This document shows positions 1 to 64,000 of a DNA stretch of 64,000 nucleotides, piece after piece. Below the pieces are notes generated by a model. The model was not told the origin of the DNA and did not search any database. It worked only from the letters and a program-made list of their open reading frames with translations. A program made the position numbers and the translations under genes. Every line of letters starts with the position of its first letter. Position 1 is the first letter of the stretch. The stretch comes from Lepidodermella squamata (taxonomy: Eukaryota; Animalia; Gastrotricha): NCBI GenBank assembly GCA_047495785.1, contig JBLDXI010000020.1, positions 62,001-126,000 on the forward strand. Reading direction: 5' to 3'.

Positions 1-399
1 TTAACGCTGGAGCGAGGGAATGTGTCGGCCTGGAATAAGTAATCAATTTTATCGATATAAAGCCGCAGCTAGAGGGCGCGGCGCAGTTTGCCACTTAATT
101 TTCTTTTAACCTCATACCGACCAAAAGAGTGATCGGTTGGAATCTTGAAATTGTTGTAAATATAATTCTTCGGAAAAATAAAGTTTGTGATACACGTTCG
201 TCGATAAATGTTGCGTCTTTCCTTGATGGCGTTCGTAAAGAAAAGCAGACTAGGCAGATTTAGTTTATTGTCAATTGGTTTTAATTGCACAGCAAATCCA
301 CTCAAGTTTCTCTTATCCGATCAGATGAGTTTTCAAGAGAAGCTAGAATTCGGAGTCACCGAATTCAACTTCGATTCTTATTCTGAAAGCGCAAAATTA

Positions 400-1420
400 T
401 GTAATCGGTGGAGATTGTAATATTAACCATATGCATTCTGTGAACAAGAGTAATTTCGTAGACTTGATTTGTGCTCATGGACTGGATTTGTCATTTACAT
501 ACGTAGGCAGACTATTACGCGCCCGAAATCGCAAACGATGCTTGACTGTTCTTGTATCTCCTATTCGCCGGAGAAGGTCGTTCTAACTGGAGCCACCGAG
601 GGTATTAGCGATCACAGAGGAATCGCTTTAGTAGCAACGGTCGAAAAATCTAGGACCAATTCAGCTTCAACTACCTTGGGGAAAGATTTCAACAAAATTA
701 ACAAGGATTATAGAGCCTCTAAGAAAACGCCATTTCCATAACAAAATAACGCTGAGGAGTTAATAGCCAATTTGAATAGCGCCATTCTGGAGGCGATATA
801 TCGGAAACAGCGCCAGAACGAAAAAGCAGTGTTCGGAAAAACACTGAATCTCATGAAACAAATGAACGCGATATCGATAAATTATTATCATTTCGTAAAA
901 ACTGCACGCAGATCAGCGCCATCGACGGAAAGCAAGACGAGCCAGGTATTGGCGTCAAGTGGCCGATTTTCATTATCTCCTGTTTTCCTACTTTCGAACA
1001 ATGCCTTTCAGTTCTAATAAAAAAATATCTATGTAACATTCTGTTAATCTCGCCCCCATCTCAATTCGGCTTTAGGAAGTATCACTCAACCGAGACTGGC
1101 CTTGCGAAAATGACCCACGATTGACGTTGTGCAATAGACAAGGGCTTCATGACAGCTGTGGTTAGCATCGACATGAGTAAAGCCTTCGATACTCTGAGCA
1201 CATACCGTATTTCGTGTCCTCTTTGCATAGCGCAGGTTTTGGAAAATTATCCCAGACCGCCACCTTGGACTTCGGAGTACCTCAAGGTTCCGTTTCAGGG
1301 TCTTTCTTATTTACGATTTATGTCAATGAATTATCTCTGACTTCACTAAAGTCCACTGTTATTATACAATATATATGCCGACACCAATACGACGACACCA
1401 AAATGTAATTTTCGGCAGAA
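400..1420 (+). mobile_element. Degenerate non-LTR retrotransposon (CR1/L2/Jockey-like) ORF2 remnant
   Basis: Frameshifted RT motifs: GFRKYHSTET (~1068-1097), IDMSKAFDTL (ORF 1149), GVPQGSVSGSFLFTIYVNEL (ORF 1214). APE-endonuclease-like ending 'MLDC...ISDH' in ORF 469-741. Many stops; boundaries approximate. Confidence 0.75.
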
Positions 1421-1669
1421 AAGAGTCGGACATGGTTGTGGATAGCTCAAGTCCGGCGGCCAGATTCCAGAGGCCCGAGCCCGGCGCTGAAAAATAGCGC
1501 TGGTTACCATTGGCTTGGGAAGTGTTCATTCAACACTATGCAGTATGCATGAACTGCTGATCAACAGTCGCCATGACAAAGTCCGGTCTATGATCGCCAC
1601 AGCGCTACGCAAAAACGGCGTTTTAAATGTTTTAAATTAGATGTTATGGCAACTCGCCTCCTGAAGTAC

Positions 1670-2561
1670 GCTTTGAGCTATATGGTCAGCCCCTGCCTCA
1701 GGTCAACCGCGCACGCTACCTCGGGATCTACCTCACACCCCAGCTAAGTTGGAATTACCATCTTGAAATAATTGCCTCAAAACTGAAGCCTCGCCTTGGC
1801 GCCCTCTACGCCCTGGCCAAGCGGCACGTTTTGCTTAAACACCTTTGTGTGCTCTTTTATAAAACCATTGTGTTTGAGGTTGTAAGTTGAAAAAAATCCG
1901 CACGCTGATTGGTCAGTTGGCTCGTATCCATGACTCCGCCTTGCTACTTGATCGTGCGATCTATATAATTTGTGGCTTTTATTATTTTTATGAAGGCCGT
2001 ATCGTAGCACGCGTTTCCAACAAATGCGTAAAACCATTCATAAAAAGATATTTTTTGCAAACATTTTATGGATCGCACGATCAAGTAGCAAGGCGGAGTC
2101 ATGGATACGAGCCAACTGACCAATCAGCGTGCGGATTTTTTCAACTTACAACCTCAAACACAATGACAGTCCTGGAGTCCTTGGTTGCCTATGGAGCCCC
2201 TGCCCTTCGCTGCCTTGCGCCCTCCTCGGTTGGAAAACTGTTGGAAATTCAAGCCCACTGCCTTCGAGCCTTGTTCGATCTGCCCTTCGAAACGGTTATA
2301 GTTGACGTAATCGCTTACGCCAGAGTCGACTCCATTGAGGATGTCTTCCTTGATGCCTTCAAACGCTATGGCGAACGCTGCTTAGCAGCAGGTATGGCGG
2401 ACTACATCAACTACGTCTGTGGTATTCGCCCAACGTCAGAAGACGCTCGCAAAGTTCTTGCCGACAAGTGCCCAGCTTGGCATTTACGCGAAGTTCCAAA
2501 ACCTAGCCAGCAGAGCCTCTCACACGACCCACGGGACTGGCTACAAGTCGTTTGCCAGTAA
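1670..2561 (+). mobile_element. 3' part of a second LINE ORF2, interrupted by a MITE
   Basis: Reads ...RARYLGIYLTPQLSWNYHLEIIASKL...LFYK|TVLESLVAYGAP...LLEIQ, typical post-RT LINE motifs (YLG..L.W..H; LY...L.Y). Confidence 0.7.
1866..2165. mobile_element. 300-bp MITE with ~95-bp TIRs and 2-bp TSD (AC)
   Basis: CATTGTGTTTGAGGTTGTAAG... at 1866 and its reverse complement ending at 2165. Removing the element plus one AC restores the host LINE frame (tat aaa aca gtc ctg gag = YKTVLE). Confidence 0.9.
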
Positions 2562-3550
2562 CCAGCACTCTTTTTAGAGAAACGGCGTATCTTTTCTACC
2601 GTTAATTTTCTACCGCCTTTTTACATTGTTGATTGCATCATAAATTTTTATGTCTATGATAACTTCATGTTTGGAGCTCGATTTCACTAGGCTCGAGTTA
2701 GTGAATGGGATTGTAAAGTCAGTTTTGGACTCAATGGGTAGATTTGGGAACGAGAGGTTAGAATTAGAGCACGACTTCGTGTACTTTGGGCTTGGGGATG
2801 GAAGGTTAGATTTGGGGAAGCTATCAACCCTTTACCTATTGCTATACTGAGAAGCGATCGACAGGAGCCTTCTCCGTGAAACCGAATGATGTACAGACTT
2901 TTTGTCTGTGGATTCACTGGTTTAAGTTGAAAACTCTAGTCTGAAAACTCTAGTCCTAAATTATGTCTATGGAGCATACTGAAGCGTCTCGCCCATAGAC
3001 ATTGGGTAAATTATGTCTTAAAATAATGAAAATTTGCTGAATTCGCAGGTATTATTGGAAAGCGTTCGACCCGAGCTGGTATTTGCCTCGCGGGGGATTT
3101 GAAACTGGCGGAAATAACTGCTAGGGATCAAGATGCATGGCAATTAGTGTGTAATAGCATCTAAAATTAGGAATTGTTGAGTAAATAGGGTAGTTCGCGA
3201 CCACCGATCGCCTGCGCCGCCAAACGTCCACTTAACCCTCATGGGTATGGCTTTGTTCTTATAACTAATTACCATCACAACATGCCTGAAAGTAGGATGA
3301 AAAATAAAAATAATTAATTTGGTCTTTATTTGGTCATTTGATAGATAGTGTCCGGAGAAAGACCATAGTGAACAGAAATAACGAGAACCTGCGCTTTTTC
3401 GGCAATCCACGCAGTGAAATCCTTATGTGTAGTGGGGCTACCAAACACCCTGATTCTCAGAGTTCGCAATTGGTTTTTACTTAAATAAAAATATGCGCGT
3501 AAAAAAAGATTGGCGCTTATTTAGAAACTATTTTATATAGTATTGAAATT

Positions 3551-3668
3551 AAGTATAACGCCTTGGATCTGGTTTTAGACAGCAGGCGGATTTTAGGGCG
3601 CTAGGCCGAAGGCCGTTGCGCTCTAAAATCCGCCAGCTGGATGAAACTGGATCTCAGGCGTTGTACTT
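3551..3668. repeat. Imperfect palindrome centred on GGCCGAAGGCC (MITE-like hairpin)
   Basis: aagtataacgcct...ggcggattttagggcgc / gcgctctaaaatccgcc...aggcgttgtactt are reverse complements. Confidence 0.75.
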
Positions 3669-3675
3669 TTTAATA

Positions 3676-4616
3676 CGTGTCTGAAATAAAATCCGCTGAG
3701 CAGGACAGATCAATTTCAACGATTGTTTTTTTGGACGTGTCCAAGAAACGGCTCTCCCAAAATGACACCGGCTTATCTAAAAAGTGGTCACCGTCGATTG
3801 TTTCCATGTTTTCAATCACCGTGTCCAAGTGGTCCGATTAAGACACGGTTAAGCAGGCGGCATGTCGGTCTAGTGATAATGAAAAGCCCGCGCTTGGCTT
3901 TACTAGTCATCTCATTTGGCTTTTATTAATTTTGAATGCTACTAGCTATTTTTCTCACATTTTTGGCTATTTTGGCACAGCTATTTGGCACAGCTATTTT
4001 GGCATTCAGATTTCGTTAATCATCGAGCTTTGTCACGTCATTCAAAGTGACCAAGATGTGCAACTAGAGTAAGTTTGACTCTTTTCAAGCGTTCCCAGCA
4101 AAATCGATAGGCCTTATTTTGCTCAAATCAATCATTTCTTACTTTCGCAATATGATTGGCCTGATTTCAACAATTTTGAGAAATTTATCAGCCTTATTTT
4201 GCGCCGGTAAATTTTGATTTATTGATTATTATCGATTTTTTGAAATTCTGCGGCACTCATTGTAGCTGCATTGAGGGCTATGAGCTTATTTTTTTCATGG
4301 GCTGATTCTCTTACCCTATTGATTTGATTCTTGGTTTGCCAAAATTCCTCTTCGCGCGAAAATAATTGTCCAAACCCCACTTTTCATTTGTCACTATAAT
4401 CGAGCCAGCTGCTTCTTGTCGTAACATCTCGGTAAAAAACTTTTTCTCGAGATATTTTTGGCGTGTCCGACACAATGATGGATTAATTTCAGGCAGGCAG
4501 ATTTTTGAAGTCAGGAAGGCAGGACATCAAAAAATCGGCCTGCCTGAAATTAATCCATCATTGAGCAGGACGCACTGTCTGAAATTGGAGCGAAGGCGGA
4601 TTTTATTTCAGACATG
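3676..4616. mobile_element. Non-autonomous TIR element with TA flanks and an internal hairpin at ~4476-4560
   Basis: TA|CGTGTCTGAAATAAAATCCGC ... GCGGATTTTATTTCAGACATG|TA. Confidence 0.6.
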
Positions 4617-4622
4617 TATTAA

Positions 4623-5127
4623 CACTTTAAATGCCAAAAATAGACTGCGAGGTCCGATATTTGGGTCTAATTCCTGGGTCTGTCAAAAAGTCATTTTTTT
4701 CGGGTCAACGATGCGTCGAGGGGCAAAATGCCTGACGGCAAAGTGTAGGCCATGACCTGGCGGTTCTTTTGACACCGAATTTGGGGCCAAAGACTTCAAG
4801 GAACGCACAGAAATCAAACTTGAAAAACGGTGAAATTTCGATTGTTGCGCCATAATCTGGGTCTCATAATTAGGTCCAATTCTTGGGTCTGATTTTTGGC
4901 TCTAATCCAAAATTTTCGACGTTATTTCACTGTCATTTTCAATGACCTGCTCAGACCTTATGGCCCCAAATTCGGTGTCAAAAGAACCGCCAGGTCATGG
5001 CCTACACTTTGCCGTCAGGCATTTTGCCCCTCGACGCATCGTTGACCCGAAAAAAATGACTTTTTGACAGACCCAGGAATTAGACCCAAATATCGGACCT
5101 CGCAGTCTATTTTTGGCATTTAAAGTG
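4623..5127. mobile_element. piggyBac-type MITE, 167-bp TIRs that appear perfect, TTAA TSD
   Basis: TTAA|CACTTTAAATGCC... (4623-4789) and reverse complement 4961-5127 |TTAA. Confidence 0.9.
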
Positions 5128-6748
5128 TTAAACCGCAATATGGAAGAAATAGTAATTTGATTTGCAATTTGCAGAACATAGACCTGTCTGTAGGCTTCAA
5201 CTATATTCTCTTTATAGGTAATATTTACTCATCGATTGACAAACATTTCGATTGAAAAGCAACTCCGTCAGCCGTCAGCATTTCTAGATGTTGATAAAAA
5301 AAAACCTTAATTTTGGCTCAGCACTCCTTTTTCGGCCCTGCCTCGTTCAATTAAAGGAAATCGGTGGAATAAAACGACGTATCAACAGTCAACAGGCCAC
5401 GTATTTTATTGCGGCTATCATATTCTTCGGCAACTATTTTAAGGCAAACAAACAAGGAAGCGAATGCTAACTCAACATAGACAGTGGTGCGAGCGTTAAA
5501 AGCAGACATGGATGATACTAAGGTCCTCGCAGTCGCAACTGGCGATTTCATATTGAAAATGGCAGTCTCGGCAGCAACGAAGTCTAATTGGCGCAGATTT
5601 GGCTGGTTAGTCAGTAGCAAGAACGACGCAGTGAGACAACAATCATTCGAGTCGTTAATGATAATAATAACAATGTCAAAAGCAAGCGATCCCTCTCACA
5701 AGTCAAAACAATATTTAGGCGACGAGTCTTCGGAAACCTTCCAAATCAGCACAAAGATGCGCGCACCCAATACAATGCATAGCAGTACATGTAATTTGCA
5801 TTTTCTTAGAGAATTATTATCATCAACCAGCGAAATTCATGATTATCGTCACTAATCAACACCGCTGTCGTATTTGCCGTAATTAGATATTATCATTTGG
5901 TAGCAACTTCAGGTAGCAGCCCACATGTTGTGCTGAGAAGATGGTGCGCACAATTTGTGCATCGTTGACTAGGCTGACGACATGCCGGTTTCTTTAGTCT
6001 TTTTAGTTGTTTGTTTCTAGCGATAAAAGCCGGGAAACAGTCATCACAAGTCGTTATATTTTTATTTCGAATACAACGTGCCAGCATCGACGGGGAAACC
6101 TAGTGTCCAGGTCGGCGCGTGCCACGACGCAACTGACAAGAAGAATTTTAGCATCAGAGGGGAAACTGCAGCAAGAGAGAGAGGCAGGCCTTCCGCATAG
6201 TTTGTCTTCGTTTTCTCACCATAACAACAAGTAATAGCATACTGTAAATAAGAGGATTCGTAAAAATGGTAGCGTATAGAAACCAAAACAGTCAGGGAAC
6301 AAACGACGTGTTGCCGTCGTCATAGATGTGCGAAGCTGATGATGGATCTCGTCAGACATAAGAGCCACAAGTACACAAGGTAAAACAATTTGATTGATTG
6401 TTTGTCTCTAAACGATGACAGTGGTGGTAGGCGCAAATGATTTCCATGCCTACTCGAAGCGCGGACTGACGAGTATGTGAGTAAAACGCATAGTGGCTTA
6501 CTAAGTCTGCGAAGAGCAAAAAGTGTGGCAGTCGTTTGTTTCCTCTCTTGGTGCGCGCGGTAACACAAAGTAGAACTATCCATGTACGCAGCAACAATAC
6601 AGCCAGTAAATACATCCATTAATGCAGTTCATGCATAAACTTTATACAATAGTAATTAATATAGATTTATCAATTTCCAATGATTAATTTGTTTCATCGT
6701 AGAATATGACAGCGCGGTGGATTGGCTAAGATTCTCTCGTGGTGTGAT

Positions 6749-7717
6749 TTAAAAACCGGTCAGCTCGGCGAACGTTCGGTCCAGCTCGGCGCTGATCGTG
6801 CGGTATTTCTCCTTCTCGGCATCAAGCTCGGCTGAATTCGCAAAAAAACAAACATTAAGATTATTTAGATTCAAGTCAAGCCACGAGACAACAAATATGC
6901 TCATGCATTGGCTTTGTTCAGCATCGTCATGCATCCGGGATTTCAGCAAGCTGTTTTTTTTTACAAAAATATGCAATTAATCATGCTCTCTCTTGCATGC
7001 AAAAAAATCATGCTTTAGACTGGGTTGCCGGGTATTAAAAGACTCCAGGTCGCTTTTGGAGATAACGGTGATTTTTATTTACAAGCACGGGATTTCATTC
7101 CAGCAAATACACCCATGTCTCCAACGCTTTTATTTGGTTACACGGTAACACGTTTACACTAGCTTTGACGTTTGACTTGACAGAATCAAGCGTGTTGTGT
7201 ACTCCTCGAGAACATATCGTCCGTCATAGGATGATGATAGAGAAGAAACGCGGGTGATCTGCTGACAGAGGGCTCCACTGCTCAAGAGTAAAAAAATAAG
7301 GATATGCTGATGATACTCGTTTGCTCCAAGCGATTGCAGTTTAAGGAGGCTTCTAGGAGACACATTCACACGCTAAGGCGAATATTGGCAGTCCAGAAAT
7401 CGAATGGGGTTTACAAAGAATTATATGTCAACACAACCGTGGAACAAGTAACAACAATTTGATATCAGTTGGTATCGAACATATAATGTATACAGAACAA
7501 AATGCAGAACAGCACCAGATAAAGTTTTCCTAATTTTCTTGTTGATGTTTACAGCAGCAAAACCTTCTGCTAACGCTAAGGAAAAGACGGACCAGATGGG
7601 GTGGCCGTCGATTCGGGGCTCGGTCAGGAGTGGTTTACATTTGTGCGAGTTCGTTTAGAGATTGGTCAATCTCCTCCCTCAGCTGGCGAACCTCCTCAGT
7701 CTTGGCCAACAGTTCCT
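6749..7717 (-). CDS. TPM: Tropomyosin alternative terminal exons 9: 7717-7635 and 6831-6749 (83 nt coding each)
   Basis: [26 protein letters not shown] and [26 protein letters not shown] (the latter is muscle-type). Confidence 0.92.
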
Positions 7718-10700
7718 CTGTATAAGACAATGAGAAACATCAGTCAAGTGCCGCGCTCTTGGACCAAGCATTATAGCGGTCAGATCGAGGATCATCTGAA
7801 ATTGTTACGGTTTTGCGAAGCTGCGTGAGTTTATGTAAAAAATAGCGTGTGGCAGGATTAATCATCGAAATTTCTAGTCAGTATTAGAATGAAAGTGTTA
7901 AATGTTTCGGCTAACGAGAGGATAAACCGAGTGAGCGAATATGATGAGCGCAGCGGGTAATTTGACCAAAGATGAAACATTTCACATTGTAATCGAGATG
8001 ATAAAAATCGACATGTTGGGTACAAATAGGCGAGGACACGCACACAGGTAATGAAATTCAGCGAACTGCAACCCTTCATCACCGTCAACATACCCTCGGA
8101 CTTGTCAAAGTCGCGTTGAACGCGCTGCCAGGCACGAGTGGCAGCTTCAGCACGAGTTTCAACCTACCCCACCAGAGAGTCGACAAGTTCAAGATAGGAA
8201 TGTACATCACAACGACAACCATCACATTGAGACCCGCTGTCTTATCGAATTCATCTATGGCAGACCCTTCCCTGACCGATTTGGGTAGTACGGGAGAGCA
8301 GTGATTGTTAATGGCGAAGCCAAGAGGCAAGTTGGATCACGTCAAACAGAGACTCGATAGCTACGTATAACAAGAATCGATTGCTAAGAGCGCCACACGA
8401 AGCGAGATTTTGAACAGAGTGGATGGAAAATGAAGAATGGGACCGGATGTCTTCTCAATTCATAAAATTGGGCTTCTTACCCGAGCTTTTATCGAATTCT
8501 TGCTGCAGCTTCTTCCAGCTGCGTTCGGCTGTTTCGGCGCGATGCTCAGCCTTAGCACAGCAGTCAATTACAGATTCATGATTAGGTAACAGGGCCATGG
8601 TGGTAAGGGGTCTCTAACGATACTAGTTTCTTCAACTTGACATATATATGAACAATTATAATTCAGTATTTCTCTTTGGCCTGAAGGATACTCAAGTTAA
8701 TATCTCTTTCCATCAGTTACCGCGTGTACACGTAGTAGTAGTGGTAGTAGTTAGATGGTACCCAGTGCATGATTAGCCGACAAGCAATGCAAAGCCTCTG
8801 TTGTTAATTGCCTTAAGCCTAAAAAATTATTATGTCAAAGCGCAAACCTTCCGTCCGGTCGAGGAGTTTTTGCATGTGTAGTAGTTCACGCTGGGAATGT
8901 TCCGATTTAGCTTCAGCCTTCAGTTTCGAAGCGGGAGGTAGTAGAACAACAGCAAGGCATGTTATTAAGCAGGCAGGGAAGAAAAAACAAACGTTGTCAG
9001 TGGAAATTCAAACGGTTCCGCACACGGACTCAGTCAAATCGGATCAGGAAATCTAGTCCCTAGCTTAATTTCACATTCCTAACACCTCAATTCTAACAAA
9101 CACTCCCGTTTTGACTCCAGTCATTCCGTACTTAATCTGATAGTGGATGACGGCGCAAAAATCGTCAACACTGGTTATCATAATTTATTATGACACTACA
9201 GCATGCTACATGCGCATATCATGCATCAATGGCTAAAATAAGGCAATTTACGCCTACATGCGCATTCCTGGCCGTGCTTATTCATGCGCACTTGAATGCA
9301 TGCCCACTCACCTTCCAATCTATCGACTTCTTTCTGAAGCTTGTTGCAAGTTCGCTCAGCTTCAGCGGCGCGATTTTCGGCCTAATATTACATGATTTCC
9401 CGTAAAATTTAGCACCCACGTAAGACTTTGATAGACTACACGGTATCAACTAGCATAAGTCTATCCCTCTCAGTCGTTTGTCACACCCGCCAATCGTACA
9501 TGATAAGGGAAGTAAAAGTTGACTTACGTCCTTGAGACGAGCAGTGAGGTCGCGGATTTGCTCTTCATACTGATCCTCGCGAGCAGAAGCCTGTGAAATT
9601 AGAATACAGTAGTAAATACGGGGTGAAAATGTGAGATCTTCAAAATGTGTTGAGATGTGTGCTACCAGATCGCATACAACTTTCGATTAAAATCATAAGT
9701 ATTGAAGCATAAAGCATGAAAGCTCTCCATAGTTTCGGTTGCTGGATCTTCTGGGCGCCAGTCGAATATTGAATATTTTTACCTCTTGTTCGTGGAGTTC
9801 CAAAGTCTTCAAGCTGTTGCCGACAACCTTGAGCTCTTCCTCGACTTCATGGAGCTTACTGTACAATATAAAGCGGTTTAGGTCTACGAATTCAGATTCA
9901 TGGGACTGGTGGAGGCATGTGGTCTGGTTTTAGTTTCTGTATCGTGCTTTTGTTAGCAATAGATATGCGGTTAGTTTTCATTGGTCGATGAATCGTCTTC
10001 CAAGCTTTCACGAGCTCTTACCCTATCTGTTTGAATCAAGTTGCAGGTTCGAAATATTCTTACCTTCAACAAATTCGATTCGTATGCTTTCACTCGAGAT
10101 AACGCTGCCCGCATTTCGCCTTCGAGCTCGTGAATTCGGCTATAGCGGCGAGCAGTTAGATGGAAAAGAAAACACAGCAATTTGTTAGTCAATGCAAGCA
10201 ATGTAAAAATGCAATAAAATGCCTCTAGGCATGCCAATCGAAGGTGTTAACAGGGTTTTCAAAGAAGCAGCAGCAACTGCAGCGTTTTTTTTACGTAATT
10301 CTTATATTCGTAGTTTAGCCTGTTGTATGCGATCATCAGAAGGGTTAATGAAACTATGTGCGCGCGTAAAATTAGGAAGCGTCAAGCGACTATTCGATGA
10401 GATCTTAAACAGTTGTACCAACCTCAGCCTCTTTGTTTTCAAGAGTTTTCAAGTTCTGAGTCATGACACGCAGGTCCTCCTCGAGCTGCTTGACCTTGCT
10501 GTTAGCGCGACATGCGAGTAAAAAATAAAATTTAGCAATGTGTCGCAATATCCGTGGGTCAAACACGCGGTTTCAAATATTAATAAGCGAAAACACATCA
10601 AATTGCCTCAATTGGGTAGTTTTGCAGAATTTTCATATCTTCGTATTTTAATCGCTTAGCAACACAGGGGAGAGAAAGCAAATCACCATCATAGAATGAA

Positions 10701-13700
10701 AATGATATTAATCGGGAAAGATATGGGATAAAGGGGTGAATGTCGCCACTTACGTTTCGGCGGCATCAGCGCGCTCTTCGGCGCGAGCCAAATCACCCTC
10801 GCAGACGACTAGACGGCGAGAAAGCTACGCACGCAATGAATTCGCAAATCAATTCAAATTGAGAAATGAGCAGTGGAAATGGAACGCACGATCGTTGCTG
10901 CCGCTTTTACGCAAGTTCGCATTATTTTCGCAAAAATTGATAAAATAAATTATAACAAAAAAACGATAATGAATAACGCTGGGGGCTTATAAATTTAACC
11001 ATGCAAAACACAAAATCATAACTGCATGCTTTGATTTTAAACAATAAACAATAATTGACGATAGGACACAACTAACCGATCCAATTCTCCATTCCTTTCT
11101 TCAGTTCGTTCGAGTTCGCCTTCCAAGACAACAACTTTACGTTGAGCCTATCATCCATGCAGCGTCGTAAAATAAAAACGGGATGTGAGAAAACCTCCAT
11201 GCGAAGTAAAAACAATAAAATATTCGCTTTGTAGCAGCCTAGCAAGCGGTTAGCGCGCCCAATCATCATTCGTCACACCCATCACAGCAACAGACCACAT
11301 ACGACGTGCTCAATGGGACTTGGGTCGAAATGGTGAACTGAAACTTACGCTTCAGCAGCCGCGAGACGGCCCTCCGATCGTTCAAGATCACCCTCGGTAA
11401 CTTGGAGCTTGCGGACAGTCTAACAGCATCGGTAACAGAAAAGTTTAGAAATTTCTCGGAAACTGGGCATGCCACTGCAAATCCACTCGTCGTATGGTTC
11501 AATCGCTCATTTTCGTCATATGACAATTATCAAAAGAAGAGTTCAGAACACGCTGGTATAGTGGTGCTACGGTTTGGTTTAAAGAAATCCAAATCAAGTA
11601 TGACCCTTTTTCGTGCAATATGTCTATCTTTCGATTTCTTTGGGCTAGTCATCACTCATCACAACTCAATCAGAATGTTCAAACATAACAAGCAAGCCCG
11701 TTCCCATGTTAGCGGCGGCAGGACTGAAGTCTGCGTAAAATTTTGTTAAAAAGATGCTGTTTAATATCATGCATTTCATCTACGTGCCACAAGCTGTTGG
11801 TAGTAAAGTCTACATTCCGATCAATCAATAACCCTTCAAGCCTTCGAACCTCGTCGTATTTGCGATCGGCGTCTTCGGCCATGAACTTGGCGGTCTTCAG
11901 CTGTTCCTCAAGCTGATCGATACGTTCATCATCGGCAAGATGACGGCTCTCAAGAACCTTGCGACCACTGTATCGTTCGTAATTCAAATAGAAATTATTT
12001 CAATGATAGATCCACAAGCAATCATCTCATCCAACACACTCATCACATCATCATTAAATTCCGCGCACCTAACGCTTTCACTTATGGGGCCTTCGGAGAC
12101 GCATCGCGAAGCGGCAACGAGACAGCGCGGACCACAGAGACAACAATTATACTTACCTCGTCGTACTTCTTCTCGGCTTCGTTGGCCAGCTTGGTAGCTT
12201 CCTTTACCTGATCTTCCAGGTGGTAGATGCGGTCGTCATCGTTGATACCCTTGGTCTCAAGAACCTTGCGAGCGCTATTTAAACACGTGAATAGTTGAGT
12301 CACGGAAACAAGCGACAAGGTCCCGTCGCAAGCTACAAGTTGCCCATTAGCAAGCCGAATGATAAGCTTTGGCAATATTTAAATAAGCTTAACCTCTTCC
12401 ATCGCTGAGAGTCTATCATCTGATGAGTTTCTCAAAACTTTGAGAGTATCATTCAGTTCCTCAACGCGTTTATCTGACAAATTGAATCGCTGCTCCAACG
12501 CTCGTCGAGCTCTAAATATCACGAAAGGATGAACTAGTGATACCCTTAATAAATCTAGTTATGCCCGACCCAGACGAACTATCAACTAAAGCGAATCCCA
12601 GATGATGCCACTTGAAATACTTTCATTAATACATGCAGTAGTAGACTTGGTACACGCGCGCTATTACCGTTCGCTCTCATCGGCAGATTTCGAGGCTTCC
12701 TCCAACTTGGTCGAGGCCTCGGTGAGACGGCGCTCGGTCTGTTCGAGTTCGTCTTCCAGCAATCGCACGCGACGGTTGAGGGCGGCGACTTCTGACTCGG
12801 CCTGAAAGGAAAATGAAAAAGAACTTGTCACAAAAGTTGGTAATTGATGTCAAAAGCAACACGGGTGGAAATAGCAGGTATATTTATGTATTTTGTCCTC
12901 ATCATTTTTTAGCTCCGATTTATTTCACCTCATCATTGTTAATTGGATAACGGTGAGAAAAGGAACGAAAGCTCGCGCCTCAACCTTCATTAACATAATT
13001 TCTGTTAAGAGCGCCTAATCAGCCTTGTAGCAGGATACAGCATGTACATGACACTTCGCGTTCTTCCCGCAGCAACAAAACAAAATAATAATATGTTGTT
13101 TAGCTGTTCCATAAATGGCCGGTTTGAAAGCACGCAGCTGAGATGCTTTGAGTTTCGTACCTCAAGGCAAACGATATGTTTGCAGCAGGTAATAATATTA
13201 TTAGGATGAAAACTATGAAGTGGATTGGCTACCAGCTGCAGTACCAGCTTGCGTCGCGCTACGGTCCCGCGCGTACATTCATTACGACAAAAAGCACGCG
13301 TCATAGGAATATTTCAAGGCGCACATACATATACATGATATCTATCATATTCTAACAGTGGTCCGGCGCGCGCCAAAATAGTGTCAAAAGGAGATCCCGA
13401 AAGAACGCAGGTAGACAAAAACCAGCGCTGCTTGTCGCTAGCAGAACAATGATGCAGAAGAGCCGGCTAGAAGTTACAGGGGCAGGTAAACGTACAGCTC
13501 CACTGAGATAAAATTGACCGCTACGCCAAACTAGTTTCCAGTAAGGTCTATACAAATACGCCGTTTCTTTCGGCGGTATGACGACCAGTATGTAAGCAGT
13601 CTAGTTTTCTTCGGCAAAAGAGCCGTACGCTTGTCGCATAAAAAAGAGCCAGAGGACCGCAGCTCAAAGAAGAAAGAAATTAGGCTAGCAGCGCGTCAAG

Positions 13701-16650
13701 TGTTTGCTTCGCAGTATTGTGCTAAAAGCTACCGCCTAAGAAAGACATGCCTGCACTGCTAACTCCAGAACAATAATATTATTGTCATGTTACCCCTATT
13801 CAATACGCGCTCACTTTTTGCAAAACATTATACAGCCCGGTGATGCCGATACGCAGAAATGTCGCATGCATTTACCGTTCATACATCGCTCGTTTGCTAA
13901 CATTCAAGTGTGACGCCCGCAGTTTATATATGGAAGCGCGCGCTCGAGCTATTTATCTTAGAATCGCCGTTAGCCGGGTACACCGCTCACAGGTCGTTAT
14001 GCAAAAATAAGCAGTCTCTTGCTCGAAAAGCTGGTGCCGCCCCCTGCAAATGGCTTGCGCTAAGGTATGCAAACAAGGTGCCTAAAAGAATGCTGGGAAA
14101 ACGAATAAAGCAGTATAGAATTTCTTCTTCAAGAATTTGCTGATATTCAGTGCATGAATGTAGAAATGAAGTATGTATTGACAACAGATTCAAGTTAAAT
14201 CGACAACAATTGTGAAAAAAATCGAATGATTGTAAAAGATAAAAATATAGCACCGCATGTTCTGCAATATTAATGGCTTTTCATTAATTTAAAATGGAAG
14301 TTATAAATGTTCCAAGTGGGCGGTGAAATGCGTAATTCGAAAGCTAATTAGTAAAGCATAGAAGGCTCAGAAATAGGGGTTTCACACATTTAGCCAGCAC
14401 ACGGATGTGAACGCTGCAATAAGGGGTAACGCGTATGAACCTTTTCGCGAGTGACGAGTTCAGTCTCAAGCTGAACAGTCTTGGCATCGAGCTCTTCCTT
14501 GACCTTGTCAAGATCATCCTTCATGCCAACCATTTTGTTCTTAAGAACATTAAGAACGCCAGACTGCGAGAACTTTTCACCTTTGCTCATTTTTAATTGG
14601 TTTAACTGAAGGAGAAAATCTAAACTGGCAAAGTCCCACAAACATATCAAACTTGATTCATAGCGGCTGCGTAATAACCCCAATACCAAACAAGAACCGA
14701 CAACGAGGCATATAAAAAAGATGTATACATCACTGAGATATATATGAGATGAAAATAAAAGAAGATCTATCACACCTTTTCACGATTAACGCGCTCTTCT
14801 TCCAGCTGCTGAGACTTGTGCTCCAACTCATCTTTAACTTTATCAAGCTCATCTTTCATGCCCAGCATCTTGTTTTTCAAAACGCCAAGCACTCCAGACT
14901 CAGGTTGTGAAAACTGACCCTTGCTCATTATAAAATTCCTAATACTTGTTTTTGTGGAGGTAAGAAAAAGAGCGAAAGTCAAGTTTAAAATATCAATGTG
15001 ATAACTCAAATCAACTAAGAAGATTCAACAAGGTTCCAAGAAGCCCATACGCACATTCAAAGAAAGCAGATGGCAGGTCAGAATAATGCGACAAGTGTAA
15101 TATGTAAGCTGCTGTCCGACAGTAAAATCTACCAACAGCAACAGCAACAGTAAGCGGTATATGATATACGATGTTAGCCGAAGGAACAATTAGCTGAATA
15201 AGCCATACAAAGTTCAACAACAAATATATATAGCAGTTTTGAGAAAAGAAAGAAGGCATTCTGGAATTAAACTGGGAACAAGTCGTCGGTTTAACAACTG
15301 ATAAACCTTTATATACCATCGCATAATAGCGCAATGTACTAGTCAATTTGCTTATGTCTAATTCTGCAAACATCCCAGGTGAGCTAAAAAGAAAAATACC
15401 GGAGCCGCAGACACTTGATACTAGGGATATTAGCTTTCAAATAAAAATAAAAAACTATTAATTGCGTTTCACTAATAAAATTTGAAACTGATAAAATTAT
15501 AAATAATATACTTATTTTCAAACGCATAGTTTTGTCGCATGCGAAACTTTTTCTGACAACGATCCAAGGCTTGCCCAAGGTGTTCGCGAGCACCACCGTT
15601 TAATGTCTCATTTCCTTTGTCTTGACATGCACCGCGATATTTGCATATATTTTCAGAGTATTCAGATTGTCAAGTCTCAGCGCTCTGCGCCTGCTAGACG
15701 CTAGATATCATTCAAACGGCCCCAAAATCGTCACGAATTCATGAAGCCTTTCCAGAGACGCAAACATTAAATGTGCTAAGACGAGGCAAAATGTTGGAGA
15801 ATTGGATATTGAGTTGCCATAGATGAAAAAGAATTTTATCATTTGAAATTTGAGACTGGAGAGGCTGATGTCGAGGTCGACGGCAGAAGACTAATGCGCA
15901 TGAAACTCAAGCAAACGTCTTCGCACTTCCACACTGATTCTCTAGAGTTTCTATGCAGTCATAGGCGCACAAGATCGTCAGATCATTTCAATCAGGTTAA
16001 AATTATTAAGTCTTATCACTAGCAAATCTTTTGCAAACTATTAACCCCTGCTGCCCGATGCTCTTTTGGCTGTCACTGCGAGACGCATAAGGTTGATCCT
16101 GGGTAAAATTGATTTAATAGCTTAACTAATTTGAATGGAAGCATTCTGAACTCAAGCGGAACGCAAGCTGTCATCTAATAAATTTGTTAATGATAAGAGG
16201 TGAATTACAAGCCTATGACACTTTCCTACAACTTATTCGTACACCGTGAAATAAATCGTGCTTTCGAAGTTCGAAAGCTGGGACCATAGTGTAATTTCAA
16301 GAGAACTTCTTCGAGTTGCTTACCTGTTGAAGCTTTTTGTCTGATTCTTCGAGCTTGGTGTTTGAATCCTCGAGCTTGGTTGCAGTTTGATCGAGTTCGT
16401 TTTCGAGTTGGGTGATTTTGCGCTGCAAGTTGGTGATTTCTTCGTCTTGCTATAAAAAGTGCTCCTTTAATTGTATCAGATTTCCAAAATGATAATCCTG
16501 TCATACCTTGTTGACCTTCTCCTCGCACTCTTTGAGTTTTACCTCCACCTGCTCAGCGCGATCCATCGCAGTCTCCTTCTCGCTTTTCATGGCCTGCATC
16601 TTTTTCTTGATGGCATCCATAGTGTTGCTGGCTCCTCCGGTATCACCCAT
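6749..16650 (-). CDS. TPM: Tropomyosin gene with extensive alternative exons
   Basis: Canonical [12 protein letters not shown] start (ATG 16620; in-frame upstream ATG 16650). Exons have canonical tropomyosin sizes (126/134/118/71/76/63/70/83 nt) and GT-AG ends. C-terminus ...[12 protein letters not shown]. Confidence 0.97.
6902..7013 (-). promoter_or_regulatory. Cluster of five (U)GCAUG motifs upstream of the muscle-type terminal exon
   Basis: Plus-strand CATGC at 6902, 6928, 6982, 6996, 7009; three are full UGCAUG. Confidence 0.6.
8481..9381 (-). CDS. TPM: Tropomyosin exon 8 triplet: 9381-9312, 8917-8848, 8550-8481 (70 nt each)
   Basis: [23 protein letters not shown] / [23 protein letters not shown] / [23 protein letters not shown]. 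Confidence 0.9.
9202..9303 (-). promoter_or_regulatory. Cluster of six (U)GCAUG Rbfox-type motifs just downstream of tropomyosin exon 8a
   Basis: Plus-strand CATGC at 9202, 9209, 9220, 9257, 9283, 9299. Confidence 0.7.
9528..9590 (-). CDS. TPM: Tropomyosin exon 7 (single copy found, 63 nt)
   Basis: [21 protein letters not shown]. Confidence 0.93.
9783..10498 (-). CDS. TPM: Tropomyosin exon 6 triplet: 10498-10423, 10139-10064, 9858-9783 (76 nt each)
   Basis: [25 protein letters not shown] / [25 protein letters not shown] / [25 protein letters not shown]. Confidence 0.92.
10754..11419 (-). CDS. TPM: Tropomyosin exon 5 triplet: 11419-11349, 11147-11077, 10824-10754 (71 nt each)
   Basis: [23 protein letters not shown] / [23 protein letters not shown] / [23 protein letters not shown]. 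Confidence 0.92.
11850..12511 (-). CDS. TPM: Tropomyosin exon 4 triplet: 12511-12394, 12274-12157, 11967-11850 (118 nt each)
   Basis: [39 protein letters not shown] / [39 protein letters not shown] / [39 protein letters not shown]; all flanked by AG..GT. Confidence 0.92.
12668..12801 (-). CDS. TPM: Tropomyosin exon 3 (single copy, 134 nt)
   Basis: [45 protein letters not shown]. Confidence 0.95.
13109..13118. promoter_or_regulatory. CArG box (SRF site) in a tropomyosin intron
   Basis: CCATAAATGG matches CC(A/T)6GG, with a CAGCTG E-box ~20 nt away; a single short motif. Confidence 0.3.
14441..14590 (-). CDS. TPM: Tropomyosin alternative first exon 1b, copy 2
   Basis: [50 protein letters not shown]|gt; paralogous to copy 1. 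Confidence 0.9.
14776..14928 (-). CDS. TPM: Tropomyosin alternative first exon 1b, copy 1 (short isoform)
   Basis: [51 protein letters not shown]|gt; phase 0 into exon 3. Confidence 0.9.
16324..16650 (-). CDS. TPM: Tropomyosin exons 1a (16650/16620-16507) and 2 (16449-16324), long-isoform N-terminus
   Basis: [48 protein letters not shown] | [42 protein letters not shown]; 57-nt intron. Confidence 0.95.
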
Positions 16651-19241
16651 GGTTGATTTTGGATTCTACTTAAAGCGACTAAAAATACATCAGAAGATTG
16701 AAAAACGAATAGCAAAATGTTTGTTCCACTGGATTTGTATGAGCATTGTCTCCGCGGTAATCAGTTTCAAAACATAAGAATGGCTGCACATTGCATTTCG
16801 CGAAAATCAGAACATTTTGCGAGGTGACGATACATATAGGCGCACGTTGCTTGGGAAAAGCGATTAACACAATAATGTTAAGAAGCAAATAAGTGAAACT
16901 GTAAGTTGAACTATTTTTAATATAATGAAACATTAGGTATTGATTTCGGGCCGCGCAGTTATTGTGGACATGAAAGGCAACAAGTTATATCTGCTCCGAC
17001 AAGAATGAGCGGGTACCTTTCTATCTTTCCAGATAAAACGTACATACCGATGGTTGAAGGCTTGCAGCCTGCTATAGCGGAATTATTACAGTTCCATAAA
17101 TAAAACTACCATGGCATCGTTGGTAGGTATAATATAAATAACATCAGCCGAGTGCTGACTGCTAGCTGTTGCTCATGTTATTTCTTCTGCTGCTGGTATT
17201 CGTTAAATATCGAACAGGCCAAAAATGAGCGATCGCAGAATCCACAGATACACTCGCGGAACGACTTCGTTGTATATACAGGCGAATATAATGGGCGCGC
17301 ATCTCATAAGCGTACGCGTAATCGCAGGTTTTGATCGCGAAAGCGCTTTTCGCCTCCGAGTCAGATCGGCGATCTATTTCTCTTTCGCTTGTTTACCTCA
17401 ATGCGCCATAGCGCCGTGTTACGTAGATTCAGCTCCAATCTCTCCCAGCAGCCAACCTCACTGGTAATAACAAGGCAGCTGCTGAAAAAGGAGGCATCAA
17501 ACCTGCGCCCGGCGTGCAAAACATTTACTCCTTCCGCGCAGCGTGAACTCATGCATTTTATAACGCTCAGCGCATCGGTACAGCAGGCCACATTGATGGC
17601 GATTCGCATGCCGTCCGCTCGTCTTCGGCGGGCGGCGTTGCCATATCAGTAGTGATTAATCGGCATCGCCGTAAATCTCGAGCTATATCCATAGGGATGA
17701 GCAAGGTAAATCGGAGAGCGTGTCTTCCAGATTATTCAAGACCATGCGCCGCGATAATAAATAAGGCCTCGCGATCATACGCTTCTTGCGAGGTACTGCC
17801 TAGTTCGAAACATATTATTACATTACCGCAATTAAAGTAAGGAAGCTGCATTTCGGACTATCTCTATAAACACACGTGCATGCCTTTCGCCGGCCCCAGG
17901 ATAGGAAGATATAAAGTTAGTGTCATCTCCGATAGCACCGAGTATTGATTCTCATGAGCTCTTGCACAGCGTTGCTTTGCTGCCCAAATTGCTGGTAAAC
18001 GTGTCTGGTAGAACGTGCGCCCATTGCAATATCTACGCTATCACTGCGAATTGCCCGCTGCATATGCGGCTTCTCATTTATAGGCGCTGCAGCAACGGTT
18101 CCGCGGAACACGCAGCGGCGTGTTTTGCTCTACCAGTTAATTTAGCGGCCGCTCGAATAATACGATCGTGTACCCGAAGCTGTATTATTGCGATCGCGCC
18201 GAATCAGAGGTGTGTAACTTTAGCTCCGAAGGCGAATCGCCCGCGCTTCGGCGCATGCTGCTTATTGGGCGCATTGATGAGCAACGCACTTCGGCGCAAA
18301 ATAACATGTTGGCTGCTGTTGTATTTTCGAACCTAAATCGGCAGCACCTCGCCCGCCACTGTCAATAATACGAAGCCACATCGAAAAGAACCCGAGTTTT
18401 TCTCTGTAGCTGCATTAGCCGACGGCCGCTCGTAAAGAACAACGCAGGAGTATTTGTTGTTAGCCGTAACTCGGCATATGTATCAAAGAACTTCCGAGTC
18501 CGAAACGATAGTCAGGGGTAATCTCGACCTCGATCTCCGCATCAGATTAGCCCAGAAAAAAGCCAAAGCTACTTAACGTTTAATGAGAAAAACTACTTTC
18601 AAAAGCTCAGGTGCGATGATAACATTGGAAGTCTGCTGCGAAGAAACCCGGAATGATGACTTTGAAAACGAGAAAATTGTGGCACGTCGATGGCGTGGCC
18701 TTGCATCTAAAAATTCGGGTTATCCATTACAGGTGCAACAGCGTAGGTAGGTTTTCAGAAAGTCACAAACCAACGCAAAATATTCCGCTTTTTGACCACG
18801 TTGGAGTCAAGAGGCGACAGCACAATCACACTCGCATATAATTTGCGGCAAAAAACGCATTTGCATTAGTCAATTTTATTATGTAACAATTTTTACAATG
18901 TATTAATGCTGCTATATAAAACAACGCTCGTGCTGAGAGACCAGTGCGCTGACATTCCAGTGAACAATTTGATAACAAAAATGACTCGAGTATCGGCGGC
19001 TGAAAAAATGCGCTGCCGTAAAAATATTGTTGATCACCACAACCAAGTTACATTTATTGTGTTCTCTTGCTCGCTAACCGACAAAAAGTGATATAATAAA
19101 TAGGAACAGAACCGGTGAAAAATAAGTCGCCACATTTCACACAATTATTTAACATTATAGCTTTCCAGCACCAGTCATCAAGCACAAAAATAAAATGGAT
19201 TCAAGTAAAAAATAAATGCACCTATGGGCGGGCATTACGAC

Positions 19242-20546
19242 TTAGACACTCAATGCGTTCGAATTCCTCAGCTTTGCCAAAGCGTGGTTCGAAACGTGTG
19301 ACTTTGACTTGCGGCCGACGACTTTGAGCGCTCCTCCGAACAACGCGTCCATGAATTCATGACAATTTATTGTTACTGAAAAAAAGAAACCGCACATTTG
19401 AAGTGGTCTAATGGCAAAAACCGCATTACTACCTGGAGAAATATCTGTTAGACTATTGAAAGCTAGAACAGCGGAACTGGCGTCTTTGGCAGTGAGAATT
19501 CTATTCCGCTGCAGATGTATTAAATTTAGGGCGGCCCCGAACAGCACTTTCGGCCCGTCGAAAAGCAAGCAGTCCCAGATGCGAAGAGTGGTTTCACTCG
19601 GAAGGCAGTTAGCGAAGGCAGTTACCATCCACCTTGAGGCAACTGCACCAAGTGGCAATGCGTGCCGTCTCAAACAGATGGCGAGTTGCTGATCTCGTTC
19701 TTCCACAAGTGACCCAAGCACTGCGAGGTCAGACAACAAACCAGCCATTTTCGGTGAAAAGTAATCGCGTAAAATATTTCGTGTAAAAATAACTAGCAGG
19801 AAGAACACATCCTCCTCAAAGCTGGTATCCTAAATCAACAGGTGATAAATTTAAACTTCTCTATATGCAATTGGTAATAATTACTATGGACAGTTGATCA
19901 ATCTTTGACCTCGATACGAGAGGATTTTCACGGAGGAATTTGGCCCGAGAAAACGTCACCAGCAGCATTCCAGTGATGAGATTCATGCCTTGACAATACC
20001 CTATGTCTTCCATGTAGCGTGCTGAAGCAAATAGTATCCTGCGCAGCGAATCGAACCCTGTTCGCTGAAAGAACTCATTATCGGGATAAGTTCTGGCTAG
20101 ATCGCAAGAAATTTGATGCTCCTAAAATAAAACGTTAGCTATGTACAATTAAGGCCAGCCTTCAAGATACCGTGGCTTGAGGAAGCGGCGCTGCGTCTTC
20201 GGCAATCAAACGTTCGTACAGACCGGGATTCTCCATCTTCAACTTGGCTGCTCCAGAGACCGCCATCCATATTTCAGGACGCCGATTTTGAGGCACGCCT
20301 AGTGACATAAACTGTGGCAATAGAGGGCAACAAGGAAAAAATATTCATGCGAATACCTTTTTGAATGAAACGCTGCAAAACTCGAGATCGTTCAATGGTA
20401 AGAACTGGAGTGAATAGCGAGCTAGGAAACCTGTCCCATCTTACCGCTCGCCTCTTCAAAATCGCATCGTAATTTTCATGCCACGTTGAATACATATCTG
20501 CGAAGTTTCCAGAGATCGGAAATCCATAATCGTCAAATAGAGACAT
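19242..20546 (-). CDS. GRTP1: TBC-domain Rab-GAP, GRTP1/TBC1D6-like (multi-exon)
   Basis: N-terminus DDYGFP...LKRRAVRW...RFIQKG|VPQNRRPEIWMAVSGA; catalytic fingers ISCDLART and YCQGMN; TLRIWDCLLFDGPKVLF. Confidence 0.88.
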
Positions 20547-23500
20547 TAAAAATAAATAAGCCTATCAAATCAATTGAGAAATCTATTTCGAAGCAAAATA
20601 ATAATCAGATGTTGGGGAATTCGCTTTCCTTAAAAATACGCTCTTAAACTAGCTCTTAACTCTGTCATAGGTCATAGCTGTTCACATAAGATTAGTGCTC
20701 AACTGTTTGCATCAATAAATTGTGGAAAATAAGTGCGGTTGGCTATACAACTGTCAGGAAATAGCGGCTCTCGCTTATATTCATGTATATCTCGCTACTA
20801 CTGAGTTTTCTCATCAAATTTAGGCGCACAGAACGGCAAGCAACTGACAAATCAATAATATAGCCGCTACGAAAAGAGAATGAAACCCCAGAATACAAAC
20901 ACAGCGCGTAACACAGCCGAAATGGAGAGAAATAGTAATATTTTCCATGACAGCATTCGGCATTGTCAGCTGTATAAACAGGAGGCATCCTCAGGGAAAT
21001 TAGTGTTATCACTACTCCGTCCCCCGTCTACATTTCATCATGCAATACGACTGAAAACAAAATATAAACGACTATTTAAATGGCGCATATATAGGGAGCA
21101 TCGGGCGAAGTTGTTTAAAGGTTAAAAAATAATATGTAGCAAGTAATTGCTATACAATTTGGTTACGACCCAAATTCAATAGCCTAAGAACTATCAGAAG
21201 TTTTTCAACATTGGTTAGGTCTAGTGCAGTAAATTGTTCTCAAAGCATTATTTGAATAGGGTGGGAGCGAACAAATGTTCCCTATCGAATATCGAATGAT
21301 TGACATTTCAGATGCTTCCGTGTGAAACTGATGATACATAAGACCTGCAGTGTATATTTTTCGAAGAGCTTGCTTGAAGTTTCCACGGTTCATTTTCAGA
21401 AGTTGTTAAAAACAATCAGCATCAAAGATTGCATTGATTGATACAGGATATGTGTCAAAGAAGTGGAATAGAATTGTACAGATTGGAAAAAGACTACAAA
21501 AACATCATGCCGTGGGAATTTAAAATAATCTTTATTCTTTACTGTGCTATCATGACAGATGACATTACCAATATCGTTACGCGCTTAAACGACGTGCGCA
21601 ATGCAGCAGGGACAAAAAACTGTTCTCATTTGTTGTTCCCGAAAAACCTAAATTCAATCGGTGGATAAATTGATAATTCTAGTTTTGATACGCTACCAAT
21701 AAAAGTAACTATATTCATGCTACCAAAATAAAAATTAGAGTTTTAGCTATTTGCTGAGTTGTCCGATTTTCGGAAGAGCAAAAATTGAATATGGGCCCCT
21801 TCTGGCGCTACATGTAGTATAAGTAATATTCCTTTACCTTTAACCTAAGCCTTAGACTAGACGGCGCGCAGTGGTCGGCGAGCTCAGCTCCTTCTGTATG
21901 CCACCGAATATAGCGGTGAGAAATCCATGTGACATGGGAGTACATGTGAGAAAATGGACCTCGCGAAAATATTATTCGCGACATTTTTTGCATCGCGAAG
22001 ATATTGGAATCGCGAAAATTTTACACAAGCCAACACTTCTTCACTGGGCAAATCATCAAGTTCCTCAGAAGACGGATGATGTAGAGCAACCGTCGCAAAT
22101 TACCATGGCATCTTTCTTGTTTTACCAACACCTCGGCGAAAAGTACGAGGAATGCGGCTATGAAGCCAGGTTTTGATTTTCGAAAGATCACTTTTGTTCG
22201 TCGCGAAAATTTCGCTCGCCGCTCTTTTAGGCCTTCACGAAAATTTCACGTATACAGTATAACGCGACCGTGATCAAATACTTGGAGATTAGTGTTCATG
22301 AAGTGGCTGCTGAATTCTGAATGAAGACCCTGAATTCTACATTTCGGTACTCGTGTACAATTTGAAGTGCAGTCAGTGATCATTAAGTCATCCAAGTATC
22401 ACACTTCGAGGAAGCTTCATTTCTCATTGCTGAATCTAATCCACCCCTTTCCTTACGCCTTAAGCCAGACCTGAACCTAACCAAAGCTATCCATTAATAG
22501 ATCCATCGCAGATGTGTGACATTGCCGATGTCAAGAAATGCATGATCGAAGAAAATGTGAAAGCATTTCTTTCGTGAGGACACGGCAGCCGGTGGTTACC
22601 AACGAAACTGGAAAGCTGGAGTAGGAACTAGACAGCAAAAACTCGCACCGCACCGTCTCAATCGCAGCAGCAGAGTGTAAAATCAAAAGTACCATTTTCA
22701 AGGCGATTGCTTCTAGACACGTGATTACATCTCGACACAACAATTGAAAAAACTCGTGAAAAAAATTGAAAATTTCGGCCGCCTAAATTAAAAAATAAAA
22801 ATAAATAAATTTTAAGCTTTTTTCAAATTTTTTTTTTTAATTCTATAATTTTTCATTCCTCAAAACTCCGACCTCGATTATTGCGTGAAGATTCGATTGT
22901 TGATGGTTTGTCTGTCAGTTGCTACCATTCTGCGGGGTTTTGCATGAGTTTCGCAAGTTTTCAGAGTTGAGAGAACCTAGTGATTAGTCATGTAGCAACT
23001 AAATTTTTACGAAATATCTCTTTATTTTTCCTAAACAATTGGTAAAATCAGATAGCTGAGATCATAAGCTAGCTGATAGTATACTTTTCATCGTAATATC
23101 TCATACTAAGGTCCCGCTTCTGGCTGCTGGATTCTACAACGGCTGTTAATATTTAACCCATCTGAATTTAATAACTTGATTGAAGCCGTTGATAACTTCA
23201 TTTGAGAAAATGCAAAACTAATTTGACATGCCCGCAAAAATGGTCTCGAAAACCCCAGAAAATCGGTGGCGAGAATTTAAAGATATCAATATTTAAAAGT
23301 AAATATTGTTGGAATTATGCCAGTGGCAAACAGAGCCAATAGCCAGTGGTTTTTATTGCCAAGGTTTATAATTTTACTTATACTTATTACTTTTGATAGC
23401 TAGGAACATGTTCGCAGTAGAAATTGTGTCGGAAAAGGATCAATGTTACAAACATCTCCAAATCTAAACTGAATTAAAAAATGTTCTTATTTGACAATGT

Positions 23501-23903
23501 GAACTCTTTGGAAATAATAACATCTCCTATGGTAATTCTCACTAACCTATACACCTTAATGATAAATTACAAAGGTACGCTTTTAAGCCGCATTCGTCGC
23601 GAATATGATCCATGTCCCAAAAATTGTGATTTTGTTGTCAAATGTTTTCCAGGAAACTATTGATGCATGGATGCATGTCAGCTAGTTTTCCAAACTAAAA
23701 GTGCAAAAGATGAGTTAAACTTGGAACGATGCTTGACTTAGAAAGAACCCCTGGAAAGATGGAAAGAAGAAAGCTAGTTGGGTCATTCTTTGCCAAAAAT
23801 TGCATTCAGTAGTTTAGGGGACTATACGACAGCCACAACAGAAAGAACGGAATGAGCGGAAAGAAGAAATAATTGTTATTCATTGTTTTTCATTGTATAG
23901 ATC

Positions 23904-26900
23904 ATGCCGATTAAAGTATTTATGGTAATACCAGATGATTCCGTACGAGGAGTCTTACAAGAGCGATGGAAACAAGCAGAAGAATCACTAACACAGGCTG
24001 GCGAAGGTTTCTCAATTGTCCGTATCTCCTGCGTTGATGTTTTGAAACTGGGCAAAACCACTTCATACTCTCATGAACACATTTTTGTTCTCTCACAATT
24101 TGAGGGTAGAGCATTTGATCACCTCGTTTCACTCGGTTGCAGAGTCTACGGGGCTCCTTGCGTTCTCCAATGTCTCGATAAACGTCGGTCGCTACCTAGG
24201 AGAACGCCAATTTATGCGCTCATTCTACCCGAGATTGTAGTTTGCTGTTCGGGTCTCGAGAGAGACTTGCGCGATCGCATTTTCAAATACGTTCATTGGC
24301 TTGGCGGTGATCACAAATTGGATCTAACTGCCGATGTTACTCATCTAATTACGAATAAGGTTGGCAGTGCCAAATATTCAGCCTTCATACGGTTGAACAA
24401 ACCAATAGTGTCGTCTGTTTGGATCGAAGAATTATGGCATTTATCAGAATCTCAGTACCCTATTCCGGAAGCTACGATTCAGAAAACGATATCCAATGCT
24501 GCTTTGCCGGCTTTCGCGGGACTTGTTGTATGCTCATCTGGATTTCGCGACGAGGAGAGGAAGTTTTTCAAAATGAGCGTCGAGAAGCACGGCGGAGTAT
24601 TTAGTGGCCAACTGAGGCAAAACGAATGTACTCATTTGATTGTTCGAGAGCTATTTGGTGACAAATACGACGCTGCTTGTCAATGGGGAAACATTAAAAT
24701 TGTCGCACCTGCTTGGCTATTTGATTCAGTGCATGCCGGTTGTTGTCTGCCCGAGGAAAATTATGTTTATTATGGCCCACGAAATGCAAAGCCTGGAGAA
24801 GTTGCCGCCACTCAAGCAGCTGAAATTCTCGAAACAACGAAAGCTAATGGCGAATTTAAGGAAATGCAATCGAGAGCAGTAGTTACCTCATTCATGAATA
24901 ACTGCTCTATTTACATACACAACTTGCCATCTCCGTTGTCTGAAGAGCTTAGAAAAATGATCATATCTGCTGGGGGAATGTGCGTTGCCGAGCCTCTTGA
25001 CATGGTTACCCACGTTGTTGCTACAGAACATGACATGAATGAAGCTTATGCAATAGTTAGCAATCATTGCTCGTTGGCTCACGTTGTCACTGCTGACTGG
25101 GTTCGATTTTCTTATGCTGCCCAGAAGATCGTAGCCGAGGCAAATTTCGAGCCAACAGTGAAAAAATCGGCATTGAACGCTACGTTTGATGATGAAAAGA
25201 CCAACTGCACAATAGTTTTGGCAGAAAACACTTTCCATTTAAATGAAGAAAAAGCTACTGAACCAGTTGTGAAATCCGCAGCTGACGTGAAATCGCTCGA
25301 TCCTCGAAAAATAGGTTTAGATGGCTTCAAAGTCAAGAGCGAGCGTAACTCCGAAGTGTTCAATATCTTGAAGAGAATTGACTGTGAACTGATTCACGTG
25401 GCACCCACCACCCCTTCGAGTGCTATCGATCTGATGATCGTGCCTTTCGGCCAGGCTCCGTCGCCGTCAGCTGAGCGTTTGATCCAAAGTGGCGTCCCGG
25501 CAGTAAATACATTGTTTCTCGAGGTGCTCAAAATGGGTCTCGATCGATACGCAAAAATGCATAAGCACAATTCTTCTAGCCAGCCAATTCGAAAATTGAT
25601 TCCTGATTTGGATGAACAGCTCGGAAATCCTTTCGTGAAAATTCTGAATCCGGTAGTTGCGTGCTTGGAAAGCTGTTGCATTACTTTGACTGGATTTGAT
25701 CAACCCGATCGTACTTTCCTAGTTCGATTGGTCATCGCGCTCGGGGCAGCTCATCAAGAACTGTTCGCCAGGTCAGCAACAAGTGCCAATTCAATGCAGC
25801 TACAGCGATCAACTCATTTGATCGGCGCGAAGGCTAGTGGTGAAAAATATGAAAAGGCCAGACAATGGCAAGTTCCCGTTTTGCAATCAGCGTGGTTATT
25901 GGAGTGCTGGAAAACGGGAAAACGTGCCAACGAGGTCGAATATCTGCTGCAGCCTGCATTAAACACGACCTTGAACGAAACAAAATTCACTGCTGATAGA
26001 TCTGTTCTCAATGCTACCAAGGTCATGGAAAACGAAAGCAATTTATCGAGAACTAATCCTCTCGGTTCGCCTCCCTTTGTTTCAGCGCCGAAAACCCCCA
26101 TTACACCAGGAGCGGAGGAGAAATCTTCAATAAGCCGTCGGTTAGATGCAATCTTGGCGGCTTCTAAATCTGGCGATGGAAGTGCAATAGCTAGCAGAAT
26201 TCGACAGAATTGTCGCCCTTCTCCAGTAAAAACACCAAAAACTCCGTCCCTGCATCACGAACATGCGAATTTTGTAGCGCCGAGTAGACCTCTGGTCAAC
26301 TACGGCGTGGAAGCGTCACAATCTCTGCAGGTTATGTGGGGTGAAGACGGAGCATCGAGCAAATTTTCCATCGGCTACGAGCGTATAGACGAAGAGCCGT
26401 CATCTGGACCAGTGCGGCTCAAAAGTTTAACTTTGGTTGAAGATGCTATGTCGAGTCCGAATACCAGCTTGGTAAACAATTGTGACACCTCAGGCCATCC
26501 GAAATGTAGCCCATTGTTGAATTCTAATGGAAACAGCAACAGCGAACCAATGCCAATAAGGGCACCCGATGCTGTTGTGGTGCGCAGCGCAACCTCATTT
26601 CCTATTGATCGGAGACATTGTGCCAATAATGCAAATTTGGAGGCCAGCATGACTGGAAATTCGCGTTCACCGCCTGTTTTCCAGTTCACGGGATTGACTC
26701 CGTCAGAGCGAGACGACGCTGCTGCTTTGTTCGAGCGGCTTGGTGCTAAAGTTGTCGCCACGCAAATAACGTCAATGACAGAAGGCCACATGGCGACCAG
26801 TCTAACCGACTCGCCTATAGAGGCATCGTGTACTCATCTGATTGTTGCCGAGCCGAGTAGAACGCAAAAGTTTCTCTCGGGAATAGCAAGTGGAAAGTGG

Positions 26901-28329
26901 CTGTTACACCGATCGTACATTGATGCATGTCGGATGGAAAATCGGCTCGTCGAAGAATTGCGATTCGAATGGGGCTCCGATCGCTGCGCTGAACCTCCTC
27001 CGTCGTCTTGTAAAGGTAGTTACTCGTACCTAGCATTTATTTTTGGGGCATTATCCGGTCTAATTAATGAAGCGTGGTATTGGTTGAAAAATGTTGATTA
27101 TATAGTTACCCAAGTTGAATTGATCTTCACAAACTTAGCGGAGTAAGTGCGTGATTGGTCTGTGCCAGTCAATCGAAAATTAAATTTATTTTATTTTTAT
27201 TTAAAGAGCCATAACGCCCAGAAGAGGACAGCTCAGACAAGTGATCAATAGAAATGTAAAGACAACAACAAAATTGAAAATCGAAATAGCATAAATAGTA
27301 GACTGATCGGGATCACTATCGAAATCAATGCGATGATCAACAATAAATCAATACGACAATAAAACAATAAAAACAATAAGAAAATACAAAAATAACCGGC
27401 TAGAATAGAAGACATGAATGAAGGTGTTGGCGGTGAACTGGAAGGTCGTCATGATTTGTGTGGCGTGTGGAATGCAACATTGCGCCTCTTTGCTGCGTTT
27501 TGTGTTTGTGTGGTTTATGGTTGAAAGTTGAATCTGCTGTAGTCATTCGCTATATCTAAATGGAGAGATAAGAGGCAGCAAGGGGCCGTAAAATTGCGGT
27601 GCTCAGCTAGAAGCTGCCTCATTTTCAAGTGTGATGTGATGAAAAATCGCACTCTACTCTCTATATTTTTCAGGAAATATTGCACTAGCAAAGCGCTTGG
27701 CAGCAGCGGCTCACCGTTGGCGTATTCGACTTTCCGGTACAAATCAGAAGGCGTTCAGCGATTGGCGCGTCATTCTGCTGATAGGAAACCCACAGGTTGA
27801 GCTGAGTTTCAAACAGATTCTTATTGCTGGAGGTGCAACGATCGTAACACTGCCCCCCGATTACTCTGCGCCCTCAGCTGCATCGTTCACACATTGGCTA
27901 GTCGAACCCGGTATCACCCAAGTATTGGCTTCTCAAGTCCAGACGTCGAATCAAGGTTCACCTGCTCGCCCGGCACGAATTCAAACCTTGCGTCGTTCTT
28001 TTGACTGCCTGCTTAAGTATATGTCTCTGTGTGGTGGCCCCGAGCCTCCAACGGGCGGCGGTTGCGTCGTGCGGCACGATTACCTACAAAGCTACTTGCT
28101 TGAAGATCCTATTCCTAGCGTCCGGCAGCAGCTGGTTAGTTGCAGTCTATTGCAGATGCAACTGCCTAGTCTTTCAGTCACAAACTCGCCAGGTCGCAAA
28201 ACTTCTTCCACAGTTCTGGCTCCTAAAAACGTTGCTCAGCAAAGCGACCCATCGGAAAGTTACGTTCATGCCGATAAACGCTTGAGGACTGTTTACGCAT
28301 CAAACACTGCCAATCGGCCGATCAAGTAA
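23904..28329 (+). CDS. TOPBP1: DNA topoisomerase II-binding protein 1 (exons 23904-27015, 27674-28329)
   Basis: Multiple BRCT repeats (VTHLIT..GSAKY, CTHLIV..GDKY..W); ATR-activation-like SQSLQVMWGED; BRCT7/8 RTQKFLSGIASGKWLLHRSYI...LAAAAHRWR...AFSDWRVIL. The phase-1 intron 27016-27673 joins in frame. Confidence 0.93.
27185..27352 (-). mobile_element. LINE 3'-end fragment in the TopBP1 intron
   Basis: About 150 nt near-identical to ~46115-46258, the 3' UTR of the LINE fragment in the WASHC2 intron; A-rich tail on the minus strand. Confidence 0.75.
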
Positions 28330-28589
28330 CTGACTGCTCAATTTTTGTTTCAAATCACATTCTTGCATTTGTTTTACGATGATATTTGAAAAAGTTTTTC
28401 ATTGATGATCTGACGTAATGCTTTGTTGCCTCCAGTCTTTTTTTTTTACGATAAAGCAGTATCTATAAAAATGATGCAATTCTTCAATAGTTATTATTTA
28501 TGATTTCGTTTTTTTAATTTAGAGTGATATTAATTTTTAAAACATAGCTATAGCTGAGATGCGAATCAAATAATCGAGATTTGAAGAAG

Positions 28590-31500
28590 ATGGATCCCAA
28601 TCAACAAGCATACCATATACCATACTGTGAGTCACATATTTTGCATTACAGTTTCCTGTCGCCCTTAGATAACTGGCCTAATATGTAATATGTTCAAGGC
28701 AGACTTGGCGATTTATTTATGTGATCTATGTGTAATTGTATATGGTGTGTGGCAAAATTAAGCCGAGGCATTTTGCATAAGAGCGGGGCCGAAGCCCTTT
28801 TTCTGATGGTAGGGCATTTCCTCTAATAGACTGTAGCCAACTGTCCACCCTTTGGTCGCCGCCGGTTTTCTCCGCGACTCTACTTAGGAAAGCACTCATA
28901 TTCGTTGTTTTGATCATTTTAGGCGTTGAAACGGGTCAATCTCTTTTGAGAGGCTGGCAAGTAAAAGTTAGAGGCGTCTTTTTCTTTCTCATCCCTGATC
29001 TCTAGATTTCTGATGGCTAAACGACCGAAGACGTCGTGAAAGCCAATGAACTATGCGTTTGCCAAGATGAGCGTAGGCTTGTTGTTTTTCTATCACATTT
29101 CGACCAGCTTGTATTATCAAGTGCGTGGGATCCTAGTAGAAGAACATCACTGGGTTGTAGTTGTATGTTGTTTTCACTACGCACGCGTCAAATAGTTATG
29201 AACCGAATCCAGGAGTTGTTGCCGTGCTCCAGGTTGCCGCGAGATTTCTCTCATAGTCATAGTTGTCATGATGTTCCCTGCTGGACTTTTTTATCTCTCC
29301 GCTTCTCGCGCGCGCTCTATAGCTAGCTCGGCCGCCAAGTGAACAAACGGTTATAATTATTGCCTTAGTAGTGTGCCGTTCGCAATATTATTTGCGGCCA
29401 GTGCGGTCGCCTAATGAAACAATGAAATGTGACGAATTTTTTTGTGTTTCTTTGCTTCCAAAAGTTTACCAAAATTCGCCGTCTCAAACAGCGCTGTCGC
29501 AGCCGGCCGCGCAGCAGCAGCAGCAGCAGCAGCAACGACCCGGCGCCTCTTCTTCGGCCTACTTCCAGCCGATTTCTTCGGCCCCTGACTCGGCCGTCAT
29601 GCGCTCGTCGCAGCCCTCGCCAAGCCAGAGCCTTTATTCGCGGATCGTTGCTCCTGCGAGCCCCGCGCCCATCAACCGCGTCTTCCTCCCCCAACAACAG
29701 TTAGTGCAGTCCCCTGGGGTTATACAGCAGCCGTCAAATCTGAGTTCCTCCACTAACTCAACCAATTCTGGCTGGTACGGGCGCTCGACGCCGCAATCGA
29801 ATAGCAGCGCAAACTCGGTGGTGGAGTTTGTCACCGACGTTGGGCTGTCCTCGTTTTACACTACATCGTCACAACAGCAACAGCAGCAACAACAAAATCA
29901 GCACCAGCATCGTCCTCATAACTCGCATATGATCATCGACAATAATGGAAGTGTAAATTTTCATTCCAACTTGCCACCGCGCATCCAAGATCGCCAAGAA
30001 CGCCAGTTCTTCCAAATAGCCCAGTCGCTGCGGCAGCAGCAACAGACACAACAGCAGCAACCCATTCATCAAGAACAGATGCATGGTGCTGCAATTTTTG
30101 GCGCGCCGTCCTCAGATTTTCGTCATGCCATTGTCGGACGCGACTATTCTAACAACGGGCCGCGCATGCCCCGCCGCCCTGTTACGGCTAAGCATCTGAA
30201 CTCCACCCACAATGAATCTTCGACGTCGTTTGGATGGTCCAACGGCGCCGATGAACTGGGTGCGAATCTGAAGACACCTATGAACCTCGTTGTGGATCTG
30301 GCGAAGAGGCATAACGTAAGTGTTGACTATCAGACAGCTTCAGAACGGCTTGCAGACGCCCTCGGCACTACAAAAATCTACACTGTGTGCCTGCGTCTCG
30401 GCGACGAGCAGCACTTCGGCATAGGCAACACCGTACAACGCGCTCAGCAGAATGCAGCTCAAGCTGCACTGCGATCTTCAAGCTACGTCTCGTCACCGAA
30501 ATCGCTTTCTAGTAAGCCGGATCCAAGCCAGCACGGGATGAGGCGGTCGAAGCAGATGGGTGACACGAAGCAATCAGGTGTGCAGCCGCAGCAAACAACT
30601 CCGGTCGTGCCCAACAATCGTGAGGCGTCGATGACGCCTACGGTGGAACTGAATGCGCTGGCAATGAAGTACCGTTTGAAAGTCGACTACGACGACCAAC
30701 AACTAAGGCGCCCGGCACTGGTGCAGGGCAGGCAAACGCTCGTAAATGTCTTCATAGCAACGTGCAAAATCGGTGAGCACCGCTTTCCCGGAGAGGCCCA
30801 GACGCGCAAAGACGCCCGCCAAGCCGCTGCCCGTGCGGCTTTGCATTACTTCAAGGACAAAAGCGCTGACGAGTTGCTGGCCGTTGGCGTTGGCACTCCC
30901 CCTAATCTGCAATCTGAAGTTTCCCAAATTTACGATTTCGCAGCTCGTCGCGGCTTACCTGTGCATTTTCAAGTCGATATTGACCAACCTCCTCCTGACC
31001 AGACCTTTGTCACAGTATGCACCCTCGGCAGCGCGGACACCGGTGGCGAGGTTAAATCACTTGGCCGTGGCCGGTCAAAAAAGGAGGCTAAGCAGCGGGC
31101 GTGCATCGAAATGCTGCAAAAGATTCGATGCTTTCAAATGACTTCGCATGCTTCTTCTCCGTTGAATAATAATCTCGGGCTCGAGAGCTCATGTCATATC
31201 GACGCAATGCGCGGCAACCAGTTTGCCGTTGTGCCGAACTGGCGACCGGCAGGGCCTCGCAGACCGCAGAACTCCAATCAGTTGCGGCTAGGACTTGCAT
31301 CCTCTTCGAAACCCACGCTGTCTGAAATTTCCGAGCCCAACTTTCTGCTGGAACTCAATCCTATTAGTCGCCTCTTTCAGATCTTTCAAGCGAAGAAAAA
31401 CGGGGTACTGCCTGTTTTTGAAGATATTCCGTTAGGACCGAGCGGCGACCAAGGTGTGTTATATCGCCTTTCAAGTTATTTTGCTCTTATTATAGTTTTC

Positions 31501-32870
31501 TTTGTTTTAGCTCATGCTTCATCCAGCGATGAGAAGCCCGTGACCTCAGAGCAACAGCAAGATTCAGTACAGCGACCTCCTAGCGACTCTAAGATAAGCG
31601 TGCAGCCTACCGAAGATGGAAAATACGTTTTGTTACTCTCTGCGCCTGATGCCCCGGCTCCTCTCGATCCTAGCCAAGGCGCTCAGAAGAGCGCTGCTGG
31701 GCGCTTGAAGCGGGGCAAGTTTTTGGTGCGATGTACTTGCGGAGATAAATCTGTAACAGCCGAAGCTCGAAACCAAAAGGCCGCGAAGGCCGCCGCTGCA
31801 ATCGAAATGCTGAAACTGCTCAATTACAATGTGCCCGCTCCACCGCTATCGCCGTTAACTCCGCCTCCACTGCTCGACCCGAATGACCCTGATTCTGTTC
31901 AGTACCGACAGCGCGGGCGGTCCAAAAGCAATCGGCCTCCTCACGAAGGCGACGAAGCGGTTTCGAAGAAACAACTTGACAGAAAGGCGGCGCGGGACGC
32001 AGTGCAAATTTTCTTTCACCCTGCACTGTTCGCCCCGCCCAAATCGAGTTCGCTCAATCCCTCGAGTCTACTGACCGCCAACGATCTCTTAGGCAAAAGC
32101 GACAAGTCTTCCGCGCCTGATGATATCACCAGTGCCGATATCACAATTATCGCCAAAAAATTGAAAACACTCAAGCAAATAACGTCGGTCAAAGACCTGC
32201 TTGACGTTGCAGACGAGGTGAGACATTAATCAGGAATAATTTCCTCTCTAATTTAGGTATTTTTCTCATAATATTACGATGCTGATATAGTATTGAAACG
32301 TGTTTTCGATATCTTTCTTTATTTCAAATTATTTCACTCCTTATCAAATGTCGATATGCAAATTGCTCACAAATGAAGGACGATTCTGCGTAATAGAAGT
32401 TCAAACTATTAATACAGCTAAGAAGTGTCTCAAATTTTACGCTTAATTTGTTTTTGTAGATTGGCGCAGAAAAATTAGCGAAGCTGAGTCTTCCTCCATC
32501 TGAATGCCAAGAAGAACTAATACCCACGCCGAATTTCCTCAAACTGCAGTTTCTGTGTGCACTTGCCGGACGCGCACCGACGGTTACGCGAAAACAGAAC
32601 AACAACTCCCACCTTGTATTCGTAGACCTAGCTGATGCGTTATTCTGCGGTGAAGGTAGCACTAGTAACGAGGCGCTTGAAAGTGTAGCCTTGCGGCTTG
32701 TCGACAGTATCGCATCGACTGTTCTTCAAGTCGGTTGTTCGTCTGCGCCGCCTATTGGACCATTTACTGAGGAAGAGCTAACACCGCACCAGGCAGACCA
32801 AAGCGACCTAGAAGTTCTTCCTACCGCTCTTATGGTTAGCGAGCCGGCGGATCATGGGGAGTCAGAATAA
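28590..32870 (+). CDS. stau: Staufen dsRNA-binding protein (exons 28590-28626, 29465-31453, 31511-32217, 32460-32870)
   Basis: Staufen-diagnostic dsRBD starts KTPMNLVVDLAK, MTPTVELNALAMK, SEVSQIYDFAARRGLPVHF...GRSKKEAK, LNPISRLFQIFQAKK; dsRBD5-like last exon; polyQ N-terminus. The first micro-exon is inferred from phase-compatible splice sites. Confidence 0.92.
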
Positions 32871-34315
32871 CGTTACTGCCATCTAATCTTACGCCACTGC
32901 TTTTGGATGCGTATGATCAAGAGGCGCTCATTTCCCAAAAACCAACGCAAGCGTATTCTTTCTGCTATTTTGTGATGGCTTTTTGTTTACGATCTGAGGC
33001 GCGACAAAACACAACTTTCGGAGTGAAAGGGCAACTTGCGATGCAATATTTCTAGCTTTGAAGGCGCTCGGTTGCCTCGTAACGCCCAGTTTCGCTCTCC
33101 GAAAAAGTATTTTGTTGCACCTTGTTTGATTTCTTGTTTGATACGTTGTGGGCGAGAAGCGAGAAAAAAGTTCTGCTGCCTTCACAAGTGCCGTTTATTA
33201 TTTTTGTGTTGACCTTCTTGAAATTCGACCGTGTCCCGCTGAAAGAAAACAGATGAATATTCTAGAGGCTGTCGTTAATAATATCCAGCGAACTGATAAT
33301 TTTGTGCGGTTGTAATCTGTTTGTGCCCTTGTAGAAGTCAAAAGTGTGTACCGAAAGCTTGGTCGTAACAAACTTGAATTCGTTTGACTGAAATCAAAGC
33401 ATGGCATCTGATGAGATTTCAGCGATTTGATTTGTGAATTACATCGACCATCATCGAGATTGCCTTAGTATGTTTTTACTAATGTTCATGCATTTTCAAC
33501 TCAATTCTTCTCCTTGTAACTACCCTGGCTTGATTGGTGGCATCAGATATTCGAGCGCTGAAATCTCGAATGCAAAACCACTTGTCACGGGCTGCTAAGG
33601 TTCGAAAAAATATTTCTCATTCGAAAAGTTTGCCAACGACCTCGCTTCCAGGCGTACTTTTGGCGCCAACTCGGCATCGACTAGCGACTTGATACAACTG
33701 TATAGCAGTATTCTACGGCAACAGGCAATCAACGAAACTTATCTTCCATCTTATATCCATGATAACTCGCCTTGTAGTGAAATTAATTGAATAGTAACTT
33801 CTTCAGTGCATATATGGTTAATAACAATGCCTAAATTTGGTCGCTGGATATTCTCGTTGTAAACAACTTCATGTCATTGTGTAATAACAATAAAATTTAT
33901 TAATTAATGTCAGTTAACGTTGTTTTTAAGTGGTTACAAGGTTCTGGTCCGCAGTGCAGGCTCTTGTTCGAAACTAGATTAACCTGAATACGTATATTTC
34001 TGCTTATATTTCGGTAACTCCGGTAATTCATATCATCGATAAAATCTGAGACACGCCATGAGAGAGTAACAATCTAACAGGTTTGTCTGCGGCGAAACCT
34101 GATAAAACAAATTAGAATCAGTGAGAGATCGATATGGCCAATCGCTCATGCTGGCACGCGCAAAAAAACACGCGACCGCGTCCGCTATCGCTTTGCGTCG
34201 CTCGCGTAACTGCATACGCTTAGATGCGATTCGATGCATAATGTGATTTTCTATCTAATGTGGATATTTTCATCTAAAATGCCCTATGTAACGTTATATA
34301 CTGTGGACCAAAATG

Positions 34316-34561
34316 GGAATCTATGGAACGTAGGTAGACAGCTAAGTAGAATCGGCATCGAGGAATCCGATTTCGATATTTTGAAAAAGCCATGAATCTT
34401 CCAAACTTCCGATATTATCGATTTTCGAAAAGCGATACTGATTGATTTTCGAAATTTACCAATAGCTTTTCCAGTTTTCATTCAAATTTGGAAACAAATT
34501 CATATTCGGATTGCTCGATGCCGATTCTACTTAGCTGTCAACTTTACGTTCCATAGATTCC
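34316..34561. mobile_element. Palindromic MITE
   Basis: ggaatctatggaacgta...ctaagtagaatcggcatcgag matches the reverse complement ctcgatgccgattctacttag...tacgttccatagattcc. Confidence 0.75.
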
Positions 34562-34734
34562 ATAGAAATGAAAAAATTAAAGAACCCCGAGAAATCCGGT
34601 CCAGCCAGGTAAAACTCCGAAAATGACTGGAATGATAGGTCAAAAGTTCCTACTGCTAGGTCCCATTATGAGATTTATTCGATTTTCAACTAATTTGAAG
34701 TGAGGAAATGAATTATCAATACATAGAAAGCCTA

Positions 34735-35426
34735 CCGTAAGCTGGTCTTACTTCGGACAAAAACGTGTTTTGGGGCTTAGTTTTTCAAGGAGAACGAATT
34801 TTTTGACGGACTTTATGTCAAAAGATGCGCCTTGAAAAACTGCATATTCTAGTATCAAATCCGGTAAACAAATAATTTTTCCCGTACAGGTATTAAAGGA
34901 AAACTGGTCCGGCTGACTTCGGACACAACTGGGGTAATTTCGGACAGCTCAGTGTGAATATTTAGATTGGGGCCAAAGTTCACATTAAAGCGAGATAAAA
35001 TTTGAGAGCAGATTTAAAGTAAAAAAATGAAAAAAAACAAAATGCATCAGAGGGATTCGAACCCTCAATCGTGAATTGTGCTCCCAACGCAGCTGCTGGC
35101 GCTGTTCTCACTGAGATATGGAATTTAAAAAAGTCAAGGTCGATTGGCATCTTTTTTAATTCTGGTCTTTGTAGTTTGAAGATATCCGAAATTAGCCGGG
35201 ACAAAATGGGTTTTCTAAAGCATTTCCTGATCAAAATTTTCGTTTTAAAACCCATTCCTCGCATAGATATCCGTTTTTCATGTTTCAGGTGTCATTTGAA
35301 AGACAAGACTCAGGGCTATCTTCTGCATTTTGAATGGCCTCCATATTCGCCCGGGTTGTGGAGGAATTTAATTTTAAAGTCAAAAGTGTCCGAAGTTACC
35401 CCGTCCGAAATTAGACCAGCTTACGG
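34735..35426. mobile_element. Tc1/mariner-pogo-type MITE, TA TSD
   Basis: TA|CCGTAAGCTGGTCTTACTTCGGAC ... GTCCGAAATTAGACCAGCTTACGG|TA. Confidence 0.85.
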
Positions 35427-36099
35427 TATAGTTCCGCCGGTGTAATATTTTATAAAAAAAAACACAAATATGTGTAGGAAGCATATTTTGGCATCGGATA
35501 AAGGCAAACTTCATGTTCGACGCACATATCATCCACAAAAATTACAATTATGACACCGGTACAGCCATGATGAAAATGGCGATTGCGCAATAATTGCTCC
35601 CATCTCATTTTTTGTTTTTTTCAATCAGTGTGTAATTTGCGATGGTAGTACACATTGGCCATTAATCACACGTCTACCCACTTTTTTATCGATCACATAT
35701 ATATCCAGCATTATATCTGTGAAAGGGCATCAATTTTGAACACGAATTCATTTAGCCGCAATAATTTTTGTAACCTGTTACACCGGTGTACCTAACGGCT
35801 AATGTGGGGTAACTATCAGGTACAAGCATAGACATAATTTAAGATAGACTGACTACTCACGAGAAAACAGCGGAACACCATGGGTCGCAGATGTTCAGCT
35901 GAATCATGAAAAAAGGTCCGAATTTCGGTGGGAAAGTAAACAAAGAAGTTGATTTTTCTTCGATCGATTTCGTTTTATCAGCGCTGGTTCTCTCAATTTC
36001 GTTGTTGGAACCAGGAAGAGAATTATGAGAGGAACAAGATGGTTATTTTTTCGTGAAATTATGACTTTTTCAAATTGGTCGAAATGCATTTTATAGTTT

Positions 36100-36570
36100 T
36101 TGAGCCTGCAAATATAATGGGAAATCGACAAGAAGGAAAGTGAAATTGAATCGATTGTCGATGAATCTAAATGCGCCTGTGCGTGAGCTTTATTTTGAGC
36201 CCAAGTTTGACCTTCAACGATTTTTTACTGGATTTTAACAATTTTTTGAAGTTTTTCGGTGGGAAAATCCATTACTTTTGCTTGTTAGCAAAACAGACAC
36301 AAGCAAACGCGTGATTCATTCGCATGAATCTAAACCAGAAAAAAGCATGAACCTTGCGCATGAATCACATGTGTAGCCAAGATGTCCAAACCAAAAGTAA
36401 TGCTGTTTCCCACCGTAAAACTTCAAAAAATTGTTAAAATTCAGTAAAAAATCATTGAAGGTCAAGATTGGGCTCAGAAGAAAGCTAACGCCAAGCCGCG
36501 TTTAGAACCGTCGGCAACTGCTTCAATTTCGCTTTTAATCCTGTCGATTTTCGATTTTATTTGCAGATTT
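36100..36570. repeat. Long, diverged inverted repeat (old foldback element/MITE)
   Basis: gaccttcaacgattttttactggattttaacaattttttgaagttttt vs aaaacttcaaaaaattgttaaaattcagtaaaaaatcattgaaggtc; boundaries approximate. Confidence 0.7.
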
Positions 36571-36896
36571 TTTAATTAAGAATCTTTTTAATTTATTTTC
36601 TTAAATTATGTCTATGGGTACAAGCATGAATTGTAGTGGAAAGGTAAAGGTGGTCCAAGTCACCCAAAACACATGTTAGATGCTGATGGGGTGACTTTGT
36701 ACCACTCAAATGTCGAAGCCGGCAACGTAAAGACCCATGGGTGGGCCACTGTTGGATAGCATGTGAGCAGAGTGGTTCGAAAATGCCATTAGTTTTCGAT
36801 TCCAATCGCATGGATTGCTTTGGCTAGTCACCCTAATTCCAGGTACCGGAAATGGAAATGAAAAAATTACCCCCAAACTTTACCTGTCATTTTATA

Positions 36897-37096
36897 CAGT
36901 ATGGTCTGATACTAGTACATGGAGAGAAGTTCATTCATCTTTTTATTGAGGAGCTTGGACAAATTGAAGAGTTTCATGAATTGCGACATCGATCTTTTCC
37001 ATGGAGAAGCAACTCTTGACATTCTTCAATTTTTCCAAGCTCCTCATTAAAAAGATGAAAGAACTTCGCCCCCTGCACCAGTATCAGACCACACTG
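36897..37096. mobile_element. 200-bp Tc1/mariner-type hairpin MITE, TA TSD
   Basis: TA|CAGTATGGTCTGATACT ... AGTATCAGACCACACTG|TA; the arms pair over ~90 nt. Confidence 0.8.
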
Positions 37097-37331
37097 TACT
37101 CTATTCTCTATCTCTTTATCCGTATTCTCTACCGGATGCGCAGCTACGAGGAATCTTTCTGCATCGTTTCCTGATACCATAAACAACTAGACCATAACAT
37201 AACCGATAAAATGCAACGCCCGAGATTGCGTGACTGCCAATTACTAGTGGTTTTATTAAAATTTCAGACGGATTATTTGATGTTCTTGCGATATTCATTC
37301 TGATTGAATTAACCGGACGCCTTGCGCGATT

Positions 37332-37370
37332 GCTAACTAGTTTCGGTTTTATTTAAACCATCTTCAGAGC
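37332..37370 (-). ncRNA. Minimal type I hammerhead ribozyme (orphan, Penelope pLTR-type)
   Basis: Minus strand GCU-CUGAAGA-U-GGUUU(aaaua)AAACC-GAAA-CUAG-UU-AGC: intact core, stem II, palindromic stem III (ACUAGU), stem I GCU/AGC. Confidence 0.75.
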
Positions 37371-37645
37371 CTAGACAACAATTAACAACAATATACCTTC
37401 TGCTTGCGAGGCGGTGATAGGAACAATACCTCATTTATCATCACCAGTAATCGAGTGGCGTAAATTCGAGATTTTTATTATTGTCGACATTACTCACTTA
37501 TCTGTACTTGTAATTTTAGAATTAATAAAGTAATGCTTCATAATCGCTTGATTGGTATTCACGCATCGCATATACTTACTTTGGATTACAAAGAACCAAT
37601 AAATATTGGGCAATCTGACACTTGAAAGTCAGCGCAGAAGCTCCA

Positions 37646-39993
37646 CCCAGACGAACGCCGTTCATATGTTTTTTTGGTTAATTCATATGAAATTCATATG
37701 GCTGTGATATTGATTCATGATTTATATTAAAAATGAGGGTAATCGTCATATTACTGTAATATGAACGGAAAAGCTGCCAATAATTTGTATGAAAATTGCA
37801 ATGCAAATTTATATGAAATTAATATGAATGCTATGGCCTGAAATTCAGTACGAATACAGCAAGAAATCGCAATATGAACACAATATGATTGATAGCACTG
37901 TGAAATTTTACTACTCAGGTGATATGCAATTCATACGACCGGCGTTCTCAGACTTGTGTATAATAACAGATTTCGGGTAATATGACTGAAATGTGAAATA
38001 TAGCCCCAACTTCCACACATTGTGACGCCGAAATTGCGTCTCATGAAAAATCTGAAAATTAAAACTCGTCGTTCTTACAGCAAAACCGGCTCATTTTTCG
38101 CCTACTGTCCTCATTTACCATACCATATTCGAATACAAAAGTTCAGCCTTTAAGACCTATTTCTGCAGGCTGCTCTATTGTTAGATTTTATCTTGCGACG
38201 CAATTTCGGCGTCACTATGCAGCTTTAACAAAAATGGCTAACTGGGCTAATATTGGCGTTCCCAACCCATATGAAAGCCGCTGGGCCTACGCCAGGTTTT
38301 TTAGCCCCACCGTAGGCCTGAATTTAAAAGCTATGTCTATCCTAAGGTCTAAATAAAAATATCTAGAATGTTGTCCCATATCGGCATTTTCTTGCTGGAG
38401 ATAGCTGAAGTTTCTATCCTGACACAATTGTACTCGCAGAAAAATTCACCTCATTTCTTCAACTAAATATTTTACTCATTTTCAAATAAGAATGTGCTCG
38501 CCTATTTATTCGCCGTCGTTGCATTAGCGCTGACCTATTATAGGTAGAACAGGCCACGGGCAATTTTTTGATCAGGTTTTTTAGCCAAATGCAGAGTATA
38601 TCAATTATTTTTCCACAATTCTTTGAGGGAAGTTTACTCTATTTGTTTTGGCCAGTGGTGCTCAAACTCAAACGATTGGCACGCATTCAAAGGTTCGAGG
38701 GCCACTATGGGTTTGGCGAGCCTTGATAACTGAACACGTCTGGTGAGATTTGAAATGCGCAACGGCCTGCACTTTTGGGTCGCATTTTTGCGTCGGCGGT
38801 TCGCATTATTAGGGGTAATAAAATAGGGCACGCGCGCACACTAGCAAGCCACATCGTTAATTATTACTTGTCGTCGCCATTCAAAACATCAGGTTCGCTA
38901 GCTAGAAAGCAGAAGCCGTGAATTTTTCTTAACACTCACCATAGATTTCTTCAATATCGTGAGTGATTGAAGATTTGCTACATTTGCTATGTCTAGTTGC
39001 GAAATTCTATTTTTAATTTTTTTGTTAGCTTAAACGGCCGAATGGAGGATGTACCTGGCGAAGCGCAACAATGATTCGAGGTAATTATGCCGATGCTCAA
39101 GTTATCAAAACTAATTGTAATTCAGCTAGAAACTCGGCAAATTGTCCATGGCTCATCTGCGGTCACTAGGACACAACTATACCTCAGAATGAGTGCTCCG
39201 ATTTGGAAGGTAAATGCAAAACTTATTGTTTATGAACAGTATTTCAGCCTGCTTTTAATAGGACTGGCCAGGCTTGGAGCTTGGAGAGAACAGGAAGAAA
39301 TGCGACGGTGTGATCGAGGCCGTACGTCGACTAACCTGCCGCCTTAAGAAAGACCCTGGGTGCAATGCAATGGATTGCCTGTTCAACCCGGCGAGGACCC
39401 ATCCCAACAAAACGAAGAACGAAGAGCGCTTATCGCCAGTGCCCGTCGGCGAAAACGTTACGCTTGTGACTGCTGAAGGCGGGTTCTTACAAGGCAGCAG
39501 GCCGCAGTACGACGGCGAGAGTGACGGCAGCGTCGATGGCGATGACGGGGCAAGGAAAATAGCTCCGGCGATGACGTCGTGGAAGAAGACGAAGACGGCA
39601 GCGACTCGGAAATTTTTTACTCGGAACTTTTCATCATTTGTTCTTGCTTGCTCATTCTCGGTGAATTCTCTGTCGGCGACTCTGTCACTCGATATATATG
39701 TACTTGAATGCAGATAATAAATTGGTGATATTACTGAAATACGACTTGTTACAAACCGGTGATAATATGAAATTCATATGGTAAAATGTCCTGAATTTCA
39801 TATGAACGATCATGCGAAATTTAGCACAGTAGTGATATGAATGTCATATGAATATCGCGAAAAAATTCATATGACAATTCATATTACATTCAGGACATTT
39901 TACCATATGAATGTCATATGAATTTTAAGGCATCATTAATATGAATTTTAGCGTATTTTAATATGACAGTAATATGACCGGCGTTCGTCTGGG
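37646..39993. mobile_element. CMC/EnSpm(CACTA)-like non-autonomous DNA transposon
   Basis: CA|CCCAGACGAACGCCG ... CGGCGTTCGTCTGGG|CA (2-bp TSD); subterminal CATATGA/ATATGA repeat arrays at both ends; nested small palindrome at ~38022-38216. Confidence 0.8.
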
Positions 39994-40209
39994 CATCACG
40001 AAGACTGTTAATAGAAAAATTGGGGAATGCGACTGCACAGAGCAAAAAACCGATCCAATTATTGTTCAGCTGATGATCATATACGTGATCGATCCCAAAT
40101 GCGAACGAAGTAAAAGAAATTCTCGTTGAAGTAAAAATAATGCAATTTTTTAGTCGTAGGATTTGATGGAAAAGCGATATCATAATTATGACTCAAAAAT
40201 GAAAAACCA

Positions 40210-40265
40210 GTCGCCTAATCCGACATGTTTCAGCTTTTATTCAGCCATCTTCAGGGTCTGACAAC
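40210..40265 (-). ncRNA. Minimal type I hammerhead ribozyme in the PLE 3' pLTR
   Basis: GUUGUC..CC-CUGAAGA-U-GGCU(gaauaaa)AGCU-GAAA-CAUG-UC-GG..GGCGAC; palindromic stem III ACAUGU, GUC cleavage triplet. Confidence 0.85.
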
Positions 40266-41510
40266 AAGTAAGGAAATCAACAATCAAGTTTCGAGACTAA
40301 TATTAAAACAAGTTTACCAATTTTGTCACCAATCGTTTTTCGTGTAATTATCAAAAATTAATCAAAAGAATCAAAGACAGAAATCATGATCTATTAAAAT
40401 AAATTGTATGAGTAATTATTTGTTACAGTAGTTATTAAGGCTAGGGTTAAGAGCTTGGATAAATAGTTTTTCAGTACGAAGTAAACGATAAGGTAATTTA
40501 CAATGATGTAGGATCTGAGTAGTGAACGGCGGATCAGTTTTAGTACAGGTTTTGAAGTGTTCCCCAATGGTGCCATCTTTAGTTTTATTAGAAGCATAAC
40601 AGTGTTGTGTAGTACGGTATGCGACAGGTTGGCTCGTGCAGCCAATGTAGATTTCTTGGCAGGTATTACATGTTTGTTGATAGATGGTGTGTTGTATAGG
40701 ACACAATGAGGTAGATTTCTTGGATAGGCCACATAAGCAACCCCAGCATTTGTAATTAGTATGTAAGTAATCACCAAAGCGTGTAGTAAAAACTAGTTTG
40801 AGAGGTGTGGATTTCCAGCATAGCTGGATATCTCTTTGAAAGAACGACGTTAGTTTTTTAACTGGTTCTCTAAGTGCATTCACAATGTCTTCGCCAAGAT
40901 ACGGTAATGATAGTCGAGCAATGTTAGTTTTTTTGGTTTTTACCTGTTTTGGAGATATCACGAGGCGAATCATTTGTTCAATGAGATCAGCTTCATAGCC
41001 ACTATTTTTGGCAATGGTTCTAAATTCGTTAGTAGCCTTTAGCCATAGAGACTGATGAGAGTATGAAATCATACGTTTAGCGGTATTATACAGAGCATTC
41101 TTTTTTACAGTATTAGTGTGGAAAGAGCTAGCCAATAAAATATGATTAGGTGCCATAGATTTACGATAGAATTTGTACAGTAGGAAGCCATTCTCAATAT
41201 ATACAGTAGTGTCCAAGAAGTTGATCATTTTTGGACCAATTTCCAACGCGTATTTCACATCATTGTCCACCTTGTTAACCGTGTTATTATAAAAGGATTC
41301 AAGAGAGCGCTGGTTGCCTTTCCATAAGCAAAATACGTCATCCACAAATCTTACAAATAATTACTCATACAATTTATTTTAATAGATCATGATTTCTGTC
41401 TTTGATTCTTTTGATTAATTTTTGATAATTACACGAAAAACGATTGGTGACAAAATTGGTAAACTTGTTTTAATATTAGTCTCGAAACTTGATTGTTGAT
41501 TTCCTTACTT

Positions 41511-41566
41511 GTTGTCAGACCCTGAAGATGGCTGAATAAAAGCTGAAACATGTCGGATTAGGCGAC
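41511..41566 (+). ncRNA. Second hammerhead ribozyme copy, in the inverted pLTR
   Basis: gttgtcagaccctgaagatggctgaataaaagctgaaacatgtcggattaggcgac. Confidence 0.85.
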
Positions 41567-41618
41567 TGGTTTTTCGTTTTTTCATTTTTGAGTCATAAAA
41601 ATAATGCATTTTTATCTA

Positions 41619-42065
41619 CCGTATTTTACGAATTATTAGGCAGGACCCAATTATAGGGCAGAACCGGAATAAAGGGCAGAGGGTAATGGTCATTTGAAAT
41701 AATAAAGGGCAGAACCTTAATAATAGGCAGGGCCTTGTATGAAGTGGCTTACATGGGCGCATGCTGGGTATAAGTGGTTAAAGTTGGATAGGTTGCGATT
41801 TCTCGTCAGTAAGTGCACTAATCGTCCTTTATCCACCCAAATCCATTTGAGCACACACTTGTAGTGTAGTCACAGGTGGAAGGCAGTAGCTATAGTGGTT
41901 ATTCGGCGGTTTTAACTGCTGATCTAGGTACTGTTCAGGTGACTGATTAGGTTCGAAAAAGTCATAGGGCAGAGCCGAATTAAAGGGCAGACCCTAATAC
42001 AGGGCAGGACTTGAACCTCGTTTGAAAAAAATACAGGGCAGGGTCTTATAATTCGTAAAATACGG
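41619..42065. mobile_element. pogo/Tigger-type MITE, TA TSD
   Basis: TA|CCGTATTTTACGAATTAT ... ATAATTCGTAAAATACGG|TA with internal AGGGCAG repeats. Confidence 0.85.
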
Positions 42066-42869
42066 TAGTTCAAAAGTTGTACCGTCTACCATTTCAACTT
42101 TGAGCGCATGCCACGCGAAAACTACTCTATAGATGGACGTGCCTTTTTGGCGACTTCTTCAGAAAGGTATAAACTTGAATTCGCCAAGTCAGACCTCGCG
42201 GATATCGGAATGCTCAAAGGAAGTAACATCTAAATCCTAAATCGTTTGTCTTCATTCACAGTCAGGCCCGGATAGAGCAACTACGCTCCTGTTACAGGTT
42301 TTTTTGGTTGTATAGGCGTTCAACAGAAGGGCTGTGCAGCCTTTACAGCCCTCTTGGATGCTCGTCGGAATAGTCACTACGCCGACTACGCTCACTACGC
42401 ATCATACCAGCCAAAAACCAAAAATCACAAGCTGAAAAGAGCATCCAAAATCCCAATCCAAAATTTTGAATTTTGAATTGTGTTTTGTTTTCATCTATAT
42501 TTTTACTACATTGTATCAAAAATTATGCAATCAAAAAATTGGGATATATTAAAAAAATTATTTTCAGAAATTTTCTTTTTTTAGCGCCAAAACCCGCCGA
42601 TGTCAATCTACCCCCCTTGGGCTTTTTGTGATGATTGAAAGCTTTTGGAACCTTGTCCCGGCAAGTGGCACCCTAAGCCGGTGGAATTTAGTTACCGACG
42701 CAGTGACAACAGCAGCAACGACAACAATCGGGGCGGTAATTGACGGCCCACTGCGATGAAAATCGCTCGCTATTGGAAGTGCGATCAATGATTAACGATC
42801 AGCCCAATCAAACTTACATCTACTTATTCCCTATGAAGTTCTGAGGAGTCGATCAGTGACTGCGGAGTA

Positions 42870-43260
42870 CGTGGCCGAAGTATTACCATCTCATCTTCGT
42901 CACAATCACAGAGATCGGTTCCGTGTCTGTGATACGATACAGCTCTTCGTTCGAAAGGGTATCAGGATACCGGTTGTTGAGCAGATTTCTTAGCTGTCTT
43001 CTGTGGTGAGCATCTAGTTTATCTCGAACTGCTCATGTAAGACCGCATGCAATTGTAGAGCAGAATGGGGAGCATATAGGCATTGTATAGCCTAACTTTT
43101 CGCTTGGTCGATATTCTGCCTGATCCGAGCCAGAGCTTCTTCGTCTTGCAAAAAGCTGCTGCTGATAGCTGCATTCTGGATTCAACGTTTCTTTGTCGCC
43201 GGGCAAACTGCCAAGCTTTTTTCAAGCCTCCAGCAGCTTTCATCTTCACTGTCTCTTTTA
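42870..43260 (-). mobile_element. RTE-clade-like LINE fragment
   Basis: ESRMQLSAAAF..KKLW...ISTKRKVRLYNAYMLPILLYNC...LDAHHRRQLRNLLNNRYPDTLSNEELY, with frameshifts. Confidence 0.7.
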
Positions 43261-44057
43261 ACGGTGATGATGCTAGTCTTCGACATGTTGACGTGAAGAT
43301 TGAATTCAGCTAGGTTCTCTTTTGCAGCTACATCCACAGATTTCGCTTCTTCCACAAGGTTTCGGATGAAATATTATGATCGGCATGGATTAATTCAATT
43401 GGCTTCGTTTAATTCACGATGATCTTAGAACGCAGGGAACGGAGACTCGATTTCAAGTAAACGATGAAGAGGATCGGTGATAACGAGTCCCTTGGGGGCT
43501 ACCAAGAAAGGTACGAATGCTTTCCGATGTATTTCCAAAGGCGATGTCGAGGCTGGTATCTTGGAGAAGTATGTGGATCAACACAAGATTCGAATGTGAC
43601 ACAGTTAAATTATTATGCTATCGATAAATTCTGTATTGCGTTTCATAACGATCTTACACGACGTATAAAAGAGTATTTCGGAACATGAATGTTAGAAGGT
43701 ATAATTTGCATTTACAATTTATCATTTGTTGGTCATTCTACTCTATGAAACGCTACACATGGAGTTTTATCAAAGCATAGTGCTGTTTGATCGCATTACC
43801 GATAACAGAGCAGGTGGTTACCGCGATGCGTTTTTTGCCAAAACAAGATGTCGAGAATCTCGGATGTTGCCAGATAGGTTCGATGGCGATTTCTTGGTAC
43901 GCGCCTCGTATATTAGCAGAAAAGCGATTACAGAGCTGTAAATCTTTAAACCTTTCATGATCTCGATTGCGACACCTTTGGATCGAATATATCCCGAAAA
44001 AGGGCACTTCAAATTCTTACATTAAAAATATTTTTTCATAGTTGATTATCGAAAGCA

Positions 44058-47000
44058 ATGAGTAATCCCTGGGAGAAACCATTTGTTATCTCGGAAATTC
44101 ATCAAAATGCCACGAATTGGTCTCTGGCAAGCGATTCCCGGGTGAGCCTCTTTCTGTTCGAATCATATTTTACGTTTCATTTTCCGTGGCAGCTTTTGCT
44201 CCTTATGGATGAATTCTCGAAAGGAATATACGGCTCTGTACAAGATGCTGGAGGTAAGTTAAGGAGTCTTGCCGAAAGTGCAGAAGTAAGTTGACAGTTG
44301 TGTCAATTACAACCGGATTATCACTCTAATTTATCAAGATGGTCAACGCCAAACTCGCGAATGTTTGCAATAGCTTTTCTGCCCTCGCCGGAAGCCAGTT
44401 CATAGAAAATGTTAGTATAAAAGCTGCAATAAATTTTCGCCGTATAAGTAACTGATGCTTTCAGCGGGTTGATGACAACTCGCTTATGAAAAAGGAACCA
44501 ACGGCTCCGGCGTCGAACACCGACACAAAGGCTAAAGATGAAACTGCTGTGATCGAGAGGTGCAGTGAAGCCTTACGAATAGGCTTGGCTACCCTGGATA
44601 ATCAATTTCAGCGCGTTGATATCGCGCCATTATCTCCGGGTGCAGGGGCTGGTACTGAAATTCCTAAATCCAGCATCTTCGTACCAATTGTAAGTTGTCG
44701 TCCTTTCTACGATGATTGATTAGTAATAACTTACTACCACTCAGAATCCCTACGCCAGTAGGCCATTGCCTGCATTGATTGGTAAGCTTGATCCTAAATG
44801 GGGTGATGCTGATAAGGTATGCTTAAAATCTTAAGGTTCTCTACCTTTTTTCGCGGACGATTACTGTGGACTCTCAACCGGCCAAGGCGACGCAGCGCCG
44901 GCGGGTATATATTGCTGGCATATCATTAGAATTATCCAATTTCGGGAATCCTAATTTTTAGCCATATCCGAGTCGCAGGCAGGACAGTTTGAAAGCGAGA
45001 ACAGAAGCTATGTGTCATCTGCTTCTCCGCCACCTCCGCCTCCCCCACCACCTCCACCCGTACCGGGTAGCGGTGGTGCTATCCCTCCACCACCGCCATT
45101 GCCCGGACAGAGTAAACCAGTTTCACCTCAGTCAGCTGAGCGGGCGTCAATTCAATCTGATGAGGTTTCATCGACTAATGATTTCAAAAATATGAACTAA
45201 TTGATCTTTTTGTTATAGTCTTCAGGCTCGGACGGATTCACAGCTCCACCAGCACCAGCTGAAGGTGCCAGTTCGCGACCAGTATCCGCGTTGGGCGGCC
45301 TTCATAGCGAACTGTTGGGTAAATTCAATCGCCCGACGAGGCCGGCCGATGAAGATGACGAAGACGATGGTGACTTATTTAGCAGCAAAGCACCAGCCTC
45401 AATGGAACAGAAACGAAACCAGCCAGTGCTCTCAGATGCCCCACATGAGGACTCCGTCAAGAAACCGCCAGCCAAAACTGCGCCACAGCCGAGCTTGGTC
45501 GCACCAGTGATTCGGCCTATCCAGACGAATTCCTTATTCGACGAAGATGACGAGGACGACTTGTTTTCATCGAAGCCAAAAGCGACACCTGCACTTCCCG
45601 CTCAAAGAAAACCAGCCGAGACGCCATCAGCCGCGCCTAGTTTGTTTGCAGGTGACGATGATGAAACGATAGCCGAGGTTCAGAGTACTAAGGATGACCA
45701 TGGAAACGATGACGATGCAGTCTCGACGGCAGGTGAGACCTTAAATCATCATTATACGTTGTTTTGTATAATTATTACTTACCTGTGGGAGAATGAATTG
45801 TGCGTGCCGCGGAATATTTCGGGATATTTTGAGTCGAAAGGTCGTAGTATTAATGCCTGAAAATAGAGGTATTGGTAAATTGGAGTCACTAGCTGATTTA
45901 CCACATGAGCTGGGTTAAAATATATGGTTGCCTAGGTTATTTTCCTGGCCGAGTTAGTTCGATTACGTAATTGCATGAAACGATGCGATGTCGCTTGGAG
46001 GAAAATATTTCGTAACGATGATACTGCCATCAAAATCTATTGTATTCGATACTCCTTATGACTCAATAACCGTCGGAGTTTATTATGTTTTGTGTTTAAT
46101 TTAATTTATTTTTAATTTAAAGAGCCATAACGCCCAGAAGAGGACAGCTCAGACAAGTGATCAATAGAAAAGTAAAGACAACAACAAAATTGAAAATCGA
46201 AATAGCATAAATAGTAGACTGATCGGGATCACTATCGAAATCAATGCAATGATCAACATAACATGAAAAATATGAAAATATATGAATATTCAACAATCAG
46301 AGCAGAGCGGCATTAATGTTGTAGTAGTGTAGATAAGCCGCTTGGCGACACGCCTTCGCTGACTCCGCTTCGTGAACGCTCGAAGGCATTTGATTCCACA
46401 AGTGCGGGCCACGGTACGACATGCTTAGTTGGCCTCGCTCGGATGTGTAGGTCGGTTTTAACATGGGTTCGAAATTACGGCAGCTGTAGCCGTGGCTGCG
46501 ATCGTTCAGCTTAAACATCAACGTGAATTCATCCGGCGCCATCTTGTTCAGGCTCTTCCACATGAATGTACATAGGTGCATCGCATGTTTCTGTTCTTTG
46601 TTAATCAAAAGCTTTTTCTACGCTGAAAACAGTAAGGTATCGCTCAAGCTCGAGTGTCCGAAATTACCCGAAATGAGACCACTGAATGTCGAGACTTTAA
46701 TAACTGAAGTCAATTTAAATAAATCTTTCATGAACGCGGTTTTTTAAATAATTCAAGCTCTGAATGTTTTACAATTTTACGGGGCCTTATAAATGACTAG
46801 GTACTTAATGATTATTGGTGTATAAAATTGATTTCTTAAAAATTTCTAATAATTATGTTTTTCGAAACCAGGGACAGATGTTGCATCGGTTAAGCCTAGT
46901 CGGAGCGAATCCATTGTTAGTCAAAGAAAGCTGCCAACAGGGGCTGTTTCGCTATTCGGAGCCAGCGCAAAAGCCGATCCACTTGCCGAGGCATTGCGAT

Positions 47001-48904
47001 CACGTTTCAACACGGTTGGCAGCGTCACCTCCGAACGCTCGGTCGCTTCGGCACTACCGCCAGCGCTTTCTTCGGTTAAAGAAAATCAAACGAACGCAAC
47101 CTCGCAAGCTAAACCGGCCACGCCCACTGCGTCAGTGCAACAACCCACCAAACCTACCAATAGCGTACCAACCATTCGCCCTGCTGTTGCTGCTTCGTTA
47201 TTTGATGCCGAGGACGAAGATGCCGACTTCTTCACAGCCAAACCTTCTGCTCCTGCTGCAGTGGAGCCCAAGCCGACGCAGCCTGTAGCAGCTATCAGTA
47301 ATGTAACAAAAGTTCCGGCCGCTTCACTGTTCGACGCAGGTGACGACGATGAAGATGACGCTGACTTGTTTGGACCACCTATTGTAAAGAAGCCTCAGGC
47401 AGCTGCCGCGGTCCCAGCCGCAGCCCCAACACCGCCAAGCTCCATTTCTACCTCAGCTCCTGCAGCAGTCAAGCCTGCGCCGATTCCAGCAGCTAGTCTC
47501 TTTGATGATGATGAAGAAGACGATGATTTGTTTGGTAGCTCTAAATTGGTGAAAGAGGTGCCGAAACCTCCAACGTCAAACGCTGAATCAGTCAAGGTCG
47601 AAGCACAGAAGCCTGAGGCTCCGTCTATTAGCGCTGTTCCTAAAAAGACTACGTAAGAAATTGTTAACCTTTTTATTAATTAGCGTTTTAATTGACATGA
47701 CACACTCTCAGCAATGCTTTATTTGGCGGCGCTAGCGATAGCGATGAAGACGATCTATTTGCGCCAAAATCTGTCAACGTAAAGTCACTTCCTGTTGAAG
47801 TGAAACCGTCAGAGCCAGTGGTGGCTCCACCGAAGCCAGAGCCAGTGGCTCCCCCTAAGCCGGTATCAAACGATGCTCCGCTGAAGCCCGTATCAAACGA
47901 TGCTCCGCTGAAGCCCGTATCAAACGATGCTCCGCTGAAGCCTGTATCAAACGATGATGACAGGTAAATATTAGTACGGCTGATTAGACGTGGTTGTTTA
48001 TGCCTTTTCTATTTCCCGTTAGTCCTTCGAAAACTCAGGCCAAGGTTGGTGACAAGTTCAAAGGTGTGGGCATAAATCCCCTAGCTTTGCTCCCCGGCGC
48101 CCGTCCAACTATGCCAAGGGCTCGTGTTGAAGAGGCACCTGCGGAAGCCCCTTCGACGGAGAAGGAAGAACCAGTGGCAAAATCTGCAATCGCTACTCAA
48201 CAGCCTGCGTCGGTGGCGCCGAATAAACGGGTTGCTGCGGATAAGGAAGCAGAAGAAGGGGCCATGCTCGATTTCGATGGCGCGCCAAAACCATCGACCC
48301 TTGCTACAGGGACGTCGCGGAATATCGGACCCCGCCGAAACAAGCCTAGTCGATGGAACGCACCTGCACCTGAAACCGTCGAATCAACTCAGTCAGTGAA
48401 AGAAGCTTCTTCGGAACAGGAAATCAGTGAGGGCCGTTGTACTCGAAATTTCATTTATCTTAATTTTCGGGTTTTACAGCCGATCCATTGATGTCGGTGG
48501 TTAGCGGCCAATCTCTTCAATCTGAGGAAATTCTACCGCCAACATCCGTGTCTGCTTCTTCCATAAAACCAACCGTTCTGACTAATGCATCTTCCCTTTT
48601 TGACGCTGATGACGATGACGACTCCGAAAGTTTCTTCAAGACCAAGCCTGCGTCTTCGAAACCAACATCTTTGAAGCCAGCAGCTGCCGAGCCCGTTACC
48701 GTTGCAGATTCTCTACCGAGTTCCTCGAAGCCCACCCTTTTCGATGATGAAGATGAGGGTGATATTTTTGGAAGTGGACCGCAGCCTGCGAAACAAGTAC
48801 CACCAGTCCAAGCAACTCGGCCTGTTGTTACGGTACCGGCCGCAGTTCCGCCGGTAACGAAATCATCGGGAACCGTAGATGTTGATGACATTTTTGCGGA
48901 TTAG
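44058..48904 (+). CDS. WASHC2: WASH complex subunit 2 / FAM21 (multi-exon)
   Basis: N-terminus PWEKPF..SEIHQNATNWSLASD..LL; PYASRPLPALIG; many LFa retromer-binding repeats (SLFDEDDEDDLF, SLFDDDEEDDDLF); INPLALLPG; degenerate capping-protein-interaction motif; ends DDIFAD*. Confidence 0.92.
46100..46620 (-). mobile_element. 5'-truncated CR1/L2-like LINE in a WASHC2 intron
   Basis: ORF 46608-46297 ends SYRGPHLWNQMPSSVHEAES, a typical LINE ORF2 C-terminus; 3' UTR shared with 27185-27352. Confidence 0.8.
47857..47957 (+). repeat. 27-bp coding tandem repeat (KPVSNDAPL x ~3.7) in WASHC2
   Basis: aagcccgtatcaaacgatgctccgctg repeated. Confidence 0.9.
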
Positions 48905-49252
48905 ACTTAATCTGCAACAAGCATGTAATGGTTCGTAAAATAATGATTCCTTCATATCGATTTTTATCTGTTGCAATGATTATATGTACCAATTTAACTA
49001 TTTGACGACGCTGCAATCATAAATCAGTGATACAAATAATTTAATAAATAATATCAAATAAACGCAAATGATTTCTCTGCTATGCTTCTCTTTATTCCAA
49101 GGATCACGAAACAATATATTATTATGAACAATTAAATAACTAAAGCTATCTTCGAAGAAGGGTTGCAACTCTGTACTAAATTATAATATCACCGTTAACA
49201 TCTATGAGACAAGTTAGTGGACAAGTTAAGAGTCACTATCGATGATGCTCAA

Positions 49253-49925
49253 TTACTTGATGCTTTCCAATTCCACCAACACTCCACCACAATCTGTAAT
49301 TTTAACATTATTAAGAATCCTGAACGAATAGATTCCAACAGACCTTTAGGGTGGACAAATACAACTGGTTTGCCATGAGCACCAATCTTTGTCTTCTCCG
49401 ACAGTAAACGAATTCCTTTGCTTTTCAGAGTTTGCATTGCGGCTTCAATATTTTCGACCTCAATGCAGATATGATGGATACCCCCATCCGCGTTCTTCTT
49501 CAAAAAGTTATCGATGGGACTTTTTGGCCCAAGGGGATGAAGCAGTTCAATTTTCGTGTCTCCTAATTGGACAAAGACAGTATAAACACCGTGCTCAGGT
49601 TGAGGCATCGGCTTCGAAACTTTAGCAGCAAGACCCAGAGTTTTGGCATAAAAATCAATGGCTTTTTGTAAATCTGCAAGCGTAAAATTAAAGAAGGCAT
49701 TGGTAGACGAACGAATAAATGTTAAAGGACTAACCTGGAACGGCAATGGCGACATGATTCAATTTTCCCAACGACCAAACAGCGCCTTGTTTTGCAGATG
49801 AATCGGCGAAAGTGCGCACCTGAGAGGAAGGACGTGGGTTTTTATATCACCGAATGTTAGGCATATCTCACCGTCATCGTGGCTGAGCGACGAAGCGTGT
49901 TTGCTACTCTCGCGAATAAACTCAT
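49253..49925 (-). CDS. MCEE: Methylmalonyl-CoA epimerase, mitochondrial (4 exons)
   Basis: Transit-like MSLFARVANTLRRSAT; WSLGKLNHVAIAVP|DL; EHGVYTVFV; KIELLHPLG; GGIHHICIEV; KIGAHGKPVVFVHPK|DCGGVLVELE. Confidence 0.96.
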
Positions 49926-50782
49926 CTTGATCGAGTAACTTTTACAACCAACAAAAGTGAAGCCTCTAGATTTAGCAAACAGTGGAAATTATATCGCTCA
50001 TTTGTCCTTATCAGGGCGCATTTCTAATAACGCATAGCAACAAGGCGCAATCAGTATAAAATAACTCCGATCATTCCCGGTAGTTTTTATACAAGCTGTC
50101 GAGCGGCATCGCTCTCAAGGGGTCTTTGACCAGCCGTTTGTGAGATTTGCTATGCATTTTGTTATGCCAAAGTGACTCCAACTGTCTGATGATTCAAAAT
50201 ACCACTACATCTATAAAGAGTTATAATGATACTATTGATATCTAAAGTATAAACAGTTGTAAAAAATGAGATGCGGCAAGCGGAAAATTGGGTGTTGTGC
50301 AATAATGATTTTGCATCAGCCGCTGACTTTTTAAACGCCTGTGAAGATACCCAACACGAAAAACAACTTGTCAAGATCTTGTTAAGAAGAGTCGTTAAGA
50401 TCTTAGCGGAACCGATAGAACCGAAATCGCTTGCCACGTCTAAACTCATTCAATCTATCACGTATCACGTAAGAAAGGAGAGGAACTCAGTGTAGAATAC
50501 TTATTCGACGCCAATATGATAGTTGAAATACCATTTTGAATACTATTAACACACCGGACACTTTATACAGCTTATCACAGTTATAAAAATGAAATGTAGC
50601 TCGTCATATTTCAAAATTTTCTTGCGATAGCGATGAGAAATCTTTGTTCGCGGTTGCAATTCGTAACTCGGAAGAAAATCGTAAGTCGTAAGTTCAGAAG
50701 TGGCGATATGGAATTGATAAAATTGATAGCGTTTGCTCCCTAAAAGAGAATCCATGGCGTCTGAGATCACTCTGTTCCCCAT

Positions 50783-50852
50783 GGATAGTGGATTCGACTA
50801 CACTGATCTGCGACAGACGGATAGTGGATTCGACTACACTGATCTGCGACAG
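50783..50852. repeat. 36-bp tandem duplication
   Basis: ggatagtggattcgactacactgatctgcgacag occurs at 50783 and 50819. Confidence 0.9.
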
Positions 50853-52153
50853 GCTGTCTGTCGTCTGAAGTCGGACGTCAAAACGCAGAAGAGCGAAAGC
50901 GACAGAACAGCTGTTAAATCCCTATTTAATGCTGTATGCTGCGCAATCGCTGTCATATCGCAATTTTCGATTCTATTTGATTCAGGTACCGGAATGCTGA
51001 AATCTTTTCCCACTCAAACACTTTGAAACTCAAACGGTTATATGCCTGATCTAATTGATTGCAAATTGCAAGTTTTAGGCGTGTGTGCGTTTGTAAAGGA
51101 GCTTATTGGACTTAAACCTGGAGACGGTAAACCGCAGCTTTCAGTTTCCCGGTTTGGGACGTTCTCAGCAAAATACTGCGGCAATACTATTAAATAAAAT
51201 AGGCCAATATTTACTTCTTTGTTTAATACATTATTATTTGTTAATATTAAAAATACTGTCAAAAACAAATTACGCTATAAAAGTTAACGTTGGCGGGTTT
51301 AGGCGCTAAAAACTTGATACCTTCGTCTAACGACTGTGATTAGCTGACTAACTTACAAAAACCTGATGTCGAATCCTATGAAGCATTGCTATAACATCGG
51401 CGGCATCGCTACTTGCATTGTCCCTGAGACCTTGATATCAATTATGAGCCTACCTTCTTGCCCTTATTCTTCAAGCTGTCTACTATTGTGCCTCTGGCAT
51501 GAATAATCTGTTGCTAAAGCGATAATTTGATAAATATTAGACCCTGAAAAACATATTTCCTGGGCCCGAGTGGCTTGCAAGAGCAAACTTTTTAGAGATC
51601 AATATCAACCCATTTTATAAATAATCAACAAAGGGGCGACGTCAGGCTTCTCGCGGCAAGGTGACTGTTTTTTGCAAGTACACACTTGTTGAAACCGCAA
51701 AAAGACTGTAATTTTATGTCCGTGTGGGTTCCCGAATGACTCTTTGAGAGAACTTTAGCCATCAGCGTACGCGCAGTCACTGCTTACTGCTTAGAATGAT
51801 GAGATGTTGCTGCTATATGTGCCCTCGCTCACTTGGTTTGATTTTTGTGTTATTTTCCGTTTCTCATCCCCACTCATCACTCGTATCACATTCATTAATT
51901 TATTCATATGCTGTGGTTTTTTCCTCGCATTGCAATAATTGCTTTAGATACTGATCAAACGGAAATACAGTGTCCGGCCGCCGGCAGCCATCGCCATTTT
52001 CAGGTCACAGCTGAGGCTCATAGCATCAGCCGGATTTAGCTGATATTTGCGTGTACCCCAAACCTGGCTTGATGTTGGCATCAGCATTGCTAGAGCGATT
52101 AGTGTTGACTTGATAATTCTTGATTGCGTAAAATTCTACCTACGATTCAACTA

Positions 52154-52550
52154 CCGTACTGCCCGAAAAAAAAGCCAGCCTCGAATAAATGGCAGCCTCA
52201 AATAAATGTCAGAGGTTAGAGGTCGTTCAAAATAATAAGTGTCAGGCCCGAAATAAATGTCAGGTCAATGGCAGGGACTACACTGAGGATCACTATTGAG
52301 GTCATTGTAGCCATTCTGAATGGAGATAATTTCTACTCTTGGCACATAGAAAGGTCAGGGACCACTTTTTTGGGTCTAAATACGTAGAATCTCAGGAAAA
52401 TGGATGCCATTTTGGTACCTAGGCAAGTTACTAGTTGGTTCGAATAAATAAATGTCAGGCCCGGAATAAATGTCAGTCCCTTTTAAATGTCAGGGGTTCA
52501 TCAGCGTTTGAAAAAAACAAATGTCATGGTTTTTGTTCCGGGCAGTACGG
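52154..52550. mobile_element. pogo/Tigger-type MITE upstream of the CRTC ATG, TA TSD
   Basis: TA|CCGTACTGCCCG ... CGGGCAGTACGG|TA; internal AATAAATGTCAG repeats. Confidence 0.85.
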
Positions 52551-52662
52551 TATTTGATTATTGAATCTGATAGCAGATATTTTGAGTATGCCTATTCTTA
52601 GTTTATCATTAGATAATTTAATTATGATTGTCACTGGGAAATAGCTTTGCACTATACTTCGC

Positions 52663-54643
52663 ATGGCGACTACTCCTCGAAAATTCAGCGAGAAGATCGC
52701 CCTGCAGCAGCAAAAGCTTGCCGAGCAGCAGCGAGCTTTCGATGAGGTCATGCGTGAAGTCGAAGATGCCACTAAGGTAAATAAGCTCAATTAAGCCTTA
52801 AACAATCTTTAAATTTCTCAATTTCATAGAAAAAAGGTAGCCCGCCTTTGATAGATCCATACCGTGAAGCTGGCGTAGGCTATGGTGGAAATTATCAATC
52901 GATTCAATTTAATCCTGCTGTGAATGGCTATCCTAACATGAATACCAGTAATCGGCGGGTTGTAGATCTCTCTGGGGCTCTGCGTAATCTACAGTCTCTC
53001 ACACAACATGGCCCACATTCCCCGGATTACACAATGGTAGATCGGGGCTACATGATGCGACAAAGCGATTCCAATCCCAATTTTTGCAAACCTCAGCAAC
53101 GCATTGATCCGATGGGCTCCCACTCCAACATAGCCGCTGCTTCGAATGCCATCCCCTATGGGATACCCCCACCAAATCCTTACCTCCGTCTGCCTCTTGA
53201 CGCCAATTGGCATCGATCGCACTCAGATTCATCTTTACATGCGACTGTAATGGCTGGCCCGAATGGCATGCCTCCGAGCGGTTCGCAGCACCAAGGTAAT
53301 CCTGCTGACAACGCGATGCGAAGCGATCGGCGCAAGCAGCATTTCAACGCTAAAACGCGATCAACGGAACAGTATAACAATGGTTATGTGTCAGGATCGC
53401 CATACGGTTCACTCGTTACCCCTATGGCATCGCTTTCGATGAAGGCAGCGCCCCTGCAATCTCCGGATCCTAACATTAACTCGCCCGGCGAAATCGGCAA
53501 CGCGCTTTGTGACGATGCTCCTCTAACGCGTTTCGAATCGTCGCCTTCGCTAGGCCCTGTAAATGGTCAAGTGCCTGTTCTCGTCGATCAAACGCAAATA
53601 AGCCATGGTTCTTACAACATGAGCGTAAACCAGGCGGCGCGGCAGCCCAATCGCTACTCGCAGTACGACACGCCGTCTGGCGGCATCCCGCAAAACTACG
53701 CTTCCACTATGCCCCCGCCGCATTCGATGCGACCCGCTCCCAATTCATCTCAATCCAACAACATGGTTACCAGCCAAGAATCAACGTCTCTTTTGAACAC
53801 AAGCTCGCTGCCGGACCTCACAGTTGCGTTGGCAAATGGCTCGGCCTTGCCGAGTGGCTTCGCAGTCGGAGGAGATGGCTACGACGTCAATGCAAGCCAC
53901 AGATCTCCGGTGAGTCAGATGGTTCTTTGAGAAATTGTCACTAATTTTTAATGCATACTTTTGTTATGTAGACATCACGAGTGCACAAAACTCGCATGCC
54001 GAGGCACCACGTTCGCCAATCGCTACTAAGCCGCAGCCATCATAATCAGGGCCAAGCGTCGTATATGGGACATGGCGGGCGCAGTGTGAGCACCGCAGAC
54101 ATCATGTCGCTAGCTGCATATGACAGCAGCCAATCGAATGGCCACCTTGGAAATGCTCAAGCATCGTCGAGCGGCGGTTCTTCGCACCCGATGCCGATCG
54201 CCTCGTATCACCAGCCGTTCATCCCGGCTTACGAAGGCCAAGCCGCGTCTTACTCATCGTATCCAATGCAACCAGCGTATCATGTTTACAATGACATGTC
54301 GCAACAGATACCTGAAATTTGCATAGAGTCGGCTGAAGACGCGCAGTTGTTGCAGCAACTACAACAACAGCAGCCGATGCCGCAATCGCAGTTCTCGAAC
54401 TCGCCGCTCATGTCGCCATCACAGTACTCGGCGACCAGCCCCAATTCGTCAACTAATGGCGGTATTTTCTACGATCAGCAAGGCTTCGACGCAATGCTCG
54501 GCTCGTCGGTGCCGCTGGAATCCGGCATTGCGGGCGACTCTTCTTCGTCGTACCAGTCCCTGCCGGTGACAGGCCAGACGTCTTACTACTCATCGCCTTC
54601 CTCCGAACCGGCACAGCAGTTCTCGCCGAACTGGCAGTCCTGA
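52663..54643 (+). CDS. CRTC: CREB-regulated transcription coactivator (exons 52663-52776, ~52831-53909, 53972-54643)
   Basis: MATTPRKFSEKIALQQQKLAEQQRAFDEVMREV (CREB-binding helix); WHRSHSDSSLH (SIK/14-3-3 site); SSLPDLT; PEICIE (PxIxIT-like calcineurin dock). Confidence 0.93.
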
Positions 54644-57600
54644 GCGTTGTCTCCTTCGAGTTACTAGATTGCACACGTGCCAATTGCGACCCCGCAAGTG
54701 CTACAGATTTGCGAAACCGTCTGCTTGTCGGTTCTTGCCAATCGATTCAAGCGTATTCCAATTGATAGAAATTGAACAATAACCGGCCAAACAAAATTAA
54801 CATGACGGAATAGCAAATTGATGAAAAATTGAATTCTTGTAAATACGCGTTAACTATAACCTTTTTCTACATTTTTTCGATCGGAAAGTGGTCTGTATTT
54901 TCTATCGGCTTTGCGACACTGAATCAACGTTTTCTTTTCGACTTCTTGGCGCTGCTGTTGTGCATTCAACTATAGCTGTATTTTATTTTTGAGAGAACTG
55001 AATCAATGCCTTCACTTCTTCAATAATTATATATTTTGTAAAATATTTGTGTAATTTTAAAATGATTTTTACATACTATGTTTTGCGTCGAATTACTCTA
55101 TCCTTGCATTTCCAGCGACCTCTCGCCGTTGTTGACGCACACTCTGTTCTGCTTCACGTTACACAGAAGAATCCTAAGTTATTTCTGCACTTGCTGATTT
55201 TTCCAGTTGTCGACCCAGCTGTGTATAACTCATTTGGCTAGCCATTCAACTGGGTACCATTTTCTCTTGTTGTGCCATGTCCGAAACATACTTCGGAGCT
55301 CATCTGCGGATTTTTCAACTTGTTATTTTTGCCGTCCGTCATCTGTCTATTTTATAAAGGAGAGAAATTCGCGAAGATGCGAACAATTGTTATGCTATTA
55401 TTAAAGACTTTAATTATGTACAAAACTGCGAACTATGTTCATCTTCATATCATGTGACTGTCGCTTATGAAAAGAAGGTAATAAAGTTATTGCCATGTTT
55501 AGTCATCGAGTGCTTTTGAGATTTCCTGCTGGCAATTAAACAAAATCCGCCGGCACTTCATTAGGTTTGATTGCGATTTAATTTGGGCGCTTTAAATAGC
55601 CTTGCTCCGACGCAGTACCGATGATCGCAGTGCATGACGACGACAGGTCCCATCAAAAATAATCGGCTTACAGGTGTACTATTATTTGCTCTCTATATGA
55701 CGAATATTGAATATTGATAAGCTTAAACAAAGGTTCCATAAGCAGGATCCGGTTGCAGCAGAACAACATCGTATAAAGTGGAGAGGACCTATGCTCGCTA
55801 CTGGGTTGAAAAATAAGAATGGGTTGATTCCGCATCCGAAATTGTGAACTCTCCATGAGGTCATGAGACCGCGAATGTCCGAGAATTCAGGCCTTCAATA
55901 GCCGTTGCGCTCTGGGATAAGTGGTGCAATTAAAATGAAAAAGACGGTCGATGTTCTTCCTCCTTTTCCATATTTTATTCTTTCAGATTCTTTCCATCTT
56001 CCAAAAGCATTCCAATAGCATATTACAATTGTTCAAGTAAAAATGAACGTTCTGGGCAACGACTGAATTTTTTTTAATTGTTAACTTTGCCTAAACGACC
56101 TGCCAGTTGTCATTACCGCATGTTTGTACCGTCAATTTTCGGGCATCATGAACCATTGGGGCTATTTGGATGAGAATTGGTGTCATCACATTTTTATTGA
56201 GACCTCAAAGGCTACATTGCCAAACTTTGAAAGAAATCCTGCAGACCATCCTCAACAGACCGCCTCAGCGTTGGAAGTAGGTTCGGTCGACCGACGCCGT
56301 TCCCGGTCTGTTCCCGTTCCAGGTCCGGTCTCAAAAAGCGTCATTGGCAGACCGGGGAAAGTTGAATTTTCAATTTATCAGGCTGGGTATGAAAGAAATG
56401 GGAAATATCCAAGGAAAAACTAGATTTTCCTGTTTTTCTCATTATCCTAGGATAATGAGAAAACACTGAGCATTAGAGCGGCAGTGCAATGTTTTGCAAA
56501 CGTATCGGATGGTTGGGCTGGTTCACGGCTTCCGAACTATTTTACTGACCTTGATCGCACGGCCTCACGGGTCTTTGAAGACTCCTAACATAGAGGTGAT
56601 GTTTTAATTATGAGTGAGTAAAGCAATTGTATTGTATTGTAGGTAATTGAAATTGGTATTCTTTTTTCGCTATTTTCATGCAATTCTAAAACCGGTAGAA
56701 AGTTCCGTTCCAGGCCCGGTCCAGTTTGCATTCGACTGTTCGCAGGTCCGGTTTGTCTAAGATTGAAACATGTAGGGTTTTCTGCAAAACCTTACATGTT
56801 TCCAACAATGGACCGCCTACTTATATGTAAATTTTTATCCAGGTATGTCCCAATCACGCGCATTCGCAGGTGAGGTTTAGGGTTTAGGCGGGTGAAAACG
56901 ACACCCAATGCAAATTTCATTTTAGTTGGAACCAATCGCAAGGTTTGGGCTTCAGATGACATTTTTTCCATGGGGGCTAATGCTTTCATATATAACAGGA
57001 AAAAAGTACGACACGAGGCGATGCACACGTATGGCCAGGTAATTGCAGCCAAATTTCCCTATGTGTAATTTTACTACAGAGGCAAATTGGTATCTTTGTT
57101 TAATTCACGGATTATTTGGCTGAGTAATTTTTAAGTTGTTTGAAGGCGGTTTGAAGAAAGTCAGCAGAAGAGCCGGGAAATAAGAGAAAATAATTCAAAA
57201 CAAAATTTAAGAAATGCGAGAATTGCAAAAACGACGCTGCTATTTCAGACGTCAAACCATCGCTGAGCAGATGACAGAGACCCGCTTCATGCGACGCATC
57301 ATAACAACTCGATCACACGACAATCAGCAAATAATGCCTAATCACCGTTTATAATGATGAAGCGTGGCCATTTCGCCCGGAAACACCTTACGGGTTTTCA
57401 ACTTTTTGCTTTTTCCTGACCAACATGGGCTATACGAAGTTCGTACTGTCATCTATGATCGAAATTTTGATATTTCGAAGTACCTCACGTTCCTCAGACA
57501 ATAATAATTAAGGTCATTGCCTGACAACTGGTCCCCATATATAACACAGTAACGCCATATTTATCTCCGACTGATATAATTGAAACGCAGTCTTCAGCAA

Positions 57601-57889
57601 AAACGATCTTCTTTATTTCTATCGCCTTCGAATGATCATCAAGATGATTAGCTGCACAACTTGACACAGACGAAATGTGAAGATGAGGGGTTGGATATAA
57701 ATAAATGTCTCGATCATAAATCAGTACATACATTAAAAATAACTGATGGATAGGAAATGGACCTATGCGGGTTAAGGGTTCGATGATACGCTGAAACGAC
57801 GATTACAAAGACGACCGGGCGGTCGATCTTACTGGCCCGTTGCTGCTTGTTGTTATTTCGTTATAAAAATGTTTCCTAATACATAGAAG

Positions 57890-58411
57890 TTAACGCCTAC
57901 GTCCGATTCGGAGGAAACCTGAGGCCCGATTCTGGCGAGCGAAAAGTTTCGCAATTGCATCGGAATCCTGACCTGCCCGCCCGATACGCATGAAACCAGC
58001 TGCGCGCTTTTCGACGCTCTCCTCGTCCTCACTGCTGTCGATGTTTCGCTTGCCGATGCGAAGAAAGCCTGATGCGCGCTTGCCGATCCTCATGAACCCA
58101 GCTGCTCTTTTGCCGATGCGCATAAATCCGGAGGCCCGCTTGCCAATTCGCATGAATCCAGCGGCGCGCTTGGCCCAGCCATCGATGCTACCGAACCCGT
58201 TCTCTTCGCTGCTGTCTGGCGTCACCACCTCGTCACAGAGAGTCACGGCGTAGCAACGATCACCCAGCCGTAGTGCCTCGGCACCCTCCGCCGAAAGGCA
58301 GGGGACATTTTTGAAGCCGACCTGGCAATCGTCGATGCCATCAGCAAGGCAAAACGTCGACAAAACCGTCAACGCAGCGAAAACCGAAGGAAGCCAAGCA
58401 GCATTTACCAT
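57890..58411 (-). CDS. FxRIamide (AxGFxRIamide) neuropeptide precursor, single coding exon
   Basis: Signal peptide MVNAAWLPSVFAALTVLSTFCLA; 4-Cys pro-region; six basic-site-flanked, Gly-extended peptides: AAGFMRI-G x3, ASGFMRI-G x1, ASGFLRI-G x2. The first ATG is at 58411; 58420 in the ORF track is a TTG. Confidence 0.95.
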   Translation of the reverse strand: MVNAAWLPSVFAALTVLSTFCLADGIDDCQVGFKNVPCLSAEGAEALRLGDRCYAVTLCDEVVTPDSSEENGFGSIDGWAKRAAGFMRIGKRASGFMRIGKRAAGFMRIGKRASGFLRIGKRNIDSSEDEESVEKRAAGFMRIGRAGQDSDAIAKLFARQNRASGFLRIGRRR

Positions 58412-59390
58412 TTTTGTCAAACAATTATTTCAAAAAGGGGAATGACCTAGATGAATGAGTAAATGGAAAATGGAATTCGTGGCTTATAACCATCGTGCCG
58501 TGTGACCGGCAGCGTCGAACTACGGCGTGGAGGCGGATATCTAAGGTTATCGTTATCGAATTAGATGGAAGCTTGAAAGCGCCTTGAGCGCTCTGAAATT
58601 ACTCGATCAGACTTGTATGCGCGAAATTGCGCCATATCATCGACTAGTCATCTCGGTCAATTGAGTTAAACGTCACGACAAATAGCGTGATGACAAAGCC
58701 CGACAGGAAAAAATACAGAAAAAATGAAATTATGTTCACCACCGTTTTTGGGAAACGATATATTCGTTTTGAGTACATCATCACGAAAAACGGCGCGGCC
58801 ATATGATGGCGCAGTGCGGTAACGCGGTGCTGCGCACGGAAATGGCAGGCGTAATGCAAGCTAACAAATGAACTCCCACGCCCTCGAAATAGCGCGAGGC
58901 TCACTGCTTCACCCGAAACAATGAAGGCTAATAGGCACACCTATGTAATTGATAATTGTTCATTGCAAAGAATGAAGAGTGAAAATAAAATTTGAATTCT
59001 AAAAAAAATTTTAAATACGAAAAAACAGGAACTATGCGTAGCAAAATAGCTTCCGAGTTGACTTGTCGATGTGACGGGCGCAATTTTAATTGTTGATGAC
59101 TTTAGTTTGCCTGCAGCGACACTGCGCGGCCTTAATCCCCACACACGCGTATCTTTGCGCTGTGCAGTCCCGATTTAGCAAGGTGTAAATGACGGGGACA
59201 AAAGGTACTGACAAATAGAGGCACGATTTATGAAGATTCGGCACAGCTTCCCACGGAAGTCGATTGGCTTTCTCACTTCAAATTATTGGTGTCACTGAAC
59301 AAACACGCCCCGAGGAATATCAAGAGAGTAGTGATGGCCAATATGCTGATGTTTATTTTTCATTCATTTTTAACGCTTCAAAATATGCCT

Positions 59391-61463
59391 TCATTTTTTG
59401 CCGAGGGCGGCGAGGAACCCAGCCGTCTCCTGCGCTTGCTGCTGCTCACTGTCGTAGCCGGTGCGTTCTCGCGCGTAAGGGTCGTCGTCATAATTGTAGG
59501 ACGACCGGTAGTAACCCACGTTCGTGTCGTCCTCGTCCTCCTCGTTTGACGGCGTGTCGCTTTCAGCATAATCACTCTGCGGCGCGTCGCTTAGTGCCAC
59601 TTGTGGGTCGGCACTTGCTTGCGGCACTTGTTGATTGTTCTTCATTAGCATATCACTTTCTTTCGCCACCTTGCTATTATGCATCATCATCGAAGAGTGA
59701 TCCATCGTCGATGATCCGTCGGAATTACCGTGGTCATGCGCCATAGGCATTACGCCAGGCGGGGGCGGCGGCACTTCGCTAACCTAAAATAATTCATAAA
59801 ATAAATTTTTGATTAACACTTCGCATTCAAAATTAGTAGTACGAATGATACCGTTTTGGGCATAGCCGACAGATTTAAGTTTCCGTCGTGAAAATCGCGC
59901 CACGTGAATGCAGGCGGGCCTGGATTCTGGCAGAACGCCTGATCGGGACGAGGCCCATCAGTGTAGTAGTAAATGTAAAAATTGCACATTTCTGCGTGCT
60001 GGCTGCTTCTGAAAGATTAAATTTTGGGAAGTTAGCACCAAGATGAAGATGAAAATCGTTCCTAAAAATAATATGTGCCCTGCATTTTCATCAACTTTCC
60101 AACTAAGGGATTCATTATTTTCGTAACAAAGGCTCCCAACGGAAACTTTCAGCTGAATTACCGCTCTAAAGCTTCATAGATCATATGGTAACGATTATGG
60201 AAAGCTCTTGGAAAGCTGGGAATCCGGAGCAATTCGGCTAGCCCAAGTTGAAGCTAGTAAATTTAAGATCAATGCCGAAATGCCGAGTTATCTCCTTGTA
60301 CTAACCCCGAATTATTAGCAAATCGGGACACTTCTACTCTTGTTTCAGCGGTCGATGTATAAAAAGTAGCTTACCCGATAGAAACCGAATGATCTCCGTT
60401 GTTGAACATGGTACAGCGAGCCGCGAGAATGTCGTTTTGGCGGATGTCAACGCCTGGCGATGTCACGTCATAAAATGTCTGGGGAAGGTTTGGGCTTTGA
60501 CGGCCGATCTCAGTCCACTGGCCGTCGCGAACACGATAGCCGCTAAAAATATGCCAAGTTGCGCTTCAGTAAACGTAGACAGAGCGGAAATTCTAATACC
60601 TTATTACGAGGCCGTTCGAGTGCGAATGTGTTCGATATGCGAATGGATGCAGTTCCAAGCCAACTGGTTGGTCCAGAAGGCAGGCAACTTCGAAATTTAC
60701 TACTTGTTTCGGAGGTATAACGCCATCAGTAGAGGCTAGTAGAAAAATGCCGGCGAGACGAGGTGTCCTGAACACAAAATATTTTTCACAAGAAAATTCG
60801 ACTGATAATGATGATTACGGCTTAGATGACGTGAGGAATTCAACACCCGCCTGGTCGGAGATGGTGCTCGGTGGATGGAAGACGGTCGTGTCTTTGTAGT
60901 GTTGCTGTAGCACCAGATAGCGTGTATCATCGGTCCCGACGAGGTATCCGACGTCCTCGGGCAGACTGAATGCAGGCGCTCCCATCGCCCAAGCGTAAAT
61001 GATAGTCGGCGCCTGCCCATCAGCGCATATCGGGCCTTTTTCGTAAGCTACCTGATTGCTGTCGCTGGGATCGGTCATTTCGCCACAATTCCATGCGTGG
61101 CTGGGCTGCGGCATATTGGACTCAGCACAGCCGTAGACTATTATGTGGTGATTGATTGACTTGTTTGCAATTGGATTGAACCCAACTAAAATTTGAATTG
61201 CTTCATTAATTCACATAATTCAGCCGTAACTGAATTCATACCAATGTAAACAGGAGAATCAATGCGTCGGGTGTAACATAACGTTAAATCATCCTGCAGA
61301 AACGTAACTTGAGTGGATATTTTTTGCATTTTCGGTTTCTACTCACTGTTTGGGGTCGAACTGATGGCATCCGCAGTTGAAAGGATCCGTCACTACCTGA
61401 ACCAAGGACGCCAATAGCGCCAAAAATCACCGGCAGCAACATGGAAGAACTTATTAGAAACAT
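59391..61463 (-). CDS. PHM: Monofunctional peptidylglycine alpha-hydroxylating monooxygenase (exons 61463-61347, 61293-61242, 61185-60819, 60767-60600, 60542-60375, 60008-59852, 59783-59391)
   Basis: Signal peptide, LRMPSVRP, CuH ligands NHHIIVYGC and LQQHY, YAWA, CuM ligands FAYRTHSH and EMCNFY. No PAL or transmembrane domain; AATAAA follows the stop. Confidence 0.95.
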
Positions 61464-62551
61464 GTTGCTTTATAATTCCCTACGCAATAGAAGCAGGCGA
61501 AGAAAATGTTATAGCGCGCGAGATCGAAAAGATAATGGCGACCCAGCGTATGCGTGTGTGACAAACGTCCGGCGTATGGTCTGGCATAAAATTAGTCGTA
61601 ATTCAATTGTGAACTGGGGTGCAAGCTTTCCCTCATAATATTTCAATTCATCAAAAGATATGTAGTGTCCAATGGTGAGAAAGTACATGGGAATGTCGAA
61701 CCTTTCCAGGTACTCTTGCAATCGCTACAAATCAGTATTACGATTTAACATAATTTGTATGATACAGGCCTTTATCGGTTATCGGTTAAAATAATAAAAA
61801 AATCAGAGCATTGCATATGGGCATCATTATTAGCTGCCGCAATCGCGATATTATTTGCCGTATCATAGCGCGTCTCGGTCTTATCGGGCGTAGGTGTCAA
61901 GTATGAAAAATACTAAATTTTCGTAATGAAAAAATTAGCGCCCATCTGGCGTGTGCTTGCGTGATGAATGCCGACGTTTATTTACCCCGCGTTTCAAGAG
62001 CAGGGTGTGCAAAAATATAGTCATCGGCGAACGAAAAAATGAAACGGCAAAAAATCTATAATATTCGACAGCGCGTGCCTCACCTTCGTCGCGCAGTGGC
62101 GCTGCGTCACAGAACTCGGTCTATAAACACATCAGCCCGAGTAATAAATTCGCTGATTGTGCCCACGGCTTCTCAGGCTAAAGGAATATAAATTTATATA
62201 TATGTGTGTGTGTACTTGCGTGTGTCGCATAAACAGCGCGCTTCTCGGATGCGGAAACGATATAAGGAATAAAAGGGGCCAAAAATCGTTAAAATACTAG
62301 AGCCGAACGAGCGCGTGCTGTTTGGTTCGCAGAGGAGGCGATCGGCGTCGAATCCCCAGGCTCATCACCAGCCAAGAAAATAATGACAAATTTGTTATTG
62401 CCCAAACAAGACGTCAAAAAAGGACCATGAGTCAGCCAATTTATTTTATTATTGCACATTAACGACAGTAACATATAGATTAAACATTGTACATACCAAA
62501 ATCACAGGGCGTAACAAAAAGTTTGAAGCACATAATATGATAGGAATGGTC

Positions 62552-63069
62552 TCACTTAGCCGGGCCGCCAGCCGTCAACACTTTGCTTTGCTGCTGCATG
62601 TGAAGGTGAGCTAATTGCTGCTGGTAGAAAGCGGCGTGACGCAGCAGGTCAGCAAGGTTCGCGAAGTGAGACGTGCTCTTACGTAGATCTGCGATCGTCC
62701 TCACGCCATATTGCAAGTCTTCACAAGCTTCTTCTAGCCGCGAGTTCGCCCCATCAACCGCTGACTTCCTTTCGATAAGATGAGGTACGCTTTTTCGCAC
62801 ATGCTCCTGTAAGCAAAAATCTTAATATCCTGATTAGAAAATATAATATCCAGTAATATACTTGAATTCGGAAGAAAGCTAAGGAAGGTTCATTAGCAAC
62901 TCCGTGAAGATTATCCGATAGACGATCCGTTACTTTTGCCGCTTTATTTTCGACGGTGGGATCTCGCAAAAAGGCTGAAACAACAGCAGCCGCGGCGCCT
63001 ACCGTTGGTGGGATTTGTATGTTGCTATCGATGGTGTTTTTTCTCTGCATATGCGCCTGATTCGCCATT
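62552..63069 (-). CDS. BORCS8: BLOC-1-related complex subunit 8 (MEF2BNB)
   Basis: KVTDRLSDNLHGVANEPSLAFFRIQ|EHVRKSVPHL; intron 62861-62807. Start is 63069 or 63095; the C-terminal end is uncertain. Confidence 0.9.
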
Positions 63070-63153
63070 TCAAAGTCAGTAATAAAATCTATCATAGATA
63101 ATTACCAATCAAATTTCGATCAATTTAATGGTAAGCAGCAAAAATAAATCGCC

Positions 63154-64000
63154 CTAGTTTTCGGATCCTGTTGAAAGGTCAGCGCAGGTTTCAGTAATAT
63201 CCATTTCGAAGAAATGATTCTTCTTCACTGACCCACGGATGCGATTCTCCAGCTTAATAAGTTCTTTAGAAGCTTCTCGACAACAACGTACCATAACCAA
63301 CTTGCTTTCGTTATTCATCAAAGTGGACATTTGTGACTCGAATGCTTCGATTGAACGGATGAAAGCGCAAGTAATCAAAACCACAACAACGTCGTAACTT
63401 TTACCCCCTATAAGGAAATCTTGTGCATGAATAAAAAATAGGTAGATGTAGCATTTCGTACCCGATACACACCGATTAGTGACTGCCCAACGAACTTCCG
63501 GATGCATAGCATGCGGAAACCGCATGAAATTAACTATTTCATTTGGTATGGAATCTTCGTCAGTGCGAAAGCTGGTCCAAGATTCGACCGACTCCGTGAA
63601 CTTTAGCGCGACTTTGCCAAACAAATGACCGCAGTCGTCGCCCACTTGTAAAACATTCCTCTTACCTTCGCATCCTGATGAGAAAATTTAAAGCTAATTG
63701 CTCCGCATGAGGGCAAATTTCTCACCAAACAATTGACTAAAAATGAGATTTGTTGATAATTGCTGACAGTTCCAATGAGCTGACGATGTGTGGTTCGAGC
63801 AAATTTGGGCGATACAAGATAGGTGATCAGGTTCAGCTTCAACAAGTCGCAGAATCTTTTTAGGATCACTTGGCGACTTCTTTTTCTTATTTTTGCTCAT
63901 ATTTTTGCAGAAACCAGGGGATGCGGTTTCGATACTCAAAACCCGGAGAGCTTTTGATACCGATTTCACCTGGATGGTGCCTAGACGCTGCTTGTTCGGA
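63154..64000 (-). CDS. 3' part of a gene (5' end outside the window) with a degenerate class I SAM-methyltransferase-like C-terminus (GSTCD/METTL25-like?)
   Basis: Splicing ORFs 63694-63969 and 63154-63645 through a ~50-nt intron gives LFGCEGKRNVLQVGDDCGHL (motif-I-like), then YDVVVVLITC and LVMVRCC. Family assignment is by eye only. Confidence 0.4.

What the first reader, a model, noticed from the sequence alone, without database searches (positions are those of the whole stretch)
6749..16650. Tropomyosin gene with four triplicated mutually exclusive exon arrays
Seen: exons 4 (3x118 nt), 5 (3x71), 6 (3x76) and 8 (3x70) are each present in three intact copies of identical length and phase. 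There are also 3 alternative starts and 2 terminal exons, so 3x3x3x3x3x2 = 486 theoretical isoforms. None of these lengths is a multiple of 3, so double inclusion shifts the frame, which fits mutual exclusivity. Duplicated exons are known in animal tropomyosins, but consecutive triplication of most internal exons is extreme and invisible to the ORF track.
Basis: partly seen in the sequence, partly recalled or inferred. Interest (0 to 1): 0.75.

Follow-up and report, generated by a model that had tools for sequence, protein, structure and literature searches.

The report
Single tropomyosin gene, many alternative exons
This small animal's only tropomyosin gene holds three or four interchangeable copies of four internal exons, all kept intact in a related species; this is a large example of a known design, plus a conserved RNA pairing that probably helps pick one exon 6 copy.

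Summary
A minus-strand tropomyosin gene (6749-16650) has the ancestral exon lengths 126/134/118/71/76/63/70. Exons 4, 5 and 6 are each present in three tandem copies. There are three start exons and two terminal exons.

It is the only tropomyosin locus in the 121-Mb assembly, which is probably the gastrotrich Lepidodermella squamata.

A related species found in a metagenome (L016) has the same layout except that it lacks copy 8b. Synonymous sites between the two are saturated, and dN/dS is 0-0.15 for most copies (4a 0.43, 8c 0.31), so these are working exons. A spliced ORF from a third relative joins exon 7, an 8x-type exon and exon 9b.

Including two copies, or none, from an array always produces an early stop.

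The only long intron blocks conserved between the two species are the two arms of a 12-13 bp duplex that loops out exons 6b and 6c.

Paired copies of these same exons occur in flatworm and insect genes, four other spiralian-like genomes have triple exon 4 arrays, and C. elegans lev-11 has three triple arrays. This is therefore a large new member of a known kind. The 486 (really 648) isoforms are theoretical only; no RNA from this species was reachable.

The parts
16507..16650 (-). Exon 1a. Start of the long form; the first ATG is at 16650 and a second in-frame ATG, at the usual tropomyosin N-terminus, is at 16620.
   Evidence: PF00261 positions 1-37. 87.5% identical in the relative L016, including the 10-codon extension. 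The intron to exon 2 is 57 nt.
16324..16449 (-). Exon 2, 126 nt, single copy.
   Evidence: Ortholog in L016 has dN/dS 0.12.
14776..14928 (-). Exon 1b1. Alternative start of a short form; it has its own ATG and splices to exon 3.
   Evidence: 73% identical in L016. It resembles the N-termini of short-form flatworm tropomyosins.
14441..14590 (-). Exon 1b2. Second short-form start, a paralog of 1b1.
   Evidence: 74% identical in L016.
12668..12801 (-). Exon 3, 134 nt, constitutive.
   Evidence: PF00261 E = 9.5e-10. 93% aa identity to L016, dN/dS 0.06.
12394..12511 (-). Exon 4a, 118 nt; the most divergent copy.
   Evidence: In-register score is beyond all null windows. Heptad core is kept. A positional ortholog is intact in L016, but with only 28% aa identity and dN/dS 0.43. 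It groups with copy 1 of L012-L015.
12157..12274 (-). Exon 4b, 118 nt.
   Evidence: PF00261 E = 3e-9. 79% aa identity to L016, dN/dS 0.15.
11850..11967 (-). Exon 4c, 118 nt; the canonical, muscle-like copy.
   Evidence: PF00261 E = 1.3e-11. 100% aa and 88% nt identity to L016. 79% identical to the Paragonimus copy.
11349..11419 (-). Exon 5a, 71 nt; canonical copy.
   Evidence: 100% aa and 83% nt identity to L016.
11077..11147 (-). Exon 5b, 71 nt.
   Evidence: dN/dS 0.05 against L016.
10754..10824 (-). Exon 5c, 71 nt.
   Evidence: dN/dS 0.02 against L016.
10423..10498 (-). Exon 6a, 76 nt.
   Evidence: 76% aa identity to L016; dS is saturated.
10321..10333 (-). Box A. Intronic element 89 nt after the exon 6a donor, complementary to box B.
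   Evidence: One arm of the perfect 13-nt inverted repeat I11. Conserved exactly in L016, where the rest of the intron does not align. The 12-nt core is found nowhere else in the window or in L016.
10064..10139 (-). Exon 6b, 76 nt; a divergent copy.
   Evidence: No Pfam hit. All seven heptad core positions are hydrophobic. 92% aa against 76% nt identity to L016.
9783..9858 (-). Exon 6c, 76 nt; canonical copy.
   Evidence: 100% aa and 89% nt identity to L016.
9666..9680 (-). Box B. Intronic element 75 nt before exon 7, complementary to box A.
   Evidence: A 15-nt block identical in L016. The duplex with box A is about -22 kcal/mol here and -20 to -23 in L016. Pairing loops out exons 6b and 6c.
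9528..9590 (-). Exon 7, 63 nt, constitutive.
   Evidence: 100% aa identity to L016.
9312..9381 (-). Exon 8a, 70 nt; canonical copy.
   Evidence: PF00261 E = 6.6e-4. dN/dS 0.07. 78% identical to the Echinococcus copy.
8848..8917 (-).
   Evidence: Ortholog in L016 has 78% aa and 68% nt identity. An 8x-type exon is spliced between exon 7 and exon 9b in P0264: 15 of 23 residues match 8x, against 6-9 of 23 for the other copies.
8481..8550 (-). Exon 8b, 70 nt; closest to 8a at the DNA level (66% nt).
   Evidence: PF00261 E = 0.016. Intact splice sites. No ortholog in L016, so cross-species support is missing for this one copy.
8094..8163 (-). Exon 8c, 70 nt.
   Evidence: 52% aa identity to 8b. Ortholog in L016 has 83% aa identity and dN/dS 0.31.
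7635..7717 (-). Terminal exon 9a: 27 codons plus the stop.
   Evidence: 88% aa identity to L016; dS is saturated. Its similarity to 9b is no better than generic coiled-coil similarity.
6749..6831 (-). Terminal exon 9b; canonical muscle-type C-terminus.
   Evidence: PF00261 positions 217-240. 100% aa identity to L016 and to P0264.

Best explanation
This is the only tropomyosin gene of the genome, and it carries its isoform family inside itself as 'internal paralogs'.

Layout. Three alternative 5' ends (1a+2, 1b1, 1b2) feed constitutive exon 3. Then come three arrays of three copies (exons 4, 5, 6), constitutive exon 7, an array of four copies (exon 8), and two alternative terminal exons.

Why one copy per array. 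Each mRNA must carry exactly one copy from each array, because 118, 71, 76 and 70 are not multiples of three. Two copies, or none, shift the frame into stop codons, and such mRNAs would be removed by nonsense-mediated decay (the decay itself is inferred).

Age and constraint. The copies are old: synonymous sites between them are saturated. Almost all are held by purifying selection.

Canonical isoform. Copies 4c, 5a, 6c, 8a and 9b are identical or nearly so in a related species and are the most similar to other animals' muscle tropomyosin. The set 1a-2-3-4c-5a-6c-7-8a-9b is therefore inferred to be the muscle isoform. The other copies are inferred to serve short-form or cytoskeletal isoforms, used in a few fixed sets tied to the choice of start, as in other tropomyosin genes.

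Exon 6 choice. A conserved 12-13 bp pairing joins box A (after 6a) to box B (before exon 7). It brings the 6a donor close to the exon 7 acceptor and encloses 6b and 6c in a loop. Pairing would therefore select 6a, and without pairing the exon nearest to exon 7, 6c, would be used. This is the downstream-docking-site logic known from insect genes.

Shown here: the gene anatomy, the conservation, the frame consequences, and the conservation of both duplex arms. Inferred: actual exon usage in this species, coupling between arrays, decay of mis-spliced RNA, and the effect of the duplex on splicing.
For: - Anatomy. Pfam matches are collinear.
- Single locus in the 121-Mb assembly.
- No further copies of exons 2, 3 or 7.
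- Stops in every shifted frame, within the same or the next exon.
- Between copies, codon positions 1 and 2 are generally more alike than position 3 (clearest for arrays 4 and 5; 8x-8c the exception), and dS is saturated.
- The related species L016/L017 has the same exon order, lengths and splice sites for all exons except 8b. With dS about 1 or saturated, dN/dS is 0-0.15 for 2, 3, 4b, 4c, 5a-c, 6c, 7, 8a and 9b. dN is low, with dS saturated, for 6a, 6b, 8x and 9a.
- P0264 is a continuous ORF joining exon 7, an 8x-type exon and exon 9b.
- Boxes A and B are the only non-low-complexity exact intron blocks of 12 nt or more shared between the short orthologous introns from exon 3 onward (those flanking the arrays). 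They are mutually complementary, and their core occurs nowhere else in the sequence held.
- The downstream docking model is described in PMC4691838.
- Promoter-coupled exon choice in tropomyosin is summarised in PMC3342872.
- lev-11 yields seven known isoforms despite more than 100 possible combinations (PMC10512467).
Against: - No RNA or protein from this species could be reached, so no splice junction here has been seen.
- 4a is barely conserved in sequence (28% aa identity, dN/dS 0.43), and 8b has no ortholog in L016.
- Boxes A and B are identical in the two species, so there is no compensatory change to prove that pairing, rather than two separate protein-binding sites, is what is conserved.
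- Only one selector was found for box B; the 6b-6c intron has none.
- Arrays 4, 5 and 8 show no conserved pairing.
- P0264 was seen only as a predicted protein. Its contig could not be fetched, so a processed retrocopy is not excluded.
Confidence: 0.75

Rival explanations
1. One or more copies, most likely 4a or 8b, are decaying pseudo-exons that are never spliced into productive mRNA. The working arrays would then be smaller than they look.
For: 4a, 6b and 8x have no Pfam hit and no convincing PDB match of their own. 4a shares only 28% aa identity with its positional ortholog, with dN/dS 0.43. 8b is absent from L016. A possible decayed partial copy lies at 8303-8234, which shows that copies can die here.
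Against: Against L016, 6b has 92% aa but 76% nt identity, and 8x has 78% aa but 68% nt identity. An 8x-type exon is spliced in P0264. 4a keeps its length, frame, both splice sites and heptad core in both species, and it groups with an intact copy in four other genomes. 8b has canonical splice sites, a Pfam match and six of seven hydrophobic core positions.
Confidence: 0.15
2. The arrays are chosen independently of one another, so the gene really makes hundreds of isoforms, giving Dscam-like combinatorial diversity.
For: Nothing in the DNA forbids any combination: every copy in an array has the same length and phase.
Against: In the tropomyosin genes that have been studied, exon choices are tied to the promoter and few isoforms exist. 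lev-11 has seven known isoforms out of more than 100 combinations (PMC10512467), and promoter-linked assignment is summarised in PMC3342872. The copies here fall into a strongly conserved canonical set and faster-evolving sets, which fits a few fixed partnerships.
Confidence: 0.08
3. The repeated exons are an assembly artefact or a very recent tandem duplication with no functional meaning.
For: None found. Tandem repeats are a known source of assembly error in general.
Against: The copies share only 20-57% aa identity and their synonymous sites are saturated. The same architecture appears in two independent metagenome assemblies of a related species.
Confidence: 0.01

Closest known systems
Caenorhabditis elegans lev-11 (its single tropomyosin gene)
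   Same: It is one gene for the whole family. It has two promoters for long and short forms and several arrays of mutually exclusive exons, three of them triple (5a-c, 7a-c, 9a-c; also 4a/b). A divergent third copy, 7c, went unrecognised for years (PMC5921574, PMC10512467).
   Different: The nematode exon structure differs. Here the ancestral exon lengths are kept. The arrays sit at exons 4, 5, 6 and 8 with 3, 3, 3 and 4 copies, and there are three starts rather than two. Usage here has not been observed.
'Internal paralogy' of tropomyosin genes: mutually exclusive, tandemly duplicated exon sets (Irimia et al. 2010, Mol Biol Evol; known to me from its citations in PMC3342872 and PMC9741552 and from memory of the abstract)
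   Same: Recurrent tandem duplication of tropomyosin exons, mutually exclusive use, and assignment of copies to the long or the short form.
   Different: The paper itself could not be read here, so I cannot say whether arrays of three or four copies in spiralians were already drawn in it. No gastrotrich genome was available in 2010.
Flatworm tropomyosin genes (Echinococcus granulosus L007, Paragonimus westermani L008)
   Same: They have the same exon lengths and tandem copies of the same exons (4, 5, 6, 8). The polarity is also the same: the canonical copy is last in array 4, first in 5, last in 6 and first in 8.
   Different: Each array has two copies, not three or four. As recalled from the literature (not tested here), flatworms have more than one tropomyosin gene.
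Downstream docking-site and selector RNA pairing in insect mutually exclusive exon clusters (Dscam1 exons 4 and 9, 14-3-3 xi, srp; PMC4691838)
   Same: A conserved intronic element just upstream of the next constitutive exon pairs with an element downstream of a distal variant exon. This loops out the variants in between and brings the chosen donor close to the acceptor.
   Different: Only one selector was found, so this looks like a two-state switch (6a against 6b/6c), not a competition among many selectors. The animal is a non-arthropod, and nothing has been tested experimentally.
Vertebrate TPM1-4
   Same: The internal exon lengths are identical (126/134/118/71/76/63/70), and there are alternative 1a/1b starts, mutually exclusive internal exons and alternative exon 9s.
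   Different: Vertebrates spread the family over four genes. Their internal arrays are pairs (2a/2b, 6a/6b). Exons 4, 5 and 8 are single.

Membership tests
Tropomyosin (Pfam PF00261) | Matches to the family profile that run collinearly along the exon order. | tested here: met
   Exon by exon the profile positions run 1-37, 40-77, 39-82, 85-122, 123-145, 147-171, 172-192, 193-215 and 217-240. Exons 3 and 4c alone pass the curated cut-off.
Tropomyosin (Pfam PF00261) | An unbroken heptad coiled coil without proline. | tested here: met
   The a/d core positions are in register in all 13 variable copies. Hydrophobic occupancy ranges from 4 of 7 to 7 of 7 (7-8 of 11 in exon 4). None has a proline.
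Tropomyosin (Pfam PF00261) | The ancestral bilaterian exon structure. | tested here: met
   The lengths 126/134/118/71/76/63/70 and the phases are the same as in the flatworm and insect loci fetched here.
Mutually exclusive tandemly duplicated exon sets | Tandem homologous exons of equal length and phase, each with its own splice sites. | tested here: met
Mutually exclusive tandemly duplicated exon sets | Inclusion of two copies, or of none, destroys the reading frame. | tested here: met
   No length is a multiple of three, and stops appear in the shifted frames of the same or the next exon.
Mutually exclusive tandemly duplicated exon sets | Every copy is maintained by selection. | tested here: met
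   12 of the 13 array copies have intact orthologs in L016, with dN/dS below 1 and mostly at or below 0.15. 8b has no ortholog, and constraint on 4a is weak.
Mutually exclusive tandemly duplicated exon sets | Exactly one copy per array in mature mRNA. | not testable with these tools
   No RNA from this species was reachable. The only RNA-level hint is P0264 from a relative, which has a single 8x-type exon between exon 7 and exon 9b.
Docking-site / selector RNA structures | Complementary intronic elements placed so as to loop out alternative exons. | tested here: met
   Boxes A and B form 13 perfect base pairs 641 nt apart, enclosing 6b and 6c.
Docking-site / selector RNA structures | Both arms are conserved while the surrounding intron is not. 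| tested here: met
   Exact blocks of 13 and 15 nt are shared with L016, and no other significant block exists in these two introns. Only one relative was available.
Docking-site / selector RNA structures | Several selectors compete for one docking site. | tested here: not met
   Only the 6a-6b intron pairs with box B beyond shuffles; the 5c-6a and 6b-6c introns do not, in either species. Single-sequence tests of eight cluster and orientation models were all within the shuffle range.
Docking-site / selector RNA structures | Compensatory base changes, or a mutational effect on splicing. | not testable with these tools
   The core of both arms is identical in the two species. No experiment was possible.

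The most novel reading that the evidence does not exclude
Each array is chosen independently, perhaps stochastically, so that one cytoskeletal gene yields hundreds of tropomyosin isoforms (up to 648). That would be Dscam-like diversity applied to actin filaments, with RNA pairings such as box A/box B acting as part of the selection machinery.
Probability: 0.07. Interest if true: 0.8.

Novelty: new member of a known kind. Interest (0 to 1): 0.42.

Why it matters
Tropomyosin is the textbook case of isoform diversity built by duplicating either exons or whole genes. Here an animal with a single tropomyosin gene has taken the exon route further than any case I could document: four arrays of three or four copies, three starts and two ends. 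It is a clean natural test of the 'internal versus external paralogy' idea. It is also a compact 10-kb model in which one long-read cDNA experiment would show how several arrays are coordinated.

The conserved box A/box B pairing is a concrete, mutable candidate for RNA-structure control of exon choice outside arthropods and vertebrates.

In practice, public gene models of relatives (for example the 371-aa Echinococcus and 387-aa Hymenolepis proteins) string such copies together. Automated annotation of this gene will probably be wrong unless the arrays are recognised.

Tried and rejected
All later scripts used coordinates only.
- Pfam searches of the divergent copies 4a, 6b, 8x, 8c and 9a gave no usable hit, nor did PDB searches of 4a, 6b and 8x.
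- Single-sequence tests for docking-selector pairing, eight models against shuffles, showed nothing beyond chance. Folding whole introns against each other was uninformative. The box A/box B pair only became convincing once the relative was available.
- The 18-nt complement between exon 5a and the 4a-4b intron (I5) is not conserved in L016 and was dropped.
- The per-exon tree resolves little (39 columns). Similarity to the flatworm copies could not establish orthology of the divergent copies.
- MAFFT stacked the exon rows on top of one another (A1, A2). Those alignments were not used as queries.
For the same reason no full-length isoform of this species could be sought, because the word search only sees proteins near the query's length.
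- Look-ups for P0035 and P0023 found no contig.
- Extending L014 downstream failed, because the only suitable called ORF reads through stops.
- The exon 3 word search found no close relative. The exon 4c search did.
- Irimia 2010 is not held in the paper library.


Full report
**What is there**

The minus strand between 16650 and 6749 carries a tropomyosin gene. I scanned for frames of the ancestral exon lengths that are open in the right phase and flanked by AG and GT. This recovers:
- exon 2 (126 nt), exon 3 (134 nt) and exon 7 (63 nt), one copy each;
- three copies each of exon 4 (118 nt), exon 5 (71 nt) and exon 6 (76 nt);
- four copies of exon 8 (70 nt).

Three start exons and two terminal exons complete the gene. 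Pfam PF00261 matches run collinearly from profile position 1 to 240 along the exon order. The one error is exon 8: a fourth copy, which I call 8x (8917-8848), lies between 8a and 8b and fills what would otherwise be an 831-nt gap in a regularly spaced array. No extra copies of exons 2, 3 or 7 exist anywhere on that strand of the window.

**Is it more than chance?**

Splice dinucleotides, length and an open frame alone are weak evidence. The strand holds 39-62 such frames per length class, so 0.2-0.7 would fall inside each array by chance. Three further lines settle the question.

- In-register, ungapped similarity to the sister copies exceeds every one of 20,000-37,000 open windows elsewhere in the window, or for 6b ties the single best. 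Except for 9a, it also clearly exceeds the similarity to any other stretch of the same coiled coil.
- All 13 array copies keep hydrophobic residues at the heptad a/d positions in the same register, and none has a proline.
- The architecture is conserved in another species (see 'A related species' below).

**Age of the copies**

The copies share 20-57% amino-acid identity. Third codon positions are near random, while first and second positions are generally clearly more alike. The duplications are therefore old, and the copies have evolved as protein-coding sequence ever since.

**Gene copy number and organism**

A profile search and two exon searches of the whole 121-Mb assembly find tropomyosin only at this locus. 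Earlier notes of this scan name the genome as a gastrotrich, probably Lepidodermella squamata. I could check this only indirectly. The published assembly is 122 Mbp in 157 contigs with 43% GC (PMC11660948). This assembly is 121.2 Mb in 151 contigs, and the window is about 43% GC. That paper mentions neither tropomyosin nor alternative splicing. The closest full-length proteins among cluster representatives come from flatworms, which fits the usual placement of gastrotrichs beside them. No part of the window looks human.

**A related species**

A word search with the open frame around exon 4c found a 93-residue ORF whose exon part is identical to ours but whose intron-derived flanks differ. Its contigs are L016 (a 32.7-kb metagenome scaffold) and L017. 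They carry the same gene with the same order, lengths, phases and splice sites:
- 1a, including the N-terminal extension;
- 2, 1b1, 1b2 and 3;
- 4a, 4b, 4c; 5a, 5b, 5c; 6a, 6b, 6c; and 7;
- 8a, 8x and 8c;
- 9a and 9b.

Only 8b is missing. Synonymous divergence is about 1 or saturated.
- dN/dS is 0-0.01 for 4c, 5a, 6c, 7 and 9b.
- It is 0.02-0.15 for 2, 3, 4b, 5b, 5c and 8a.
- dN is 0.08-0.21, with dS saturated, for 6a, 6b, 8x and 9a.
- It is 0.31 for 8c and 0.43 for 4a.

So almost every copy is a working coding exon. The two with the weakest support are 4a, which evolves fast but stays intact, and 8b, which has no ortholog. At the DNA level 8b is closest to 8a (66% nt, dS about 1.3), so it may have arisen near the split of the two species or been lost in the relative.

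**RNA-level hint**

A search with the frame around exon 9b returned one protein, P0264 (74 residues, JGI contig of 1,057 nt). It reads straight through three segments:
- an exon 7 segment (18 of 21 residues identical to ours);
- an exon 8 segment that matches 8x (15 of 23 residues here and 16 of 23 in L016, against 6-9 of 23 for 8a, 8b and 8c);
- exon 9b (26 of 26).

These three exons are separated by introns in both genomes. The sequence therefore most likely comes from spliced RNA of a third relative, and it shows a single 8x-type exon in use. I could not fetch the contig because the look-ups were exhausted, so a processed retrocopy is not excluded.

**How exclusivity is enforced**

None of the array lengths is a multiple of three. 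I read each exon in the phase it would have after a second copy, or after skipping the array. Stop codons appear in that exon or in the next one in every case. Such mRNAs would be targets of nonsense-mediated decay; the decay itself is inferred, not shown.

Other known mechanisms are not indicated:
- All introns are GT-AG of the major type.
- The introns between copies are 119-394 nt, in a gene whose shortest intron is 57 nt, so steric blocking is unlikely.

**RNA pairing in the exon 6 array**

- Single-sequence tests against shuffles showed nothing.
- The repeat finder listed a perfect 13-nt inverted repeat between the 6a-6b intron and the 6c-7 intron, which on its own is about what chance allows.
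- I then compared orthologous introns with L016. Among the short introns from exon 3 onward, these two arms are the only non-low-complexity exact blocks of 12 nt or more that the two species share. They are 13 and 15 nt long, in introns that otherwise do not align.
- The 12-nt core occurs only at these two sites in the 64-kb window and in the 20-kb L016.
- The predicted duplex is about -22 kcal/mol here and -20 to -23 in the relative.

Box A lies 89 nt after the 6a donor and box B 75 nt before exon 7. Pairing encloses 6b and 6c in a loop of 641 nt (793 nt in the relative).

This is the geometry of the downstream docking-site model of insect clusters, in which pairing brings the chosen donor close to the acceptor, suppresses the in-loop exons, and leaves the proximal exon as the default (PMC4691838). 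Here that predicts 6a when the boxes pair and 6c, the canonical copy, when they do not.

There are limits to this reading. The arms are identical in the two species, so there is no covariation. No second selector exists for 6b. No comparable pair was found for arrays 4, 5 or 8. A second candidate, between exon 5a and the 4a-4b intron, is not conserved.

**Comparison with what is known**

- Tandem duplication of tropomyosin exons, with mutually exclusive use tied to long-form and short-form promoters, is a published and recurrent theme (Irimia 2010, as cited in PMC3342872 and PMC9741552; the paper itself is not held).
- The Echinococcus and Paragonimus genes fetched here have the same exon lengths and two copies each of exons 4, 5, 6 and 8. 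The canonical copy sits in the same position as here: last in array 4, first in 5, last in 6, first in 8.
- Three insect-type loci have pairs of exons 4, 5 and 7.
- Four further genomes from ENA assemblies (L012-L015, unidentified, with mollusc- or annelid-like sequence) have three copies of exon 4 in the same order, two copies of exon 5, and, in the two loci whose flanks reach that far (L012, L015), two copies of exon 3. In a weakly resolved tree, our 4a groups with their first copy.
- C. elegans lev-11 is a single gene with 4a/b, 5a-c, 7a-c and 9a-c, and has seven known isoforms (PMC5921574, PMC10512467).

Against this background the present gene is the largest case I could document: 3, 3, 3 and 4 copies, three starts and two ends in the only tropomyosin gene. 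It differs in degree, not in kind. The figure of 486 (correctly 648) isoforms is an upper bound that known tropomyosin genes come nowhere near.

All searches were done exon by exon, by reference. Full-length isoforms of this species could therefore not be sought, and no structure was predicted.

**Verdict**

This is a real, well-conserved and well-explained feature of moderate interest. Its main value is as a compact model for coordinated mutually exclusive splicing. The conserved box A/box B pairing is the most testable new element.

Noticed in passing
window 16621-16650 (-); L016 5911-5940: Ten in-frame codons with their own ATG precede the usual tropomyosin N-terminus. They are conserved in the related species apart from a one-codon in-frame indel. 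A similar extension is present in a Tara Oceans metatranscriptome protein (P0035). An N-terminal extension would affect the head-to-tail overlap of tropomyosin.
   Followed up: partly
window 8234-8303 (-): This is a possible decayed partial fifth copy of exon 8, lying between 8b and 8c. Its last 20 nt and GT donor resemble the end of 8b, but it has no AG acceptor and its first half encodes prolines. The similarity is near chance level.
   Followed up: partly
window 16651-16710, 14929-14988, 14591-14650 (-): Each of the three start codons is preceded, 10-31 nt upstream, by a pyrimidine-rich tract and an AG. This fits addition of a spliced leader, which earlier notes report for this genome, or upstream 5'UTR exons. 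The alternative starts may therefore be chosen by acceptor rather than by promoter.
   Followed up: no
window 14591-14605 (-): The 15 nt between the AG upstream of exon 1b2 and its ATG are open and in frame with the end of 1b1 (153 nt). Splicing 1b1 to 1b2 would therefore give an in-frame tandem N-terminus. Nothing shows that this happens.
   Followed up: no
L012 2919-3221; L015 567-870: In these unidentified spiralian-like genomes, exon 3 is present in two copies only about 35 nt apart. That gap is too short to be an intron, so the pair would be mutually exclusive for steric reasons.
   Followed up: no
window 7501-7526 (-): A 26-nt block lies 108 nt after the exon 9a stop codon and is 81% conserved in L016. 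It may be a 3'UTR or 3'-end processing element of the 9a isoforms.
   Followed up: no
P0112, P0023, P0143, P0120 (public flatworm proteins): These deposited gene models of 319-387 residues string both copies of alternative tropomyosin exons together. They are annotation errors caused by unrecognised mutually exclusive exons.
   Followed up: partly
window 30001-32000: GC content rises to 0.54 here, against about 0.43 elsewhere in the window. I did not examine this region.
   Followed up: no

What the first reader, a model, noticed from the sequence alone, without database searches (positions are those of the whole stretch)
57890..61463. Neuropeptide precursor clustered with its own maturation enzyme (FxRIamide + PHM)
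Seen: a precursor with six Gly-extended, basic-site-flanked peptides begins ~980 bp downstream of the PHM stop on the same strand, with no gene recognised between them. Established: PHM performs the first step of converting peptidyl-Gly to peptide-amide, which these peptides need. Animal prohormone genes are not generally known to cluster with processing enzymes. Inference: a substrate-plus-enzyme unit resembling a RiPP gene cluster, co-regulated or co-transcribed. A splice-acceptor-like catctag ~37 nt upstream of the precursor ATG would allow release from a polycistronic RNA.
Basis: partly seen in the sequence, partly recalled or inferred. Interest (0 to 1): 0.75.

Follow-up and report, generated by a model that had tools for sequence, protein, structure and literature searches.

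The report
Neuropeptide gene beside amidating enzyme gene
In a tiny freshwater animal (probably the gastrotrich Lepidodermella squamata), an ordinary neuropeptide gene lies about 1 kb behind the gene for the enzyme that starts peptide amidation; a second, distant species keeps the same pairing, but nothing shows the two genes are copied or controlled together.

Summary
A single-exon, 173-aa precursor (58411-57890, minus strand) carries six Gly-extended A[AS]GF[ML]RI peptides. It starts 979 bp after the stop of a seven-exon, catalytically intact, soluble PHM gene on the same strand. The spacer holds no gene, RNA family or repeat.

For it: a deeply diverged second species, known only from metagenome contigs (synonymous sites saturated), keeps PHM followed by an FxRIamide precursor. 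Orientation and the roughly 0.9 kb spacing are the same, although most flanking genes are reshuffled.

Against it:
- The PHM is not a dedicated copy. It belongs to the old monofunctional protostome PHM lineage and is part of a known "dual" system (PHM, a separate PAL 1.6 Mb away, and a bifunctional PAM 2.5 Mb away).
- The PHM orthologue of Capitella has no such neighbour.
- About 16% of the other adjacencies I sampled are also conserved, so retention alone is weak evidence.
- Each PHM has a poly(A) signal just after its stop. The spacer is far longer than the operon gaps (26-34 nt and about 100 bases) that earlier scan notes report for this genome. A TATA-plus-initiator pair precedes the precursor. 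Acceptor-like sites also precede the PHM start codon.

No RNA data could be reached. The scan earlier noted a peptide-plus-copper-monooxygenase neighbourhood elsewhere in this genome (s1-422800), with a DBH-like enzyme rather than an amidating one.

The parts
57890..58411 (-). FxRIamide-type neuropeptide precursor CDS: single exon, 173 aa plus stop, with a signal peptide and a 4-Cys N-terminal region.
   Evidence: ORF and sequence. Orthologue in the second species with the same architecture, 56% identity. Profile hits to mollusc FxRIamide precursors.
58046..58171 (-). Block of four tandem peptides with cleavage sites: KR-AAGFMRIG-KR-ASGFMRIG-KR-AAGFMRIG-KR-ASGFLRIG-KR.
   Evidence: Read. This is the best-conserved part against the second species (tblastx 77-91%).
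57977..58009 (-). Fifth peptide: KR-AAGFMRIG-R (monobasic site downstream).
57893..57928 (-). Sixth peptide: R-ASGFLRIG-RRR at the C-terminus.
58412..59390 (-). 979-nt spacer between the PHM stop and the precursor ATG. It is unique, does not align between the two species, and holds no gene or known RNA.
58448..58454 (-). Acceptor-like 'catctag' after a pyrimidine-rich run, 37 nt before the ATG. All three frames behind it contain stops before the ATG.
   Evidence: Read. A comparable site (tctcccatag) lies 5 nt before the ATG in the second species.
58453..58488 (-). TATAAG (58488-58483) and the initiator-like TCATTC (58458-53), whose A at 58456 lies 32 nt downstream of the first T of TATAAG. This is a candidate own core promoter for the precursor.
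   Evidence: Read. Motif-level only. Not conserved in the second species.
59352..59357 (-). AATAAA poly(A) signal, about 35 nt after the PHM stop.
   Evidence: Read. The second species has two AATAAA within about 50 nt after its PHM stop.
59391..59783 (-). PHM exon 7: EVPPPPPG, a His/Met-rich stretch, an acidic/Tyr-rich tail, and a C-terminal ...GFLAALGKK followed by the stop.
   Evidence: The same layout appears in the second species.
59852..60008 (-). PHM exon 6, with the EMCNFY motif (CuM methionine).
   Evidence: PF03712 positions 128-155.
60375..60542 (-). PHM exon 5.
   Evidence: Part of the PF03712 match (C20:122374-122754). tblastx to the second species.
60600..60767 (-). PHM exon 4, with HPFAYRTHSH (CuM His-x-His and the substrate-binding Arg).
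   Evidence: aligned to rat PHM FAYRVHTH.
60819..61185 (-). PHM exon 3, with HHIIVYGC (CuH His-His), WNCGEM, and LQQHYKD (third CuH His).
61242..61293 (-). PHM exon 2 (DDLTLCYTRRIDSPVYI).
   Evidence: Read. tblastx to the second species.
61347..61463 (-). PHM exon 1, with signal peptide. An acceptor-like 'ctattgcgtag' ends 17 nt before the ATG.
62552..63095 (-). BORCS8 gene, the next gene upstream on the same strand, 1.09 kb before the PHM ATG.
   Evidence: Pfam PF10167. Conserved in the second species, where extra genes (K2P channels and a 103-aa ORF) separate it from PHM.

Best explanation
These are two ordinary genes with separate transcription units that have been head-to-tail neighbours since before two deeply diverged species split.

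The downstream gene encodes a secreted prepropeptide. By inference from the established pathway, prohormone convertases cut it at KR/R/RRR sites and a carboxypeptidase trims the basic residues. PHM then hydroxylates the exposed C-terminal Gly, and PAL releases the amide. The predicted products are AAGFMRI-NH2 (x3), ASGFMRI-NH2 (x1) and ASGFLRI-NH2 (x2).

The upstream gene encodes the animal's general soluble monofunctional PHM. It has all copper ligands and belongs to the old protostome PHM lineage. It works within a dual amidation system, alongside a separate PAL and a membrane-bound bifunctional PAM elsewhere on the same contig, and presumably serves all amidated peptides.

The adjacency is an inherited small syntenic block. 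It is kept passively, because a 0.9 kb gap that contains the precursor's promoter is a small and costly target for breakpoints, or at most through a shared regulatory neighbourhood. It is not an operon and not a dedicated enzyme-substrate cassette.
For: - Gene models and motifs.
- Only two PHM-type loci in the genome, the window gene and a PHM-PAL-TM PAM at C20:2.59 Mb. A separate PAL lies at C20:1.748 Mb.
- PHM-A shares the W-x-CGEM insert with monofunctional PHMs of Capitella, Patella, Crassostrea, Meloidogyne and Ixodes. It sits outside the PAL-containing clade in a quick tree.
- Dual systems are described in the literature (PMC6669573).
- Poly(A) signals follow the PHM stop directly in both species. 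The spacer does not align, and TATA plus an initiator-like pair precede the precursor.
- Acceptor-like sites precede the ATG of both genes in both species, so they say nothing specific about polycistrony.
- Other small blocks are also conserved between these genomes: MT-like with BORCS8, and BTB-CFAP58-LRR.
- No multi-amide precursor lies within 10 kb of PAL or PAM. No precursor lies near the Capitella PHM.
Against: - The pair is retained with the same orientation and nearly the same spacing, while about 10 other genes within 10 kb in the second species have no counterpart in the 84 kb around the pair. The orthologues I located lie on other contigs or 1.3 Mb away.
- Only about 3 of 19 other sampled adjacencies are conserved, so passive retention is not the default outcome.
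- The functional match of the two genes is striking. By my rough estimate, not a tool result, the prior chance that one of three amidation genes has an amidated-peptide precursor as an immediate neighbour is about 2%.
- Promoter motifs are weak evidence and are not conserved in the second species.
- No RNA evidence exists either way.
Confidence: 0.6

Rival explanations
1. The pair is a selectively maintained, co-regulated enzyme-substrate neighbourhood. The two genes keep separate mRNAs but share enhancers or a chromatin domain active in peptidergic cells, so breaking the pair is disadvantageous.
For: - Adjacency, orientation and the roughly 0.9 kb spacing are conserved in a species with saturated synonymous divergence.
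- This holds despite an insertion of K2P genes just upstream, a synteny break just downstream, and relocation of the neighbours' orthologues.
- The background conservation of other adjacencies is only about 16%.
- PHM acts directly on these peptides (established biochemistry).
Against: - Only two species, so this is one independent comparison.
- The spacer shows no conserved block at all.
- PHM-A is the general PHM, needed by every amidated peptide.
- PAL and PAM have no precursor neighbours.
- Capitella shows no linkage.
- A related precursor (P0174), from the same metagenome sample as one of the second species' contigs, lies away from any PHM.
Confidence: 0.25
2. The pair is a polycistronic (hybrid-operon) unit. 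PHM and the precursor are transcribed as one pre-mRNA, and the precursor mRNA is released by spliced-leader trans-splicing at the acceptor 37 nt before its ATG.
For: - Same strand, with acceptor-like sites before the precursor ATG in both species.
- Earlier scan notes, not tested here, report spliced-leader trans-splicing and tight operons in this genome.
Against: - The distance from poly(A) signal to acceptor is about 900 nt in both species, against the 26-34 nt and about 100 bases that those notes give for operon junctions.
- The first gene (PHM) has an equally good acceptor-like site before its own ATG, so such sites do not mark downstream operon genes.
- TATAAG and an initiator-like motif sit 32 nt apart just upstream. 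If that start site is used, only 8 nt would precede the acceptor, too few for it to be spliced.
- The precursor protein is on record in no transcript-derived collection.
Confidence: 0.08
3. The adjacency is pure chance in one compact genome, with no evolutionary depth.
For: Gene density is high, many neuropeptide genes exist in this genome, and the scan reads thousands of windows, so some functional-looking neighbours are expected.
Against: The same pair, in the same order and orientation, occurs in four metagenome contigs of a second, deeply diverged species.
Confidence: 0.03

Closest known systems
FxRIamide (S-Iamide) neuropeptide precursors of molluscs, annelids, nemerteans, brachiopods and phoronids (PMC4200219, PMC8557429)
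   Same: Both are secreted precursors with several short peptides ending F-x-R-I-Gly plus a basic site. There are profile hits to Gigantopelta (2e-22) and Octopus (4e-19) precursors whose peptides end FLRIG/FVRIG.
   Different: The peptides start A-[AS]-G-F instead of the common x-S-S-F. There are only six copies. The precursor has a 4-Cys N-terminal region. It comes from a phylum with no described neuropeptidome that I could find. A paralogue in the same genome ends in FMRF-Gly, so a lineage-specific origin from an FMRFamide-like gene is not excluded.
Monofunctional soluble PHM of protostomes (Drosophila Phm, scorpion PHMm; dual alpha-amidation system, PMC6669573)
   Same: It has a signal peptide plus the PHM catalytic core only, with all CuH and CuM ligands. 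It coexists with a separate PAL and a bifunctional membrane PAM encoded by independent genes.
   Different: It has a 130-aa C-terminal tail with PPPPP, a His/Met-rich stretch and a conserved ...LAA[LF]GKK end. This tail is seen in both gastrotrich-like species but not in the named orthologues I read.
Spliced-leader operons (nematodes, tunicates; reported for this genome by earlier scan notes)
   Same: Same-strand neighbours, a poly(A) signal after the upstream gene, and an acceptor-like site before the downstream ATG.
   Different: The gap is about 900 nt rather than tens to about 100 nt. A candidate promoter lies in the gap. No leader-bearing RNA has been seen.
Bacterial and fungal RiPP biosynthetic gene clusters
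   Same: A ribosomal precursor peptide is encoded next to an enzyme that modifies it, and the pairing is kept in a second species.
   Different: The enzyme is a general housekeeping amidating enzyme, not cluster-specific. The second required enzyme (PAL) and the proteases are unlinked. There is no evidence of co-transcription, and the pairing is absent in Capitella.

Membership tests
FxRIamide neuropeptide precursor | Signal peptide and multiple peptide copies ending F-x-R-I-Gly, flanked by basic cleavage sites | tested here: met
   Six copies of GF[ML]RIG with KR/R/RRR flanks and a hydrophobic N-terminus.
FxRIamide neuropeptide precursor | Sequence similarity to accepted family members | tested here: met
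   The two-species profile hits Gigantopelta (2e-22) and Octopus (4e-19) precursors made of xxFLRIG/FVRIG repeats. The similarity rests mainly on the repeats. The single-sequence word search had missed them. Pfam gives only a weak FARP match.
FxRIamide neuropeptide precursor | The x-S-S-F-x-R-I heptapeptide core typical of many members | tested here: inconclusive
   The core here is A-[AS]-G-F-[ML]-R-I. Crassostrea members also mostly lack SS (PMC4200219), so the feature is not strictly defining.
FxRIamide neuropeptide precursor | Mature amidated peptides and a cognate receptor | not testable with these tools
   Needs mass spectrometry and receptor deorphanisation.
Peptidylglycine alpha-hydroxylating monooxygenase (monofunctional PHM) | Cu2_monooxygen N- and C-terminal domains | tested here: met
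   PF01082 and PF03712 match on exon pieces.
Peptidylglycine alpha-hydroxylating monooxygenase (monofunctional PHM) | CuH ligands (HH...H), CuM ligands (HxH...M) and substrate-binding R/N/Y | tested here: met
   HHIIVYGC and QQHYKD, FAYRTHSH aligned to rat FAYRVHTH, and EMCNFY in exon 6. Residue identities were read from the alignments.
Peptidylglycine alpha-hydroxylating monooxygenase (monofunctional PHM) | Closer to PHM/PAM than to DBH-like enzymes, with no DOMON or temptin domain | tested here: met
   PDB search: PAM 2e-10 against DBH 3e-5. The signal peptide is followed directly by the catalytic core. The best named relatives are annotated PHMs.
Peptidylglycine alpha-hydroxylating monooxygenase (monofunctional PHM) | No PAL domain or membrane anchor in the same gene | tested here: met
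   Exon 7 ends in a stop followed by AATAAA. The tail is hydrophilic. PAL matches lie only at C20:1.748 Mb and 2.59 Mb.
Peptidylglycine alpha-hydroxylating monooxygenase (monofunctional PHM) | Enzymatic activity on peptidyl-Gly | not testable with these tools
   Needs expression and an assay.
Spliced-leader operon | Same-strand genes with a short intercistronic gap (tens to about 100-200 nt) | tested here: not met
   The genes are on the same strand, but the gap is 979 nt from stop to ATG and about 900 nt from poly(A) signal to acceptor, in both species.
Spliced-leader operon | Leader sequence on the downstream mRNA and read-through pre-mRNA | not testable with these tools
   No transcript of either gene could be reached.
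RiPP-like enzyme-substrate cluster | Tailoring enzyme dedicated to the neighbouring precursor | tested here: not met
   PHM-A is the single monofunctional PHM of the genome and belongs to the pan-protostome lineage.
RiPP-like enzyme-substrate cluster | Co-localisation conserved across taxa | tested here: inconclusive
   Conserved in one deeply diverged relative. Absent within 10 kb of the Capitella PHM. Patella, Gigantopelta and short metagenome contigs were uninformative.

The most novel reading that the evidence does not exclude
The PHM-FxRIamide pair is a selectively maintained animal enzyme-substrate gene neighbourhood. An amidating enzyme and one of its peptide substrates are held together, across deep divergence, by shared regulation. 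This would be a eukaryotic analogue of a RiPP cluster. It may go together with the enzyme's unusual conserved tail (a His/Met-rich copper-binding-like stretch and a C-terminal Gly-Lys-Lys that itself looks like an amidation signal).
Probability: 0.2. Interest if true: 0.65.

Novelty: new member of a known kind. Interest (0 to 1): 0.4.

Why it matters
Both genes are ordinary members of known families. They extend the FxRIamide family and the dual amidation system to a phylum whose neuropeptides are essentially undescribed.

The one unusual point is that a processing enzyme and one of its substrates have stayed neighbours in two deeply diverged species. If further gastrotrich genomes and expression data showed that this is selected, it would be a rare animal case of enzyme-substrate gene linkage. 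It would also be a handle on how peptidergic cell identity is regulated. As it stands, the linkage could be a small leftover syntenic block.

Tried and rejected
- **Exact look-up and single-sequence word search with the precursor.** They found nothing. The word-search blank was a false negative, because the two-species profile later found the second species' precursor and the mollusc precursors.
- **JGI metagenome scan with the precursor alignment.** No relatives; the patterns were drawn from the poorly conserved N-terminus.
- **JGI scan with the PHM exon-3 alignment.** It gave 27 loci of 33-62% identity. Most are short or transcript-like, and none holds an FxRIamide-type ORF. This says little about linkage.
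- **Contexts of other PHM relatives.** Patella has no neighbouring gene within 10 kb. For an unknown AT-rich micro-invertebrate, the contig ends about 1.4 kb after the last called PHM exon. One contig had no DNA available. One contig ends at the PHM. The Gigantopelta FxRIamide gene spans 115 kb. All were uninformative.
- **'Dedicated recent PHM duplicate' reading.** Rejected. The tree is a quick tree on 146 columns, because the careful search did not finish. Most deep forks are open, so it supports only the coarse statement.
- **PHM-precursor fusion by cis-splicing to the acceptor at 58448.** Rejected, because all three frames hit stops before the ATG (read).
- **Hidden gene, ncRNA or repeat in the spacer.** None found.
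- **P0174 as a third-species orthologue that lacks PHM linkage.** Its N-terminal Cys motif (CEVVQRLC) resembles that of the genome's second precursor (CRIIQTLC at C20:2.107 Mb), so I read it as the other paralogue type. This is tentative.
- **PDB search with exon 6 alone.** No hit; the piece is too short.
- **Joined spliced model.** The spliced PHM model was searched exon by exon by reference only. The joined model was not searched or folded.
Full report
**What is there**

On the minus strand, a single-exon ORF runs from ATG 58411 to stop 57892-57890 (173 aa). It has a hydrophobic signal peptide and an N-terminal region with four Cys that are conserved in the second species. It carries six Gly-extended peptides:
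- KR-AAGFMRIG-KR-ASGFMRIG-KR-AAGFMRIG-KR-ASGFLRIG-KR
- an acidic spacer
- KR-AAGFMRIG-R
- a spacer ending RQNR
- ASGFLRIG-RRR

Upstream on the same strand is a seven-exon gene. Its exons are 61463-61347, 61293-61242, 61185-60819, 60767-60600, 60542-60375, 60008-59852 and 59783-59391. All introns are GT..AG, and the product is 473 aa by my reading. I searched the exons separately by reference. The joined spliced model was not searched or folded.

The exon pieces match Pfam PF01082 and PF03712. They match rat PHM/PAM structures better than dopamine beta-hydroxylase. The copper ligands and substrate-binding residues are present: HH in HHIIVYGC, H in QQHYKD, H-x-H in FAYRTHSH, and M in EMCNFY. There is no DOMON, temptin, PAL or membrane segment.

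The stop (59393-59391) lies 979 nt before the precursor ATG, and 'catctag' lies 37 nt before that ATG. The spacer is single-copy in the genome. It has no Rfam match, no Pfam match for its longest ORF, and nothing conserved at protein level in the second species.

**The organism**

The assembly (121.2 Mb, 151 contigs) fits the published Lepidodermella squamata assembly (122 Mb, 157 contigs; PMC11660948). Earlier scan notes reach the same guess. I did not test the identity further.

**Is the PHM a dedicated copy?**

The genome has about 41 matches to the copper type II monooxygenase domains. Earlier notes describe most of them as temptin-domain DBH-like genes. One on C12 is a DOMON-bearing, single-exon, 598-aa DBH/TBH-like gene.

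A search of the genome with PHM exon 3 finds only two PHM-type loci:
- the window gene;
- a gene at C20:2.59 Mb, which continues into a His-rich linker, a PAL domain, a membrane span and a cytosolic tail. This is a classical bifunctional PAM.

A separate PAL gene with its own signal peptide lies at C20:1.748 Mb. This is the 'dual alpha-amidation system' already described for scorpions, other arachnids and crustaceans (PMC6669573).

An exhaustive HMMER search with exon 3 returns monofunctional PHMs as its best full-length hits. Named ones come from Capitella teleta, Patella vulgata, Tegillarca, Crassostrea, Meloidogyne, Ixodes and Stegodyphus. The window PHM shares with them a W-x-CGEM...GP-x-C insert. 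The PAM of the same genome and all PAL-containing hits lack it.

In a quick tree (146 columns, SH-aLRT only, careful search unfinished), the window PHM pairs with its second-species orthologue (99). Both lie outside the clade (86) that contains the genome's PAM and all PAL-containing proteins.

So the enzyme is the general, ancient monofunctional PHM. It is not a recent copy dedicated to this precursor.

**The precursor's family**

FxRIamide (S-Iamide) peptides are a known lophotrochozoan family (PMC4200219, PMC8557429). A profile of the two orthologous precursors hits mollusc precursors made of xxF[LVI]RIG repeats: Gigantopelta at 2e-22 and Octopus at 4e-19. Membership is supported by motif and profile similarity.

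The usual Ser-Ser before Phe is replaced by [AS]-Gly. A paralogue at C20:2.107 Mb encodes AANFMRFG, ASNFMRFG and FMRLG. A lineage-specific relationship to FMRFamide-like genes therefore remains possible. I found no paper describing gastrotrich neuropeptide precursors.

**Is the linkage conserved?**

Exon 3 has one close relative in the word-indexed database (65% identity). It is carried by four ENA metagenome contigs. In all four, the PHM orthologue is followed on the same strand by an orthologous precursor. The gap from PHM stop to precursor ATG is about 0.9 kb. The precursor has the same architecture and six peptides: ASGFIRIG, ARGFLRIG, ASGFLRIG x3 and NSGFLRVG.

The species is distant:
- protein identity is 56-64% for the PHM exons and the precursor;
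- synonymous sites are saturated (pS 0.66-0.84);
- dN is 0.27-0.43;
- the spacer does not align;
- intron positions differ.

The neighbourhood is otherwise reshuffled. Upstream, a methyltransferase-like gene and BORCS8 are shared. In the second species, two K2P-channel genes and a 103-aa ORF on the opposite strand sit between BORCS8 and PHM. Downstream of the precursor, nothing is shared with the 58 kb of window available. The orthologues of three of those extra neighbours lie on contigs C50/C42, on C26, and 1.3 Mb away on C20.

As a control, I examined another contig from one of the same samples (L068). It shares a collinear BTB-CFAP58-LRR block with C33 and then breaks.

From these contigs, roughly 3 of about 19 other adjacencies are conserved. 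The count is rough, because gene calls on metagenome contigs are fragmentary. Retention of the pair is therefore not the default outcome, but it is not rare either. With one independent comparison, it raises the case for constraint only several-fold.

**Other taxa**

- Capitella's PHM orthologue has a RIG-I-like helicase upstream, and an unrelated 185-aa gene and a C-type lectin downstream. No FxRIG-type ORF occurs in six frames within 10 kb.
- Patella, Gigantopelta, an AT-rich micro-invertebrate and 27 JGI contigs were uninformative.
- Within the genome, no multi-amide precursor lies within 10 kb of PAL or PAM.
- A related three-peptide precursor (P0174, SGFMR[IV]G), from the same sample as one contig of the second species, lies between LRR and peroxidasin genes, away from any PHM. 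Its Cys motif resembles the genome's FMRF-type paralogue, so I take it for the other paralogue type. This is tentative.

**One transcription unit or two?**

Several points argue against co-transcription.
- Both PHM genes have AATAAA within about 35-50 nt after the stop. This leaves about 900 nt to the acceptor-like site. Earlier notes give 26-34 nt and about 100 bases for operon junctions in this genome (not tested here).
- In the window, TATAAG (58488) and the initiator-like TCATTC (A at 58456) are 32 nt apart, a canonical core-promoter spacing. A start there would leave only 8 nt before the 'catctag' acceptor, so the two readings exclude each other.
- Acceptor-like sites also precede the PHM ATG in both species (17 nt and 10 nt) and the second species' precursor ATG (5 nt). 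This fits general leader trans-splicing or 5'-UTR introns for each gene, and is not specific to a downstream operon gene.
- Cis-splicing from PHM into this acceptor cannot give a fusion protein, because all three frames have stops before the ATG.

These are motif-level arguments. No transcript of either gene was reachable.

**Verdict**

The genes are real, intact and ordinary members of known families. The neighbourhood is ancient enough to be shared by two deeply diverged species, which is the interesting part.

My estimates are:
- about 0.6 that this is a passively inherited two-gene block with separate promoters;
- about 0.25 that selection for shared regulation keeps it together;
- about 0.08 that it is transcribed polycistronically.

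A similar idea was raised earlier in the scan on other DNA (s1-422800). There the enzyme was DBH-like, not amidating, and no functional link was shown.

Noticed in passing
window 59391-59783 (-); L023 1470-1851 (+): The PHM tail is conserved in layout in both species: EVPPPPPG, a His/Met-rich run (e.g. MDHSSMMMH; MMMNHHGMNHH), an acidic Tyr-rich part, and a C-terminal ...LAA[LF]GKK before the stop. The His/Met run looks like a copper-binding motif. The Gly-Lys-Lys end looks like an amidation signal on the amidating enzyme itself. The named PHM orthologues I read end differently. The PAM linker in this genome is also His/Met-rich.
   Followed up: partly
G000 C20: 121391-123463 (PHM), 1748530-1748904 (PAL), about 2591900-2594760 (PAM): All three amidation genes of the genome (monofunctional PHM, monofunctional PAL and bifunctional membrane PAM) lie on one 3.26 Mb contig.
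   Followed up: partly
L040 1199-1695 (G000 C20:2107179-2107675); L068 10001-10489: A two-exon paralogous precursor encodes AANFMRFG, ASNFMRFG and FMRLG. A metagenome precursor with a similar N-terminal Cys motif (CEVVQRLC against CRIIQTLC) encodes SGFMRIG and SGFMRVG. If these are orthologues, the C-terminal residue switches between Phe and Ile/Val in this lineage, which blurs the line between FMRFamide and FxRIamide.
   Followed up: partly
window 62552-65427 (-); L022 2531-5124 (+): A methyltransferase-like gene and BORCS8 sit 58 nt apart (stop to called start) on one strand in both species, a possible operon pair. In the second species, K2P-channel genes on the opposite strand are inserted between BORCS8 and PHM.
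   Followed up: partly
L001 838-2634 (G000 C12, -): A single-exon 598-aa DOMON-bearing copper monooxygenase (DBH/tyramine beta-hydroxylase-like) is the strongest Pfam match in the genome. It is intronless, unlike the PHM.
   Followed up: no
window 60819-61463 against L023 249-1205: Intron turnover in the PHM gene. The second species lacks the window gene's introns 1 and 4, and has an extra intron inside the region that is exon 3 here.
   Followed up: no
G000 C50:341830-343407 and C42:2085229-2086129: The K2P channel of the second species has two near-equal best matches (73-75% identity) on different contigs. They may be a recent duplication or uncollapsed haplotypes.
   Followed up: no
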